Source: an uncultured virus (IMG/VR IMGVR_UViG_3300027771_000010) (lineage: Duplodnaviria > Heunggongvirae > Uroviricota > Caudoviricetes). Taken from it: a stretch of DNA of 64,000 nt. A program made the position numbers and the translations under genes. Positions 1 through 64,000 of this stretch are shown here, one piece after another. The DNA lies in the IMG/VR virus record IMGVR_UViG_3300027771_000010; one strand, written 5' to 3'. Positions within the stretch are counted from its first letter, which is position 1, and each line of letters begins with the position of its first letter. The notes under the pieces are model-generated. The model saw only the letters and a program-made list of their open reading frames with translations, was not told the DNA's origin and ran no database searches.

Positions 1-90
1 CTATAAGGGAATCACCTAGCGGTTTTATATACAAAAAAATTACGCACAGTATTTTTTACGAGTTTACACTATAGGGATATAAATACATAC

Positions 91-501
91 ATGAGAACAA
101 CACACCTATTTGGACACACATGCAATCATGACTTAATTGATCCACACGGGCATAGTTTTAAAACCCTAGACTTTACTAACCCAGACAAGCATGCTTATAC
201 ATATCATCCCTTTACGGATCTAGGTCACGAAAGCTATTGGATGTGTTGTGATGACTTTAAAGTTAATCTACGGCGAGTTGAATACGCACCTTGGCAAAGT
301 ATAATGAATGCTCCGGACTCATTAGAACGTGCTACTACGCTGTGGAACATACTACTAGACTTTGATTGGGATCAGATACCCATAGAGGCACGACTCACTC
401 CAAGGTTCCAGTATTGTAGAGTATGGTATCCGCGATTGTTTAGTAAGTTGTATAGTCTAGAAGCGTATAGAGAAGCGTTAAGTTTACTTCGTACTCGATG
501 A
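91..501 (+). CDS. Hypothetical protein (136 aa), probably leaderless late gene
   Basis: ORF track; TATAAATA (78-85) lies exactly 5 nt before the ATG; no recognisable motif. Confidence 0.6.
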   Translation: MRTTHLFGHTCNHDLIDPHGHSFKTLDFTNPDKHAYTYHPFTDLGHESYWMCCDDFKVNLRRVEYAPWQSIMNAPDSLERATTLWNILLDFDWDQIPIEARLTPRFQYCRVWYPRLFSKLYSLEAYREALSLLRTR

Positions 502-691
502 TTTTATACACTGTATGTAGTCTTTTAAGAACCCTTTAACACCTTTATTGGACTATATCCAGTGCCTTGTTAGTTCGGGTGTACACTAGCTGTATATTTA
601 ATATACTCTGTGAATAAAGGGTTATAAAAAATTTTAAACTGAGCTTCGCTGGTTCTAGGGTTGGTACACTAGCAAATCAATATTCCCAACC

Positions 692-1156
692 TCAATCGTA
701 TCCTAGGTTTGCCACAGCACTAACGTCTCCGGGTATCTCATCAGCACACAAGCCCCATGCATTTACACTGTCCATGTCTTGTATAGCACCTTCAAAGTCT
801 AGCCATATGCTTCTGTTGTGTTCTAGGTTGATGCCAGGATAGCACCAAATGAATCCCTTGCTGGTTAGAGTTACTGTATCTTCTTGATGCCAGAACGTGT
901 GTACACCTGCAGTTAGCAATGTGCCCAGTGTTTCTATATCCTTAGCATGACAAAACCAATTCACTTGCATCAACATATCTATGTCTGCAGGCTCTTGTGG
1001 CTCGTTGTGTCCTAGGTATAGCTGTCCAGCTACAGTTTGTACATCAACTTCTACTGCACCCACAGCTCTGTATGCGGCTGTTAGGTAGTCAACATGGTTC
1101 TCTAGGTCGGGTTTAGCTCCATAACAGTTGCCTCGGTGTGCTATAAACTGTGTCAT
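692..1156 (-). CDS. Glycerophosphodiester phosphodiesterase (GDPD/PLC-like) fold protein
   Basis: N-terminal FIAHRGN, LEN, VEVDV, LGH and HAK motifs typical of GDPD-like TIM barrels; ATGA overlap with the upstream HAD gene. Confidence 0.75.
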   Translation of the reverse strand: MTQFIAHRGNCYGAKPDLENHVDYLTAAYRAVGAVEVDVQTVAGQLYLGHNEPQEPADIDMLMQVNWFCHAKDIETLGTLLTAGVHTFWHQEDTVTLTSKGFIWCYPGINLEHNRSIWLDFEGAIQDMDSVNAWGLCADEIPGDVSAVANLGYD

Positions 1157-1770
1157 AACAACAACTCCAAGCGTAAGCGTGTGTCTGTACTGTTCTTTAC
1201 AGCATGCACATGGCTTACTCCACTGCTGGTTGCGGCACGTATACCCACTGGACTGTCTTCATACACTGTTGTACTGGCTGGATCTGCATTTAATATGTTC
1301 ATTACAGTTGTAAACATGTGTGGATTAGGCTTGCGTAAGCTCTGTGGAACGAACTCTGCAGTATAAACCACAGTAAAACATGTTAGTTTCATGGCCTGTA
1401 GCACACTGTATACGAACTTACTACGTGCATTTGATGCTATAGCCAGCGTATACCGTTCACTTACACGTTGTAATACGTCAGGTAATAGTGGATCCCAACT
1501 TAATTCTTCCATGTTAGCATTGGTATGCTGTTGTTTCTGGTCGTATATCAGTTGTTTATTCAGTGGTTTGATACTATAGTCAGCTAGTTTGTTAAGCATA
1601 TCCACCTTTGTTAGTGTACTTAGGCCTTCTAATTGTTCTTTTAGTGCTTCAGTTAATCGGAATTCACTGTGTTGTTGCTGTACTGCCCACTCAAAACTGG
1701 TGTGATGCAGCTGTTTTGCATCTACTATTGTGCCATCCAAGTCTAGTATTATGGTTTGTCTAGGTGCCAT
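1153..1770 (-). CDS. HAD-superfamily phosphatase (beta-PGM-like)
   Basis: Motif I DLDGT, motif II ASN, motif III KPNP, motif IV YEDS..G. Confidence 0.9.
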   Translation of the reverse strand: MAPRQTIILDLDGTIVDAKQLHHTSFEWAVQQQHSEFRLTEALKEQLEGLSTLTKVDMLNKLADYSIKPLNKQLIYDQKQQHTNANMEELSWDPLLPDVLQRVSERYTLAIASNARSKFVYSVLQAMKLTCFTVVYTAEFVPQSLRKPNPHMFTTVMNILNADPASTTVYEDSPVGIRAATSSGVSHVHAVKNSTDTRLRLELLL

Positions 1771-2458
1771 CTTGGTTATATCTCTCTAAATCTACCGGAG
1801 TTCCTATTGGAATGTAGTTGTTTAAGTACACTGGCCGTATCTTTTCACCGCTTTTGACTGCGGCATTGTACAATGGAGCCAGATAAAACTCATTTAAAAC
1901 ATGTAAATCGTTATCTTTGTAGTAGTTATACGCATCTATAAACACATTACCAGTTCGCCAATAGTAGTGTCCACTGTTTCTATACTCACTAATAGGTTGT
2001 TTTTCAGCTACAGCTACTATATAACCCTGATGATCTATACTGCTATAGCTTGATTTAGTATCCCATTCGCTAACATGCTGTACGAATATAGCATTAGCAT
2101 CAGCTTCAAACGTATTAATGTCGTGTTCCCAATCTAATATAGTATCACAATCTATAATTAACCATGGTTCGTGTTTGTATTCGTTGTTGTTTATAACATG
2201 GAACGCACTAGTAGCGGCTCCATTAGTGAAATGATCTATGGTATGTAGTTGTGCATGTTCTACATAGCGTTGTGGATTGTAGATATCTATGTGTTCTTGT
2301 TGAAACAATATATGATATCTAGCATCTGGTAACCCTACACTTTCATAACTACGCTGGAACATTGGCATACCGTCTACTTGAATGAATGGTTTATGTACGC
2401 TCGTATGGTCGCTGAACCTAGATCCTTTGCCTGCAGCCAATTGTAGTATGTTTATCAT
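1760..2458 (-). CDS. Sugar-phosphate nucleotidyltransferase (NTP_transferase family)
   Basis: LAAGKGSRF...KPFI signature, DCD, VAEKQ, GHYYW, EFY, IGTP.DL. Confidence 0.9.
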   Translation of the reverse strand: MINILQLAAGKGSRFSDHTSVHKPFIQVDGMPMFQRSYESVGLPDARYHILFQQEHIDIYNPQRYVEHAQLHTIDHFTNGAATSAFHVINNNEYKHEPWLIIDCDTILDWEHDINTFEADANAIFVQHVSEWDTKSSYSSIDHQGYIVAVAEKQPISEYRNSGHYYWRTGNVFIDAYNYYKDNDLHVLNEFYLAPLYNAAVKSGEKIRPVYLNNYIPIGTPVDLERYNQDGT

Positions 2459-2781
2459 TTGTATTCTATTTTATCCTCTGCGCCTACACTGGGTGTCTTG
2501 ACGCATACTATAGTTGTGGGTTCTAAAAATTCCACATTGCATATCTCGTCTGGGCCATATATAAATATATCATTCGGTCCTAGTACTTCTCCATTCGCAA
2601 TCATGCTTCCACTTATTATAACGTTATACTCTGTAGCTGTCAACTGGTAATGTGGAACTACTAGTTCGCCTCTAGCGTGATGTTTGATACCCAGCTCGAA
2701 CTCTTCTGTTTTAATTAGTGCAGGATCAAAGTTACCAAAGATCCATCCGCCCGTAAAGTTTTTTAAGTTATTTGTTTGCAT
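2455..2781 (-). CDS. Small cupin-fold protein (108 aa; start moved to MQTNNL)
   Basis: GGWIFGNF..EPHY..ATEYN..ISG..GPNDIF..VCVKTPS cupin pattern; ATG at 2781 lies 5 nt after TATAAATA (2787-2794, minus strand). Confidence 0.75.
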   Translation of the reverse strand: MQTNNLKNFTGGWIFGNFDPALIKTEEFELGIKHHARGELVVPHYQLTATEYNVIISGSMIANGEVLGPNDIFIYGPDEICNVEFLEPTTIVCVKTPSVGAEDKIEYK

Positions 2782-2839
2782 AGTACTATTTATATTCATT
2801 ATTAGATAAATATATGTATAAACCAAAGGAGACAGTACC

Positions 2840-3127
2840 ATGGCAATAACAAAAGTATATACATTTACAAATGATGACGGTGTTCAATACACTGACGTAG
2901 CAGACTGGCTAGCCGCTTACAATCCACCTCAAATAGGTGAGGGTTTCGCAGTTGACGCACCAGTAGGCATTACTTGGGTTTACGCATTAGCGTCAGCTAC
3001 AAGTGTTACAAGAACAATGACATTCGCAGACCAAGCAACATTTGATGCATGGAATGGCGATGGGGTGACACCAGTTGGTACACCATTTACATTTAATAAT
3101 GTAACTAAAGCCGCACCAGCGGAATAA
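2840..3127 (+). CDS. Small late protein (95 aa), possible virion component
   Basis: GATAAATA (2805-2812) plus AAGGAG RBS; T/A/G-rich. Confidence 0.7.
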   Translation: MAITKVYTFTNDDGVQYTDVADWLAAYNPPQIGEGFAVDAPVGITWVYALASATSVTRTMTFADQATFDAWNGDGVTPVGTPFTFNNVTKAAPAE

Positions 3128-3142
3128 TAAGGAGAGCATAGA

Positions 3143-3475
3143 ATGGCACAAACACAAACTATTACTATCGCCGGTGTTAAAGGTAACTTTGCTCATGCAA
3201 ACGGACCATTCATGGCAATAGCAGAAATTATGACAGCTTCATTTCCAGGTAAGGAAGTGCAGTCAAGCATGACGTATATTGGAGAAGCAATAACAGCTGG
3301 CACAGTTACACGTGTTGAATCGTTTAATAACACAACTAAGATTTATAAAATTATTAGAACTTGGACTGACGCAGGTTGGACTACGTATGATGATCATAAA
3401 GTTAACACAGCCGCAGTTACTGCCGCTATTGAAACTGCAGGTTACACAGTTACTAACCAAAACATCAGCGGTTAA
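3143..3475 (+). CDS. Small late protein (110 aa), possible virion component
   Basis: AAGGAG RBS; T/A-rich; tandem with 2840-3127. Confidence 0.7.
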   Translation: MAQTQTITIAGVKGNFAHANGPFMAIAEIMTASFPGKEVQSSMTYIGEAITAGTVTRVESFNNTTKIYKIIRTWTDAGWTTYDDHKVNTAAVTAAIETAGYTVTNQNISG

Positions 3476-4405
3476 TTAATAACCACCTTCGTTTAACTTA
3501 ACGTGTTCAAAGAATGGCGCCACTCGAAAGTCTGGCGTCAGTCTACCCCTTCTGAAACTGTTTGGACTTGGAATTTGTTCTAGGTTATCAGTATCCCAAT
3601 TAGCGATCTTAATCCATATACCACTTCTGTTTAGAGGCTTGCCCTCTGCATTTGGATCTAATGGAAACATAAAACTATCTGGTTCTACATCTAGAGTATC
3701 TATGATTGGTTTGTTTCTCCAGTGCTGTAAGTAGTCCCAACTAACTCCCATTTGATCAACACACAGTTGCATTAAGTCTTCCAACTTAACATTACCTTCT
3801 GCATCATTCATATAGCGTCCTAGTTGACCTACGTTCTTAATACGTACTATAGCGTTAACTACACCTTTAGCTTTTAATAAGTTTAATAAACGGCCTGGAG
3901 CTTCTTCGTTTAATCCCTTAACAACTATAGTTCCTGTTTGTAATAATATCTTGTTAGCTATTATAGCATCTAATGCCAACAGCTTCTTTGTAGCACATTC
4001 CATTTCGTCTATTGCTAGATACCAATCATCTCTGTCTACTCCATTAAGGCTTAGGTACATATGATTACATCCGTGTGCTTTAAGTTTTTCAGCATAGCCT
4101 TTACGTGCTAACCTCAAACCATTTGTTAATAGTATCTGTCTATGCCCCATGTCTTTAATACGTTGACATATCTCTGGCAAGTCATTACGCATAGTAGGCT
4201 CTGCACCTATAATACGAATACTAGTTCTAGCTGGAAACCTACTAATAGCATCCAGCATCTTTTCTTTGTCTAGGTCTGGAACATCTCTATTAGGTATGTA
4301 ACAGTTCTTACACATCATGTTACATCGATGCGTGACATCTATGATTACATCATGAAAGTGATTGTCTTCTGGTTCTAGTTCATAGTAGTTCATATTATCA
4401 TTCAT
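3476..4405 (-). CDS. Radical SAM protein (MoaA-like)
   Basis: CNMMCKNC (CxxxCxxC), GAEPT, LLTNG, YLSLNG. Confidence 0.9.
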   Translation of the reverse strand: MNDNMNYYELEPEDNHFHDVIIDVTHRCNMMCKNCYIPNRDVPDLDKEKMLDAISRFPARTSIRIIGAEPTMRNDLPEICQRIKDMGHRQILLTNGLRLARKGYAEKLKAHGCNHMYLSLNGVDRDDWYLAIDEMECATKKLLALDAIIANKILLQTGTIVVKGLNEEAPGRLLNLLKAKGVVNAIVRIKNVGQLGRYMNDAEGNVKLEDLMQLCVDQMGVSWDYLQHWRNKPIIDTLDVEPDSFMFPLDPNAEGKPLNRSGIWIKIANWDTDNLEQIPSPNSFRRGRLTPDFRVAPFFEHVKLNEGGY

Positions 4406-4435
4406 AACAGTATTTATGTAAGACTAAATACTTGT

Positions 4436-4933
4436 ATGAGAAGAGACTTAAAACAACTCGCACACAAACGTAGACACTATCCAACACACAAATTACTAGG
4501 AACTATATCAGTTAATGAACCAGAAACCTTTAATGGAGACCTGCACCTTACACTAGATAACAGAACTAGACATGGGTTAGACTTTGAATATGCTAAACTA
4601 AGCAAGTATAATCAAGCTAGTATAGCTGAAGACCAAGAATGGATTGACAGTTTAACTAGCATTACTGGCGAAGTTAATAGATTAAGATGGAGTAAGTTGT
4701 GTGCTGAAGAGACATTAGACTGGCATATTGACCCAGCTGACTGGGATAGATTTGTAATTAGTGTTAATGTTAGTAGCATATGTGAACTAAAAACACACAA
4801 AGAACTAATTAGTTTCACTATGAACCCAGGCGAAGTTTGGTATTTAAACAGTTGTTGGTCGCATAGAGTGGTAAACAATAACCCAGTTGAACGTATTGCA
4901 CTACTGGGTAACTTTACCCTCCATGATGTTTAA
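4436..4933 (+). CDS. 2OG-Fe(II) oxygenase, aspartyl/asparaginyl beta-hydroxylase-like
   Basis: HxD (WHID), GEVWYLN, HRVVN and distal R (ERIAL). Confidence 0.8.
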   Translation: MRRDLKQLAHKRRHYPTHKLLGTISVNEPETFNGDLHLTLDNRTRHGLDFEYAKLSKYNQASIAEDQEWIDSLTSITGEVNRLRWSKLCAEETLDWHIDPADWDRFVISVNVSSICELKTHKELISFTMNPGEVWYLNSCWSHRVVNNNPVERIALLGNFTLHDV

Positions 4934-6113
4934 GGGTTTCTTCTAAACTAAGTTCCTCAAACACTTCATCTATTTCAGTATTAGGATGATCCGCATTTAG
5001 AAACGCAAACATACTATATGATTTTGTACTTACTACAGGTGCATATACATCTGTGTACTTAACCATAACATGTTTGATGTTGTCCTTGGCTCCATGTAGG
5101 TATACAAACCTGCCATGTTCTGTTCTTTCATTTTCATCACCCAGCTTAAATAAGAACTGTGTCTTGTGTGGAAGTCTATCTAGTAAATCACTGTTTGGAT
5201 CTATTACATCCATTGCACCCCACTTGCCACCTAACGTTGCAGTTCCATTTAGTTCCATTAGTTTTTTGCTTCTATGGTTAGTTGGATCAAATATAGTAGC
5301 AGTTGTGTATAGTCCATCAGCACGACCAGGGTAGTGACTAGCTGTAGCAATACAGAATGGTGAACCTAGACATTGGCCAAAGTATATAACCCTCTTTGTT
5401 TTAGGTAAGTACTTCTTAATTAATTCAAATTGCTTCTCTGCTACTGCCTTTGGATCGTTTTCAAATCCAAACTGAAAGGCCTGAGTAGATGGAGTTCGCC
5501 AACTAAGTATATTACAATTAGCTTTACGCCAAGTAAGCACGTATGGGTTATACCAATCTGCATAGCTTGATATATCAAACCACCAACCTGCGTCAGTATG
5601 ATTAATAATAGTTGTTTCACTCATGCTATCTGATATAGCCCAATTGTCTTTGTGTGCAGTAATGTATTTAGGTGCTGGCTTCTGCATCCACGTTTGTACA
5701 TGTTCTTCAGTATACCATTTCTTATAACTAGTGCGTTCGTGTAGAACATAGTCTAGACTAAGCAAGTCGCCTTGTATAATCCACATCTCATCATTAGTGT
5801 TATCTAATTTACGAAGTATAAGTTCGTCTTGTGCTAGTACTAATACAGTTGTGTAACATCTTGCACGTTGTATTATACCGTCTGCTGTTTCCCATAATGT
5901 ACCTTTGAAAGGACTTGTTATAATTATTATACAGTCCTCTTTAGGAAACACTACTAAATCTTTTATTGCAATGTCGGCCTTCTCAGTTAACAACACACGC
6001 TTAATCATTGTGCTAGGTGTTGGTGGTAGTATATCTGAATCTTTTTGTATAGCTTGGAATCTATATTCCCAAAAGGCAAATTCGTTTTTGTATTTAAAAT
6101 CAATTAGTTTCAT
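4914..6113 (-). CDS. Hypothetical protein with C-terminal alpha/beta-hydrolase-like region
   Basis: VIYFGQCLGS resembles a nucleophile elbow (GxCxG). Confidence 0.5.
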   Translation of the reverse strand: MKLIDFKYKNEFAFWEYRFQAIQKDSDILPPTPSTMIKRVLLTEKADIAIKDLVVFPKEDCIIIITSPFKGTLWETADGIIQRARCYTTVLVLAQDELILRKLDNTNDEMWIIQGDLLSLDYVLHERTSYKKWYTEEHVQTWMQKPAPKYITAHKDNWAISDSMSETTIINHTDAGWWFDISSYADWYNPYVLTWRKANCNILSWRTPSTQAFQFGFENDPKAVAEKQFELIKKYLPKTKRVIYFGQCLGSPFCIATASHYPGRADGLYTTATIFDPTNHRSKKLMELNGTATLGGKWGAMDVIDPNSDLLDRLPHKTQFLFKLGDENERTEHGRFVYLHGAKDNIKHVMVKYTDVYAPVVSTKSYSMFAFLNADHPNTEIDEVFEELSLEETLKHHGG

Positions 6114-6988
6114 AGTTCTACTTGTACTAGTGGGTCATTCATTATAATGTCGTGCCACTGTTTCATTGTTAATTTTTCTAAACAATGTGCATACACAGGT
6201 TGTTGACAATAAGAATGTATAGGATCTTTCCATCCTACATAGTCTTGTAAATTATTATCTTTAACAAATGAAGATAATTGCTTATCAAGTATTTTCCTAT
6301 CCTCTGCTTCACTATGAGTGAACCTGTTTGGTGTGGCGTCTAATATTGTCTCTGTACTTATACTTAGTTGTGGTCTCAGGTTACAATTTTTAACTACTTC
6401 TACATCGTTGTCAATTGCAGCATGCCAAAGGGTCTTTCCAATTGTAGCATACCCAACATGTAATGTTACTTCTTTTCTCATAGCTACGGTTGAGTGGCTA
6501 AATAATTTTCTTAATTCAGCGTTTATAATTACTCTATCTTTAATATTAAAGTCTCCGATCTGAAACACGCTGTATGCTATTACATTTTTTTTAAATAATA
6601 CGTTCTCAAGTTCATGTACTAATACATTAACATCATTAAACAAATGTCCTACTGCATGGTCTTTGCTTTTAATTTTAGTTGCCATATGATCAGCTTGAGC
6701 TTTTTCTTCTACTATATGAAAGTCTTCATGACAACGATTCAATGTGTCTCTAGTCATCTCTTCTGGTATCACTGGCATCTTGTATCCTAGCTTAACTAAT
6801 GCAGCCACCGCTGTTCTAAGTTTAGCTTCAACAGTTACTGAATCAGTAAAAGTATTAAAGCTAGTATGTCCTTGTCTAATATGCTTTTTAGAACCTTGTA
6901 TAAGAGTATACATTATCTTGCCTATATTATTATCTACAAATTCAAAAGTTATTTTTCTTCCTGAAGTAGTTATAAGATTCATTTTCAT
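6110..6988 (-). CDS. Hypothetical phage protein (292 aa)
   Basis: ORF coupled by ATGA overlaps on both sides; LNRCHEDF...VHELE His/Glu-rich helices. Confidence 0.7.
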   Translation of the reverse strand: MKMNLITTSGRKITFEFVDNNIGKIMYTLIQGSKKHIRQGHTSFNTFTDSVTVEAKLRTAVAALVKLGYKMPVIPEEMTRDTLNRCHEDFHIVEEKAQADHMATKIKSKDHAVGHLFNDVNVLVHELENVLFKKNVIAYSVFQIGDFNIKDRVIINAELRKLFSHSTVAMRKEVTLHVGYATIGKTLWHAAIDNDVEVVKNCNLRPQLSISTETILDATPNRFTHSEAEDRKILDKQLSSFVKDNNLQDYVGWKDPIHSYCQQPVYAHCLEKLTMKQWHDIIMNDPLVQVEL

Positions 6989-8664
6989 TTTGGTGGCCTT
7001 GCCAACTCCTTTTCTATATTAAGTCCTGCCTTTGTAGTTAAAGGTACAAGCCTTGCTTTTTGTTTCCGTTTGTAGTCCTCGTAATGTCCGTCATGACTGT
7101 CCATGTTTTCAAGCTCTGCTTCTTCGGCTTTGCATATCTTATAGAAGTCTGCGTACTCTGGAAATGTCTCATGGAAGTTCTTTCCACGTCTCTTATCGTA
7201 TTCGTCTATGAACTGAGCAAACCTTGCTCTCTTTAATTTTAATTTAGGATCTTCATGTAGTCCTGTTTCTCTGTTTGCACGTTTGATATGTAATATGCAA
7301 TCAACAATGTTACGTCTTAGCTTACTACATTCGTGTGCTTCAAACTTATTACTTAGATACCAGTCGTGTGTTCCCATGTTACTATACATGAAGTCTCCGG
7401 CTGGTACAAGAAACTTGTTAAGCAACTCTACATCAATAAGACATGGGTCTAAGAATTGTGGCCATCTAACATAAGGTACGTCAATGCCTACACGGTTGTG
7501 TGTTCTTGTGTTTTCTTCTCCACGTACTGTATAGTTATCGTGACTGGGCAGTGCTCTATCCACTCCTTCGTCTTCTAACCATTTAAAGAATCCATGATAA
7601 CTGTACTTTGTTTTAAGTAACAGTACCCATTCTAATAAATCTTTAAAGCTAGTAATACTTAATATATTAAATGCACACATGAATACTACACGTGTGTTGC
7701 TAGTGTTGTCTAAGAAGTAATGTATGTTCTTAACAAACGTTTTCCAATCCATACCATCACGTATGTAATCGCATCTGTCGCCTGTAGCTTCAGCACTTGT
7801 GTATAGCTCAAACTTCTTAACACAGTTGTTGTCTGTTAGTACTTTAATCTTAGCACAGAATTTCTTCCAAGCACCTGGGCTTGTTGGACATGCATTGCTA
7901 TTAATAGCAAATTCTAATTTAGGGTTAGGGTTAGCAATAAGGAAGTCAATGACTTTGAATGTATCTTTTATTAGTAACGGCTCACCGCCTGTAATACGAA
8001 ACGTATGCATATGTTTATATGCTTCTGGAAACCAATTCCAAAATGCTTCAATGTATGGATTGTGATCTCTAGCTAGTATATGTGTTTCGTTATCTACTAT
8101 GCTATTAAATGGTTGTCCTAAATTCATTATAGGACCTTGCTTTTTTATTTCTTGTTCCCACTTACTACTAAACGGAGGACCACAATAAGCACAAGCAAAG
8201 TTGCACGTACGACCAAATGATACTTCTACGTAAGTAGGAAATACAAACTCGTCTCCTTTGAGAGATGATATCTTGTCGTGATGTTCAAAACTAAACGATT
8301 CCAAACTTTTAAATACACGATCACTTACACCACCGTTGTCTTCTATGCGCCAACAGAAGTCACACTCAGTAGGACGTTTGCCTGCAAGCATTTCTTTCCG
8401 CTTCATCATTTTAAAAATTGTATTGTGTAATGAACCAGCGTCTTCGGTTAGTTCTTTTAATGGGATTGTATGTGCGTGTGGATGGTGACAGCTATGTGTT
8501 AGTCCGTTACCCAAGTGCATAGTTACTTGTGTCCACTTAGCTAAACAGAAACCAGGGCCAGTACTGTTGAGTAATGATAGCATGTTCTGTTGATTGGAAT
8601 CCGACATTGTAATTGATTCATTCGGATCGCGGTCCCACTCAAAGTCAGCTAACTTTTTGCTCAT
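6985..8664 (-). CDS. Radical SAM protein with N-terminal twitch/SPASM-like Cys cluster
   Basis: CLAKW..SCHH..CDFCW plus CNFACAYC, TGGEPLL, NSN. Confidence 0.9.
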   Translation of the reverse strand: MSKKLADFEWDRDPNESITMSDSNQQNMLSLLNSTGPGFCLAKWTQVTMHLGNGLTHSCHHPHAHTIPLKELTEDAGSLHNTIFKMMKRKEMLAGKRPTECDFCWRIEDNGGVSDRVFKSLESFSFEHHDKISSLKGDEFVFPTYVEVSFGRTCNFACAYCGPPFSSKWEQEIKKQGPIMNLGQPFNSIVDNETHILARDHNPYIEAFWNWFPEAYKHMHTFRITGGEPLLIKDTFKVIDFLIANPNPKLEFAINSNACPTSPGAWKKFCAKIKVLTDNNCVKKFELYTSAEATGDRCDYIRDGMDWKTFVKNIHYFLDNTSNTRVVFMCAFNILSITSFKDLLEWVLLLKTKYSYHGFFKWLEDEGVDRALPSHDNYTVRGEENTRTHNRVGIDVPYVRWPQFLDPCLIDVELLNKFLVPAGDFMYSNMGTHDWYLSNKFEAHECSKLRRNIVDCILHIKRANRETGLHEDPKLKLKRARFAQFIDEYDKRRGKNFHETFPEYADFYKICKAEEAELENMDSHDGHYEDYKRKQKARLVPLTTKAGLNIEKELARPPK

Positions 8665-9647
8665 TCAAGAGTGTCCTCAACTTGCTCTTCTTTAATTTGT
8701 GCGCCAAGTCTACTTGGGTTAATGTATACTTCTTTAAAGAAGCGTGAACCTTCAACTCCCATGTCTGCTATTTCTAACTCTAATTTAGAACGCAACAAGT
8801 ATCCAAGCCTGTCGCTTTCGTCTTGTAATGTTTTATAGTTCCATTTCATTCCAGTACGTGGACATAGTTGATCACTGTCAGCTTCAAAGTCTGGTAGTAC
8901 ATGTTCTTCAAAATACTTAGTTAACCAATCAAAGTCTCTAACGTTTCTCCAGTCCCATGACTCTCTATCAATGTTTGTCATATAGCATCCTAGACGTGCG
9001 CCGTAAATTGCCCACAGTCCGTTCTCACAATCATCACCAACACTCATCCATGTAAGTAAACGTTTGTAATTTTTATTGTGTACCATTTCTTTAAGGTTCA
9101 TAGGATCTACAATGTCTCCATCTACTAATCCCATCTTAACACCTTCTCGGAAACCTGCTCTCCATGCTTGTAATGGACTAGCGTTATTCATTACATCACA
9201 GTATATGTTATTCATTTGTACATAGTTAATGTTCCAACAGAAGTCTACTTGAGCTCGCTTGTCACCCTTGGGTGCATTCTCATGTGTTTGCATTCCGTAT
9301 ACAACATCCTTAGGCCAACATTTAATCCCACCGTTGCCGTAAACAAGTCCATTGATTGTATTCTTGCCCGCCCAACTAACAACATCAGTTGCACGGATCT
9401 TATCCATATCAATTTCTACTCCAAAGAAATCTTCTCTTACAATATTATCTGCGTCTATTGTAATAAATCTATCTGTCTCTGCTAAGTCTGCTGCCGCTTT
9501 GTGTGCCGCATCACTTCCAAATACTCCGTGGCTACGCTTGGCCCAAGGTGCTTTGTTTATTAAATCGTTGTAGTTCTCATCAGCGTTTGGTTCATCATAG
9601 CTGATAAAAACAATATCAAACTCATTAATGCTAGTCATCTTTGTCAT
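8661..9647 (-). CDS. GT-A-fold glycosyltransferase-like protein
   Basis: IVFISYDEPNA start, DAD (DxD) motif, YGNGG. Confidence 0.7.
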   Translation of the reverse strand: MTKMTSINEFDIVFISYDEPNADENYNDLINKAPWAKRSHGVFGSDAAHKAAADLAETDRFITIDADNIVREDFFGVEIDMDKIRATDVVSWAGKNTINGLVYGNGGIKCWPKDVVYGMQTHENAPKGDKRAQVDFCWNINYVQMNNIYCDVMNNASPLQAWRAGFREGVKMGLVDGDIVDPMNLKEMVHNKNYKRLLTWMSVGDDCENGLWAIYGARLGCYMTNIDRESWDWRNVRDFDWLTKYFEEHVLPDFEADSDQLCPRTGMKWNYKTLQDESDRLGYLLRSKLELEIADMGVEGSRFFKEVYINPSRLGAQIKEEQVEDTLE

Positions 9648-10635
9648 TTAATTCTCCGTTTGTACTTATTGTAACATAGTTATTCTTAAAAATCAATAGC
9701 GGATCTTCAGGCCAATCAAAATTAATATTTAGATATGACTGTGATTGTAACAATAAGCCAACTGGTAATTCTATAGCACCTACAAAATTATCCACTGCGC
9801 CATCGCATACTACGATTTGTATTTGGTTCTTTCCTTCGAAGTAATACATTTCATCTTCTGTTAACTCACTTGTTATATGAAGACTGTTGTCTACTACGCT
9901 AATATTTATGTCTGCATTATCAACGTCACTTGATACTTGAACTAATCTGCTTGTACCTAAGAAGTTTTGATTCTCTTTAACAGTTGCTTGCAGTGTCCAT
10001 TGGTATTGTTTAAACACTGGCTTAGTGTATAAACTAATTTCATTCCAGTTAACCTTATCAGTTATAGTTGGGTTGAGATCAATAATTTGTTTTCCATTTG
10101 AAAACAATGCTAGTGGGTCAACTCCTATGCTGTCTATTAGATAGTCTGGGTCACCTTTCTTTGTGATGTAGATGTCTAGCAGTTTGTTTTCTGATTGTGC
10201 TACGGCTGTAATGTCACTAAGGTTCTTAGTAGTTGTGATGTTGCTTCTATTAGCCTGCACCATAACTTTATTATCCTCATAGAATATCTTTACAAATATA
10301 TCTGACTTAGTTGGGTCGTCAATGGATTCAAACGGTATAAGTTTATTACCCCTTGCTACTAGTTCAAGTGTTGTACTACGCTCGCCAAAGTCCCATCTGT
10401 TATTAATGATATCCCATATCATTCCATACTTCTTAATACTAGAAGTACCTTTAATAATACGTTTGCATATAGGATTCCAACAAGGTGCTTCGATTAGTCC
10501 AATATCCAATGATTGTGGTGATGTACTAATCTTATGTATCCGACCTGAGTTAGAATCAAACGCTACAAAGTATTTACGCTTGTTGTAAGTAGGATTACTT
10601 TTTACTGGTTGCGAGGTATGTGTTTCTGTGTTCAT
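9631..10635 (-). CDS. Hypothetical protein (start probably MNTETH at 10635)
   Basis: ORF track 9631-10719; the later ATG minimises overlap with the upstream gene. Confidence 0.65.
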   Translation of the reverse strand: MNTETHTSQPVKSNPTYNKRKYFVAFDSNSGRIHKISTSPQSLDIGLIEAPCWNPICKRIIKGTSSIKKYGMIWDIINNRWDFGERSTTLELVARGNKLIPFESIDDPTKSDIFVKIFYEDNKVMVQANRSNITTTKNLSDITAVAQSENKLLDIYITKKGDPDYLIDSIGVDPLALFSNGKQIIDLNPTITDKVNWNEISLYTKPVFKQYQWTLQATVKENQNFLGTSRLVQVSSDVDNADINISVVDNSLHITSELTEDEMYYFEGKNQIQIVVCDGAVDNFVGAIELPVGLLLQSQSYLNINFDWPEDPLLIFKNNYVTISTNGELNDKDD

Positions 10636-11452
10636 CAAATATTTCTTGTGTAAGGAACTCTTGTTCACCGTAATATAAATTAGTAGAGATAGCAAAGTTT
10701 TGTATTTTAATCTTTGCACCTTTACTGGCCCAAGTATTTAAACAGTCCGTCCACTTATCCCATACACCTATGTTGCCGTCTTCTAATGTTACTGGCATGT
10801 TTACAATAGTTACAAGGTCTTTGTGTAACAATGGATCATCATGTATGATTACTGTGTTGAGTAGACTATGTATAATGTCTGGACTAAACTGTGATGGTTT
10901 ATGTACTTCCGAAAAGTAATGTGCATATACTTCTCTCCAGTTTTGCATAAACACATCTGCTAGTTTAAAGTAAGCTAGTGCAATGTCAGTGTCGTGTTTA
11001 AAGTAATACATGCTAGAGTATACTTTAGTTAATTTATAATTTATTTCTAATACGTTTGCGTTCTTATTTACTAACGGAGCACCCTTGAAGTTAGTTGCCC
11101 TGTTAAAGAAGCAAATGTCTTTCTGGTCTATTAAGTAGTCCCATGTACTATCGTGATTCTCTTTTACTAAGCTAGCACAGTCAACTACCATAGTATGTAC
11201 ATATGGTGTACACCAATATAGTTGCCACTCGTTAGCTCTAGTTGTCTCACTAAATCCATAAGGTAGCTCTATAAGATAATCAAACACTTCGTGAAAGTGT
11301 TCTGGTATTCTGTCTGTGTAGTTAGTTACTAACGAAACGCTTGCTTTTTTATTTTGTAATTTAATACTGTACGCCAATGCTGTAGCTTGTTCATATTCAA
11401 AATCTTGCATTGCTACAATTACGTAGCCTCTGTCTTCAGGTTCTTTAATCAT
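10595..11452 (-). CDS. GT8-like glycosyltransferase, possibly degenerate (DCA in place of DxD)
   Basis: GYVIVA..ATALAYSIK..SLVT..FDYLIE..TPYVHTMVVDCA; paralogous to the next gene. Confidence 0.6.
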   Translation of the reverse strand: MIKEPEDRGYVIVAMQDFEYEQATALAYSIKLQNKKASVSLVTNYTDRIPEHFHEVFDYLIELPYGFSETTRANEWQLYWCTPYVHTMVVDCASLVKENHDSTWDYLIDQKDICFFNRATNFKGAPLVNKNANVLEINYKLTKVYSSMYYFKHDTDIALAYFKLADVFMQNWREVYAHYFSEVHKPSQFSPDIIHSLLNTVIIHDDPLLHKDLVTIVNMPVTLEDGNIGVWDKWTDCLNTWASKGAKIKIQNFAISTNLYYGEQEFLTQEIFDEHRNTYLATSKK

Positions 11453-12347
11453 TAAACTTCTCCTGTAACTCAGCTATTACTCTACCAAGCGATCGTTTAT
11501 TCATAACATGTACGTCCTGTTTGCCTTGTCTTACTAATATATTCTTCCATTGTTCCTTTTGGCAATGTGCTATAAATACCCAATCAGTTAATGTAGGAGT
11601 CTCAATGATATCATCCTTCTGACTCATATTAACTAATGCTGTTCCATCAAAGTTTCCAATTGGTGATTCAGCATCTTGCATGCCTCCAAGTATATGTACA
11701 GCAATGCTCACGCAATAGTCTGTGCGGAATAACTTACCTGGAAAGTTATAAAGGTATTGATAGAATTCATAGTTGGCTGCAACGTGTGCCCATGTATCAA
11801 AAAATAATTTACTCTCGTCACTACGATCAAAGTATACAACAGTACTCCACCACATCTTAATACCCGACTCGTATAAGAATCGTTCGCGTTCTGCTGGCAG
11901 TTCGTTACGTAGTGTTGTTGCGTTGTCAAACATACAAACGTTGTGTTCTGTTTGATCAAAGTATTGTAATAAGTAATCTGTCTTAACAATATAGTCAATG
12001 TCTAATAATAATGTTTGTTCAAATGGACTGTACTCAAATATCTTATGTTTGTTACTGTTATTAAATTGTGCAGTAAACTCTGTCCATGGACTATCAAAGT
12101 GCCGTCTGTTGTTAGTTTTCATTTCATCATTAGTAACTACAATATAATCAAACGTTGCTTCAATTATATCCTTGTCCTGACTTTGTTCAAGCCAAGCTTC
12201 TGATCCTTCGTCTGTAATTAAACACACGGGTAGTTTTAAAAACTTCTTAACATACTGGCCAGCAAACAATGCAATCTTAACATAGTCTATCTGGTCATTG
12301 TTGTAAGCGAAAAAACATACACCTTTCTGATCACTGTATTCAAACAT
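11445..12347 (-). CDS. GT8-like glycosyltransferase
   Basis: VCLITD, FDYIV, SPFEQTLLLDID (DxD), FRTD, HVMNK. Confidence 0.75.
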   Translation of the reverse strand: MFEYSDQKGVCFFAYNNDQIDYVKIALFAGQYVKKFLKLPVCLITDEGSEAWLEQSQDKDIIEATFDYIVVTNDEMKTNNRRHFDSPWTEFTAQFNNSNKHKIFEYSPFEQTLLLDIDYIVKTDYLLQYFDQTEHNVCMFDNATTLRNELPAERERFLYESGIKMWWSTVVYFDRSDESKLFFDTWAHVAANYEFYQYLYNFPGKLFRTDYCVSIAVHILGGMQDAESPIGNFDGTALVNMSQKDDIIETPTLTDWVFIAHCQKEQWKNILVRQGKQDVHVMNKRSLGRVIAELQEKFND

Positions 12348-12694
12348 TACCAGTCCATTACTTTTTTAATGTTCCTAGCTTTCTTAAGCTTCTCATTTTC
12401 AATATCATATTCTGTTGTTGCACTTGTGTATGCATCAAGTAGCTTAGTCATTAATTCTTTTAAACTTTTTACATTGATAGGATTTTGTTTGCTATCAATT
12501 ACAATCGAGTCTTTGCGTTCTAAGTCTATTAATGTTTTTACAAACGCAATTGTTTCGTGGTCGGCTAAGAACACTCCGCCTAAGTAATGCACAATTTGTA
12601 ACTGTGCTACTCTGTTTTTAATGTTTCTTTTTTGATTGTTTATTGTTAAAGCATAGTTACTGAACTCTAATGCTTTAGATAATCTCTCGTCCAT
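12347..12694 (-). CDS. Hypothetical phage protein (115 aa)
   Basis: AAGGAG RBS; TAATG overlap with the downstream gene. Confidence 0.75.
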   Translation of the reverse strand: MDERLSKALEFSNYALTINNQKRNIKNRVAQLQIVHYLGGVFLADHETIAFVKTLIDLERKDSIVIDSKQNPINVKSLKELMTKLLDAYTSATTEYDIENEKLKKARNIKKVMDW

Positions 12695-12711
12695 AGTTTT
12701 CTCCTTTAAGT

Positions 12712-12745
12712 GAATGTACGATAAATGTTACTTTATCGTACATTC
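12712..12745. repeat. Perfect 14-bp inverted repeat (stem-loop)
   Basis: GAATGTACGATAAA-tgttac-TTTATCGTACATTC between yhhQ and the GT cluster. Confidence 0.8.
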
Positions 12746-12756
12746 TATTTGTTTGT

Positions 12757-13368
12757 CTAATCTTCTACTCTGCTTTGTAGATACTTTAATAGTACGCCAT
12801 ATGCTGGCAAGAAGATAATAAGCCCTACTGCAATTTTTAGTACAACCTGTGAGCCTGCGATTTCTATCCAGTTCGCTGCCATGTACTCGTCTGCTGAGTT
12901 GCTGAATGCCACCCAAAAGAATGTATACGTATCAATTATATTTGCTGCCACTGTAGAAACTGCTGGTGCAATCCACCACATCTTTGAGAATCCTTCTCTG
13001 ATGTATTGAAATACATAGACGTCAAGTAGTGTACCTACTGCATATGCAGATGCACTTGCTAAACCAATTCTAAGAGCAACACTAGTTGGTGCTCCTTCTA
13101 GCATTACTACTGCAATAGATCCAATAATTGCTAACGGGTATGCCGCTAAAATTGTTGAACGTGCAATATTTTTGCCTAGCATTCTTACTGTTAAGTCGGT
13201 TGCGAGTACAACTAATGGGAAAGTAAATGCTGCCCATGTTAGTTTTACTCCAAACATTTCCACTGGAATGGAAACTAGTGCGTTAGATATAACAACAATC
13301 ACAACATGCAGTAATGCAAGTTTAATCATCATAGCTTTATCGACGCCTTCTAATAGTCTTGAAATCAT
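12757..13368 (-). CDS. yhhQ: Queuosine-precursor (preQ0/preQ1) transporter, YhhQ/VUT family
   Basis: Hydrophobic 203 aa with SNALV, TWAAFTFP..LATDLTVR..G...AR, RI..AS..AY..G.LLD..VF, WW.AP..ST...N.IDT..FF..AF, close to the E. coli YhhQ pattern. Confidence 0.92.
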   Translation of the reverse strand: MISRLLEGVDKAMMIKLALLHVVIVVISNALVSIPVEMFGVKLTWAAFTFPLVVLATDLTVRMLGKNIARSTILAAYPLAIIGSIAVVMLEGAPTSVALRIGLASASAYAVGTLLDVYVFQYIREGFSKMWWIAPAVSTVAANIIDTYTFFWVAFSNSADEYMAANWIEIAGSQVVLKIAVGLIIFLPAYGVLLKYLQSRVED

Positions 13369-13407
13369 ATTAGTTCTCCTGATAAATTATATATAATTAT
13401 ATATGTA

Positions 13408-13436
13408 TATAATATACTATTTACCAGAGTTTGTCA
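13408..13436 (-). promoter_or_regulatory. Sigma70-type promoter for yhhQ with an embedded TAAATA late box
   Basis: TTGACA-17 nt (aactctggTAAATAgta)-TATTAT on the minus strand. Confidence 0.7.
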
Positions 13437-13458
13437 AGCTGATTTTGGGATTTGTTTA

Positions 13459-14634
13459 CTAGTCTTTGGTATATGAATAAGGATTGTTTGCATCGCCGGT
13501 GCTAGTCCAGCCTGTATTTGGAGATGCGTTCCAATCAAGTTGTACGCCACTTGCAACATCAACTGGTGCCCACGCTACTGCTTCTGAAATTACAGGAGCA
13601 TTACGTTGTGCAAATCGTGTTACAGTTGCACCTACTGTCATTGATGCTTCGTTACCATCACCATTTGTTGGAGCTTGTGTTGGTCTACTCCATCCTGAGT
13701 ATAGTTTAATAGGTTGTGTTATAGCAAATGTATCGTCTACATCTTCCACTAGTATTACTTTCACGTACACATTGAATGTTCCGCCTACTTCATCTGCTTT
13801 CATTTGGAATCTAATACGTCTACTGTTGTATTCACTGTACACATATACATAAGCGTTTCCATATTCACCTGAAGAGAATCTAAATACTCCTGCATCAAAT
13901 ATAGTATTAAAGTCTCCACCATGCACAATTCCATTGTAGAAGCCTGTTGCCGCTACTGTACTAGTTGTTAATACATCATAAGCATCGTCTGCAACTATCT
14001 TACATTGCTCTGCTCCTATACGTATGCTATCGAATCTGTTAAAGATTTGTCTCCATACGTCTTGTCCTGCTGCTCCACCTGCATCCATCTCAAGTTCTAA
14101 ACTTAGCTCGCCACCACTATTAAAAAAGTGCCTTGCTTCGTTGTAGTCTGTAAATGCAAACTTATGAACAATCTCTAAGTCTTGATTCCAAGATTGTGTA
14201 TTAGTTGAAATTAATACATCCTTATCCCATTCTGCCCAGTCTACTTTGTACTTGTTAGATTCAATTATAGAAATCTTAGTTACTACGTCATTATAGTTAA
14301 CTGGTGAGATTGGGTCTGGGTGGTTCGCTGCTATCTTAGGAAGTAGCAGAGTTGGATTATCTTCTGTATGATACTGTCCAGCATTAACTTGTGTTATAGC
14401 TTGATTAAAAGAAAGTCCTGTAATAAGCGAACCAATATTAATTGCTGGGTTAATGACTGCAGACGTTTGTCCCCAGCCATATCTTCTGTTGTCTGATGTA
14501 CTGCTATGATTGGAGTCATAACTAAAGCTCCCGCCCGTCCACAATTCGTTAAAATATGTAACAAGGTTATTCAGTTCTAGAGCATAAATCTTATTGCCCG
14601 TTAGTACTTGTGCCGGTTTGGAAGCTAATGCCAT
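13459..14634 (-). CDS. Virion structural protein (baseplate/short-fibre associated)
   Basis: Position at the end of the baseplate operon; YGWGQ and ARHFFNSGG motifs; beta-rich. Confidence 0.6.
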   Translation of the reverse strand: MALASKPAQVLTGNKIYALELNNLVTYFNELWTGGSFSYDSNHSSTSDNRRYGWGQTSAVINPAINIGSLITGLSFNQAITQVNAGQYHTEDNPTLLLPKIAANHPDPISPVNYNDVVTKISIIESNKYKVDWAEWDKDVLISTNTQSWNQDLEIVHKFAFTDYNEARHFFNSGGELSLELEMDAGGAAGQDVWRQIFNRFDSIRIGAEQCKIVADDAYDVLTTSTVAATGFYNGIVHGGDFNTIFDAGVFRFSSGEYGNAYVYVYSEYNSRRIRFQMKADEVGGTFNVYVKVILVEDVDDTFAITQPIKLYSGWSRPTQAPTNGDGNEASMTVGATVTRFAQRNAPVISEAVAWAPVDVASGVQLDWNASPNTGWTSTGDANNPYSYTKD

Positions 14635-14635
14635 T

Positions 14636-15553
14636 TTACTTTACTCCAACTATAACTTCTATTACGCCCGCTTCTAAAGAATTCTTTGATTCTAATGCAC
14701 GGCCTATAACATGTCTCCAATTAATTTCATGACCCATTTCACTTCTTCCGTGTCCTGGTGTATCACTACTAATAATTCTGTCACCCTTTGTAATTGGTCC
14801 AACTACTTTACAAGGAACTCTTCCAAGTAATGCAACCGCTGTTGTAATTCCCTCTGCCATTGAGTTCATCAATAATGCTGGGTCTGTTGTTACAACTCCT
14901 ATTACTTTAGGATCTTTCTCATGTACTGTTTCTGTAACTTCGTGGTCACCTATTACGCCATCGCCTGACGCTATCATTATTACAGTGCCTGCACCGTATG
15001 TTACGTCTGATGTATAGTTCTCTGCAACGTCTGCAAATTGTGCATGCGTAGCAGTACCATGAAACTTCATTGCTGAAGCTGTTACTGTGTTTAAGTTGAT
15101 ACCTGCATTAATTGTTGTTGTTCCTGTACCTGCTCCGCTGTCTGAGAAGTAAGGTATGTAATCAGTTTCAGTTGACTTTAATGCAAATGCTGTTGCATTT
15201 GAACTAACCATTGAGACTGGTATTCCGTTTGCTCTGCTAACTGCCACGTTATGGACAACATCAGCTGTGTCTGTTACTTGAACAAAACCACTGCCAGCAT
15301 CTAAGCCTAGCCATGTAGTATTGTATCTTACGTATAGTATTTTGGTACTTGGCTTCCACCATAACTGACCTTCGATTGGATTAGTTGGAGCAGTTTCGCT
15401 TGCAAAATTCTCTAATAAACTAACAGAGTTTTGTGCAATTGCTTCACCGTAACCAATATAATCCTTACCTACTAGACGCAGACTTGTTTGTGTGTTTAGC
15501 GTATCGTCAGCTACTGTAATTGACGTTCCGTTTTTTGTAATCGTATATGCCAT
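14636..15553 (-). CDS. Virion structural protein with C-terminal intramolecular-chaperone-like (peptidase G2 IMC-type) domain
   Basis: LVGKDY.GYGE..LLENFA..P.NPIEGQLW N-terminus; ADVAENY..IGVV..PA..MN..VALLGRVPCKV..KGD C-terminus. Confidence 0.7.
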   Translation of the reverse strand: MAYTITKNGTSITVADDTLNTQTSLRLVGKDYIGYGEAIAQNSVSLLENFASETAPTNPIEGQLWWKPSTKILYVRYNTTWLGLDAGSGFVQVTDTADVVHNVAVSRANGIPVSMVSSNATAFALKSTETDYIPYFSDSGAGTGTTTINAGINLNTVTASAMKFHGTATHAQFADVAENYTSDVTYGAGTVIMIASGDGVIGDHEVTETVHEKDPKVIGVVTTDPALLMNSMAEGITTAVALLGRVPCKVVGPITKGDRIISSDTPGHGRSEMGHEINWRHVIGRALESKNSLEAGVIEVIVGVK

Positions 15554-15556
15554 TGT

Positions 15557-16153
15557 TTAAACTCCTGCTCTAATTCTTAGAGTATATAGTATCTCTAATT
15601 TTCTATTTTTACTTTTTTGAATAGGATGAAATATTAAATGCGTTAAGAAGTTACCTGATTCTGTTACTAATGCAATCTCATCAAATACAAACTCGCCTGC
15701 TGTCTCATAATTACTAGCTGTATCCAAGTTACTTGCATCAGCTGGGTAGTTATAATCTAAAATTACTTTGCATGCTAAATCTGTATACGGTTCGTTTGCC
15801 GCATCCATAACTGTATGCTCTGTGATAGGTACTTGTAAATGTACGCCACCGTTTGCATTATCAAGGCTTGCGTTATACAACGCTCCACTTCCGCCTGCGA
15901 CTTTAGCTTCTTTATATGTAATGTTTCCACTTGCATCAATGGTTGAACCACCAAATCCAAATGCTAACTTACTAATAACTGAGCTATTGCCATTAACATC
16001 AGTCTTATTAGCTAACGAATTAGCTAGTGCTAACGCAAAGTTTTGAAAGTTAATTGCGTTATATTTGTTAAGCAGAGTCTCATTAGTATCAACATCTCTG
16101 ATGATTACATGACCTTCTACGTTAACTACTGATGTTTCATTCAATGTTTTCAT
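15557..16153 (-). CDS. Baseplate structural protein
   Basis: VEGHVIIRD..KYNAI..FDEIAL..THLIFHPIQKS..YTLRI; late promoter CATAAATA and RBS upstream. Confidence 0.6.
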   Translation of the reverse strand: MKTLNETSVVNVEGHVIIRDVDTNETLLNKYNAINFQNFALALANSLANKTDVNGNSSVISKLAFGFGGSTIDASGNITYKEAKVAGGSGALYNASLDNANGGVHLQVPITEHTVMDAANEPYTDLACKVILDYNYPADASNLDTASNYETAGEFVFDEIALVTESGNFLTHLIFHPIQKSKNRKLEILYTLRIRAGV

Positions 16154-16198
16154 ATGCCTATTCCTTATACACTATTTATGCCGGAGCATTATCTAATG

Positions 16199-19100
16199 TT
16201 ATAATTGTATTCCCTTGCTAATTGCCGACAACTCTGCTGCCGCTGTTGAGCTAGGACTATTCAATATCGTACTACCTACTACATTATATTGTAATGTTGC
16301 AGGGCTGTTAGTGTATGTAAGTTGGTTAGTATCTACTTGTGTAATAGAGTCTCCTAACGCACCTACCGCTCTAAATGTGTTGTTAACGTTTCTAGCTATA
16401 ACTGTTACTGTAGTTGCATCAACTTTAGTATATGTAATCAGTTCGCCGTTAATATATAATGTACCTGTTGCTGTAATGCCAGCAGTACTAGTTACTATTA
16501 TTTTAGTATCATTAAGTCCAAGTTCAGAAGCTAACGTTGTTTCCTTAGCACTTGCTAATGCATACGCAATAACGTTGCCTGTGTTGTCTTGTAAATGTAC
16601 AAACGTTCTTGTGTTAGTATCGTATGTGCTTCCACTTGTATTTGTTTGTACTGCTATGCTTAATGATTCTGTTACACTTGCTTTAACCTTTTCAGTAGTA
16701 GCAAAACTATTAATAGTAGAGCTTATCTTAGTATGGAAAGGTTTAACATCTTGTATGTAACCAGTTATGTTATGAATTTTATTTCTCTTATACTTTCTAG
16801 CCGTTGTGTTAAACTCGCTAGCAATCTCAACTTTAATATAAGTTGTCTTTCTAATCCAGTTAGTTTGAGGTAATGAACTTAACACATAGTCAACAACACC
16901 AAAGAATAATTTATTCATCTTAAGTTTGTTTCTACCTATGAAGATGTCTTCGTCTAATGCTGTTATTAATGTCTGCCAATACTCTGCAACGTTGTCAACA
17001 TCCCACTTGCCGCTATCCCAATATCCGCCTTTGATAACAGTTCCGTTTGCTGTTGTACGTGTGCCTTCGGCGCTCTTGTCATATCCCATTTCAGGACATA
17101 AGTCTGCTACGCTAAATTCAATACTACTATTCTTTTTAAGAACTAGTACCCATTCGGCCTTCTCATCATTATACGCATAAATTTCACTTCTGTCAAGGTC
17201 TGCTTCAACATTAAACAATTTAATTTTCACTACCTTATGAAAGTCTCTGTCTATGTTTATTAAGTCTGCAACACTTGTGGCAGTTGTTGTGTAATTAAAT
17301 GTACCATTGTATCTAGTTGGCTTATGATCAATCCACTTCCATAACGTTGTAGGGAAGTTGTTTGCAACTAATGTTCTGTCCCACTTGTTAGTATACGCAT
17401 CATCTACTAATACTGATCTAAGTTCATAGTTAATAGCTTCAGCTGTATTTCTTCTACCTTCGTTTATGTTGTTAAACCAAGACTGTCCAATGTCAAGACT
17501 GTCGCCGTATTTGTTAAATTTGTGTAGCGTGTTGAATGGGATTCTAGCCTTAACACTATTCCATCCAGCCAAGCTGTACTTCATTCCTTGTATATAATAT
17601 CCAGGAATATTATCATAACCTTTAGCAATTAATGTCCACTCGTTGTGTGACTTAAACTTGTTAGGTGCTTTATTAATTTGTAGTACTGTACTCTTATTGT
17701 CTACGTAATAAGATATATTGTCTACAATAAATTCATTTGCTGTTAGTGCAGCGAACCAACTTACACCGTTAGTTGATGGGCTTCTAATAATATTAGCAAC
17801 ATCAAATGCTGATAGTGTTCTTTCGTCTTGCACTGTTGTTTTGTTCTTAACCCAGTAATAATAAACATCATCATTTGATCCGTTTGCTGAGTTAAACTGT
17901 GTAGTTAGTGTGTAATGATATACTAGTTCTGCAGTAAGTTTATCGTATACTGCGTAAGCCTCACCTGTTGCAGGTACGCCGTAAATCTCTTTACCAAACA
18001 ATACAGACTCTGCATAGTCGTCTGGTGCTACTGAAGATTTAATCCATTCCCATACTACAATTTCTGATCCAGGATATAACTCTCCCCACTTGGAAACTCT
18101 ATACTCTAGACCTCCCTGATCGTAATCATAATATCTAGCTTTACTAGTGTCCCACCATCTTGTTCCTAATTGTTCTGTACCCCAAGCATTATTATCGTCT
18201 ACTGATTGTCCTGTGTCAGATGATGTATTATAAATTGCGTTGTCTGATACATTTATAATATCTACATTCTGTTTAGCAATACCCGGTATAATATGTCTTA
18301 AAGGATCAAACGATTCTAATATGATATTAGATTTATTCTTTTTATAATTATATACAGTAATATTATCTATGTCTTTATTAGTAGGTCTGCTTAGTGTCTG
18401 TCTCTTAGCTGTCACTGTACTTCCTGTGATGTTACTTACATAAGTTCCTAATACACTTGCATTGCTGTCTTCGTATATAAGTGTCTTAGCTGGTAAGTTC
18501 CATGAAGCAAGTGCAATTGCAGATGCTCGTTGTACTTCATCTGTAAATCTTGTTGTAACTAATGGCATGATTGATACTGCGTTACCGCACATCTCAATAA
18601 ACTCGTCTATGTAAAATACTGTATCTAGTGTGCCTACTTTTGTTACTTTGTGAATACCATCTATGTTAGGAGTAGTAGTTGTGTTTAGTAACTGCACAAA
18701 GTCTCCTACTTGTAATCCGTGTGCTACGTTAGTAGTAACCTCTGCATCGTTTCCATCTAATGTTGATGTACCTGCACAAATTCCACAACCGTCTGTTGCT
18801 GTAGTATATGAATACAATGGTGCTGGTCTTTGCGTAACTTGTAAAACATTCCAACCAAAGAACTTAGTAGTTATAGATCCTCTTGACGCTACTTCAAATG
18901 CACTATCGTCTGTAACTAGTATGTTGTATAATGCGTTGTCAGATGTTTGTGCTGTAGATCCAAAGTCGGTTACATCAAATGTGTTAACTACTCCACCGTC
19001 TGTTGCTATTTTAGTTCCTGTGTCAAAACCTGCTAGCGTGTTGAAAGTAGTGTCACCTAATGTAAGTGATGTTCCTGTTGAACTAATTATTATGTTGTTA

Positions 19101-22100
19101 CCAACAGTTGCTATTGTTACTTCTGTATTTCCTGCCGCTGTAATTGCTGCCTGTATCAATGTAACTGCATCACTTCTAACAGTTGGTACAGCAATAGTTG
19201 AAGTTGTTGCTGAGTAAGTTGTATTTAATCCCACAGTAGTTCTAGCTGTACCTGCTACTGCTAATGTTACACCTGTGCTTACTAATTTTAATTTGTTGGC
19301 AACGTTACTTGCTGTAACGTTAACTAATGCTGATGTTGCATTAATCTGTGCTACAATCTCAGTAATGTTTAATTGTGCTGGCTGTAGTTGTAACTCGACT
19401 GGTACTGCAATAGTGTGTCCGCCAGTTGCAAATCCTAGTGCCGCATTGCTTGCCGCTGGTGCTATTATTAATACATCACCTACGCCTCCAGCATATGCTA
19501 TTTCTAATACATTACTTGCTGTAACTAATGAAGATGTAACACCTGTTACACCGGCTGCATTAATAGCATCTCTAATTCCAGTTGTTGTTATACCAACTGT
19601 TACATGTGTTAATGTAATTACAATAGCTTGTCCGGCTGTTGGTGCTGTAGTGAATGTTATATTTTGTCCACTAAGCGTGTATGCTGTTGTTGCTGTTCCA
19701 TTAACGGTAACCGAAGCTATGCTAAATGTACTTCCACTTAATGCTTGTGCAATTGTAAACGTAGCTTGTAGAACTGGATTAAGTGCAGTTCCATTGTTTA
19801 CACCTGTAAAGTTTTCAATTACGTTTGCTGGTGTTGAACCAAAGCTAATTGCTGTGCCATTAATTGTAATGCCTTGTCCAGTTACATCTGCAAATGCAAC
19901 GTTACCTAAAGTTGAACGCTGTATTGCTGGGCCTGTAACTACTTGAACGTTTGCAGTTTTACTAAAGCCAATGTTAATGTTATCAATTACTAATGTTTCG
20001 CTTGGCAAAAATGTAGGACTAGTTGCTGTACCATTTGCAATTATTGGTTGGTACTCAGTTGATGTGTTATTAAATGTTACCGAAGTACCTGCTATTTCTG
20101 CTATAGTTCCGTGTGGGAAGTCTGCTCGTGATGCTCTACTTGTTTCCAATATAGTGGCTGTTGTTTCTGTTAAGCCTGTAAAGTTCACACTACATTTCCA
20201 AAGCTGTCCTTGGTGTCTTACTTGCTCACCTTTTTTATAACTTGTATAATTATTCCAAGTAGGTACGAGTGCGTAAGGCTCTGTCTTCTCAAACACAGAT
20301 GAAATATCATCTGCGGATAGTATTCTATATTTAACTTCGTGGTCTAACGCGGCGCCGCCTGTTAGTATAAAGTTCCAATCATATGTAAAGTCTTTTGTGT
20401 CAAAAGTTATTGCTTTGTTATTAATAATACGCTCTGGTGCTGTGTATGTTACTCCAGCCTTCGCGCCGCCTGCTGGTGTATCTTGTGTAGAGATACATTG
20501 TGGCGATGCAACTAAATCTGAAGAACGTAATTCTATTTCTAATACTTCTTCTAAGTCATTATTTCCTAATTCACTTTGTCTAAACATGTACTGATCATAT
20601 GCGTTCAGTTTTGTAATGCCTTCGTCAACTATTGATGCTCTATTAAATCTATCAATTGATGCTGTAGTACCTTGTTGCTTAATTGATCCTTGATGGAACT
20701 TAGTAAGTACATTCTTATTAATACCTAATCCATCTGCCCATGTCTTATTAACATTTCCTATTGCAAGATCCTTTGATTGAGTAAACGCACCATTAAATGA
20801 ATCCACATCTGTTCTATACATGTCGTCAATGCTTTGTACTGCACTATCAAAGTTTTCTACAATATGATCATCAAACACTAAGTAGCCAGGAGCAGTTTTA
20901 GTTCCGTTCCAATTAGCTGTTCGTTGTCCTCTTAGCACTAAACGCTTTTGTGTTTGGTTTAACACGTCATCATATATTGCAACGCCTAGTTTAGTTTTAT
21001 TTTCAAATATCATAACATGATCATACTCAAGTACTGCACTAGTAATGCTACCTATGAACTCTGCATTCTTAGTAGCTACTGTAACAAGTCCTTTAGATCT
21101 GTTAACACTTAGGTCGCTGTCTTGTAATGTTTTGTTGAACATTGTTAATACATCGTTACCATTGGAAGTTAGTTTGTTGTATGGATATACAGTACCGTAT
21201 AAAGTTTTAAACGATATTGTTCTACCTATCTGTAAAACAAATGTATCTGTGTTGTCTGCTGTAAGAGCCCAGTTAACAAAGTCTGATGCTGAACTATCTC
21301 CATCAAATTCTAATGTGTATCCAAATTTTGTTAGTAAACTAAAGTATCCTCTAACAAAGTTATAAACATCTTGCATCTTCTCAACGGCTGCACCGTATTC
21401 AATTGTGCTAGCTGTTGTTACAAATTTATTATATCTTCTAACTGTTGAGCCTTGTACTGTTACTAATTCATAATCAGTAGTATCTGCAATGTTAGGTTCA
21501 AAAAAGTTAAACTCTTGTTTGTTGTTACTTAATCCAGAAAGAGTAAATCCTGTTAAAGTCTTTGTAATAAAAATTGCACTAGCTGTTACTAATCTAGTTG
21601 GTCTGCCTTGATACATATCAATTGTAAAGTCAGCCTTGCCAAATTCAAAGTCGCCTGTTAAACTACTTTCTGCAAACACTTCAAGCAATTCTTTACTACT
21701 AAAGCCACCTAACTTTTCGTGTAGCTTAGTATCTAGGTTTGTATATAACTGTCCTTGTGACAAATTACTATTTTGATTTCTTAGTATAAAGTTATACTGT
21801 GCCTGTGAAAGACCGTTAGCTACGTATCCAATTCTACCTGTTGTAATTTTAAAATCTATTCCTGCAATATTGGATGCTCCACCTGAGTAAGAAACTATTG
21901 GGCTTCCAGTAAACTTCACGCCTCTGTTTGTAAGACTTAATGCACTAACCTTGCTAGATGCATTTAGTTTAAAGTTTGTTGTAGCTGTTGTGCTTCCAAA
22001 GTCATCAAGTACTATAAAGCTCTCAGTTGCTGATACTGTTGTTGGTGATGCTTGTACTTCAATATTAATAATTGAATTACCATACGTGTTGCCAGGTACT

Positions 22101-25100
22101 TTATAAGACTTACTACTTCCAAATCTACCTGCGTTCTGAATTCCTGCATAGCCATTGTTGTGTATGCCTGGTTGGAAGAATGCACTCCAAGCTCTAGCAG
22201 GATTTAATTTTATAATAGCATCAACGCCTGCGGCTTGTCCTTGTGGAGATACTCTCCATTCGTATTCCTCTGAACTCCAATCGCCAAACTTAAATGCAGA
22301 TGATGCATCAACGTTTGCCGGAGTACCAATTACTGTTGTTAAATCTTCTAATGTACCTGAACCTGTTACTGGTGATTTAGTTGCAAAGTCCCAATGTGGT
22401 CTTGCAAATACTATATCATGTGTAGGTGTTCCTGAAGGATCACTTACTAGTCCATTCTTTAATGCACTTAGTAACGCTGTACGTTTTGAACCAGTTACCC
22501 AGCTATAGTTTGCATCCCACCATGTTGGCTTAAATGAATGCCCTAGCATATGCCAAGGAGTTAAGTCAGGTGTTGCTGTTCCAAACAAATGAACATACAC
22601 ACCTTTATAGTGTCCTGGTGTTGCATTTGAATAGTTAAATCCTAATGGTATAGTACTGTAGTTCCATGTTGTGTTATCGTTGGCTACATATTGGTTTGCT
22701 TGGTTAAGAGAACCTTTTTGTTTCAGCTCTGCCCAATGCTTAAAATGTTTTTCTAAATAATTGTTTAACAGCTCTAACGAATACCAAGTAGCTGACGCTT
22801 GTGTTGGTAAGAAGTTATAGTATGATGATGTGTTAGTATTATCGTATGTTGTATCTTCTTTAACTAGTCCAGCATACACACGTGTTTCTAATTCAAACAG
22901 TGCCGCATTAACTGGGTCAAACAAACTTGAGTTATTTGGATTAGTTAAATCTGCGTTAGCTTTTAATACTATCTCTACACCATCATGTGTATACAATATA
23001 TTATTTGATACTACCGGCTGTGTTCCATATGCTAATCCTAGCTTAACCAAACTAGCAGGTACATAACACTCACTGTCCATTTGATTGTATACTACTTCTA
23101 GTACAGGTGTTACAGTTGTGTTATATGTAAGCAATATAGTAATTGCATTACCTAGCTGTGTGTAATCAATATCTTTTCTTAAAATTCTTTTATATGTGTT
23201 AGTACCATCTGACTCAGTTAGGTAAACATACACGTGGTCTCTAATATTAACGTCACCGTTAAAAGTCCACTTAGTTTCAAATTCTTTAACTGATGTATCT
23301 GTAATAGTAAATGTTTGTAATGCATCTTCACTATTAAACAACATATTAGAATCGCTGTGTAGCTTGCTTGTTCGTTTGTTTCTCAACAATGCAGTTAGCG
23401 TAGCTGTTGTTAATTCTTGTACTGATGGATAAGCAGTTACTGAGTATAAACGTTTTGCTTGTGCTTTGAATCTTTCTCTAAACGCATCCCAATCACCAGC
23501 TTGTTCAATAAGAGATCCTGTAACATCTAGTTTCTCATCTGAATAACATATGTCATTCATTACTGCAATGTCATCATGTAGGAACAAAGTTCCGCCTGTG
23601 CTTCTGTTGTGTGTAATTGATCCGTAGTTATTCTCACCAAATGTATTTCTATCAAACGATGGATTGGCATTTAGTTTATCTGCCCAATGATCTATTGTTT
23701 CACTTATTGTAAATGTTTTAATTACTTTGTTGTGTACGTTATGCTGTGTTACTTGTGGGTAACTATAATTCTTTACGTTGTTGTTTTGCTTGTTACTGTT
23801 CCATGTAAAATCAACTAAGTCGTCTGCAGTTAATGCAGTTTCGTCAATAGTAATACTAGAGCCTGTTACTGTAACTAATGCATCCTTAATACGTTTACCA
23901 TTTAATGTAATATCAAAATAGTTAGCGTCCCACTCATTAGAGATATTAAATGATCCTATTCTACTAGATCCTGCTCTAACATCAAATGTGCCGCCTATGC
24001 TTGATGAACCTGTTTCAATCTTTACAACATCGCCGAAGCGTTGTATTGTTATATCTGGATTGTTTGCATGACTTGGGTTTGCTTCAATGTCAATGCCTCC
24101 TGGTGCTATAAACGTAAGTGCGTCTGTTGTTGAATTAACAAACTTAATTATATGAGAATATCCTATGTTATATTCACGTGTACCAGTAAATGTAATTGCA
24201 GTTCCGTCTGAAACGTTTCTTCTTGTTACAGCTAGCTTACCAGCAATGTGATGTACATTAAATTCTTCTTGATGTGGTCTCCATTTTCCATGACCATATG
24301 GAATAACTAAATCAGTATCAGGATTTGTAATTTTATACTGTACTGTTTCTTTTGCGCCAAAGTTAAGATCTGATTTATTATAAACACCTTCAAGAACATT
24401 TCGTTTCTTATATAAACTATATCCTGTAAGGTTCTGATGATAATCTAACTTTGCATTTTCTGCTTGTGTGAAGTTAGCTTTATATCTAGTTGTTAGTATA
24501 AAGTTTTGAAATTGATACTCAGCACCTTTTAAAGAATCCTTATAACTTAATTTCATTCCAAGCTCAGTATCAACTGCACCCTTGCCTGGCTTATATCCAA
24601 ATATCTTCTCGCCTTTAAAGTTAGTACCAGCAATGTCGCTTAGTAATTTACCTGTATGATCATAAAACTTATAAAGTGGATATTGGTTGATCTTTGTCTT
24701 CTGTTGTGCTAAAGTAATAGTACTGTTAGTATAATACACATCTGCATTAACCCAAGCACTTAATGTATTATCAAGTACAGCTTTAATTGTCATTGTATTA
24801 TTTTCAGCAAGCGTAACACTTGTTGGTGTTGCTGCCTGTGTATATACTTTTGTATCTGAGTTGTCAACGTATACGTATGTTGAGCCAACTGGAATAGCAG
24901 ATAACACATCACCTGTCTTAACACCAAAGTCTATTGTGCCAAGGCTTACAGGATTAACATGTCTTGCATGGTTCCATAAATCTATTCTTGCTGTGTATTC
25001 TATAATAGGTCTTATTGCTTTTCTTTTAGTAGTAATTATATTATCAAAGTTTTGGAAAGGCATAATGCTTTTTAATTTATTAATTGCACTGATGTTAACC

Positions 25101-26350
25101 CAATGGTTTGCTCTACTCCATGCTGTGTTAAACACGTCATGTTTCTCAATAAGTAAATAATCTTTTAATGGTTCTACTGGTAACATCCAATCCCACATAG
25201 CAGTATCAAATGTTTCTGCTCTTGCTATCATTGCACGTTCAGCTAGTGTTGCGTCAGACGCAATAGCAAGTGTGTACTTGTCATTAACACTATCATATGT
25301 TGCTACTATTACTTTCTTAATACTAAGATTGCCAGTAGTAGCATCACGTTTAGTTACGTAAATAGATTCTGAGTCATCGAGAGTTGCATCAACCCATCCT
25401 GTTCCTGTGAACTTAACTAACACGTTTTCATTATACAATGACTTATTAGATTCTACATCTTCAAATATAAAGCCATCAAAAACCGGTAACCTATCTGCTA
25501 TAGGATCTGCATTATATGCAGTAAGTAATGCTCCGTAATTTCTTTTTCCAAACGGTGCCAGCCAGTATTTGTTATTTGTATTAGGTGTAACAGAATGTAC
25601 TTTGCTGTTATCCCAAATACCATCATTGGCTTGTGTATGTTTTGTAACACTGTTATAAACTCTTATTTGATTAAAATCAATATAAAGTTCAAACCTATGT
25701 TCACCGTTTCCTTCACCTGTACCTAATACAATATATGTACTTCCTCTACATGCTACATCGTAGCCTGAGCCAACAAACTTAATTAACATATTATTTTCTA
25801 ATACAATTGTATTAGTGTCATCTACTAATGTATATACATTGGTATTTTGAATATCAGTTAATGGATTCTTGCTTGTGCCTGTGTAGATACTAGTATAAAT
25901 TGGAAGCTCTTCAACCCAATAGTAATTATTAAAGTTAATAAACTTATCAATATTAAAAGGCGGGTTATAAGAAAATGCATTAGACGAGTATGCTGAGTTA
26001 TAGTTGTACTCATTAAAGTTTGCATTCAACGAGTGTACTACATCGTCATATGTAATCTTGTTTGTTATAGCTCCAGTGTTATCATAAGATATAATACCAG
26101 GCGTTAATGAAGTTGATTTTCTTAGTTTAACTTCTGTAACTGGGTCAACATATGAGTCATGTGCTTGAGCTTCTGAGCCATGTCTACTACCTATGTATCC
26201 ATCAACTTGGTCCAATGGTCCTTTTGAAACCATTTGATCTAATGTACTATCAAGCCAACTATTATTTAATTCAGTTTGGAATACTTGAGGTAAAAACTTC
26301 TTTGTTTTGATACTGCGGACCTTTGATGAACCTGCTTTTTTATTCGCCAT
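16199..26350 (-). CDS. Giant baseplate wedge/structural protein (3383 aa)
   Basis: Directly downstream of gp6; FLPQVFQT, DKFINFNNYYW, YIQDVKPFHTKI; internal CBM5/12-like and flagellin-IN-like modules. Confidence 0.8.
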   Translation of the reverse strand: MANKKAGSSKVRSIKTKKFLPQVFQTELNNSWLDSTLDQMVSKGPLDQVDGYIGSRHGSEAQAHDSYVDPVTEVKLRKSTSLTPGIISYDNTGAITNKITYDDVVHSLNANFNEYNYNSAYSSNAFSYNPPFNIDKFINFNNYYWVEELPIYTSIYTGTSKNPLTDIQNTNVYTLVDDTNTIVLENNMLIKFVGSGYDVACRGSTYIVLGTGEGNGEHRFELYIDFNQIRVYNSVTKHTQANDGIWDNSKVHSVTPNTNNKYWLAPFGKRNYGALLTAYNADPIADRLPVFDGFIFEDVESNKSLYNENVLVKFTGTGWVDATLDDSESIYVTKRDATTGNLSIKKVIVATYDSVNDKYTLAIASDATLAERAMIARAETFDTAMWDWMLPVEPLKDYLLIEKHDVFNTAWSRANHWVNISAINKLKSIMPFQNFDNIITTKRKAIRPIIEYTARIDLWNHARHVNPVSLGTIDFGVKTGDVLSAIPVGSTYVYVDNSDTKVYTQAATPTSVTLAENNTMTIKAVLDNTLSAWVNADVYYTNSTITLAQQKTKINQYPLYKFYDHTGKLLSDIAGTNFKGEKIFGYKPGKGAVDTELGMKLSYKDSLKGAEYQFQNFILTTRYKANFTQAENAKLDYHQNLTGYSLYKKRNVLEGVYNKSDLNFGAKETVQYKITNPDTDLVIPYGHGKWRPHQEEFNVHHIAGKLAVTRRNVSDGTAITFTGTREYNIGYSHIIKFVNSTTDALTFIAPGGIDIEANPSHANNPDITIQRFGDVVKIETGSSSIGGTFDVRAGSSRIGSFNISNEWDANYFDITLNGKRIKDALVTVTGSSITIDETALTADDLVDFTWNSNKQNNNVKNYSYPQVTQHNVHNKVIKTFTISETIDHWADKLNANPSFDRNTFGENNYGSITHNRSTGGTLFLHDDIAVMNDICYSDEKLDVTGSLIEQAGDWDAFRERFKAQAKRLYSVTAYPSVQELTTATLTALLRNKRTSKLHSDSNMLFNSEDALQTFTITDTSVKEFETKWTFNGDVNIRDHVYVYLTESDGTNTYKRILRKDIDYTQLGNAITILLTYNTTVTPVLEVVYNQMDSECYVPASLVKLGLAYGTQPVVSNNILYTHDGVEIVLKANADLTNPNNSSLFDPVNAALFELETRVYAGLVKEDTTYDNTNTSSYYNFLPTQASATWYSLELLNNYLEKHFKHWAELKQKGSLNQANQYVANDNTTWNYSTIPLGFNYSNATPGHYKGVYVHLFGTATPDLTPWHMLGHSFKPTWWDANYSWVTGSKRTALLSALKNGLVSDPSGTPTHDIVFARPHWDFATKSPVTGSGTLEDLTTVIGTPANVDASSAFKFGDWSSEEYEWRVSPQGQAAGVDAIIKLNPARAWSAFFQPGIHNNGYAGIQNAGRFGSSKSYKVPGNTYGNSIINIEVQASPTTVSATESFIVLDDFGSTTATTNFKLNASSKVSALSLTNRGVKFTGSPIVSYSGGASNIAGIDFKITTGRIGYVANGLSQAQYNFILRNQNSNLSQGQLYTNLDTKLHEKLGGFSSKELLEVFAESSLTGDFEFGKADFTIDMYQGRPTRLVTASAIFITKTLTGFTLSGLSNNKQEFNFFEPNIADTTDYELVTVQGSTVRRYNKFVTTASTIEYGAAVEKMQDVYNFVRGYFSLLTKFGYTLEFDGDSSASDFVNWALTADNTDTFVLQIGRTISFKTLYGTVYPYNKLTSNGNDVLTMFNKTLQDSDLSVNRSKGLVTVATKNAEFIGSITSAVLEYDHVMIFENKTKLGVAIYDDVLNQTQKRLVLRGQRTANWNGTKTAPGYLVFDDHIVENFDSAVQSIDDMYRTDVDSFNGAFTQSKDLAIGNVNKTWADGLGINKNVLTKFHQGSIKQQGTTASIDRFNRASIVDEGITKLNAYDQYMFRQSELGNNDLEEVLEIELRSSDLVASPQCISTQDTPAGGAKAGVTYTAPERIINNKAITFDTKDFTYDWNFILTGGAALDHEVKYRILSADDISSVFEKTEPYALVPTWNNYTSYKKGEQVRHQGQLWKCSVNFTGLTETTATILETSRASRADFPHGTIAEIAGTSVTFNNTSTEYQPIIANGTATSPTFLPSETLVIDNINIGFSKTANVQVVTGPAIQRSTLGNVAFADVTGQGITINGTAISFGSTPANVIENFTGVNNGTALNPVLQATFTIAQALSGSTFSIASVTVNGTATTAYTLSGQNITFTTAPTAGQAIVITLTHVTVGITTTGIRDAINAAGVTGVTSSLVTASNVLEIAYAGGVGDVLIIAPAASNAALGFATGGHTIAVPVELQLQPAQLNITEIVAQINATSALVNVTASNVANKLKLVSTGVTLAVAGTARTTVGLNTTYSATTSTIAVPTVRSDAVTLIQAAITAAGNTEVTIATVGNNIIISSTGTSLTLGDTTFNTLAGFDTGTKIATDGGVVNTFDVTDFGSTAQTSDNALYNILVTDDSAFEVASRGSITTKFFGWNVLQVTQRPAPLYSYTTATDGCGICAGTSTLDGNDAEVTTNVAHGLQVGDFVQLLNTTTTPNIDGIHKVTKVGTLDTVFYIDEFIEMCGNAVSIMPLVTTRFTDEVQRASAIALASWNLPAKTLIYEDSNASVLGTYVSNITGSTVTAKRQTLSRPTNKDIDNITVYNYKKNKSNIILESFDPLRHIIPGIAKQNVDIINVSDNAIYNTSSDTGQSVDDNNAWGTEQLGTRWWDTSKARYYDYDQGGLEYRVSKWGELYPGSEIVVWEWIKSSVAPDDYAESVLFGKEIYGVPATGEAYAVYDKLTAELVYHYTLTTQFNSANGSNDDVYYYWVKNKTTVQDERTLSAFDVANIIRSPSTNGVSWFAALTANEFIVDNISYYVDNKSTVLQINKAPNKFKSHNEWTLIAKGYDNIPGYYIQGMKYSLAGWNSVKARIPFNTLHKFNKYGDSLDIGQSWFNNINEGRRNTAEAINYELRSVLVDDAYTNKWDRTLVANNFPTTLWKWIDHKPTRYNGTFNYTTTATSVADLINIDRDFHKVVKIKLFNVEADLDRSEIYAYNDEKAEWVLVLKKNSSIEFSVADLCPEMGYDKSAEGTRTTANGTVIKGGYWDSGKWDVDNVAEYWQTLITALDEDIFIGRNKLKMNKLFFGVVDYVLSSLPQTNWIRKTTYIKVEIASEFNTTARKYKRNKIHNITGYIQDVKPFHTKISSTINSFATTEKVKASVTESLSIAVQTNTSGSTYDTNTRTFVHLQDNTGNVIAYALASAKETTLASELGLNDTKIIVTSTAGITATGTLYINGELITYTKVDATTVTVIARNVNNTFRAVGALGDSITQVDTNQLTYTNSPATLQYNVVGSTILNSPSSTAAAELSAISKGIQL

Positions 26351-26354
26351 TTAA

Positions 26355-29300
26355 TTATGTTCCTGCTCTAATATTTTCGTCTGTGATGTTTTGAATAATA
26401 TCAATATCGTTAACTGTTACGTCTGCTATAATAAGTTCGTCTAGCTCTGGTGTGTACTCAAACAAATCACCAAACGTTGTTCCTGTGCCTTGCGGTACAA
26501 TAACAAAACTACTTAGCACACCTACAAGTTGCTTGTGTACGTAAGCCGCTAATTCTGTAAAGTAAAAAGTTTCTCCAAAGTCCCAAACACTTGAACTAAA
26601 GAATTCATCTATAGCTTTAACTGTTCTTGTTTTCATATCACTGTCTGTTACATTACATCCAACAACTTTAATTATTCTAAACTTTGCTTTTAATTCTGCT
26701 GATGCCTTGGCTCCAAATATTGGTTTATACTTAACTGGTTTAAACACAATCGTGTCACTCATTGCTTTCTTTTCTCCAGTAGCTGAAAACTGTGTTCCAA
26801 GTTCGTAGCTAGTAGGAGGCTTAGGCATTATAGCTAGCGTTCCTTTTAACCAATTTTTATAACTAGTATCATATGATGTTGTTAGTGCGTATACATCAAT
26901 AATATTTGTAAAGCTAGGATCAACTACTTGATTGTCTGACGCAATATGTTGCCAGTCAAAGTTTAAACTACTTCTGCCATCGTAATCAACAGTATTAATT
27001 TTTACGCTGTTAAGTCCAACCGTCTCAAAAAATATATCTGGGTTATCTGGCCTACTATCAGCATTGCTATCTATAAGAGATAGTCTGTAATTATTATCAG
27101 TAGCAGTATCATAACCATATACATAAAAATCACCAATGTCAACAATATCATTTCCATCTACGCCAATAGCAGTAATTTTATCACGTGTAGCTTTTTTAGT
27201 ATAAGAACTAATTTCATATTCGTTCTGTATGTTTCCTAAACGTACTGTAGCACTTGTAAAATTAAATCTTAATGTTCTAATGTAGATATCAAATGATGAT
27301 CCGGTAAACTTGAAATTTAGAATCCAACTATCATCTGCTAAACTAAATGTTGTAGGATAAGCTACTGTTGGTACTACCGCTGTGCCTGTGGCTCCAATAA
27401 TATCCCAACTCTTATTCTTGTAATTATATTTTATACTAAAGTCACGCTGTGACTCTAAGTAATATTTAATAACATCTTTTTCTCTTTTAATAAATCTTCT
27501 CGACAAGCCAGGGTATACAACATTAACTGTTGAACCATTTGGAATGTCAGTATCTAATATAATAGCACCTGTTCCATCTGTACGCTTACCTGTTGGAGCA
27601 CCAACTGTTGTTTCCATACCTAAGCCGTTTGCAAAAATATCTACTACCTTAGCCCATTTGGTTTTACTGTTGCTTGTAAATTTAATTAAAGCACCTGGTG
27701 TAATGTATTTCATGTATGTACTTGCTGTTGAACCAACACGTGCTATTTGAGTTGAAGTGTCTGTAATGTAACCAGTTAGTATTCCACTAGTTGATTCACT
27801 TGGGCTTTGCCAAACAAATGAATCTGGTGTGTAAGATTCTTCTCCTCTTAACGCTTCAAATGCTGTTTTATATTTTGTATAATATAAGTTAATAAATTCG
27901 TCATTGTCTAAAATATGTTTAACATGTTTCTCAAATGTTTGTGTAGAAGAGTCTGTTGCATTACTAGCAGTAGACATAACTTTTTCTGATGCATATATTG
28001 TAGCATCTTTTCCACTTAGAAATAAATCTGAGTATGTACCTGTTGGGTCTGTAAACTTTGAATATCTACTATGTCCACTAAATGTTCTGTTAACACTCTT
28101 AAGTTTAAGGATGCCGCCTTGTTGACTAGATAACAATGTGTTATAGTCTTGGGCTGTAATCATTCTATCTTGACTAGCATAATTTTTAGGAGCATTTTCT
28201 CTAACGCTATCCATTGTCTCACTTGATGTTGCATTAACAATTGCTTGTTTTAATTGTAATGATAAAATAGCTGTGTATGTATTTCCATCTAATCCTGTGT
28301 AACCAATGTTTACTTTTTTATTTGTTAAGTCATCTGGTCTAACAACATATGTAGTATTAGCACTTGTTCTGTACCAAACTCTAATAGTACCTGTTGGAAC
28401 ATTACCAAATTCTTTTGATGGGAACATAATTGAGATTGAATTATTTGTTCTAGTCTTTACACTGTATACATCACGTATACCTGATGCTAAGTTGTTATAA
28501 ATTACATTACTGTTTACGTCTGTAACTTTAGACCAATTCTTAACAACGTTACCTGTTGCATTAACATTCTGTACCCATACGTCTGTGTTGTTTATATTTT
28601 CTGCGGTAACATCTAATACTGCACTGTCAATTGGAGTGTCAATAACAAAGTCTTGGAATGATAATGCACCTTGCTTAACACCCATAAAGAATCCAGTATT
28701 AACACTGCTAATACCCTTGCCATCATTTTTAAAATATACTCCGACACTGCCTATTGGGCTAGGTGCCTTTTCCATAAATGCTTTATTGACACTATCAAAT
28801 TCACTGCTAATGATATTGTATGTAGCAGTCTTACCTGATACAATTCCCTGAACATCAAACTTAATTTGATTAGGCGTATTGTTTATATCATAGAATTCTG
28901 ATTGTATTCCATTTACAATAGAACTTTTCTTTGGACTACCATATTGATTACTGTTTTCTAATGTAGCATTAAGTACTGTAATAAAATCATCTATGTTGCT
29001 TACATTGTTTGAAGCTTCATATTTTATTTCTACTCCACCTAAGCTAGTTCCTGCACTACCAATAACGGATTCGTTTGTTTTAATTCCTATAACTTTCATC
29101 TCACCGTATGCTGGCACATTACGTCTGGGTTGATATCCTAAAAACTCTGCTAGTTTAAAAACTGAATCTTGTTTTCGGGCTGTAGTTAAAAAATTGTTTC
29201 TTGCATTAAGGTCTACCCTGTATGCCAAGTTATGTCCAAACTGTGCAACTACATCTAGTAGCGATACAAATTCTGCTGACTCTACCCAGTCATTATAGTT

Positions 29301-29450
29301 TTCTGGGTATGTGTTGCGAACATAAGCAACCATTGCAGTTCTAATAGTATCGTAATCAAATGCTTGGAAGTTAGCATTAACATACGACTCGTATATAACT
29401 GTATAGTCCTCTGCCGCAAAAAGTTTATTTTGTCTTGTTTTTTGTGCCAT
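26355..29450 (-). CDS. gp6: Baseplate wedge subunit, T4 gp6-like
   Basis: FDYDTIR..NDW.E..EF..LLD..A..NFL.TA....SV..LA..LGY.P; ET.D.VR.NAP..Y.SQDRMITAQDY; follows gp25. Confidence 0.88.
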   Translation of the reverse strand: MAQKTRQNKLFAAEDYTVIYESYVNANFQAFDYDTIRTAMVAYVRNTYPENYNDWVESAEFVSLLDVVAQFGHNLAYRVDLNARNNFLTTARKQDSVFKLAEFLGYQPRRNVPAYGEMKVIGIKTNESVIGSAGTSLGGVEIKYEASNNVSNIDDFITVLNATLENSNQYGSPKKSSIVNGIQSEFYDINNTPNQIKFDVQGIVSGKTATYNIISSEFDSVNKAFMEKAPSPIGSVGVYFKNDGKGISSVNTGFFMGVKQGALSFQDFVIDTPIDSAVLDVTAENINNTDVWVQNVNATGNVVKNWSKVTDVNSNVIYNNLASGIRDVYSVKTRTNNSISIMFPSKEFGNVPTGTIRVWYRTSANTTYVVRPDDLTNKKVNIGYTGLDGNTYTAILSLQLKQAIVNATSSETMDSVRENAPKNYASQDRMITAQDYNTLLSSQQGGILKLKSVNRTFSGHSRYSKFTDPTGTYSDLFLSGKDATIYASEKVMSTASNATDSSTQTFEKHVKHILDNDEFINLYYTKYKTAFEALRGEESYTPDSFVWQSPSESTSGILTGYITDTSTQIARVGSTASTYMKYITPGALIKFTSNSKTKWAKVVDIFANGLGMETTVGAPTGKRTDGTGAIILDTDIPNGSTVNVVYPGLSRRFIKREKDVIKYYLESQRDFSIKYNYKNKSWDIIGATGTAVVPTVAYPTTFSLADDSWILNFKFTGSSFDIYIRTLRFNFTSATVRLGNIQNEYEISSYTKKATRDKITAIGVDGNDIVDIGDFYVYGYDTATDNNYRLSLIDSNADSRPDNPDIFFETVGLNSVKINTVDYDGRSSLNFDWQHIASDNQVVDPSFTNIIDVYALTTSYDTSYKNWLKGTLAIMPKPPTSYELGTQFSATGEKKAMSDTIVFKPVKYKPIFGAKASAELKAKFRIIKVVGCNVTDSDMKTRTVKAIDEFFSSSVWDFGETFYFTELAAYVHKQLVGVLSSFVIVPQGTGTTFGDLFEYTPELDELIIADVTVNDIDIIQNITDENIRAGT

Positions 29451-29452
29451 GA

Positions 29453-29836
29453 TTAAAACTCTGCGTCCTGTTCGAATTCTCTATCGAACTTTATCTGTAA
29501 ATCTGTTACAGTTGTAGTGGGTATATACACTAGCTTTACTTTAATAGTAACGCTGTGTTTATCCTGATTAATATCTATATTGGTATCTTCTACTTCAAAA
29601 CGTGGATCATAACTAATGACTGCAAAGACTTCCTCTTTGATAGATTCAGTAGTATTAGTATCCAACGGTTCAAACACGTAGTACGGTAAGTCACAACCAA
29701 ATGTTGGGTCCGTCCACTTCTCTCCTTTGCGTATTGCAAAGTGATTCAGGAGGTCTCGTTTAGCTAAATCTATACCTAATAGGTTTTTGCTTGTATATGG
29801 CTGTTCTACTGTTGTGTATCCAATTATATTGTTCAT
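29453..29836 (-). CDS. gp25: Baseplate wedge subunit, T4 gp25-like
   Basis: LLNHF.IRKGEKW.DP.FGC....VFEP....I.YDPR. Confidence 0.9.
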   Translation of the reverse strand: MNNIIGYTTVEQPYTSKNLLGIDLAKRDLLNHFAIRKGEKWTDPTFGCDLPYYVFEPLDTNTTESIKEEVFAVISYDPRFEVEDTNIDINQDKHSVTIKVKLVYIPTTTVTDLQIKFDREFEQDAEF

Positions 29837-29869
29837 ACAACTATTTATGCTAAAAATTATAACTGTAGT

Positions 29870-30415
29870 TTATGAAAGCAAAATTAGCTTATCTTCGGGC
29901 CATTTTACATAATCTTGCCACGACATGTCTGGAATATGCAGAGTGTGGTGCTTGTTTGAGTTCTGTATATAGTGCCAGCTTGGAACCACTGGCTTGTTTA
30001 ATGGTCGTATCATACGATCGGCCTTCTTAACATTACAAGGACCGCATGCTGAAACAGTGTTATCCCATGTTAACTTGCCACCCTTTGATCTAGGAATAAC
30101 ATGATCCAATGTTAACTCGCCTGCAAAGAATTGCTCATTGCAGTATTGACACTTGTAATTGTCTCTGATGTAAACATTTCGTCTTGTAAACTTTGCTCTA
30201 TTGGGCTGTCTATGATAAGCATTTAACATAACTATGCTAGGATATGGAATACTTATTGTAGTACTCCTTAAGAATTTGTTTTCAAAATTACTTATTGTAT
30301 GTACTTTGTGTGCAAATAAAGCCTTCACGGCTGTCTGCCAACTAATTGTGCTGAGCGGCAATATGCTTAAAGGTTGCCCGTTGGCATTAAGTAAAAGGAC
30401 ACTGTAGTCTGTCAA
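29870..30415 (-). CDS. HNH endonuclease (McrA-like)
   Basis: VLLLNA..PL; RRNVYIRD..CQYC..LTLDHVIPRSKGG..WDN.V.AC..CN..K; TTG start. Confidence 0.92.
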   Translation of the reverse strand: MTDYSVLLLNANGQPLSILPLSTISWQTAVKALFAHKVHTISNFENKFLRSTTISIPYPSIVMLNAYHRQPNRAKFTRRNVYIRDNYKCQYCNEQFFAGELTLDHVIPRSKGGKLTWDNTVSACGPCNVKKADRMIRPLNKPVVPSWHYIQNSNKHHTLHIPDMSWQDYVKWPEDKLILLS

Positions 30416-30461
30416 TGTAGATTTTCCCTGCGAATATATATGTATTTAAAATAGTTTTGAA

Positions 30462-31187
30462 CTAGTTAACTGATTGTTTTACTAAGATTCTTTTTCTACT
30501 CTCAGCTAAGTTTGGTAGGAATCTTTTTGTCTCTGCATAATACACATACTCGGCCTGGGCTTTTTGTGGATCAGTTAGACCCATTGTACTATAACGTTTT
30601 AACAAAGTTTGTAAGCCTTGTTCTTTAATTAATGATCTATCTTTAGTAGTACCGTAATCTGCTAGCATTAATACCTTTGCATCATATTGTCTTACTAATC
30701 TATTGCTTCCACTGAGTGTCATTGATGTCGCTACGTGATCCCATTTCCTATCGGTAATAAATTCACTAAGTTCAAACTGTCTTAGTTCTGTGCCAACCTT
30801 ACGATATGTGCCTGTGTCGAAATATAAACTTAACAATGCATCATACTGTGATTGCGACAACGTAGGTAATGGAAAGTTTTTCTTAAACATACGTTCTGTA
30901 TCTTTAAACTCTTCAATCCATGTGTTGTAAGCTATTTGTTCTAGCATCCCAACACCATCTGCTAATTCTTGTTTCTTACTAGCATACCCGATTATGTATG
31001 TGTTGTCAACCAATTCTTTAATTCCAGACCATCCTATTGTCCTTAATTTTAAATTAATTAATTTATCACTTGCTTCTAAGTCAGACAGTTGCTGTTGTAT
31101 ACGAACAGCATCATTGTCAATGATACTAAACAATCCATAGTCAATTAGTGTGGTTGTGTTGATTTCATTATTTAATTTAAAATCCAT
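30462..31187 (-). CDS. GH24 lysozyme-like protein, catalytic residues apparently lost
   Basis: IIGYA and LSQSQYDALLSLYFDTG match phage lysozyme motifs; adjacent to gp5. Confidence 0.65.
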   Translation of the reverse strand: MDFKLNNEINTTTLIDYGLFSIIDNDAVRIQQQLSDLEASDKLINLKLRTIGWSGIKELVDNTYIIGYASKKQELADGVGMLEQIAYNTWIEEFKDTERMFKKNFPLPTLSQSQYDALLSLYFDTGTYRKVGTELRQFELSEFITDRKWDHVATSMTLSGSNRLVRQYDAKVLMLADYGTTKDRSLIKEQGLQTLLKRYSTMGLTDPQKAQAEYVYYAETKRFLPNLAESRKRILVKQSVN

Positions 31188-32392
31188 TAGGCTGTATTCC
31201 CTTTACCAGTAGTAAATGTTTCCTGGACACCTTCCGAACCTAACCAAGGATGCTTCTCTGGTACTCTGCTTGCGGCACTAGTTTTTACACTTGCGTTAGC
31301 ACTTTGATTTTGTATTGCCGTCTTTTTAGCATCAGCTGGAACTGGTCCATTATAATCTACTCTTGTTCCTTTAGCAATTATGTTTCCTGCTACTTTTAAA
31401 TTATGGTTTGCATCGGCTTGTATGTTCATATCCAATGCACTGTAGATATCAATGCTACCTACACTTGTTTCTAACTTAATACCGTCTGCTCCAGAACTTT
31501 TTATATTAACTCCTTGCTCTGCTTGCATGTTAATGTTTCCTTTAGCATGTACATTAAAGTCGCCTTCTGTGTGATAACTTATTCCAGATTTAGCATATAC
31601 ATCTAGCTTACCACTTTCGTTCATTTCAAACCAAGTGTCACCGTTCTGTGTTGTAACAAATATAAAATTATTTGTATCATCAATTAATATCTGAGCGCCG
31701 CCCTTAGTTCGTAGTCTAATGTTTTGACTGTTGCCAGATGCATCACCGTCGTCTAGTGTTAACACATGGCCGCCACGTGTTGTTATTCCAAACACTTTGC
31801 TTGGACTTTCTCGTCTAGCACTACTTTGGCTATGTCCTCTGACGTAATCTAAACTTAGACCTTGTGCATTGAGTACAGCCATCTGGTATTCATCTAATGG
31901 TCGTGTGTCACTATCATTCTGATCGTATGGATTTTTATCAACCATAGGTCCTAAACTCTTATCTGTACCTGCATAAACCTGTCCACTAGCTTTGCCGCCC
32001 ATCATAGCGTTTCTATCTTTCGCTATTAGACTGCCCATAACAATTCCTTGTTCCTGGCTACCGGTATATGCTACTACGACATTAGTTCCTATCTCTGGAG
32101 GCTGAGGCCACATGCCATAACTCATTGGTGCTTGTGATTCTTTAGTTTCGTCATCTCCGGAATCTTTAATAGCTGTGTGCCCACCAAACGGTGTACTTAG
32201 CATACAAATGCGTTGGTTATCTTTTGATCCAAAGTCTGATATTTGTACGGTTATTCTACCTAAGCTCAACGAATCTGCATTGTCCATAACCACACCAATG
32301 TATAGTCCACTAAGTGTATTAATATTGTGTTCACTAGACTGTTTGCCTTTGCGTGAAACATTGTATCCGTCATTTAATATATATCCTGCCAT
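31187..32392 (-). CDS. gp5: Baseplate hub/spike, T4 gp5/VgrG-like
   Basis: OB-fold G.V.DN.D...LGRI.V, PP.IGT.VVV; beta-helix repeats (GH...LDD, IRLRT..G); C-terminal RVP.K.HPW. Confidence 0.85.
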   Translation of the reverse strand: MAGYILNDGYNVSRKGKQSSEHNINTLSGLYIGVVMDNADSLSLGRITVQISDFGSKDNQRICMLSTPFGGHTAIKDSGDDETKESQAPMSYGMWPQPPEIGTNVVVAYTGSQEQGIVMGSLIAKDRNAMMGGKASGQVYAGTDKSLGPMVDKNPYDQNDSDTRPLDEYQMAVLNAQGLSLDYVRGHSQSSARRESPSKVFGITTRGGHVLTLDDGDASGNSQNIRLRTKGGAQILIDDTNNFIFVTTQNGDTWFEMNESGKLDVYAKSGISYHTEGDFNVHAKGNINMQAEQGVNIKSSGADGIKLETSVGSIDIYSALDMNIQADANHNLKVAGNIIAKGTRVDYNGPVPADAKKTAIQNQSANASVKTSAASRVPEKHPWLGSEGVQETFTTGKGNTA

Positions 32393-32393
32393 T

Positions 32394-34886
32394 TTATTTT
32401 CCCATGTCTATTAATTGTGGTAATATTAAAAAGCTATTTGTAGTAGTATCTTTATAGCCTATTAATGTTTGTGTAAATTTTCCGCCTTGAAATCTGCTTT
32501 CAATTGATGTTAATTTATATACACCACTTGATACAAGATCTATTGGGCCGCGTTCTTGATGTTCTAGCAAGTCCTCTGCATTAGGATTATATTGTAAAAA
32601 AGTTATTAATGCATCTTCTGAAGTATAGTCAGGTGGTTGTGGGCCATCTACGCTTGCTTGTAAACTTCCGCCCATCCAATAAGGGTCGCCTTTTATTTCC
32701 ATACTAAATCCGTATGCATCATATTCTCTTTTTGCCATATCACCAGCCATGGATGCAAGTAGTGCGTCAGATCCTTCATTACTACTATTTCGTTGCTCGT
32801 GTATACCAGCTGCTTGATCTGTATACTTTACCATGTCATTGTAATTTATTGGTATCTTGTCATATGGTATATCTTCTAAGAATGGAGTAATCTTTTTAGC
32901 ATTAGTTGGGGTAAACTGTTCTTTCTTATCTGCATGATAGTACCCGCCCTGTGGTATCCTAACTACTGTGTACAACGACTCAATGTCAATTGAATAGTTT
33001 AGTACCTCTGTATTTAATCCTGTGTACTGATACTGGTATGCCTTTTGAATTGGTAATCTTTTCCATTTATCTACTTGCCACTTTGTATCGGCAAAAGTTA
33101 TTCGATGTTTCTCGCCAGGAGATGTGCTGTTTATTCCAATCTCAATTGTAAATGTAATTTCTGTTGGCTTGTTGTATGCATCAGCTCCTGTGCCAGTGCC
33201 AACTGCATTTGCGCCTCCAACATCTGAGCCACCACCACCTAACGCTGATGGTCTTGCAGCTTCTCTTTCAGCATCAAGTATCATCCGAGTTGTTACGGCT
33301 GTTCTCCTTGTGTTCATAGCATTTGTTATATATCTTACAGTAGGCGTACATACTATATGTGGTGTATCGCCTAGCTTTTGATTTTCAAGTACATAAGATG
33401 CAAACTTTGGACAGTTCTTTGTTATTGATTGTATTATAAATGTACCCATAGCTGTTTTAGTGTCTAGGGTTATAGTTTGCCCGTCGACACCACTAAGATC
33501 AACCGCCTTTCCATCATTGGACGCTGTATTAGCAGCGCCAGCCCAAGGCTTGGTTTCTAAGTTAAAGTTTGCTAATCCTTGTACCCCTCGTCGGTTGGCT
33601 TTTGGTCCAAATCTAACTTTAATTTGTTTCTCTGGTATAAAACCCAGGTCAGTCAAATGTGCTGGCATCATATCTAATTGGGCTTTATTAACGTTTGTTT
33701 CTAATAGACTTGCAAAGGTAGATACTTGATCAATGCCTTGCATTGTAATATCAACTTCTGACACTGCATGTGTTTGTGCATGTTTAATAATTGACCACGC
33801 AATAATATTGTAGCGTGTGCCTTCTGGTCCTGTTGTACTTCTAATTTGATTTAATTTAATTGGATAAAAGAAAGTACCTGGATATCTAACACTACCTCCA
33901 GTTTTTTCATCTCTGCCAACAAATTCTAATCTTAAAATATATTGCTGTTCGTGTAAGTTTCCAGGCTGTCCTAGCTTTAATCCTGCTTTAAGAATCTGAT
34001 CTAGTAAAGTAAAACCTAATGTTTCAAATAGATCAAATTGTATAATGCCCGGTGTAGTATTACCGTGTGCTTGTCCTGGTGTAACTATTGCTACCATTGC
34101 AAAGTTATCTAATGTAAATTGAGTAGTAACACCCTGTTGTGCAACAACTATTGCTTTACCTGAATTAATTGCAGAACTATCATTACCATGTAATAGTGAT
34201 GGCGTATTCCATACGTCAGTATCAACTATGTATAATGTCCACAGATATTGCGGAGTATCTACTAGACTCATCCAATTATCCTTTGCTACGTTTTGAAGAG
34301 TAGTAGTAACTTTATTTAATGCTCCCCCAGATTCATCAAACTCTGCTTCAGATGGTGTTTGTGGCCCTTGGCCAAGGTTATTTTGGTTTGCATCATTGTT
34401 AAATTGACCTTCATCAAAATCAGTTGGAAGTGTAGATAAATTTTTGTCATCTGTTTCAATACTGCCATTAGCCATTCCAATACCCGTTTCAAAATGTTGA
34501 TCTGTAAACACATTTCCTTTACTGCCTTCGTGTTCTGTCATTGACTTCATTAGCTTCTTTGTAAAGGCAGGGTTATCTCGTAAATTTGGTATGGTTGCAT
34601 TTTTGTCTATGCCTAAGTCTCTTGCCACTTTGTCTGCATATGCTTCTGTATTATTTTCGCTACTTGGTGCATGCCTGCTGATAAGACTAGCTATAGTGTT
34701 ATTGTCATACTTCTCTTGATTTTTAAATAGGTTCAATGCATTTGCTCTAACACCATACGTTGGATGTGAGAATGTAGTGAAGCCTCCGTTTGATCCTGTT
34801 TTACCTACCCAAGCACCCGCAGGCCCATTAACGGTCCTGAGGTTTAGTGGATTAAAATTTCTACTGTTTATATTGACACTTGACAT
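32394..34886 (-). CDS. Baseplate hub protein (gp27-like C-terminus) with N-terminal peptidoglycan-hydrolase-like domain
   Basis: RNFNPLNLR..F..F.....G.RA..I.RHAP..ENNT.AY..M..HEG; C-terminal MEIKGDPYW and SGVY.L..IESRF.GGKFTQTL; start moved to ATG 34886. Confidence 0.7.
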   Translation of the reverse strand: MSSVNINSRNFNPLNLRTVNGPAGAWVGKTGSNGGFTTFSHPTYGVRANALNLFKNQEKYDNNTIASLISRHAPSSENNTEAYADKVARDLGIDKNATIPNLRDNPAFTKKLMKSMTEHEGSKGNVFTDQHFETGIGMANGSIETDDKNLSTLPTDFDEGQFNNDANQNNLGQGPQTPSEAEFDESGGALNKVTTTLQNVAKDNWMSLVDTPQYLWTLYIVDTDVWNTPSLLHGNDSSAINSGKAIVVAQQGVTTQFTLDNFAMVAIVTPGQAHGNTTPGIIQFDLFETLGFTLLDQILKAGLKLGQPGNLHEQQYILRLEFVGRDEKTGGSVRYPGTFFYPIKLNQIRSTTGPEGTRYNIIAWSIIKHAQTHAVSEVDITMQGIDQVSTFASLLETNVNKAQLDMMPAHLTDLGFIPEKQIKVRFGPKANRRGVQGLANFNLETKPWAGAANTASNDGKAVDLSGVDGQTITLDTKTAMGTFIIQSITKNCPKFASYVLENQKLGDTPHIVCTPTVRYITNAMNTRRTAVTTRMILDAEREAARPSALGGGGSDVGGANAVGTGTGADAYNKPTEITFTIEIGINSTSPGEKHRITFADTKWQVDKWKRLPIQKAYQYQYTGLNTEVLNYSIDIESLYTVVRIPQGGYYHADKKEQFTPTNAKKITPFLEDIPYDKIPINYNDMVKYTDQAAGIHEQRNSSNEGSDALLASMAGDMAKREYDAYGFSMEIKGDPYWMGGSLQASVDGPQPPDYTSEDALITFLQYNPNAEDLLEHQERGPIDLVSSGVYKLTSIESRFQGGKFTQTLIGYKDTTTNSFLILPQLIDMGK

Positions 34887-34887
34887 G

Positions 34888-35169
34888 TTATGCGAACCTT
34901 GTTGGGACTTGGATAACAACGCCTTCATTAAAATCTAATATTGGGTCTGCTAATTTTGTTTGGTTAAACAATGCAAATACCCACCATAGTTTTGAATTAC
35001 CATATAGCTCGTGTGCTAATAGGTCTGGCTTGTTGGCATGTCTTAATTCTATTGTAACTGAACGTGTGGTTGTATTTACTACATCAATATTATCAATCGC
35101 TAGTACATCTAGGAATTGGTTATTAATAATTGGTGTGTTTCTATATATGCTATCTGTTCTATATGACAT
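34888..35169 (-). CDS. gp53: Baseplate wedge protein, gp53/LysM-like
   Basis: KPDLLAHELYGNSKLWWVFALFN..I.VP. Confidence 0.85.
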   Translation of the reverse strand: MSYRTDSIYRNTPIINNQFLDVLAIDNIDVVNTTTRSVTIELRHANKPDLLAHELYGNSKLWWVFALFNQTKLADPILDFNEGVVIQVPTRFA

Positions 35170-35786
35170 TAAATAAATCCTCCAGGGTTGCCACCTTTGA
35201 GTGCAGAACCGTCTGCAAACGTTTGTATGTTAAAGTCATTCTTGACACTTCTAGGTGGAAGTTGTGGTACTAGTTCTAATGATACTAATAGTAACGCCGG
35301 TATGCTAACTGTTTCGCCTTGTACTAACACATCTACGTAGTCAGTATCCTCTGGTAGTGTGTAGTTAAAACTTCTAACAACACACGGAACGTTTGAAGCG
35401 TGTAGCATGCCATACGCATTAAATCTTAATACGGGTGGCGGAGTACCAGCTGTAGACATTCTCGAAGCACCAAAGTCGCTCTTAGTACAACTTTTAAAAA
35501 AGTGTAAAGCAGCGGCTGTGTATTGTGCTTCTGCTACTGTGTTGGCTGAGAACATAGCAGTAATTGATATATTTGGATTTGGAGTGTTCATGTAATAATT
35601 TTGTTGATATATAGATCCAGCAACATCGTATGTACCATATGATGTTTGATGTGAAAATTGAATAGTAGGAGTATATGGAAACTCTACACCATGTATGTTT
35701 GCCAATGGAGAAAGTATGCCATCTAACGTAAACGGCTTACCATGTTGTTTTAATACTAAACTTACTTTCTTTTCTACGCCTGCCAT
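35169..35786 (-). CDS. Tail-tube initiator/baseplate protein (gp48/gp54-like)
   Basis: FPYTPTI, GTPPPVLRF.AYG, VPCVV.SF.Y.LP; lies next to gp53. Confidence 0.65.
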   Translation of the reverse strand: MAGVEKKVSLVLKQHGKPFTLDGILSPLANIHGVEFPYTPTIQFSHQTSYGTYDVAGSIYQQNYYMNTPNPNISITAMFSANTVAEAQYTAAALHFFKSCTKSDFGASRMSTAGTPPPVLRFNAYGMLHASNVPCVVRSFNYTLPEDTDYVDVLVQGETVSIPALLLVSLELVPQLPPRSVKNDFNIQTFADGSALKGGNPGGFI

Positions 35787-36394
35787 TATCGTAACCTATC
35801 CTGAATAAAGCCAAATACCTTTGGATCATCTTTTCCAAAAAACTGTATAAATGCTTTCTTCTTGTCGTCTTCTTCACCATCGCCTGACATAATCTCTCTA
35901 AAGGAACTTGCACTCATTCCACCCTGCATTAATGGTGCTACGTAAACGTAACCTCTGTCATTTGCAGTTGGTACTAGTTCTTCCATATCATTTGGCAGTT
36001 TGTGTAAGAAACCTGTGCCTGTGGCAAGCCTGTTAGCGTCTTTTTCACCATACACCAAAATAGTTGCTGTAGTTGCAGGATCTCTTCCTATAACTGCAAG
36101 GTCTGGTCTGTATGGATTAGCATTAACAATCTTCTCGCCTGGTATGTTAAACATCTTACTCATGATAGATGCTTTCTCGTCAAATGTAAATGGGTCGCTA
36201 CTAAAGTCGTTCTTACCATGTGCTTTTATGGCTTTCTGACTAAATGTTGTAGCTATAAATACATTGTCAGCACCAAACTTATTACACAGATGCTTGTAAA
36301 CATCTGAATGTCCTTGGTGCATTGGTTGAAAGCGACCGCCGTAAAATACAGCTATATTAGCGACACTTTCTTTTAATATTTGTTCAATTAGCAT
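35786..36394 (-). CDS. Cytidylyltransferase-like (HIGH-motif) nucleotidyltransferase
   Basis: GGRFQPMHQGH (HxGH), PFTFDEK, GEKD..R, MSAS.FR. Confidence 0.85.
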   Translation of the reverse strand: MLIEQILKESVANIAVFYGGRFQPMHQGHSDVYKHLCNKFGADNVFIATTFSQKAIKAHGKNDFSSDPFTFDEKASIMSKMFNIPGEKIVNANPYRPDLAVIGRDPATTATILVYGEKDANRLATGTGFLHKLPNDMEELVPTANDRGYVYVAPLMQGGMSASSFREIMSGDGEEDDKKKAFIQFFGKDDPKVFGFIQDRLR

Positions 36395-36439
36395 GATACT
36401 ACTCTCCGTTCGTAGTATTTATCCTTTTTATAAAACCGG

Positions 36440-36469
36440 TTGACAAAGCCTACTAAGGCCGTGTATAAT
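36440..36469 (+). promoter_or_regulatory. Sigma70-type early/middle promoter for gp55-gp47-gp46
   Basis: TTGACA-18 nt-TATAAT, then AGGAG RBS. Confidence 0.75.
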
Positions 36470-36492
36470 AGCTGTAACAGGAGAATATTATA

Positions 36493-37431
36493 ATGACGGC
36501 ACCAAAGAGAACATTCTACTTAACCAATAAAGATATGTTAAGAGAGATACATAATAGCAAGATGTCCTATTGTTGGACAAGAGACGACAACTATACTCAT
36601 TACGATATTATTGTTGAGAGCTTAGACGAAATCACTTCAGAGATCAAAGAAGAAGCAAAGAAGAACCGAGCAACAAGATTACAAAAAATGGCTCATGAAG
36701 TAGAAGTTAAGCGTTGGGAAAAAGGGTTAACAGGTAAAAAGACTAAGCCAAGAGCTGCAGACTTTGCTGTTGACACTGCAACTATTAACGATAATGAAAT
36801 TGTTATGCGAGTTATGACATTTAAGCACATACCAGAAGAAGCTAGAAAAAACAAACCAAAGACTGTTGCAGACTTGCATTCTAAATGTAACTTCCCACCA
36901 TTTAAGCACTACGCTATGATTGAAGGTACATTAGAAGAAGTAGCACGTTCACATTGGAACGGTGGTAGAGACAATGGACACTTTAGCGTGGACCATGGAA
37001 AGACTAACGACAACTTAGCTCGTATGTATCTTAAACTTTGTGAGAGATATAGTATGCGTGGTAACTGGCGTGGATATACATATGTTGATGAAATGCGTGG
37101 ACAAGCACTATTGCAACTTTCACAAATTGGTTTGCAGTTTAATGAACTTAAATCTCAAAACCCATTTGCATATTACACAGCCGCTATTAACAATAGTTTT
37201 ACTCGTGTATTAAACTTAGAAAAGCGTAGCCAGAATATTAGAGATGACATCCTTGAAGAAGCAGGATTGAACCCTAGTAATACTAGAACGTTTAACGCTG
37301 AGTGGAAAGCACACGAAGCACGTGAAGAAGCACTTAAAGCAAAAAGCCCTACACTGAAAGTAACAACGTACAAAGTACCTGATGCTGAAACAGATGTAGA
37401 AGACACAGATACCCAACCAACTGGAGAATAA
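36493..37431 (+). CDS. gp55: Late-transcription sigma factor, T4 gp55-like
   Basis: YLTNKDML.EI; NWRGYTY.DEM; QFNE.KSQNPFAYYT; directly upstream of gp47/gp46 as in T4; TAAATA boxes throughout the window. Confidence 0.85.
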   Translation: MTAPKRTFYLTNKDMLREIHNSKMSYCWTRDDNYTHYDIIVESLDEITSEIKEEAKKNRATRLQKMAHEVEVKRWEKGLTGKKTKPRAADFAVDTATINDNEIVMRVMTFKHIPEEARKNKPKTVADLHSKCNFPPFKHYAMIEGTLEEVARSHWNGGRDNGHFSVDHGKTNDNLARMYLKLCERYSMRGNWRGYTYVDEMRGQALLQLSQIGLQFNELKSQNPFAYYTAAINNSFTRVLNLEKRSQNIRDDILEEAGLNPSNTRTFNAEWKAHEAREEALKAKSPTLKVTTYKVPDAETDVEDTDTQPTGE

Positions 37432-38454
37432 ATGTTTTTTGATAAAGCGGTAATATTTACTGATATACACTTCGGCATGAAGAATAACAGTAGACATCAT
37501 AATCAGGATTGTGAAGACTTCATTACTTGGATGATAGACGAAGCACATAAGCGAGGCATTAAAAAATGTTTCTTCTTAGGCGACTGGCATCATAACAGAG
37601 CAAGTATTAACGTTAGTACATTAAATTATACTACAAGTAATTTACGTAAGCTCAATGATAGCTTTGATGAAGTTATTATGATTACAGGTAATCATGATTT
37701 GTATTATAGAGAGAAACGTGAGATACATAGTTTGTCTATGATTCAAGACTTTCCTAAAATCAGAATGATCAATGAAAGTATGTTTATCGAAGATGGCATT
37801 GCGTTTATTCCTTGGTTGTGTGATGATGAGTGGAAGAAGCTAAAAGAAATTGATTGTAAGTATATGTTTGGTCATTTTGAATTACCAAGCTTCTACATGA
37901 ACGCACTTGTACAAATGCCCGACCACGGTGGACTTAAAGCAGAAGATCTTTCTCGACCTGAGAAAGTATTCAGTGGACACTTCCATAAACGTCAAGTAAA
38001 AGGTAATGTAATTTATCCTGGTAACTGCTTCCCTCACAACTATGCTGATGCATGGGATGATGATAGGGGCTGTACGTTCTTAGATTGGGATGGCACAATT
38101 GAATACCTTGCTTGGCCAGAGGCTCCAAAATATAGAACACTAACGCTTAGTAAACTTATTGATAATCCAGACAAGTATCTTTCTAACAAAACGTATGCAC
38201 GTGTTAGCTTAGACGTTGGCATTACATATGAAGAAGCAAACTTTATTAAAGAAACATTTGCTAAACAATATGATTTGCGTGAGATTGCTCTTATGCCAAG
38301 TAAGAAAGAAGAACACACGCAAGACTGGAACAAAGGTATTGATATACAAGTTGAAAACGTAGATACAATTGTATTAACGCAACTTGATTCAGTACAAAGC
38401 GATACTATTAAGAAAGAAATTTTAGTAGACATTTATACAGGACTGACAACTTAA
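37432..38454 (+). CDS. gp47: Recombination endonuclease subunit (Mre11/SbcD-like)
   Basis: DIHFG, LGDWHH, GNHD, GHFE, SGHFH metallophosphoesterase motifs. Confidence 0.95.
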   Translation: MFFDKAVIFTDIHFGMKNNSRHHNQDCEDFITWMIDEAHKRGIKKCFFLGDWHHNRASINVSTLNYTTSNLRKLNDSFDEVIMITGNHDLYYREKREIHSLSMIQDFPKIRMINESMFIEDGIAFIPWLCDDEWKKLKEIDCKYMFGHFELPSFYMNALVQMPDHGGLKAEDLSRPEKVFSGHFHKRQVKGNVIYPGNCFPHNYADAWDDDRGCTFLDWDGTIEYLAWPEAPKYRTLTLSKLIDNPDKYLSNKTYARVSLDVGITYEEANFIKETFAKQYDLREIALMPSKKEEHTQDWNKGIDIQVENVDTIVLTQLDSVQSDTIKKEILVDIYTGLTT

Positions 38455-38456
38455 AC

Positions 38457-40232
38457 ATGCTGAAAATTAAAAATATCACTGTAAAGAACTTTATGAGTGT
38501 GGGTAACGTCACACAGGCTATCCACTTTGATGTACACGGACTAACACTTGTGTTAGGTAACAACATTGACTTAGGTGGAGATGGTTCACGTAACGGTACA
38601 GGCAAAACAACCATCATTAATGCACTAAGTTATGCATTGTATGGTAATGCATTGTACAATATTAAAAAGGATAACTTAGTTAACAAGACTAATAATAAGA
38701 ACATGTTAGTCACTGTTGACTTTGATAAAGACGGTATTAGTTATCGTATTGAACGTGGACGCAAGCAAAACATATTCAAGTTACTTGTTAACAATGTTGA
38801 TAGTAACGAAGGTGTAACTGATGAGATGCAAGGCGAAGGCAGGCAGAGTCAAAAGGTTATTGAGGATGTGCTTGGTATGAGTCATACAATGTTTAAACAC
38901 ATTGTTGCATTAAATACGTACACAGAACCTTTCCTAAGTATGCGAGCTAATGATCAGCGTGAAATGATTGAACAGCTACTAGGTATTACAAAGCTAAGTC
39001 AGAAAGCTGATATACTTAAAGAGCTTCTCAAAGGTACAAAGGATAGAGTAACAGAAGAATCATATCGTATCAAAGGCGCACAAGAAGCCAATGATCGTAT
39101 TGGTTCTACTATCAAGGACTTGGAGCGTAGACAAACACATTGGTCCAATAAACAAGAAGATAAGCTAAACGAATACGCTAGTGAGATTAATGCATTAGAA
39201 CATATTGACATTGAAGCAGAGTTATTAGCACACGGCGAGTTTGCATTGTTTAATGAAAAGCGAACACAAATAGATACATTAAATGCAGAAATTGCTAAAC
39301 TTACAAGTAGTTTAGGACGTGAACAAAGACGCTTAGACAAAGCACAAGAAGACCTAGATACTACATTAGAACAAAAATGTTATGCATGTGGACAAGAACT
39401 ACATGACGAAGCACATGAAAAAATTATTAAAAGTAAAACAGAAGCAGTAGCAGAAAGTCAAGTTCACATTGACAAAGACAATGCTACTATTGAAGAATAC
39501 AAAATTGCACTTAATGAAGTAGGCGTGTTGGGCGATGCACCACGTATTGAATATAATAGCTTAAAAGAAGCATATGAACATCAAAATAAGATTGCATCTA
39601 ATAAGCGTTTACTAGAAACAACTAGCGAAGAAACAGATCCATATGTAGACCAAATTGTTTCATTAAATGAAACTGGCATGCAAGAGATAAGTTGGCTGGA
39701 GGTAAATAGACTTGAGGAACTAAAAGAACATCAAGACTTTTTGTTAAAACTGTTAACTAACAAAGATAGTTTTATACGTAAGAAAATTATTGAACAGAAT
39801 CTACAGTTCCTAAACACACGTCTAGAATATTATATTACACGCTTAGGCTTACCACATGAGGTACAGTTCCAAAGCGATCTTACTATAACTATTACACAAC
39901 TAGGACAGGATTTAGACTTTGACAATTTAAGTAGAGGTGAACGTAACAGATTGATACTTGGCCTTAGTTGGAGTTTTAGAGATGTTTTTGAAAGCATGAA
40001 TCACCCTATTAACTTAGTTTGCATTGATGAACTAGTTGACAGTGGAATGGATACTGTAGGTGTGGAAAGTGCATTAGGAGTTCTTAAGAAAATGGAACGT
40101 GATAGGCATAAGAATATTTTACTTATATCTCATCGTGATGAATTAGTAGGCCGTGTTAACAGCGTATTGCAAGTTACAAAAGAAAACGGCTTCACTACAT
40201 TTAATACTGAGATAGAAGTAATTGATGCATAA
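38457..40232 (+). CDS. gp46: Recombination ATPase subunit (Rad50/SbcC-like)
   Basis: KNFMS.G, Walker A NGTGKTT, zinc hook CYACGQ, LSRGE signature, Walker B IDELVD, ISH. Confidence 0.95.
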   Translation: MLKIKNITVKNFMSVGNVTQAIHFDVHGLTLVLGNNIDLGGDGSRNGTGKTTIINALSYALYGNALYNIKKDNLVNKTNNKNMLVTVDFDKDGISYRIERGRKQNIFKLLVNNVDSNEGVTDEMQGEGRQSQKVIEDVLGMSHTMFKHIVALNTYTEPFLSMRANDQREMIEQLLGITKLSQKADILKELLKGTKDRVTEESYRIKGAQEANDRIGSTIKDLERRQTHWSNKQEDKLNEYASEINALEHIDIEAELLAHGEFALFNEKRTQIDTLNAEIAKLTSSLGREQRRLDKAQEDLDTTLEQKCYACGQELHDEAHEKIIKSKTEAVAESQVHIDKDNATIEEYKIALNEVGVLGDAPRIEYNSLKEAYEHQNKIASNKRLLETTSEETDPYVDQIVSLNETGMQEISWLEVNRLEELKEHQDFLLKLLTNKDSFIRKKIIEQNLQFLNTRLEYYITRLGLPHEVQFQSDLTITITQLGQDLDFDNLSRGERNRLILGLSWSFRDVFESMNHPINLVCIDELVDSGMDTVGVESALGVLKKMERDRHKNILLISHRDELVGRVNSVLQVTKENGFTTFNTEIEVIDA

Positions 40233-40392
40233 CCTGGACAACGACCAGAGAGAATTAAAATTGGAAGATTATAATAATCCAGAGTATGTATTAATGCATG
40301 CTCCAAATACAATAGATCAAGTAACTATAGGAATAGATACATTAGACAGAATTAAAAGATTAATAAATGAGTGGTACAAAGAAGAAAAGTAA
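40225..40392 (+). CDS. Small hypothetical protein (55 aa, MHNLDNDQRE...WYKEEK), below the ORF-track cut-off
   Basis: Fills the gap between gp46 and the GIY-YIG gene with short overlaps at both ends. Confidence 0.5.
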   Translation: MHNLDNDQRELKLEDYNNPEYVLMHAPNTIDQVTIGIDTLDRIKRLINEWYKEEK

Positions 40393-40816
40393 TGTCCCAT
40401 GGACATACAATAATAAAGTAGTCACAGAGATTCCAGAAGGCGTTGAAGGATTTGTATACTTAATTACAAATACTACTAACGACCGCAAGTACATAGGTAA
40501 GAAGTTAGCAAGGTTTAAAACAACTAAACCACCGCTTAAAGGAAGAAAGAATAAAAGACGAGGCACTAAAGAAAGTGATTGGGAAACCTATTGGGGTTCT
40601 TCAGATCATTTGAATGCTGACATCTTAACACTAGGTGAAAACAAGTTCACTAGACAAATTTTACACTACTGTCCTAGCCGAGGAGTATTAAGTTACTTAG
40701 AAGCAAAGGAACAGTTCGACCGTAGAGTATTAGAATCCGATGAATACTACAACGGCATTATTAACGTAAGAGTAGGTAGCTCACGCATTTTGACAGAACA
40801 TCTTAAGAATGGTTGA
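40367..40816 (+). CDS. GIY-YIG family nuclease
   Basis: GFVYLITN...RKYIGKK, YWGSS, E..E, YYN. Confidence 0.85.
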   Translation: MSGTKKKSNVPWTYNNKVVTEIPEGVEGFVYLITNTTNDRKYIGKKLARFKTTKPPLKGRKNKRRGTKESDWETYWGSSDHLNADILTLGENKFTRQILHYCPSRGVLSYLEAKEQFDRRVLESDEYYNGIINVRVGSSRILTEHLKNG

Positions 40817-40841
40817 CAACACAGTACTCTTCTGTTATAGT
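40813..40841 (+). promoter_or_regulatory. Sigma70-type promoter firing into the non-coding region
   Basis: TTGACA-17 nt-TATAGT with extended -10 TG. Confidence 0.7.
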
Positions 40842-40914
40842 AAAAACAAGAAATAAGGTTTTGACCTTGTTTGAAGCTGATTATTAAAACAATGTATAAT
40901 TAGTGTATATAACA

Positions 40915-41320
40915 ACTCCCTCGGGACCGTATGTTACCCAGACACAAAGTCACGCAAATACCGGCACAACAACTTAAAACATTATAGGCTAACATAGGCA
41001 CTGAGGCTCAGTTTGGTCGAGACAGCTCGACTCACCTTGAGGTTACATTTAACGTGTGGCTGGATACTGGTGTGCCAACAACGTCAATACACTGATTTGA
41101 CAAATCAAAATGATCAAGCTCTACGAACGCTCGTAACTTGAGGATAGTCCGGAAGTCGATACTATGGCAAAGGATGTTTCTGCGTTAATAAAGCAGTATG
41201 TAATAAGGGTACAGCATAACCGCCCTTCCTAGGTGTTAAACTAGGTTTACTATAGTACTTGTGGGTGGACTTCTATGTGAAGTTTTTTTTACACTTGGCC
41301 CTATACAGGCTAAGTGTGAA
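40915..41320 (+). ncRNA. Candidate large structured non-coding RNA, family unknown
   Basis: No ORF of 60 aa or more; about ten consecutive stem-loops; upstream promoter; hairpin plus T8 tract at 41269-41290. Confidence 0.5.
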
Positions 41321-41509
41321 TAAAATATCTTGTGAAGTAACCATTATATAAATAACATAGAGTAAGATATAAAAAAATTGTTTATGTCTAATACAGTTAA
41401 ACACTTTAACTTAGCGTAAGCAATAAACAGTGAACATAGCGTTAGCTATGTGATACTGATGATGTCGTAAGACATCGATAACAATAACATACAGTAGATA
41501 ACAATATAA

Positions 41510-41956
41510 ATGACATATTCCGACTTTATTACCAAGTTCTTAGAATGGAGTGAAACTTCCATAGAATCTAAGCAGGACTCTGGCTTTCCAGTTTGTCCAT
41601 ATGCACGTAAAGCAAGACTCCAACAAAAAATACAATTCATTGATGCTCGTGAAGACTTAACGCAACTTAATACGTTTGACCGAGATACATTTGAAATTGG
41701 TATTGCGTGGTTGGGTGATATAGATAATATAGACCCTGTAGAAAAATTCTGCGAAGAAGCTATGCTTGCTAATCCTGATCTATTATACTTTACTAGTACA
41801 CGTAGTAGTGGACACTTTGTAAAGAACTTTACTGACTGTGTGTTTATTCAATTAAAGGGTGATATACTTACAAAACGTAAGCATCTAAAAACAACAGGCT
41901 ATTATAGCGATTGGCCTGCGGATTACTATAAAGCAATTACCGGCGAGCAGCTCTAG
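41510..41956 (+). CDS. Hypothetical protein (CPYA motif, DUF1415-like)
   Basis: GFPVCPYARKA...FIQ...L...GYY..W. Confidence 0.7.
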   Translation: MTYSDFITKFLEWSETSIESKQDSGFPVCPYARKARLQQKIQFIDAREDLTQLNTFDRDTFEIGIAWLGDIDNIDPVEKFCEEAMLANPDLLYFTSTRSSGHFVKNFTDCVFIQLKGDILTKRKHLKTTGYYSDWPADYYKAITGEQL

Positions 41957-42167
41957 CATTGTTTTTGTTGATTTCTTCAACTCTGTGATTCATTCTCTCA
42001 ATTAACAATTTAATACTGTCAACTGGCATACCCATGATGTCTTTGTAACCAATCGTACCTTCACTACGTATAACTATATCTAAATAATTACTTTCAGCAG
42101 TTTCCATGTCTTTTTGATAACGTTCTACTATTCTAAGTATTTCTTCGGGTTGACGAGAAGATATCAA
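41937..42167 (-). CDS. gp51-like hub-assembly segment, probably translated as the -1 frameshift extension of the gp26-like gene
   Basis: Nominal TTG start has no properly spaced RBS; open in the -1 frame from slippery site A_AAT_TTT_TTC. Confidence 0.6.
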   Translation of the reverse strand: MISSRQPEEILRIVERYQKDMETAESNYLDIVIRSEGTIGYKDIMGMPVDSIKLLIERMNHRVEEINKNNARAARR

Positions 42168-42994
42168 CCCTCGAAAAAATTTGCAATGTCTAAATCAACA
42201 GCAGTTTTCCACGTGTGAGCACAGTCCTGACAAGATGCATTAAACTTAGTTTCTAATCCGCTTTCACTTAGTTTTTCTATCTTGTCTTTAATAACATCAT
42301 AGTCTTGTCTAGTTATAGACTGCAACCATTCACCTATTAGTTCCTTGTCTGTTATTTGATCTGTATCTTTAGCCTGTACACTTACAATACTATTAGTAAT
42401 TAGTTTTACAGTTAACTCAGCAATTTCTACAAACGTTTTTCCGAACAATTCTTGCCTTCCAGCGTCATCTAGTTTCTCGTCTGCTAGTCCTTGAATCATC
42501 TTATTTTGTTTAATTTGCTGTATCTGTAATACAGTTCTATCACGTAGCGTGTATGGTAAACAGTCTATCTTGAATCCATTTGCTAACGTAACATGTGTTG
42601 TTTCTTTGCTTGTATCCATGTTAGATAACATAATAGATGCATCAATAGTTAACTGATTATCAAAATTACACTCTGGGCATTTGATGTCTACATCAATATT
42701 TTTTCCATAACTTGCTTGTCTAATGCCGACTAAAATTACAAGTAAATCGCCAACTGGCATAGACTCTGGGTCTGTAATGTCAGGGCAACAACTTTGAATT
42801 AAACTTACTGTGGCTTCTCCGTTAAACAAAGCGTCTGGGTTCTTAGAAATGAGTTCGTCCCTTGCTGTCATTGCGTAAACTGCTAGTTCATTGTCTATAC
42901 TGAGTTTTGGTTTAGTTTTGTAAAACTTACCGCCACTTGGCAAAGCAATATATAACGCTGGTTTACGATATGCCTCAATTAATGGGTTTGTCAT
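42164..42994 (-). CDS. gp26: Baseplate hub assembly chaperone, T4 gp26-like
   Basis: MTNPL..Y..LPSGG.FY..MTARDE..IR.ASYG..CPEC..CQDC..D.ANFF; AGGAGA RBS before ATG 42994. Confidence 0.75.
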   Translation of the reverse strand: MTNPLIEAYRKPALYIALPSGGKFYKTKPKLSIDNELAVYAMTARDELISKNPDALFNGEATVSLIQSCCPDITDPESMPVGDLLVILVGIRQASYGKNIDVDIKCPECNFDNQLTIDASIMLSNMDTSKETTHVTLANGFKIDCLPYTLRDRTVLQIQQIKQNKMIQGLADEKLDDAGRQELFGKTFVEIAELTVKLITNSIVSVQAKDTDQITDKELIGEWLQSITRQDYDVIKDKIEKLSESGLETKFNASCQDCAHTWKTAVDLDIANFFEG

Positions 42995-43092
42995 TTGTGT
43001 TTTTTCTCCTATTATATACATATATTATGAATAGCATAAATACTGTATAATACAATAGTATTTATCATAGTTAAAACATCGGTTAATTTACA

Positions 43093-45039
43093 ATGGCAGC
43101 AGACATGCAACAATATTTTGCAACACTCTTAAAACAGTATCCTTGGGCTACTGAGGATACACTAGATCAGGTTAACGCTAACCTAACTGGTGTTCGTATT
43201 ACTATAGGCCAGATATCCGCAGTTTTAGCTGGTGGTGATGCTATATCACGAGCAAAAATTGCAACACGTAGAGCAGACTCAGCATCAAAGAAAGCTAGTT
43301 TGTCTGAAAACGCAGTAGCAGAAGCAGGTAAAATTTCTAATAGTGCAATAAAATCAATCACAAGTGGATCAAGTCCTGCAAACGCTATTGCAGATATGTC
43401 ACACGAAGTAGCTAAGTTACTTTATAATGCTGGTGTTGGTATAGGAAACTTAACAGGACCGGTTAGAGGTAAAGCCGCTGCGGTAGCTACTGTAGTTGGT
43501 AAAGGCAGTAAAATGCTATTGTACGGAGCTGTGGCTGCAACAGGCGTAGGAACTGTGTACGCAAAGTTACTAAGCGAACAAGAAAAGTATTCAAGAGCAT
43601 TAATTGAATTTGGTAGTATTGCAGGCGACATTGATATGTATACTACATTACGAGCAAGCATTAGAAGTCTTGGAATGGGCTTTAAAGAATTTGCAGAAAT
43701 AGGTGATGCAGCAAAACCATTTTTGGTGTCAGCTGGTGGTGATGTATTAAAAGGTCAATATAAACTTGCAGAATTTATAAACTCAATAGATAAACACAAA
43801 CTGTTTAACGACTACGGAATGTCAGTACAAGATCAAGCTAGAGCTATTACACAAGAAACTGAAGCACTATACCAGTTAGGCCAAATAGAAGAAGTTAATG
43901 CAATGACACAACAAAGAGTTATGAAAAGTTTTGAAAGTGCAAATCAACTTGCACTGTTTACAGGTAATTCACTTGGTATGCAACGAATGGAAGCATTAAA
44001 GTTAAGAGAGCAAGCACGTACAAATGAAGACTTTACAGGTGCTATTATACAGAATGCAGATTATATAGCAAAAGAATTAGGTGCGGCTGCCCAACAAAAC
44101 ATTATTGATACAGTAGGATTCATGGCAGTAATTAACGGCGGAACCATGGGTGATGAGTTTATGGAACAGTTTAACAGAGACGTAACTGGTACATTATCTG
44201 ATATCTCGTATGATCAATCAGCAGCAAATAATATGAACTCTGAATACTATGCAAAGCTACAAGCCATAGGGCCAGAAGTAGCAGCCACTTATCTTAAATT
44301 AGTTGAAGATACTTCAACCGGTAAAATTGTTGGCGAAAAGATGGCAGTTGATAGACAGAGAGAATTGTTGAATATGATTAGAAATGCAGACATAAAAATT
44401 GGTAGAGACCCAATGCTACAGGAAGCTAATAAGCTAATAGCACAGGCTCAACTTATTCCTAAATCATATTATAATGCAGACTCTGATAATTTAATATCAA
44501 GTAGCTATTATCAGAGAATGATTGATAGTTCAGATAATTCAATTGATGTTATAGATAACTTCGCAGTTACATTTCAAAACATACAAGAATTAATTACACC
44601 AGGATTTGAAACTACTGGAAAGAGTTTTGAGTTTCTAGCAAAGGGCATATTAAAATTTGGTGGAGCAATCAGTAAATTTGTTGGACAAGATTCATCATTT
44701 AAAGCTGAACTAGAAAAAGAACAAAAAGAAAATAGACAAGCAGTATTAACAATGGTAACCGCAGGTAATGTTGACAGTTCGATACAACAGGTTATAATAA
44801 GGCTAGATGAGATAAAAGCACAGCAAGAGACATTAGCTGAGTTTGAAGAAAATCCATGGGAAGCAGGAGAGGATGGAGAAAAGGTGTATGGTGATTTAAC
44901 TGAAATTGAACAAAGAAATATTGACTTTAAACAAGAACAAATGGAAGATGAGCTCCTTGAGCTTCAGAAGTTTAAAACAGGCTTACTAAAGAAGAAAGCA
45001 GAATTCAAACAAAAAGACAATGGGAATAGGGGACGTTAA
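43093..45039 (+). CDS. Tape-measure-like protein 1
   Basis: Long helical Ala/Gly/Met/Gln-rich protein; PWATEDTL near the N-terminus; lies between gp26 and portal. Confidence 0.6.
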   Translation: MAADMQQYFATLLKQYPWATEDTLDQVNANLTGVRITIGQISAVLAGGDAISRAKIATRRADSASKKASLSENAVAEAGKISNSAIKSITSGSSPANAIADMSHEVAKLLYNAGVGIGNLTGPVRGKAAAVATVVGKGSKMLLYGAVAATGVGTVYAKLLSEQEKYSRALIEFGSIAGDIDMYTTLRASIRSLGMGFKEFAEIGDAAKPFLVSAGGDVLKGQYKLAEFINSIDKHKLFNDYGMSVQDQARAITQETEALYQLGQIEEVNAMTQQRVMKSFESANQLALFTGNSLGMQRMEALKLREQARTNEDFTGAIIQNADYIAKELGAAAQQNIIDTVGFMAVINGGTMGDEFMEQFNRDVTGTLSDISYDQSAANNMNSEYYAKLQAIGPEVAATYLKLVEDTSTGKIVGEKMAVDRQRELLNMIRNADIKIGRDPMLQEANKLIAQAQLIPKSYYNADSDNLISSSYYQRMIDSSDNSIDVIDNFAVTFQNIQELITPGFETTGKSFEFLAKGILKFGGAISKFVGQDSSFKAELEKEQKENRQAVLTMVTAGNVDSSIQQVIIRLDEIKAQQETLAEFEENPWEAGEDGEKVYGDLTEIEQRNIDFKQEQMEDELLELQKFKTGLLKKKAEFKQKDNGNRGR

Positions 45040-47034
45040 ATGGCTAAAAAGAATCAAATACCTTTACCAGACGGAACAGCAGTAGACTTACCTGCGTGGG
45101 CTAGCGAAACAACTCTAGTAGCAATGGCGCAACAGTTACAGCGTACAAATGTACTAACTGATACAATGCTAGGCGGAGTCAAAGAACTTAAACATTTCGA
45201 TAAGAAAAGTTTGGAGGCAATTACTAAAACCATCAAGGGTGTTGACTCAAACGCAGTGGCAAATGCTGATCAAGCTAAAGATAAAAAGAACGTAATCGTA
45301 GGTGCAGCCGGAGCGGTCGCTAAGACAGCTAACTTCTTTGGTGATGCAGAAAAGCCGTTGTCAAGTATGGTCGGCGCAGTAAATGAGTTAGTAAACAAAG
45401 TAAAAGGACCCGGTGGCAAAGATGGTTTATCACAATTAACTAAAACGTTTCCGGTATTTAATGGATTTATGAGTAAATTCGGCGGAGCATTAAATGTTGC
45501 TTCTGATGTTGTACTTGCACTTGCAGGTTGGAACGCTGCAAAGTTTGAACAGTTTGCAGAAGTACAGAAAAAGATGATTGATAGTGGTGCTATATTTTAT
45601 AGCAGCGCCGGAGCATTTGACGAGTTATATTCTCAAAGTTTTAAAGCTGGTATAACATATAATGCATTCTCAGATACAATTCAAAACTTTGGTGGAACAA
45701 TGACAGCACTGGGCGGAGACGTATCAATGGGTAGTAAACAATTTCTTGGCATGTTCAAGTCACTTTCGGATGCAACAAACAGCTTAGGCGACCTGGGTAT
45801 GAAAAATACAGAGCTAATGAATTCGTATGCGGCATATATTGAAACTCAACGTTTGGGTGGTGTAATAAGCACTGGCGTAGCAAACCAAGGTGCTAATTTA
45901 GAAAAAGGTTTCCAAGACTTAGTTGTTGAAGCAACATCGATGGCTAGTTTAACTGCATTAAACAGAGGCGACATATTGCAAAGACAAATGGCAGCAGTCA
46001 GCGATACGTTTGCAGCAGCCGGCTTACAGAATTTAAGAGAAGGTGGGATGCACAAACAAGCGGCCGTTGCAGAAAGTTTCTTACAGCAATTGTCTTTAAT
46101 TAAGGACCAGGGACAAGGGTCAGAATATATGGAACGATTAGCTGAGGCAATGAATGTAAACATTAATCAGTTTTCTGGAGACATTTCTAAATTTGATATA
46201 AGAACTACTATGTCAGCTGAAGACAAAGGCGCATTTGAACAGGTAATGAAAGACGGATTCTTTGATCGCATTAATGACAAAATACGCACTGGAAATATGT
46301 CAGCAGAAGAAGCAAGTAACTTCTTGCTAAAAGAATTCCAACAAATGGATACAAAAAAGTATGCCACAGCAGGTGCAGGAGCCAACACAATCATGGCAGG
46401 CGTTAATGCAATACAAAACAGTGGCATTCAAATTAAGAAGAACATGGGACAATACATAAATCTATCTGTTAAAGAGCTAGCCGCACTTGACAAAGAAACT
46501 AGACTTAAATTAGAACAAAGTGGAACTACAATAGAAGCTATGAACGATATGGCAAAGATATTTCTATCAGCACAAAACGCAATTACATTACCAATAAATA
46601 GATTATCAACTAGTTTAGAGGCTACATCAGAATGGTTTGCAAAGAACTCTGAAAAAGTAAAAAATGGTGCATTAAAATTGTTCGGAAACGCTACTATAGA
46701 AGACGGTGGTCCAACAACAACTACAGAACCAGGTGAAATTGACTTTATACCAGCAGACGCAAAGATAGCAAGTGGAACCGGTAGTAGTAATGTTGAAGCT
46801 ATATTAGACAATCCAGCTACATTGTCAAATGTTCAGGAGAAGGTAAGTCTAACTAACAGGTTGACACAGCGTAAGAAAGATGTTACAATACAAAGTGGAA
46901 GTCGAAATAAAGACTTCATTACGAAACAAATTAGGTTATTGGAAGAGCAAATTGCATATTTGAGCCAGGAAATTAAAGCAGATGAAGATAAGGCAATGGC
47001 TGAACTTGCAGAGAAGAAAAGAGGTCATCATTAA
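45040..47034 (+). CDS. Tape-measure-like protein 2
   Basis: Helical, PAWASETTL near the N-terminus; similar size and layout to 43093-45039. Confidence 0.6.
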   Translation: MAKKNQIPLPDGTAVDLPAWASETTLVAMAQQLQRTNVLTDTMLGGVKELKHFDKKSLEAITKTIKGVDSNAVANADQAKDKKNVIVGAAGAVAKTANFFGDAEKPLSSMVGAVNELVNKVKGPGGKDGLSQLTKTFPVFNGFMSKFGGALNVASDVVLALAGWNAAKFEQFAEVQKKMIDSGAIFYSSAGAFDELYSQSFKAGITYNAFSDTIQNFGGTMTALGGDVSMGSKQFLGMFKSLSDATNSLGDLGMKNTELMNSYAAYIETQRLGGVISTGVANQGANLEKGFQDLVVEATSMASLTALNRGDILQRQMAAVSDTFAAAGLQNLREGGMHKQAAVAESFLQQLSLIKDQGQGSEYMERLAEAMNVNINQFSGDISKFDIRTTMSAEDKGAFEQVMKDGFFDRINDKIRTGNMSAEEASNFLLKEFQQMDTKKYATAGAGANTIMAGVNAIQNSGIQIKKNMGQYINLSVKELAALDKETRLKLEQSGTTIEAMNDMAKIFLSAQNAITLPINRLSTSLEATSEWFAKNSEKVKNGALKLFGNATIEDGGPTTTTEPGEIDFIPADAKIASGTGSSNVEAILDNPATLSNVQEKVSLTNRLTQRKKDVTIQSGSRNKDFITKQIRLLEEQIAYLSQEIKADEDKAMAELAEKKRGHH

Positions 47035-47093
47035 AGATGATAAACAGTATTAAGTTAAGTCATAAATATAACTATATAAAGGCAAGGTAAACT

Positions 47094-48755
47094 ATGAGTT
47101 GGAAAAAACACTTTACAAGATATAATGTCAATGACGGCACTAGCGGATCGGCTAATACAAGTCGCTGGCAAAGTTGGCTTCCAGAAGTATATTCAGGACA
47201 GCCTAACAGAGTTGAACGCTATACACAATATGATCAAATGGATCAAGACAGTGAAATTAATGCGGCACTAGATACTATTGCTGAATTTAGTACACAGCTA
47301 CATCCAGAATCAGCTATTCCTTTTGAAATTAAATATAAAACAGAACCTACAGATTCAGAAGTTGGTGCAATTGAAACTGCATTAAGACAGTGGGTTAGTA
47401 TTAACGACTTTGAACGTAGAATATTTACTATGTTCAGATCATGTATTAAGTATGGAGATCAGTTTTTTATTAGAGATCCAGAAACATATAAACTTATATG
47501 GGTACAGCCAGGTGACGTTGCAAAAGCTATTGTAAACGAATCAGAAGGCAGAGAAATTGATCAGTACGTTATTAAGAACATTGCACTTAACTTAGAAATG
47601 CTAGTAGCAACAGATACAAAGAAACATGCAGACTCTACAGCCGTTAATCCAACTACCGGTTATACAGTGGGCAAAGGTAACAGTGGAGTTGTTAATGCTA
47701 ATAACTCAAGTGGTGTTAATAACGAGTATGCAGTAGATGCTAAGAACGTTGTTCACGTTAGTTTATCAGATGGAATGAACAGTAACTGGCCTTTTGGTAA
47801 CAGCATATTAGAATCAGTATTTAAAGTATACAAACAAAAAGAATTATTAGAAGATAGTATTATTATCTATCGTGTACAAAGAGCACCAGAAAGACGTGTG
47901 TTCTATATTGACGTAGGTAACATGCCAGCACACAAAGCAATGGGCTTTGTTGAAAGAGTTAAAAACGAAGTACACCAAACACGTATTCCAAATATGAGTG
48001 GTGGTGGTACTAAAGTTGTTGATGCGGCTTATAACCCGTTATCAATAATGGAAGATTACTTCTTTGCTCAAACAGCTGAAGGACGTGGATCCAAAGTTGA
48101 AGTATTACCGGGTGGTGAAAACCTAGGTGAGATTGATGATTTAAAGTACTTTAACAACAAACTTATGCGTGGACTACGTGTACCAACATCGTACCTTCCT
48201 ACAGGAAGTGAAGACGGTATTGCGGCATTTAACGATGGACGTATAGGTACAGCAATGATACAAGAATTTAGATTTGCAAAGTATTGTGAACGATTACAAC
48301 TTACAGTACAGCCTACACTAGACAAAGAATTTAAAATGTTTTGTAAGCACAGAGGCATTGAAGTAAGTGCCAGCTTATTTGATTTACAATTTACAGAACC
48401 ACAAAGTTTCTCACAATACAGAACGATTGAGATTGACGCACAGAGAGCTACACTATTTGGTCAGCTTGAAGGTGTTCCATATCTATCTAGAAGATTCATA
48501 CTTGATAGGTACTTAGGTCTTAATGAAGAAGAAATGGTTGAGAACGATAGACTGTGGAAAGAAGAAAACGAAGTAGGCAATATGCCGAACAGTACAGCAA
48601 CAGGCGACTTAGGCTCATTGGGTATAAGAGGATCCGATGTAGAGAGTTTCCAACCAACTGACGTTGATGCAGAAAATGCACCAGACGACTTGGGCGGTGG
48701 AGAAGCAGGACCTGAGTTAAATGATGATATGGGAGCAACTAGCGATGAGGTTTAA
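47094..48755 (+). CDS. gp20: Portal protein, T4 gp20-like
   Basis: Y..MD.D.EI..ALD.IA; LEDS.IIYR..RAPERRVFYIDVGNMP..KA; MEDYF..EGRGS.V..LPGGENLG.IDD..YF..KL...L.VP; CATAAATA at 47061. Confidence 0.97.
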   Translation: MSWKKHFTRYNVNDGTSGSANTSRWQSWLPEVYSGQPNRVERYTQYDQMDQDSEINAALDTIAEFSTQLHPESAIPFEIKYKTEPTDSEVGAIETALRQWVSINDFERRIFTMFRSCIKYGDQFFIRDPETYKLIWVQPGDVAKAIVNESEGREIDQYVIKNIALNLEMLVATDTKKHADSTAVNPTTGYTVGKGNSGVVNANNSSGVNNEYAVDAKNVVHVSLSDGMNSNWPFGNSILESVFKVYKQKELLEDSIIIYRVQRAPERRVFYIDVGNMPAHKAMGFVERVKNEVHQTRIPNMSGGGTKVVDAAYNPLSIMEDYFFAQTAEGRGSKVEVLPGGENLGEIDDLKYFNNKLMRGLRVPTSYLPTGSEDGIAAFNDGRIGTAMIQEFRFAKYCERLQLTVQPTLDKEFKMFCKHRGIEVSASLFDLQFTEPQSFSQYRTIEIDAQRATLFGQLEGVPYLSRRFILDRYLGLNEEEMVENDRLWKEENEVGNMPNSTATGDLGSLGIRGSDVESFQPTDVDAENAPDDLGGGEAGPELNDDMGATSDEV

Positions 48756-48942
48756 TGAACTGGCACAAAGTGCCGAAGAAGATAACTTTAACAAATGGGA
48801 CATTGACGACACCCGCAGACCACGGTTAACGTTGAAGCATCTCAATAAAATGAGAAACAGACGTGAACTAGCTAGAGCAGAGCACACTTCTAAAGTAGAA
48901 GACGTACAATTACAGTATGGTGCAAGTCAAGACGCAGAATAG
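48745..48942 (+). CDS. Small head-module protein (65 aa, MRFNEL...)
   Basis: DTRRPRLTL.HLNK.R..R..QYG; lies between portal and core genes. Confidence 0.7.
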   Translation: MRFNELAQSAEEDNFNKWDIDDTRRPRLTLKHLNKMRNRRELARAEHTSKVEDVQLQYGASQDAE

Positions 48943-49095
48943 ATAAATAACATTATAATAAGTTATAATACAGCGAATATTGCTCAATAACTACCGTGGC
49001 GAACCAAAACCGCGGTTTTTTCTGTATTAAGTATTGGTTAAGGGTAAGAACTCTTAAATACATGTGTTATAACCTCGATAAAGGAGAAATGTCAA

Positions 49096-49965
49096 ATGAG
49101 TACTCGCGAACGTTATATTAAAGTGATTGAAAGCCTTGTTAATGGCGAAGAAGCAAAAGCTTCGGATTTATTACATGAAGCTTTTGTAGAAAAAGCACGT
49201 GAAATTTGGAACGACCTAGTTGAAGCAGACGAAGTTGTAGAAGATGAAGTAGCGGAAGAAGAACTAGATGAAGCGATCGGCTCAGAAAAAGCTGACGACT
49301 TTATCGACGACATCGAAGAAGATGATGACGAAATTGAAGCTGAAGAAATGTATGGCGAAGCAGAGAGCGACGAAGCTCCAGCTGAAGACATGGCAGAACC
49401 AGAAGCTGAAATGGAATTATCAGATGAAGATGGCGAAATGGATTTCGACGGTGATGGCGAAGAGTCAGAGCACGAAGAAGAACATTCAGAAATTGAAGAT
49501 AAGCTAGTTAACGTCGAAGACGCACTAGAAGATCTTAAAGCAGAATTTGCCAAAATAATGGGCGACGATGAAGCACCAGCAGAAGAGATGCCAGCTATGG
49601 ACATGGAACCAGAAATGGATGACATGGAACCAGAGATGGAAGAAGCATTTTATGAAGATAAAGATGCAGACGCAGATGATTCAGAAGAGCTTGAAGAAGC
49701 AGCAGATTTAACTAAAGTCGGCAAAGACGGCAAAATACATCCAGTTGATATGCCAGCAGGCGATGATGGTAAATCATCACCAACAGCAGGCAAAAACGAC
49801 ATGGGCGGAAAAGCAGTTGATATGTCTAAAAAATCTGAAGGCGGCTCTAACAAAGGTCTAACAGGCGATGCTAAAGCAATGAACGTAACTCACCCAGGTG
49901 ATGGTGCGGCATTAAAAGCAAACCCAGCTGGACACGGCGCTGAGAAAAAAGGCAAGGCTGAATAA
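49096..49965 (+). CDS. Highly acidic prohead core protein (gp67/68-like position)
   Basis: Extremely D/E-rich; AAGGAG RBS; TTAAATA box at 49054-49060. Confidence 0.75.
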   Translation: MSTRERYIKVIESLVNGEEAKASDLLHEAFVEKAREIWNDLVEADEVVEDEVAEEELDEAIGSEKADDFIDDIEEDDDEIEAEEMYGEAESDEAPAEDMAEPEAEMELSDEDGEMDFDGDGEESEHEEEHSEIEDKLVNVEDALEDLKAEFAKIMGDDEAPAEEMPAMDMEPEMDDMEPEMEEAFYEDKDADADDSEELEEAADLTKVGKDGKIHPVDMPAGDDGKSSPTAGKNDMGGKAVDMSKKSEGGSNKGLTGDAKAMNVTHPGDGAALKANPAGHGAEKKGKAE

Positions 49966-49967
49966 TT

Positions 49968-50600
49968 ATGTTGACTCTTAAAGAGAACCTAACTTATGGA
50001 CAAGCGAAGATCATTACTGAGAGTTCTCAGGATGGTAAAGACCTGTTTATGCAAGGTATCTTTGTACAAGGAGATAAGCGTAATCAGAATCAGCGGGTAT
50101 ATCCGATAAATGAAATTTCAAAGGCTGTCAAGAACATCCAAGAAAGATTAGATTCGGGTTTATCAGTATTAGGTGAAGCAGATCATCCAGATGATTTGCA
50201 AGTAAATTTAGATCGTGTGTCCCATATGATAGAGAAAATGTGGATGGACGGTCAAGACGGTTATGGTCGTTTAAAACTGTTACCTACACCGATGGGAAAT
50301 ATTTGTAAAACCCTATTAGAGAATGGTGTAAAACTTGGCGTTTCGTCAAGAGGTAGTGGAAACGTAACAGAGGGCGGTAATGTTAGTGACTTTGAAATAC
50401 AAACAGTAGATATAGTTGCTAATCCAAGTGCTCCAGATGCTTACCCGAATACATTATATGAACAAATAATGAATAACGGTAAACGTGGGAACATTTTACT
50501 CGATGTTGCAACCGCAGTAAATGACGACAAAATAGCTGAGGTGTACCTCCAGAAGGAAGTACTACAGTTCATTGAAAAACTAGATATTAGGAGAAACTAA
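49968..50600 (+). CDS. gp21: Prohead protease, T4 gp21-like
   Basis: GIFVQ..RNQN.RVYP, LGEADHP, RVSH, TPMG, GVSSRGSG, DIVANPSAPDA. Confidence 0.96.
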   Translation: MLTLKENLTYGQAKIITESSQDGKDLFMQGIFVQGDKRNQNQRVYPINEISKAVKNIQERLDSGLSVLGEADHPDDLQVNLDRVSHMIEKMWMDGQDGYGRLKLLPTPMGNICKTLLENGVKLGVSSRGSGNVTEGGNVSDFEIQTVDIVANPSAPDAYPNTLYEQIMNNGKRGNILLDVATAVNDDKIAEVYLQKEVLQFIEKLDIRRN

Positions 50601-51698
50601 ATGGCTAATGCAATAGAACAACTCCTAAGTTCAGAAGTCCTATCAGAAGAAGTGCGTTCGACACTTTCAGAGGCATGGGAAGTAAAATTAAGTGAAGCTC
50701 GTGAAGAGATCACTGCCGAATTACGTGAAGAATTCGCTAACAGATACGAAACTGATAAAACGTCGATGGTGGAAGCACTTGACGCGATGGTATCAGATAC
50801 GATCAAATCAGAGTTAGTAGAATTTGCAGCGGACAAAAAAGCGGCAGTATCATCTCAAGTTGAGTATAAGCGTAAAATTGCTGAGCATGCGAATCTGCTT
50901 GATAAGTTTGTTATGGAAACACTTAACAAGGAAATTACAGAACTACGCAAAGACAGAAAGCTACAAGAAGGAAACTTCGAGCAGCTGGAAGATTTTGTGA
51001 TGGAACAACTTACTTCAGAACTTAATGAATTCCATAATGACAAGAAAGACCTTATTGAACAAAAGGTAAAACTTGTTGCAGAAGGCAAAGAAATGATTAA
51101 ATCAGCTAAAGCTGAATTCATAAACAAAGCTTCTACAAAATTAGCAAGTATTGTTGAGAACACTATCTCAACTGAACTTACTGAGATTAAAGAAGATATT
51201 AAAACTGCTAAAGAAAATATGTTTGGACGTAAGTTGTTCGAAACTTTCGCAGCAGAATTTATGGGTTCTCACCTAGCAGAGGGAACACACATTTCAAAAC
51301 TTTCTAAAGAACTTTCTAATGTGAAGAGTCAATTAGATGAATCACATAAAGAAATTAAAGATAGAGAATCAAAAATCGTTCTTGCTGAATCAAAGGTAAC
51401 AAAGATTAATGAGAGTCGTGAGCGTGAGACAGTAATGTCAGACCTTATGTCACCACTATCAAAAGACAAACGCGAATTAATGGTAAATTTACTTGAGAGC
51501 GTAAGCACTAGTAAATTAAAAGTACAATTCAACAAATACCTACCAACGGTACTTAGTGAATCTACTACATCTGTTAAATCACAGAAACTAAATGAATCTC
51601 AGAAGACTGAGATTACAGGTAACAAGGCCGCAACTATTCAGGCAACTGAAAGTGAAGCCGAAATTATTAACCTTAAAAAGTTAGCAGGAATCAACTAA
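50601..51698 (+). CDS. gp22: Prohead core scaffold protein, T4 gp22-like
   Basis: E/K-rich coiled coil between gp21 and gp23; FGRKLFE.FA.EF. Confidence 0.88.
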   Translation: MANAIEQLLSSEVLSEEVRSTLSEAWEVKLSEAREEITAELREEFANRYETDKTSMVEALDAMVSDTIKSELVEFAADKKAAVSSQVEYKRKIAEHANLLDKFVMETLNKEITELRKDRKLQEGNFEQLEDFVMEQLTSELNEFHNDKKDLIEQKVKLVAEGKEMIKSAKAEFINKASTKLASIVENTISTELTEIKEDIKTAKENMFGRKLFETFAAEFMGSHLAEGTHISKLSKELSNVKSQLDESHKEIKDRESKIVLAESKVTKINESRERETVMSDLMSPLSKDKRELMVNLLESVSTSKLKVQFNKYLPTVLSESTTSVKSQKLNESQKTEITGNKAATIQATESEAEIINLKKLAGIN

Positions 51699-51711
51699 GG
51701 AGAATTCCCCA

Positions 51712-52875
51712 ATGACACAGAATCTATTTGAAAACTGGGCAGTAACAAAAGACGCCCTAACAGACGGTTTAGACGGTAACAAAAAGGTTGTAATGGAATC
51801 AGTTCTAGAAAACACTAAGAACTATCTTTCAGAATCAGCCGCAGCAGGAACAACAATGGCAGGCAACGTAGCTTCACTTAACAAAGTGATTTTACCAGTA
51901 ATCCGCCGTGTTATGCCTACTGTTATTGCAAACGAACTAGTTGGCGTACAGCCAATGACTGGTCCAGTAGGACAGATCCATACACTAAGAGTACGTTATG
52001 GTGAAGCAGGCGCAGGCGTTGCAGCCGGCGACGAAGCACTATCACCATTTGCTATTGCAAAAGGTTACTCAGGTGACGCATCAACTGGCGGACCAAGCTC
52101 AACTTCAAGTCTTGAAGCACAAGCTGGACGTAAGCTATCAATCCAAGTATTGAAGCAAACAGTAGAAGCGAAAACACGTAAACTATCAGCACGTTGGACT
52201 TTTGAAGCAGCACAAGATGCTAATTCAATGCACGGTTTGGACGTTGAAGCAGAAATTATGCAAGCACTTGCACAAGAAATTACTGCTGAAATCGACCAAG
52301 AAGTTCTTACTTCACTACGTACATTAGCTGGCGCAGCTGTTGACACATATGACCAAGGCGCAGTATCAGGTACTGCAACTTTCGTAGGTGACCAACACGC
52401 GGCATTAGCGGTTCTAATTAACCGTTCAGCTAACATCATTGCTACACGTACAAGACGTGGCGCAGGTAACTACGTTGTTATTTCACCAACTATGTTAACA
52501 GTACTTCAATCAGCGACTACATCAGCGTTCGCAAGAACAACTGAAGGTCCTTTTGAAGCACCTACTAACACTAAGTTTGTTGGAACACTAAACAACACTA
52601 TGCGTGTCTTTGTTGACCAGTATGCTGCAGATAATGCACCAGTACTAGTTGGCTATAAAGGCGACGGTGAAATTGATGCGGCAGCATTCTATTGCCCATA
52701 CATCCCACTTATGTCTTCAGGCACAGTACTTGACCCATCAACTTTCGAACCAACAGTGTCATTCATGACACGTTATGGTTATGTTGAGCTAAACAACCAG
52801 GCTTCATCACTTGGTAACGCAGCTGACTACCTATCGAAAATTGGTGTTAACGCAGGTAACCTTTCTTTCCAGTAA
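51712..52875 (+). CDS. gp23: Major capsid protein, T4 gp23-like
   Basis: IRRVMP..IA.ELVGVQPMTGP, VEAKTRKL.A.WT.E.AQD, EI.AEIDQE, TRRGAGN, FYCPYIPL, F.P...FMTRYG. Confidence 0.98.
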   Translation: MTQNLFENWAVTKDALTDGLDGNKKVVMESVLENTKNYLSESAAAGTTMAGNVASLNKVILPVIRRVMPTVIANELVGVQPMTGPVGQIHTLRVRYGEAGAGVAAGDEALSPFAIAKGYSGDASTGGPSSTSSLEAQAGRKLSIQVLKQTVEAKTRKLSARWTFEAAQDANSMHGLDVEAEIMQALAQEITAEIDQEVLTSLRTLAGAAVDTYDQGAVSGTATFVGDQHAALAVLINRSANIIATRTRRGAGNYVVISPTMLTVLQSATTSAFARTTEGPFEAPTNTKFVGTLNNTMRVFVDQYAADNAPVLVGYKGDGEIDAAAFYCPYIPLMSSGTVLDPSTFEPTVSFMTRYGYVELNNQASSLGNAADYLSKIGVNAGNLSFQ

Positions 52876-52900
52876 GAAATTACTAGAAGAATTAAAATTG

Positions 52901-52928
52901 AAACAGGTCCTTCGGGGCCTGTTTTATT
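52901..52928 (+). terminator. Intrinsic terminator after gp23
   Basis: AAACAGGTCC-TTCG-GGGCCTGTTT followed by TATT. Confidence 0.85.
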
Positions 52929-52950
52929 GACTGCGGTGTCATAAATACAT

Positions 52951-53001
52951 GTGTCGTTCATCCAGACGCAGGACGGAAGTAGCAATAGCGAAGGAACGCA
53001 C
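52951..53001 (+). ncRNA. Glutamine riboswitch (glnA RNA motif, glutamine-I type)
   Basis: CGTTCA-TCC-loop-GGA-CGGAAGTA-GC-aata-GC-GAAGGAACGC: P1 CGTTC/GAACG, P2, and E-loop GAAGTA/GAA; begins about 5 nt after a CATAAATA box (52940-52947). Confidence 0.8.
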
Positions 53002-53025
53002 TTAACTTTAATTAGGAGAGTGTTT

Positions 53026-53142
53026 ATGGATAAGTTCACGTTAATGAGATACTTACAACTAATCGCAGAACGAAAATTAGATCAAAAAAGAAAAGTGTTA
53101 TTCCGCAGATTTTATTTGAAAACGGTTGACACAGATAAATAA
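53026..53142 (+). CDS. 38-aa basic peptide downstream of the glutamine riboswitch (MDKFTLMRYLQLIAERKLDQKRKVLFRRFYLKTVDTDK)
   Basis: AGGAGAG RBS 5 nt before ATG 53026; the ORF-track GTG start lies inside the riboswitch. Confidence 0.7.
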   Translation: MDKFTLMRYLQLIAERKLDQKRKVLFRRFYLKTVDTDK

Positions 53143-53154
53143 TAATGTTATAGT
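53126..53154 (+). promoter_or_regulatory. Sigma70-type promoter (with embedded GATAAATA late box) for the Trp leader/tRNA-Trp unit
   Basis: TTGACA-17 nt-TATAGT with extended -10 TG. Confidence 0.8.
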
Positions 53155-53192
53155 TAATACATACTAGAAATAACAACAACAGGAATTACCCA

Positions 53193-53261
53193 ATGCACAA
53201 GAATACACAACAATCATTTTATTGGTGCTGGACAGCAATGTCTAGGTGTGTCTTGATGTAA
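53193..53261 (+). CDS. Tryptophan leader peptide (22 aa, MHKNTQQSFYWCWTAMSRCVLM)
   Basis: AGGA RBS 8 nt upstream; TGG-TGC-TGG at 53223-53231; followed by alternative hairpins and a terminator. Confidence 0.75.
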   Translation: MHKNTQQSFYWCWTAMSRCVLM

Positions 53262-53286
53262 CTTTAATCAAAAGGTTATTTTTTAC

Positions 53287-53321
53287 AAGCCCCTAGCATT
53301 AACGTGTTGGGGGCTTTTTTT
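53287..53321 (+). terminator. Attenuator terminator directly upstream of tRNA-Trp
   Basis: AAGCCCCTAGCA-ttaacg-TGTTGGGGGCTT (12 bp, 2 G-U) ending in a T7 tract. Confidence 0.85.
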
Positions 53322-53323
53322 AT

Positions 53324-53398
53324 AGGGGTGTAGTGTTAATGGTAACACGTTGGATTCCAAATCCAAAATTAGCGGTTCGAATCCGTTCACCTTTGCCA
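53324..53398 (+). tRNA. trnW: tRNA-Trp (anticodon CCA), CCA end encoded
   Basis: Acceptor AGGGGTG/CACCTTT, D-arm GTGT/ACAC, anticodon arm TTGGA-TTCCAAA-TCCAA, T-arm AGCGG-TTCGAAT-CCGTT, discriminator G, CCA. Confidence 0.95.
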
Positions 53399-53475
53399 TC
53401 ATAAATACAATTGTTATAATTAATAACACAGTATATAATAAACTTTATATGTCGCAATGAATAGGAGAAAATCAT

Positions 53476-54954
53476 ATGCCGTCAACAATCCCTTTCGATT
53501 CAGGTTTAGTATTAGGCAACATAGTTGACCCAAATCAAATTAAACTATTGAATACAATCGCACAACAACAAGAACCAGTAAATGAAGCTGAAGAAAAATT
53601 AAATGCATTAATTACTTCAAAGCATAAGTTAGATATGACTATGCAAGAAATGATAAATTCAAATGTACCCAAAGGAGCTTTGGGAAAGTTTGCTGAATCA
53701 ATTACTAAAACAGAAGAAGGTTTAACCCAAGCCGCAACTGAGTATGGTGCTGCAGTATTAAAGCAACAGCCTTTAATTCAGAAAGCTAAATCAGATGCAC
53801 ACAAAGCAGGTGGAACAATTCAATCTCACCCAGAGAGTCCAATAGACTGGGAAAAATCCCAAATTAAAAAATTAGCACTCAGCTCAGATACAATGATTAC
53901 TGATGCTCAATTTATTCGTAACGAAAACGAAGATGATTATTCAGGCGCACACGCCGAAGCAACAGCTACAGCAGCATCTGGAAGTGTCAAATATATATTT
54001 GGCCCAAAGATTAGTGCTAGTGTAGCTAGATCAGTAAAAAGTTCAACACTTGCTCAAACTTCAAAGCATAAGATTGCAGGAACACTAGTAATTACAGCTA
54101 CGTGTACTCATAAGATATCAGAAGTATTTGCTCCGTTTGTAATGGACCCAATAAAAGCAGTAACAGCATGGAATGCGTTGATGCCTGATAAAATGAATTC
54201 ACCAGAAGAAATTACAGCCGCAGCAAGCGTACCAGCTAAAGCTGGTGAAGTACTGTCTCTTCTTTCAGGACAAACAGTAGGTAGTTCGTTTGTTGGAATG
54301 GTACACGTACTACAAGTTGAAGAAACAAAATCAGCACAGAGTTCAGCAGCAGTATCAGCACAAGCTAAAGCAGTACTGGAATTTGGAGCATTTTATGCAC
54401 ACGGAAAAGGTGAATTTGGATCCGATGCAGAATTTAGCAATAGTGTTAAGAGTATGTTAAGTAATTCAGAATTATCATCACACTGTTCGCTTGTAACAAT
54501 GGGACTTATCCCTTCGTTAAAAAGTAATCAAGTCAAGACTAGTATCAGTCAGTTAAAACCATCAGCAAGTGAAGTAATGGAACAACTTGGAGCAATTCAA
54601 GGTTCTACTAGTTCAACAGTAAATAGTATATCTAGCGATGCAAACGCAGCCAAAGCAGGCGCTCAAGCTATATCGTTAAACAATAGTTATATTACTGGAG
54701 TTGTTTCTAACTTGTCAACAGTTGATAATGATAATAATAAGATTATTGATGTTAACTCGTTAATGACAGCATTTGATGATTACGTTGTTAAAGCCGCAGC
54801 AGGCGATTGCGGAATCCCTATTAACTTCTTTATTAAAGAAGTCACTAAGCCGGATATTGCAAAGTCATGGTTGCACAAATTTAGCCCACAAGAAAATTGG
54901 CAAAATAATGCATCGGGCGGAGAAGGTGGTGAAGCCACAGTAAAAGACAAATAA
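53476..54954 (+). CDS. Uncharacterised 492-aa Ser/Ala-rich protein (possible MACPF/CDC-like fold)
   Basis: CATAAATA (53400-53407) and AGGAG RBS; N-terminal helical part, beta-rich core, C-terminal GIPINFFIK. Confidence 0.75.
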   Translation: MPSTIPFDSGLVLGNIVDPNQIKLLNTIAQQQEPVNEAEEKLNALITSKHKLDMTMQEMINSNVPKGALGKFAESITKTEEGLTQAATEYGAAVLKQQPLIQKAKSDAHKAGGTIQSHPESPIDWEKSQIKKLALSSDTMITDAQFIRNENEDDYSGAHAEATATAASGSVKYIFGPKISASVARSVKSSTLAQTSKHKIAGTLVITATCTHKISEVFAPFVMDPIKAVTAWNALMPDKMNSPEEITAAASVPAKAGEVLSLLSGQTVGSSFVGMVHVLQVEETKSAQSSAAVSAQAKAVLEFGAFYAHGKGEFGSDAEFSNSVKSMLSNSELSSHCSLVTMGLIPSLKSNQVKTSISQLKPSASEVMEQLGAIQGSTSSTVNSISSDANAAKAGAQAISLNNSYITGVVSNLSTVDNDNNKIIDVNSLMTAFDDYVVKAAAGDCGIPINFFIKEVTKPDIAKSWLHKFSPQENWQNNASGGEGGEATVKDK

Positions 54955-54974
54955 AATAAGCAATGCTTATATTT

Positions 54975-55002
54975 AAAAAGACACTTAGGTGTCTTTTTTT
55001 TT
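54975..55002. terminator. Bidirectional intrinsic terminator
   Basis: AAAAAGACAC-ttag-GTGTCTTTTTTTTT between convergent genes. Confidence 0.8.
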
Positions 55003-55004
55003 GG

Positions 55005-55169
55005 CTAACTTTCTGTTTCTTGTGTTTTAAGCCACTCGAGGTACGCTGGTATCTTAGGGCATACTTCTTCGTGTGCATACATAGCTTCTTCAGTATACAT
55101 TTTGTTGCAAGCTATACATTCATAAATTTCATCTGCATGAATAATGTTTAGCTTACCAGCTTGTATCAT
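55005..55169 (-). CDS. 54-aa C2HC zinc-finger protein, not in the ORF track
   Basis: MIQAGKLNIIHADEIYECIACNKMYTEEAMYAHEEVCPKIPAYLEWLKTQETES: C-x2-C-x11-H-x3-C; ATGA overlap with the upstream gene; ends at the terminator. Confidence 0.7.
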   Translation of the reverse strand: MIQAGKLNIIHADEIYECIACNKMYTEEAMYAHEEVCPKIPAYLEWLKTQETES

Positions 55170-55603
55170 ATCAAACCTTTTACTTTCGCAACCCCAAAAA
55201 ATACACCAGCTATAGCTAATATTAAGAAGATACCAGCACTCAATGCAATAGTCATTGTAGACTGGGTAGCTTTAGCGTTAGCTTTCTTTCGATTGGTAGC
55301 TTGTATTTTTAAACCTGCATTGTATTGCTTTCTAAATTTACAAAAGTCTACGTAGCCATGCAGTCTTTGCTTGTTGAGCATAAACTCTAAGTCTCTTTCG
55401 TTCTTCTTTAGTTGTTCCTGAGCTTGAAATGCTTCCATAACATTTCCAGTGCCAGCCTTAACTTGTTTGTTAATTGCTTTTTCAGCACCGAAGTACTTTG
55501 TTATTGCTGTGCCTGCATCAGCAATCTCCCTGCCATTGGCAATAGTAGTCTTGATGACCTTAAACGCCGCATTGGCTATCATTAATTCTGCTAACATATC
55601 CAT
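55166..55603 (-). CDS. Hypothetical protein with C-terminal transmembrane helix
   Basis: AAGGAG RBS; IALSAGIFLILAIAGVFFGV. Confidence 0.75.
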   Translation of the reverse strand: MDMLAELMIANAAFKVIKTTIANGREIADAGTAITKYFGAEKAINKQVKAGTGNVMEAFQAQEQLKKNERDLEFMLNKQRLHGYVDFCKFRKQYNAGLKIQATNRKKANAKATQSTMTIALSAGIFLILAIAGVFFGVAKVKGLI

Positions 55604-55773
55604 AGTCTCCTTGTGTATTCTTGTGGTATACCATACGGCTCCCTTGACGGCTGTACTACTAGATATTCCACATTTACCTTATGAGTAGATGGTTCAACTA
55701 GTGGCCTTTGGCCCTCTGGTGCTAAGTCGGGTGCTATATGTATTGGATACAGTTCAGCCGGGCTTGACCACAT
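55591..55773 (-). CDS. Small hypothetical protein (60 aa)
   Basis: ORF overlapping the downstream gene; TAATG-coupled to a 17-aa upstream ORF. Confidence 0.55.
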   Translation of the reverse strand: MWSSPAELYPIHIAPDLAPEGQRPLVEPSTHKVNVEYLVVQPSREPYGIPQEYTRRLWIC

Positions 55774-55936
55774 TATTTGTGGTACAAATTCTTTCGTGCT
55801 TTAATACATAATGTATAGCTGAACATAGTAGTATTTATTTAAAAGCGACATTTTGACAGGTATTTTGACTTTCTGTTTTACTTCTAGCAGAAATGATAAA
55901 TACATGTACAATAATAGGAAGTAGTAGGAATATAAT

Positions 55937-56104
55937 ATGATGTCATCACACATTACTCCAGAGTCTGGAAAACTGGTTACGAAAAGTCCTGTAAAGGCCA
56001 AATCATTAATAATGAGCGAGGCCAACGTGCTTCTGTTCTTAACGACCAATAAAAATGCTGATATAATATATAAATCTACAAAGAGCCTTGCTAGCGTAGT
56101 TTAA
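55937..56104 (+). CDS. Possible small protein (55 aa, MMSSHITPES...)
   Basis: GATAAATA box near 55895 and AGGA RBS; fills the intergenic gap. Confidence 0.4.
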   Translation: MMSSHITPESGKLVTKSPVKAKSLIMSEANVLLFLTTNKNADIIYKSTKSLASVV

Positions 56105-56171
56105 AAAACGCTGGTCTAAAAAAGAGTAAATACAATAGACGCAAGAGCGAAGAATTTGTGAGGTATATAAG

Positions 56172-59100
56172 TTGGCAATTAACATTAACCATAGTGCAGG
56201 AAAACTTAAATCAGATAGTGATTTAATATTAGATGCTGGCGCATCTAACAACATTGACGTATCTGCTAAAATAGTTAAAAATGCTTCCGACCCAGTTGAT
56301 CCTCAAGATCTTGTTACAAAAGTATATTTAGAAACTGCAATTTTAAACGTTGATGCTTCAGGTGATGCTGATACTGATTCCGTTTTAGAAATTATTGAAA
56401 ACATTAGAACAGACTCTTATGTTAAGTCTGTTGATTTTGTCTCTGATATTATATCAGGTGGTGCAGGATTAACAGCTACTCTAACTATTACTTCAGTAGG
56501 TAATCCAAACAAATATACAATTGCTTGGGGTGATGGCAATTCTACTACAGCTACATCAGATTCAACACCTACACATACCTATGCTACAAATGCAGGCAGT
56601 CCATTTGATGTAAACGTAACAGCGTTTAATGACACTGGAACTGGTGCAGGTAGTTCAGCACAAAAATTAAGAGAAGATTATATTGCAATTTTCACAGGAG
56701 ATCCAATTGTTTCATTTACTGCATACGACTCCCTTATAGGAGGAAATGCAATTGCATATTGGAATGATGGAGATACTGTATATTTTGAGAATACAACATC
56801 AAGCACCACCGGTGCAATAATTCAATATACTTGGGCATGGGGAGACTCATCAGGTGATGACGTAATTACTTCAGATAGTGTAGCAGGTGGAGTCGGCGGC
56901 GGACGTATAGCCCACACATTTGCCCTTGCATCAGAAACTGATGTTACAAGGACCGTTGCACTAACACTTGATAATCATAATACTGCAACACCAGCTCTGT
57001 TACCAATAGATGATAATTCATCTTATAAGATATATGATACACATACTCCAGACACTGTATCAAACTTAACAACAGGTATAAACGAAGAGTCAAACAATGG
57101 CTTAACTATTCAGTTTACAAACAATACAGAAAGCACTATAGGAGATTACAGCACATACGGAATAACGTATCTGTGGGAATTTGGTGATGGTGCAACTACA
57201 ACAGTTAATGCAGGAAGTGGACAAGCTGGCGACACTGGTACTTCTATTTCGCACAAGTATACATTAGCATCTAATAGTACAGCAGAAGATTTTACTGGAA
57301 GACTAAAAGTTATTAGTGATCATACAAGTAGTCCATTCATAAGTTCAGATTTTACAATACATGTTGAACCAGATGTTAGAGCAAACATTACAGGTAGCGT
57401 TGATACAATTTCAGACCGTACGGGTGATAATCAATATGATGTATATGACGGCGTTGATTATAACAGCATAAACAGAGCATTAGTAACAGTAAATAATTTA
57501 AGTGAAAATGGTGACAGTCATATATATGATTGGAATGATGCTAGTGCTAATGATATAGAAGCTGGACTAGCAAGTGTCCAACATGATTTTACAGGCATTG
57601 CACCTGGTAACTATGCATTAGATTTTACAGCAACAGGAACACCAGACATAACAGCACAAACAGATACAGCTAGCTTACCTTTCCAGGTTAATGCAGTTCC
57701 ATCTGCACCTGCTGGTTTAAGTACAAAAACAATAACATTAGATAATCCAGCAGTAGGTATTAATCCAAAACTAGCTAGCGGGTTTACTGATAACAGTAGT
57801 TCAAGTCCACTAGTTGCTAGTGATTCGTTGAATACTACTGTAGCAAGAAGATATACAAGTGGAACCATTGATACAACAATTGCACAAAATGCATATAACG
57901 GATTAGCAGGAACATTATCAGCAATGATAAATGGATCAGCAGATGGAACTACTACGTTTAGTAACACACTAAACGAAAATGGGATACATGATAGCTTAGT
58001 GGTTAGCGGACAAGACGATGCTAATAATACAATAAGTGCTTCAACATATCCTACAGGTTTTTACCAAACATTTGATGCAAAAATTAATAAACCTTTTGCA
58101 GAGTACCCAACAGGTGTGAATGATGAAAGAATAGAACACAGTAATACAGGTAATACAAACTACGTAACCGTTGTGTGTGATGACTTAACTGCCGTACCTA
58201 CACTTGATATTACTGGTTCGATTCTTTCTGAAAACAATGCAGGAACTTATAGATACATATCGGGCATACCTTACTATAACACAGGTAGCCCGACATTGTC
58301 AATAAGCGGCATTGAAATTAGTAATTGGATAGGACAAGCGTATACAGATACAAACTTAGTTCTTGAGATTACTAATGGTACTAATTCTGAAAACACTACA
58401 GGTGCAACAGTTAGTACACAGTTTAAAGGATATGCTGATTTAGAAGACGCAACTTATTTAACTAGTGGAATTCCACAAGCAAATACATTGACTTACAGCT
58501 TTGCAGACCAACTTATTAACATAACAACAAGTAATGTTAAGACCGTTGAGACGCTTAAATTCAAGGCTAATAACGTCAATGGTAGCTCAAACTACGTAGA
58601 GTTGGCAAACACCGCTGTACAGGTGCATACAGCTAATCCTACAGGCATTATAGAGGACAGCATTGATGTTAGTGCATCTTTAGGAAATGGAGTAATTACA
58701 GACAATGGTATTCGTATTGTTGATTTCATTGCTTATGGAACAGATACCCCAACTATTAATAGTGCTACTGATTATGCGGCTTCACCATTCACTGGTGCAG
58801 TTAGTGTAAGTGGTACACAAGACGCCACAGTAAGATGGGGCGTAGTAGAACACAATACAACAGATTATTCTACAGGATTTTTACCAGTAGGACCAGACAG
58901 AAGTTCAGACACAGGAACTCAATACTTTACATTTGCATTCCGTAGAAAAGTTGTTGCTAACTTTGATATTGATATCACTTCAAGCGGAATTACTGGAATG
59001 TGGATAGCAGCACCAGGAACAACAATTGATTCGTCAAGTGGATTAAACGGTTGGATAGAATGTACGTCACAATACCAAGGTGTTGGCGTACCAGGAAGTA

Positions 59101-59306
59101 ACACAGCAAATGGCGGTAACGGCGGCAACGGTTGTGCGTTATCGGGTGCAGACGTTATACCAACTGATACGAATATCAATGCAAGTTATACAATGACACT
59201 AGGTAGTGAAAACATGTCTAATGCAACAAACAATGTTGTTTTAGTTAGAATTGGATTAGCAACTGGCAAAAGTATAACACAGTTACAAGTAGGGGAAGCT
59301 AGCTAA
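56172..59306 (+). CDS. PKD/Ig-repeat virion structural protein (1044 aa)
   Basis: Repeated Y.W.WGDG/WEFGDG...H.Y PKD motifs; T/S/G/N/D-rich; TTG start with GAGG RBS; GTAAATA box. Confidence 0.8.
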   Translation: MAININHSAGKLKSDSDLILDAGASNNIDVSAKIVKNASDPVDPQDLVTKVYLETAILNVDASGDADTDSVLEIIENIRTDSYVKSVDFVSDIISGGAGLTATLTITSVGNPNKYTIAWGDGNSTTATSDSTPTHTYATNAGSPFDVNVTAFNDTGTGAGSSAQKLREDYIAIFTGDPIVSFTAYDSLIGGNAIAYWNDGDTVYFENTTSSTTGAIIQYTWAWGDSSGDDVITSDSVAGGVGGGRIAHTFALASETDVTRTVALTLDNHNTATPALLPIDDNSSYKIYDTHTPDTVSNLTTGINEESNNGLTIQFTNNTESTIGDYSTYGITYLWEFGDGATTTVNAGSGQAGDTGTSISHKYTLASNSTAEDFTGRLKVISDHTSSPFISSDFTIHVEPDVRANITGSVDTISDRTGDNQYDVYDGVDYNSINRALVTVNNLSENGDSHIYDWNDASANDIEAGLASVQHDFTGIAPGNYALDFTATGTPDITAQTDTASLPFQVNAVPSAPAGLSTKTITLDNPAVGINPKLASGFTDNSSSSPLVASDSLNTTVARRYTSGTIDTTIAQNAYNGLAGTLSAMINGSADGTTTFSNTLNENGIHDSLVVSGQDDANNTISASTYPTGFYQTFDAKINKPFAEYPTGVNDERIEHSNTGNTNYVTVVCDDLTAVPTLDITGSILSENNAGTYRYISGIPYYNTGSPTLSISGIEISNWIGQAYTDTNLVLEITNGTNSENTTGATVSTQFKGYADLEDATYLTSGIPQANTLTYSFADQLINITTSNVKTVETLKFKANNVNGSSNYVELANTAVQVHTANPTGIIEDSIDVSASLGNGVITDNGIRIVDFIAYGTDTPTINSATDYAASPFTGAVSVSGTQDATVRWGVVEHNTTDYSTGFLPVGPDRSSDTGTQYFTFAFRRKVVANFDIDITSSGITGMWIAAPGTTIDSSSGLNGWIECTSQYQGVGVPGSNTANGGNGGNGCALSGADVIPTDTNINASYTMTLGSENMSNATNNVVLVRIGLATGKSITQLQVGEAS

Positions 59307-60511
59307 TGGCTATTTCTAATAATCAAAAAATTGACTATCTATTTAAGAAATTAGGTTATGGTAGTACAAAAACAGACACAAATGCAAATAAGTTAGCGGC
59401 TAACGAAAGTATAGCTAGTCCACTTTTACTACGTGGTGATAGAGTATGGGCAGAGTCTGGAAGCATACCTGGTGTTAAACCAAATGCTACAACACCCACT
59501 GTTACTATTAAAACTGCAATTGAGTGTACTGAAGATATTACAGCAACAGGAAATAGAACCTGGAAAACAAATACTATAGATTGGATTACTCCTGAGTTTG
59601 GTAGCACATACTTAGTAAGTGTTTATATACATGATGAGAATGATCCCGACAATGCAGAAAGTTTAGCTAACAAAGTATTTGTTACCGGTAGCGGTAATAG
59701 TGACGAATGGTTCTTTGATTACCAAAGTGGTGTACTTAACTTTATTGGTGATAGTCTTCCAAATGGAAAAACGTTTACAGATAAAAGTGTTTACATAAGT
59801 GGTGCAGTTTACGGCGGCCAACTAGGTGTAACAGATCCTGCTGAAACAGCAAATATTAATAATAGTATTGCATCTTTACAAACACAAGTAAGTAGCATCT
59901 TAACTAATACTGATCCAGCAGTACTTGACTCACTTACAGAAATTGTTTCAGCATTTCAAAGTGCGGATAGTGCATTTGCTACATCAACTGACTTAACTAG
60001 TTTAGAAGCACTACTAAGAAACGACTTAGCATTACCAGTATCATCAATAGCACCAGCAGAAACATTTATTGCAACAGGTTCAAGCAGTACATTTACATTA
60101 TCAGAAACTCCAGCTACAACAGAAGCAGTTGATGTATATGTTGATGATGTATTACAAAGACCAGACATATTTACTATTACTGGTGATCAGCTAGTATTTA
60201 CAGACATGCCTATAGCAGGAACAGATGTTTATGTAAAGTATAGATATTCATTCTCACAAACTACTGCTTTTCCAGATAACTGCATAGAAAACAATCACTT
60301 AAAATTGATATATACTAGTAGTCAGTACACAGGTGACAACACTACAAAGGATTACACAATCCAAGCAGGACATTCTGTTCATAGTGTACTTGTTATTGTT
60401 AATGGAGCAGTATTAGCTCCAACAGAATACAGTATAGTTGGTACCACACTAACTATTACTATAGCACCAGCAACGAGTTCAGTCGTTGACTTTAGGTACA
60501 TGCCAATTTAA
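59306..60511 (+). CDS. Virion structural protein (fibre-associated)
   Basis: DPAVLDSLTEIV motif; two C-terminal F/Y-x-G-(D)-G-S/T beta-sandwich repeats with VYVDDVLQ/VIVNG. Confidence 0.7.
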   Translation: MAISNNQKIDYLFKKLGYGSTKTDTNANKLAANESIASPLLLRGDRVWAESGSIPGVKPNATTPTVTIKTAIECTEDITATGNRTWKTNTIDWITPEFGSTYLVSVYIHDENDPDNAESLANKVFVTGSGNSDEWFFDYQSGVLNFIGDSLPNGKTFTDKSVYISGAVYGGQLGVTDPAETANINNSIASLQTQVSSILTNTDPAVLDSLTEIVSAFQSADSAFATSTDLTSLEALLRNDLALPVSSIAPAETFIATGSSSTFTLSETPATTEAVDVYVDDVLQRPDIFTITGDQLVFTDMPIAGTDVYVKYRYSFSQTTAFPDNCIENNHLKLIYTSSQYTGDNTTKDYTIQAGHSVHSVLVIVNGAVLAPTEYSIVGTTLTITIAPATSSVVDFRYMPI

Positions 60512-60693
60512 TCTAAATTGGTTCCAAAATAAACATAATCATATAGGTTAATAGAGAGCAATTTCATATAAATACATTGCGTAGGTTTTATTCTTTTTAT
60601 AAAATCAACGTAGTATGCCTTTTTAAGCAATTGGTATACTTATGCGTGTAAAGATTATACGCATATCAAATATATTTGATTGGAGAAATCTCT

Positions 60694-63600
60694 ATGGCTT
60701 TTAGACAAATTAAGAGTCCAGCGTTAGCGGATCAGTCGATCCTTAACACTAAGTTAGATGTAAGTGCAGTTTCAGGCCAAACTAGTGCTTCATCTTTACA
60801 GAACCTAGATACTCTGTTAGTACACGTTAATGCAACATCAGCATTGGCAGCCGTTTCAGCAGGAGACTTAATTGCCTCTTTTGATACAGCTGACTTAGCT
60901 GAGAATGCGTCAGCAAAATACTTCACAGATGCACGTGCAGTTTCAGCAACAGCCAGCGCCATTTCAACTGCGGTTGATGCGGAAGCGGTTATAGCTAGAG
61001 CAGCAGAAGTAGCAAACGCTAACGCGGTTGTTGCAGAAGCTACGGCAGCACGTTCAGCTGAAGGTACACTAACTGCAGATCTAGCCACCGAAGTAGCTAC
61101 AGCAAGAGCAGCAGAGTCTGCACTAGACATAGCTTACAAATCGGCGGACGCTGGTTTACAAACACAAATAAGCAACATTATTAGTAATGTTGACCCGGCT
61201 GCACTTGACTCGTTAAGTGAAATTGTTGCTGAGTTCCAAACGCAAGATAGTGCTTTAACAGCGGCTATTGTTGCAAACTCAACATTAATTACAAACGAAG
61301 TATCACGTGCAACTACAGCAGAAGGCTTAAATACTACAGCAATTGCAGCGGAAGCTGTTACTGCTAGAGCAAACGAAGGAACTAACGCAACAGCAATAGT
61401 TAATGAAGCGGCTACAGCAAGAGCAGCAGAACAAGCACTAGATGCTCGTACTACTTCTGCAGAAGCTGACATCATTACTAACGCAAATGGACTAGCGGCA
61501 GAAATTGCAACTACAAATGGCGAAGTTTCAACACTAACAGCTGATCTTGCATCAGAAGCGGCTACAGCTAGAGCATCTGAACTTGCAAACGCAACAGATA
61601 TTAATTCTGAATCCGTAGCAAGAGCAACTGCTGATACAGCAGTACGTAGTGAATTTGCAGCAGGAGACGTAGCAGTTACAACAGCTATGGAAACTTATGC
61701 AGATACAGCAGAAGCAGATGCAATTAGTACTGCATCAGGCGATGCAACTACTAAAGCTAATGCGGCACAAGCGGCAGCAATTAGTTCAGCAGAAGCAAAA
61801 GACGTAGCACAAAAAGTAATAAGCGATGCGGCAGACGCAGCATTAGACGTTCGTGTAACAGCATCAGAAGCAGATGTAACAGCACTCGAAACAACTATTG
61901 GTGATATTAGTAACACACCATTAGACACTACAGCTACTTCATTAGGTGGAGCGATTAACGAACTACACACTGAAGTAACAACTGCAACAGCAGGCATAGC
62001 TACTAACGTAACTGACATTGCTACTAACGCAACTGACATTGCAACTAACGCAACTAACATTGCTAACATTGTAAGTAACACAGATGCAGCGGCATTGGAT
62101 TCATTAACAGAAATTGTTACTGCATTCCAAGCAGGCGATAGCACATTAACAGCGGCGTTTAATACTGTTACAACAAGTCTCAATAGTGAGATTAGTGACA
62201 GAGCAAGCGGCGATGCAACATTACAAGCAAACGTTGATGCAGAAGCAGTTACAGCAAGAGCAGCAGAATTAGTAAACGCAACTGCCATTGCTAACGAAGT
62301 AACTAACAGAGCAGCAGCAGACGTAGCAGTTAAAGCGGCAAGTGACGCATACGCAGATACAGCAGAAGCAGACGCAATTGCGTCAGCAGAAGCAAAAGAC
62401 GTAGCACGTATGGTAACTTCAGACGCTTATGCTGATACAGCAGAAGCAGATGCGATCGCTACAGCGGCAGCAGATGCAACTACTAAAGCAGACGCGGCAC
62501 AAGCAGCAGCAGAAGCAACAGCGGCAACAGATGCAAGCGCCAAAGTACTAGTTGAAAAAACTCGTGCCGAAGCAGCAGAAGAAGCTAATGCTATTAACAT
62601 CACTGCAAACGATGGCGACATTGCAACTAACGCAACTGGCATCGCAACGAACGCAAGTGCAATTTCAACTGAAGCAAGCGACAGAGCAGCAGCAGATGTA
62701 GTGTTAAACACTGCAATCACAGCTGAAGCAACTAGAGCGGCAGCGGCAGAACTTGTAAATACTAATGCAATCGCGGCAGAAGCAGTAACATCTAGAGCGG
62801 CAGAACTTGCTAACGCAACAGCGATTAGTGACGAAACATCACGTTCTACAACAATTGATGTTAACCATGCGGCACTTATCGCAACTAACATCTCAGGTAT
62901 TGCTACTAACTTAACTGGTCTAAACAACGAAATTGTTGCGGCTAGAGCAGCAGAAGCAACATTACAAGCCAACATTGATACTGAGACAAGTAGAATTGAT
63001 TCAATTCTAACTAACACAGATCCAGCAGCCTTAGATTCATTAACAGAAATTGTTACTGCATTCCAAACAGCTGACGGAACTATCAATGGTGCAATTACTT
63101 CATTAGCATCAGCTTCATCAGCAGATCGTACACTTGTACGTAGTGAATTTGCGGCAGCAGACACAGCATTAGGCAACCGCCTAACTACTGAAGAAGCTAA
63201 CGTAGACGCACTCGAAACAACTATGGGTTCAGCAACAATTACTACTACAGCACAAACTGTAACAGGTGCGATTAATGAACTTAACAGTGCGAGCTCAGGT
63301 GGTTTAGCAACTTTGCAAGCTGAAGTAGATGCAACACAAGTAGGTGCAGGACTTGCGGCAGACGGTGGATACACAGCTCTTTCAGGTACACATGCAATAG
63401 ATACAGCGGCATCTTTAAAAGGTGCGGACACATTATTGGATGCGGCTATATTAGCTGAGCAGACTGCTAGAACATCAGCAGACGCTACACACACAAGTAA
63501 TATCGCAACAAACACAGCAGGCATTGCAACTAATGTAACTGCAATTGCAACTAACGCAACTAACATCGCAACTAACGTATCAGACATTTCTGCAAACAAT

Positions 63601-64000
63601 GCTAGCATTGTAGCTGAAGCGACACGTGCAGCGGCGGCGGAAGCAGTTAATGCAAATGCAATATCAGCAGAAGCAACTACAGCAAGAGCAGCTGAATTAG
63701 CTAACTCAAATGCAATCGCAGCGGAAGCTGTTACTGCAAGAGCAGCAGAAGCAACTCTTACAACAAACGTAGGATCAAACTTAACCGAAATTACAACAAC
63801 ACAAGCAGGCGCTGGTTTAACAGCAACTGGTTCATATGTTGCTAACGGTTCTGCAAACTTTATTGATACAGCAAGTTCATTAAAAGATGCAGACGACAAA
63901 CTTGATACTGCAATTAACTCTGAAGCAACTACAGCTAGAGCAGCGGAAACAGTGCTAACAAACAACTTAGCATCAGAAGCGTCTACAGCTAGAGCAGCAG
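60694..64000 (+). CDS. Ala/Thr-rich coiled-coil fibre protein (MAFRQIKSPALADQS...), more than 1100 aa, truncated by the window edge
   Basis: GGAGA RBS; frame open to the end of the window (missing from the ORF track because it has no stop); EA.TARAAE, IATN heptads and (D)PAALDSL.EIV repeats. Confidence 0.85.
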   Translation, partial: MAFRQIKSPALADQSILNTKLDVSAVSGQTSASSLQNLDTLLVHVNATSALAAVSAGDLIASFDTADLAENASAKYFTDARAVSATASAISTAVDAEAVIARAAEVANANAVVAEATAARSAEGTLTADLATEVATARAAESALDIAYKSADAGLQTQISNIISNVDPAALDSLSEIVAEFQTQDSALTAAIVANSTLITNEVSRATTAEGLNTTAIAAEAVTARANEGTNATAIVNEAATARAAEQALDARTTSAEADIITNANGLAAEIATTNGEVSTLTADLASEAATARASELANATDINSESVARATADTAVRSEFAAGDVAVTTAMETYADTAEADAISTASGDATTKANAAQAAAISSAEAKDVAQKVISDAADAALDVRVTASEADVTALETTIGDISNTPLDTTATSLGGAINELHTEVTTATAGIATNVTDIATNATDIATNATNIANIVSNTDAAALDSLTEIVTAFQAGDSTLTAAFNTVTTSLNSEISDRASGDATLQANVDAEAVTARAAELVNATAIANEVTNRAAADVAVKAASDAYADTAEADAIASAEAKDVARMVTSDAYADTAEADAIATAAADATTKADAAQAAAEATAATDASAKVLVEKTRAEAAEEANAINITANDGDIATNATGIATNASAISTEASDRAAADVVLNTAITAEATRAAAAELVNTNAIAAEAVTSRAAELANATAISDETSRSTTIDVNHAALIATNISGIATNLTGLNNEIVAARAAEATLQANIDTETSRIDSILTNTDPAALDSLTEIVTAFQTADGTINGAITSLASASSADRTLVRSEFAAADTALGNRLTTEEANVDALETTMGSATITTTAQTVTGAINELNSASSGGLATLQAEVDATQVGAGLAADGGYTALSGTHAIDTAASLKGADTLLDAAILAEQTARTSADATHTSNIATNTAGIATNVTAIATNATNIATNVSDISANNASIVAEATRAAAAEAVNANAISAEATTARAAELANSNAIAAEAVTARAAEATLTTNVGSNLTEITTTQAGAGLTATGSYVANGSANFIDTASSLKDADDKLDTAINSEATTARAAETVLTNNLASEASTARAA
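61996..62067 (+). repeat. 21-nt tandem repeats encoding I-A-T-N-x-T-D/N heptads
   Basis: atagctactaacgtaactgac attgctactaacgcaactgac attgcaactaacgcaactaac; similar array near 63520-63590. Confidence 0.75.

Follow-up and report, generated by a model that had tools for sequence, protein, structure and literature searches.

A candidate leader-peptide attenuator in front of phage tRNA-Trp genes from marine metagenomes

Introduction

Why should a phage tRNA gene lie directly behind a transcription terminator? The question is raised by a locus of an uncultured marine Caudoviricetes virus (IMG/VR record IMGVR_UViG_3300027771_000010), from which a single stretch of 64,000 nucleotides, here termed the window, was analysed; in it, a predicted intrinsic terminator ends 2 nt upstream of a tRNA-Trp gene. 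Control of tRNA genes is generally ascribed to their promoters, through growth rate and the stringent response, and to processing. An earlier note on this DNA had suggested a trpL-type attenuator of the phage's own tRNA-Trp, a proposal that is supported by the present analysis and that came through every comparative test capable of overturning it. Based on anatomy, conservation, frame maintenance, stem covariation, exclusive tRNA-Trp linkage and alternative-fold energetics, all of which were computed or compared directly, we consider it likely that the element is a ribosome-mediated (leader-peptide) attenuator controlling the phage tRNA-Trp gene.

Results

A recheck of the sequence found the promoter, ribosome-binding site (RBS), 22-codon ORF, 1:2 hairpin, antiterminator, terminator and tRNA-Trp(CCA) where the earlier note had placed them, all on the + strand. 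The sigma70-type promoter, TTGACA-17-TATAGT with an extended TG (53126-53154), matches 11/12 positions and is joint best among 15 promoter-like sites in the interval 51500-55500 (shuffle mean 11.3). A Shine-Dalgarno sequence, AGGA (53181-53184), stands 8 nt upstream of the ATG at 53193, which opens a leader ORF of 22 codons (53193-53261) with the translation MHKNTQQSFYWCWTAMSRCVLM*. Minimum-energy folds contain a long helix, P0, between the start-codon region (53194-53208) and the stop-codon region (53246-53260), spanning 53194-53260; this helix was absent from the anatomy given in the earlier note. Codon 11 of the ORF is a TGG (53223-53225), and just beyond it lies the 1:2 hairpin P1, CTGGACA-GCAA-TGTCTAG (53228-53245), the putative anti-antiterminator. 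Segment 2, the predicted antiterminator strand (53237-53255), overlaps a conserved block, GTCTTGATGTAACTTT (53250-53265), which contains the stop codon, and is followed by a middle hairpin, GTAACTTT / AAGGTTAT (53258-53279), that the folds place inside the antiterminator loop. The intrinsic terminator (53287-53321) consists of a 13-bp stem (53287-53316) with a 4-nt loop and seven T at 53315-53321. The tRNA-Trp(CCA) gene (53324-53398; ARAGORN anticodon cca, Rfam tRNA score 59.8 bits) encodes its CCA end; no other gene intervenes before the promoter-like site that comes next after the terminator. The leader as a whole (53160-53325) folds at -48.7 kcal/mol compared with -30.4 ± 3.6 kcal/mol for 200 shuffles (z = -5.1), none of which equalled it.

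Further members of the element were sought with patterns of the conserved block alone; TGG, ATG, terminator and tRNA were none of them required. The pattern scans, together with one further search, returned at least 130 instances in at least 65 distinct segments, and among the matches listed 64 of the 65 distinct segments carry the leader ORF; segment L372 was rejected as a chance match. At least 64 distinct leaders thus come from marine viral and metagenome contigs, where the family is abundant, and because the module recurs as that many distinct sequences elsewhere it is beyond chance and not a one-off. Judged by sequence comparison, the leader element is a conserved family, although the 64 leaders represent perhaps a dozen peptide types, so that their counts do not stand for independent events. 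Because the conserved block is fixed by the search patterns, more diverged members, possibly lacking the TGG, could have been missed. A covariance model of the family recovers all 67 leader loci at 84-157 bits and has no significant match in 552 kb of other phage loci.

The linkage to tRNA-Trp is exclusive. Among the matches listed, tRNA-Trp(cca) is the first tRNA to follow 61/64 leaders, and the remaining three have only 58-132 nt of downstream DNA, giving 61/61 informative cases. These downstream tRNA-Trp genes comprise 33 distinct sequences, 59-99% identical to one another and all encoding CCA, while neighbouring genes and tRNAs vary among the leader contigs, some of which continue behind tRNA-Trp into arrays of further tRNAs. 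No such leader precedes the five other tRNAs of a window-like 90-kb contig. A promoter of the form TTGACA-17-TAnnnT (≥10/12 positions) occurs in the same relative place ahead of 49/64 leaders among the matches listed. On the downstream side, the spacer between terminator and tRNA is 0-11 nt in 39 of the 61 leaders among the matches listed; the two usually adjoin, with no space between them for a separate tRNA promoter, the arrangement that would have spoken against attenuation. Two observations count against the attenuator reading: near-identical tRNA-Trp genes also exist without the leader (L085/L088 and L090), and in a close relative (L002) a different tRNA-Trp is driven directly by a promoter.

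The 65 distinct rows were aligned and distances were measured from alignment columns. At the aligned start, 64 rows have ATG and one has GTG; judged by eye, AGGAA precedes the aligned ATG in the majority of rows in alignments A1 and A2. A TGG lies in frame at +30 or +33 nt from the aligned start in 65/65 rows, so that the Trp codon on whose conservation in homologous loci the proposal depended is retained throughout, and UGG is the sole invariant sense codon of the leader ORF. The earlier note had pointed to two Trp codons; both are present in the window, and that at 53223 is the conserved control codon, whereas the second (codon 13, 53229-53231) is peculiar to the window's variant and lies beyond the permissive zone of the footprint model described below. 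Other second Trp codons occur in only a few leaders, at variable positions. An in-frame stop within the conserved block is likewise kept in 65/65 rows, although the search pattern accounts in part for the invariance of the block among the collected sequences. The distance from start to block is 47, 50, 53, 56 or 59 nt in 63 rows, which is in frame with the TGA of the block. In the two frame-shifted rows, the window and L362 (51 and 57 nt), GTAAC replaces GTGAC and supplies an in-frame TAA; the new stop is a G-to-A change, and only these two leaders show GTAAC. The ORF is thus maintained through insertions and deletions, while the peptide is poorly conserved except for M, W and the residues that the block encodes at its end. 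We infer from these patterns that the leader ORF is translated.

Plain MAFFT alignments put the variable hairpins out of register, so that RNAalifold detected no more than the terminator and one 3-bp stem in them; the covariance model was built for that reason. In the modelled structure 83.1% of cells are paired, compared with 80.5% in shuffled alignments (0/500 as high) and 35-52% in slid controls. Covariation, which the proposal had predicted, is found in the terminator (93.8% of cells paired, 7/13 pairs changing on both sides) and in P1 (4/5 modelled pairs changing on both sides). The gap between the TGG and P1 is 0-4 nt in 36/36 distinct P1 regions, and the P1 energies run from -2.9 to -10.2 kcal/mol. 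Terminator hairpins across the family range from -15.8 to -21.6 kcal/mol, and on the strength of these models would be expected to end transcription in the phage's host. The middle hairpin is paired in 97.4% of cells (65 rows) and most of its positions are invariant. P0 has 70.7% of cells paired and no double changes, since the search pattern fixed its 3' side; its 5' strand carries a motif, AAGAC or AAGAU, that by eye is kept across different reading frames. A weak hairpin within the ORF, Pa (0 to -4.3 kcal/mol), has covarying inner pairs that vary freely, while the UG of UGG and its partners never change. The U and first G of the control codon can also pair in Pa; an RNA constraint on these letters is not fully separable from codon identity.

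Switching was assessed as the stabilisation gained when the terminator 5' arm pairs upstream, with a ribosome footprint placed on the leader. With the A site on Trp the median was -9.5 kcal/mol and 51/64 leaders were at or below -5 kcal/mol, compared with -1.8 kcal/mol and 3/64 leaders with the A site on the stop codon, and -4.8 kcal/mol and 30/64 leaders with the ribosome absent. The corresponding values for the window are -6.9, -2.0 and -2.7 kcal/mol. Moving the footprint downstream of the Trp codon reduced the stabilisation from -9.5 kcal/mol at offset 0 to -6.9 at +1, -3.3 at +2 and about -1.7 at +3 or more, and in the window the Trp codon at 53223 is the last A-site position whose footprint still allows the antiterminator. 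A footprint on any codon upstream of Trp, from codon 2, is also permissive in this thermodynamic model; what the computation identifies in Trp is no more than the 3' limit of the permissive zone. By a loose measure based on minimum-energy folds, the truncated transcript without a ribosome prefers the antiterminator in 56/64 sequences, a point against the proposed switch.

The proposed 2:3 pairing of 53237-53255 with 53286-53300 around GTAACTTT/AAGGTTAT is indeed the minimum-energy fold of a leader that carries a footprint on the first Trp codon and lacks the 3' arm of the terminator. The duplex of segment 2 and the terminator arm has an energy of -9.2 kcal/mol in the window. Across the family, antiterminator strands pair better with their own terminator arms (mean -13.16 kcal/mol) than with arms swapped from other leaders (-12.37 kcal/mol; 0/5000 permutations as good), in keeping with the mutual exclusivity of terminator and antiterminator that had been proposed; shuffled segment 2 sequences reach -7.3 kcal/mol (0/300 as good as own). 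Read-through would be expected, from these folding models, to respond to tRNA-Trp.

G001, the nearest record, contains nothing that matches the region, and neither leader nor tRNA was matched by blastn in the 80 closest MCP-relative loci. The same slot is occupied in relatives by a manA RNA with its own terminator, and relatives without the tRNA have a GGTTGAC promoter at the equivalent place, at the end of a small ORF. Searches of cultured phages found no near match and, with the window region and two other leader types as queries, no isolate with the leader; the distant matches fell only in tRNA-Trp genes, in a glutamine-riboswitch region and, in Pelagibacter phage HTVC010P, in a terminator-like stretch. 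The glutamine-riboswitch region is mis-annotated within an 'SsrA' feature, and the idea of a tmRNA, which came from that match, was rejected. The T4 small stable RNAs rnaC and rnaD were also rejected as an analogue: they close the cluster, beyond tRNA-Arg, and gave no covariance-model match. Among prokaryote genome contigs, the exact block pattern gave 15 matches, all of them chance occurrences in coding DNA. Contigs from four marine metatranscriptome runs, which show neither transcript ends nor levels, cover the capsid gene, 52979-53158 and the region from 53315/53337 onward, and leave 53176-53311 uncovered.

Discussion

The closest known arrangement is the E. coli trp leader (trpL; Rfam RF00513, Trp_leader), the classical case of ribosome-mediated attenuation. 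In trpL and the phage element alike, a promoter and a Shine-Dalgarno sequence precede a small ORF with one or more Trp control codons, a hairpin follows closely on the codon, antiterminator and terminator exclude each other, and the stop codon lies where a ribosome completing the ORF would keep the antiterminator from forming. The features of a trpL-type attenuator are present in the phage leader as an RBS with an ORF, a cognate control codon, a terminator, and a predicted antiterminator and anti-antiterminator. In the leader family the U-run ends 89-102 nt beyond the control codon, and the scale is similar in trpL. The two differ in that trpL regulates a biosynthetic operon and has two tandem Trp codons, whereas the phage leader precedes a tRNA gene and has one conserved Trp codon; classical attenuators have 2-7 control codons. 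The phage leader additionally has the long-range P0 and the middle hairpin, and its output would feed back on the quantity that is sensed. In Rfam searches the window region did not match RF00513 at E up to 10, and the best match of a homologue (L300) scored 24.3 bits (E 0.11; gathering score 41). All Rfam matches on the leader were sub-threshold and to attenuator-type families, namely PyrR, L10_leader, Phe_leader, Trp_leader and Thr_leader.

Two further systems bear comparison. In the pheM leader of E. coli pheST, leader-peptide attenuation acts on an aminoacyl-tRNA synthetase operon through a run of Phe codons; the likeness is that a leader-peptide attenuator governs the decoding machinery, and the difference is that pheM controls synthetase proteins and the phage leader would control the tRNA itself. 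T-box elements (RF00230) share with the phage leader a terminator/antiterminator switch that reports the state of one specific tRNA. They bind uncharged tRNA, are untranslated, 200-300 nt long, contain a Stem I with a specifier loop, and control synthetase or amino-acid genes. In contrast, the phage leader has clear ORF signatures, and no T-box match was found in 52500-53800 (E up to 10) or in five homologous loci (E up to 1). The departure from the trpL type lies in the regulated gene, which is neither a biosynthesis gene nor that of an aminoacyl-tRNA synthetase protein. The proposed novelty is accordingly a trpL-type attenuator whose regulated gene is the tRNA decoding its own control codon; our literature search found no description of such an attenuator controlling tRNA-Trp.

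In the proposed mechanism, the sigma70-type promoter would initiate a transcript of about 160 nt, and a ribosome would load at AGGA/ATG and translate the ORF of 17-22 codons with its one conserved UGG. When charged tRNA-Trp is sufficient, the ribosome would reach the stop in the conserved block and cover the G-rich segment 2; with segment 2 covered, the terminator (about -19 kcal/mol, U7-9) would form, and RNA polymerase would halt 0-11 nt before the tRNA gene. Slow decoding of UGG would instead leave a ribosome with UGG in its A site, keeping the 5' arm of P1 open, and the freed 3' arm of P1 could then pair with the terminator 5' arm and block the terminator. Read-through would give transcription of tRNA-Trp and, in arrays, of the tRNAs behind it as well. 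The phage thus probably makes tRNA-Trp only when ribosomes stall for lack of tRNA-Trp, and since the product would relieve the stall, the arrangement would constitute a negative feedback loop on UGG-decoding capacity.

Tryptophan starvation, which the earlier note had offered as one rationale, is a poor one, because more tRNA does not yield more tryptophan. Rescue of tRNA after attack by a host anticodon nuclease, the other role suggested there, is speculation.

An unlikely alternative is that the attenuator is coupled to translation without being specific for Trp, sensing whether ribosomes initiate and complete the ORF rapidly and thereby reading general translation capacity or the timing of infection, with UGG kept for structure or by descent. 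It would account for the permissiveness of footprints on any codon from codon 2 to Trp, for the conservation of only a single Trp codon, for the pairing of UG in Pa with a third G that can open P1, and for the coupling of the start and stop regions by P0. It sits poorly with UGG standing alone as an invariant sense codon, precisely where the permissive zone ends on its 3' side, with inner Pa pairs that covary freely around a UG and partners that never change, with a linkage to tRNA-Trp alone in 61/61 informative cases among the matches listed, and with the lack of such a leader at the other tRNAs of the window-like phage. Somewhat less probable still is an untranslated structured RNA of the riboswitch or T-box kind, in which a P0-Pa-P1 three-way junction binds a ligand, a protein or tRNA-Trp itself, in the last case through pairing of UGG with the anticodon or CCA end, and the binding decides between terminator and antiterminator. 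Covariation of Pa within the ORF at the cost of altered amino acids, retention of the AAGAC motif across reading frames, and strong conservation of the nucleotide block beside an otherwise poorly conserved peptide would all fit an RNA of this kind. Such an RNA leaves unexplained the start codon, the AGGA, the five in-frame length classes and the two compensated frame shifts, and the leader matches no T-box or riboswitch family in Rfam at E up to 10; the junction is, moreover, small and AU-rich, and Pa is marginal in stability.

A very improbable reading is that the leader RNA or a micro-peptide is itself the product and the hairpin merely ends that gene, tRNA-Trp being unregulated and supplied by constitutive leak-through or upstream transcription. 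The terminated RNA does have a compact, stable fold of about -45 kcal/mol, the manA RNA in the same slot of relatives is also a small structured RNA with its own terminator, and attenuator RNAs can reportedly act in trans, rnTrpL being the case in point. However, with no promoter downstream of it, a terminator of such strength would shut off tRNA-Trp together with the following array tRNAs; in addition, the antiterminator strand tracks the terminator arm, the stop codon keeps its position, and the peptide shows no conservation beyond M, W and the end encoded by the block.

If the leader-peptide attenuator is real, it would provide direct, demand-driven feedback in which the decoding of a codon is tested and the cognate tRNA is made, and it would constitute the first rule for the regulation of phage tRNA genes and arrays. 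It would also offer a natural readout of tRNA depletion during infection, with a bearing on host defences that target tRNA, and, at about 140 nt, a compact element with which tRNA homeostasis could be engineered.

A broader extension of the attenuator reading, which we regard as possible though doubtful, is a self-correcting, on-demand tRNA switch that is widespread in marine phages, testing UGG decoding and opening tRNA-Trp, with any array behind it, only upon failure. Such failure could stem from host tRNA shut-off, defensive cleavage or the burst of late-gene translation, and the block opened behind tRNA-Trp would often include Tyr, Pro, Cys, Ser or Met tRNAs. In arrays the sensor may be multivalent. 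The link between the leader codons and the other tRNAs of the array is no more than suggestive: the same codons occur also where the tRNA is not in view, the flanks are short, and tRNA-Met is never matched. Around the switch point the codons frequently read Y-W-C-P-P, and a matching codon is found there in every case in which a downstream tRNA-Pro (20 cases) or tRNA-Cys (5) is in view, and in 8/9 cases with a downstream tRNA-Tyr.

A tRNA-Trp leader in the window

The module occupies the intergenic stretch 3' of the major head protein gene (51712-52875; phrog_138, E 1.5e-99), near portal, prohead protease and baseplate genes. The phage that carries it is uncultured and marine, and its closest cultured capsid relatives are the jumbo myoviruses PA5oct, Vibrio phage 2.275.O and Sinorhizobium phage Phosso (67-70% amino-acid identity). 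All features that the earlier note had listed are present, namely a sigma70-like promoter, TTGACA-17-TATAGT (53126-53154, matching at 11 of 12 positions), an AGGA at 53181 and an ATG at 53193, the 22-codon ORF MHKNTQQSFYWCWTAMSRCVLM (53193-53261) with TGG codons at 53223 and 53229, the hairpin P1 (53228-53245), and a terminator (53287-53321) ending 2 nt 5' of a plus-strand tRNA-Trp(cca) (53324-53398; ARAGORN, Rfam tRNA 59.8 bits). The RNA from 53160 to 53325 folds far more stably than its shuffles (z = -5.1), none of 200 being equally good.

A leader family linked to tRNA-Trp

Searching for exact matches to the tRNA core returned nine loci, four of them identical to the window over the compared stretch and three having the tRNA without the leader. 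In the remaining two, L082 and L087, the tRNA arrays are quite different, but this tRNA is again preceded by a leader and terminator homologous to those of the window. Further searches used patterns drawn from a conserved block holding the stop codon (53250-53265), the first including the TGG and later ones omitting it. Among the 120 pattern matches listed for viral contigs, 25 have leader and terminator, each with tRNA-Trp next, and the others are chance matches, mainly in coding DNA. The block pattern gave 15 matches in 185,579 species genomes, all by chance. The pooled collection comprises at least 130 instances and at least 65 distinct segments, 64 with the leader ORF. The first downstream tRNA is tRNA-Trp(cca) in 61 of these 64, and the remaining three loci stop 58-132 nt past the terminator. 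These tRNAs include 33 distinct sequences, 59-99% identical, with CCA encoded in all. A covariance model derived from these 64 leaders recovered every one of the 67 leader loci supplied, at 84-157 bits (window: 111 bits at 53179-53321), and had no significant match in 552 kb from other loci, the T4 tRNA region among them.

Reading frame

ORF measures were taken from the columns of the model-based alignment (65 rows) rather than from ORFs picked by eye. Of the aligned start codons, 64 are ATG and one is GTG; as judged by eye, AGGAA precedes most of them. A TGG, the codon that the earlier note had taken to be sensed, is conserved throughout: all 65 rows have it 30 or 33 nt past the start. Start and block are 47, 50, 53, 56 or 59 nt apart in 63 rows, all in frame with the TGA of GTCTTGA, and this frame is kept despite the variable length and sequence of the intervening hairpin. 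The window and locus L362 are the sole rows in another frame and the sole rows with GTAAC for GTGAC; since GTAAC makes an in-frame TAA, both peptides end in ...VLM. The leader peptides are otherwise weakly conserved (about 12 types), which fits a leader whose peptide sequence would be irrelevant.

Structure and predicted switch

In the model alignment 83.1% of cells pair. Shuffled controls give 80.5%, no shuffle among 500 reaching the observed value, and slid controls give 35-52%; because the alignment was itself fitted to the structure, these counts are biased in favour of pairing. In the terminator 93.8% of cells pair, and 7 of its 13 pairs have changes on both sides, as do 4 of 5 pairs of P1. 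The earlier note missed a further helix, P0, by which codons 1-5 pair with the block and stop codon in full-length folds (53194-53208 with 53246-53260 in the window); the invariance of the block and the absence of double changes in P0 carry little information, as the search patterns fix the block. A weak hairpin inside the ORF, Pa, ends in the UG of the Trp codon, and its inner pairs covary (CAAUUU/AAAUUG, CAACAU/AUGUUG, CAACAA/UUGUUG, CAAUAU/AUAUUG).

In the ribosome model, the footprint covers positions -12 to +15 relative to the first P-site base. When it is placed on the first Trp codon and the 3' arm of the terminator is still unmade, the proposed 2:3 antiterminator (53237-53255 with 53286-53300), wrapping a GTAACTTT/AAGGTTAT stem, is the minimum-energy fold. 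When the A site is on Trp, pairing of the terminator 5' arm with upstream RNA is worth a median of -9.5 kcal/mol. The corresponding median is -1.8 kcal/mol for a ribosome with the stop codon in its A site and an ambiguous -4.8 kcal/mol without a ribosome (window: -6.9, -2.0 and -2.7 kcal/mol, respectively). An A-site scan places the end of the antiterminator-permissive zone directly after the Trp codon, with the window maximum exactly at 53223. The antiterminator strand pairs with its own terminator arm at -13.16 kcal/mol, compared with -12.37 for swapped arms and -7.3 for shuffled strands; none of 5000 permutations was as good, or 9 of 5000 in a reduced set of 25 combinations, figures that overstate independence because the leader sequences are related.

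The conserved TGG, the kept frame, the linkage to tRNA-Trp and the predicted switch folds support a trpL-type attenuator, and we regard a Trp-sensing mechanism controlling tRNA-Trp as likely on these comparative and modelled grounds. A stall at any earlier codon would, in the model, antiterminate too, and the Trp codon is singled out by its conservation and boundary position, not by energy. Two control codons had been proposed, of which the first (53223) sits at the permissive maximum and the second (53229) is already non-permissive; a single control codon is few, which is a weak point and counts against the reading. The predicted mode of working is that of trpL, whereas the target, a tRNA gene, falls outside the classical trpL-type definition, and the leader is a member neither of RF00513 nor of the T-box family. 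At the level of listings and abstracts, the literature yielded no leader-peptide attenuator of a tRNA gene, and the passages searched in a genome-wide attenuator survey (PMC2965389) contain neither 'tRNA gene' nor 'tRNA operon'.

Promoter and spacer

The promoter TTGACA-17-TAnnnT (at least 10 of 12 positions) is found in 49 of 64 leaders, its -10 hexamer ending 23-38 nt 5' of the ATG. Among the 15 others, five have a tRNA at most 260 nt upstream, sometimes directly before the leader. The spacer between T-run and tRNA (61 loci) measures 0-11 nt in 39, 22-26 nt in two, 72-131 nt in 19 and 251 nt in one, and the longer spacers, which have no evident promoter, are mostly taken up by either of two further conserved hairpin RNAs. 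In most cases, therefore, the leader promoter reaches tRNA-Trp only through the terminator; in arrays, the Tyr, Pro, Cys, Ser and Met tRNAs that follow can likewise be reached from it only by that route.

Most of the 20 spacers that measure 72-251 nt (L326, L306, L280, L284, L292 and other loci) are filled by a conserved structured RNA. It is about 75 nt long, with a closing stem ACUACACU...AGUGUAGU and three hairpins inside, and folds at -21 to -30 kcal/mol; a shorter variant (L300) recurs upstream of another tRNA in L398 (G003). In loci L124 and L307 the spacer contains another long hairpin, of about 100 nt. Neither RNA has a match in Rfam.

The post-capsid slot

Capsid relatives without tRNA-Trp have a GGTTGAC promoter at the equivalent place, the end of a small ORF; there the promoter serves a manA RNA (RF01745) that has a terminator of its own (L045 5426-5633; L069 5427-5631; L006 3131-3335). 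Scores reach 79.9 bits, but L045, at 41.3, falls short of the gathering score (55.2). A freshwater-2 RNA (RF02980) then precedes the next gene in L045 (5702-5784) and L069 (5702-5772). Since a manA RNA takes this place in relatives without tRNA-Trp, the post-capsid slot is a cargo site for small RNAs, and small structured RNAs form an island with exchangeable cargo 3' of the capsid gene. Locus L002, the closest capsid relative (94% identity), has a different tRNA-Trp directly behind a promoter, without leader.

Upstream of the module, directly after the terminator of the capsid gene, lies a plus-strand glutamine riboswitch aptamer (52953-53002; RF01739, 47.8 bits, above the gathering score of 35). 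Behind it comes a 38-codon ORF, MDKFTLMRYLQLIAERKL... (53026-53142), and about ten relatives keep this pair 3' of the capsid gene. In L002 (5002-6727) two extra genes are inserted after the capsid gene, judged by eye to encode an LpxH-like metallophosphoesterase and a glycosyltransferase, and the promoter-driven tRNA-Trp and riboswitch come next; its glutamine aptamers are two in tandem. In records of phage Melnitz, a stretch matching the riboswitch region overlaps a feature annotated as SsrA/tmRNA.

The motif CATAAATA, which resembles the T4-type late promoter motif, occurs at 52940-52947 and 53400-53407 inside an 11-nt repeat, TCATAAATACA. The first copy precedes the riboswitch unit; the second repeat overlaps the 3' end of tRNA-Trp, ahead of a 492-codon gene, and relatives have GATAAATA at the site of this copy.

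A window-like 90-kb contig (L397, G002 7000-13000) has five further tRNAs (Thr, Leu, Ala, Ser, Glu) about 72 kb from tRNA-Trp, scattered among ORFs without leader or terminator, tRNA-Glu having its own TTGACA-type promoter. The tail/baseplate region of the window contains a single 3383-codon ORF (16199-26350, minus strand) that adjoins a 1031-codon baseplate wedge homologue.
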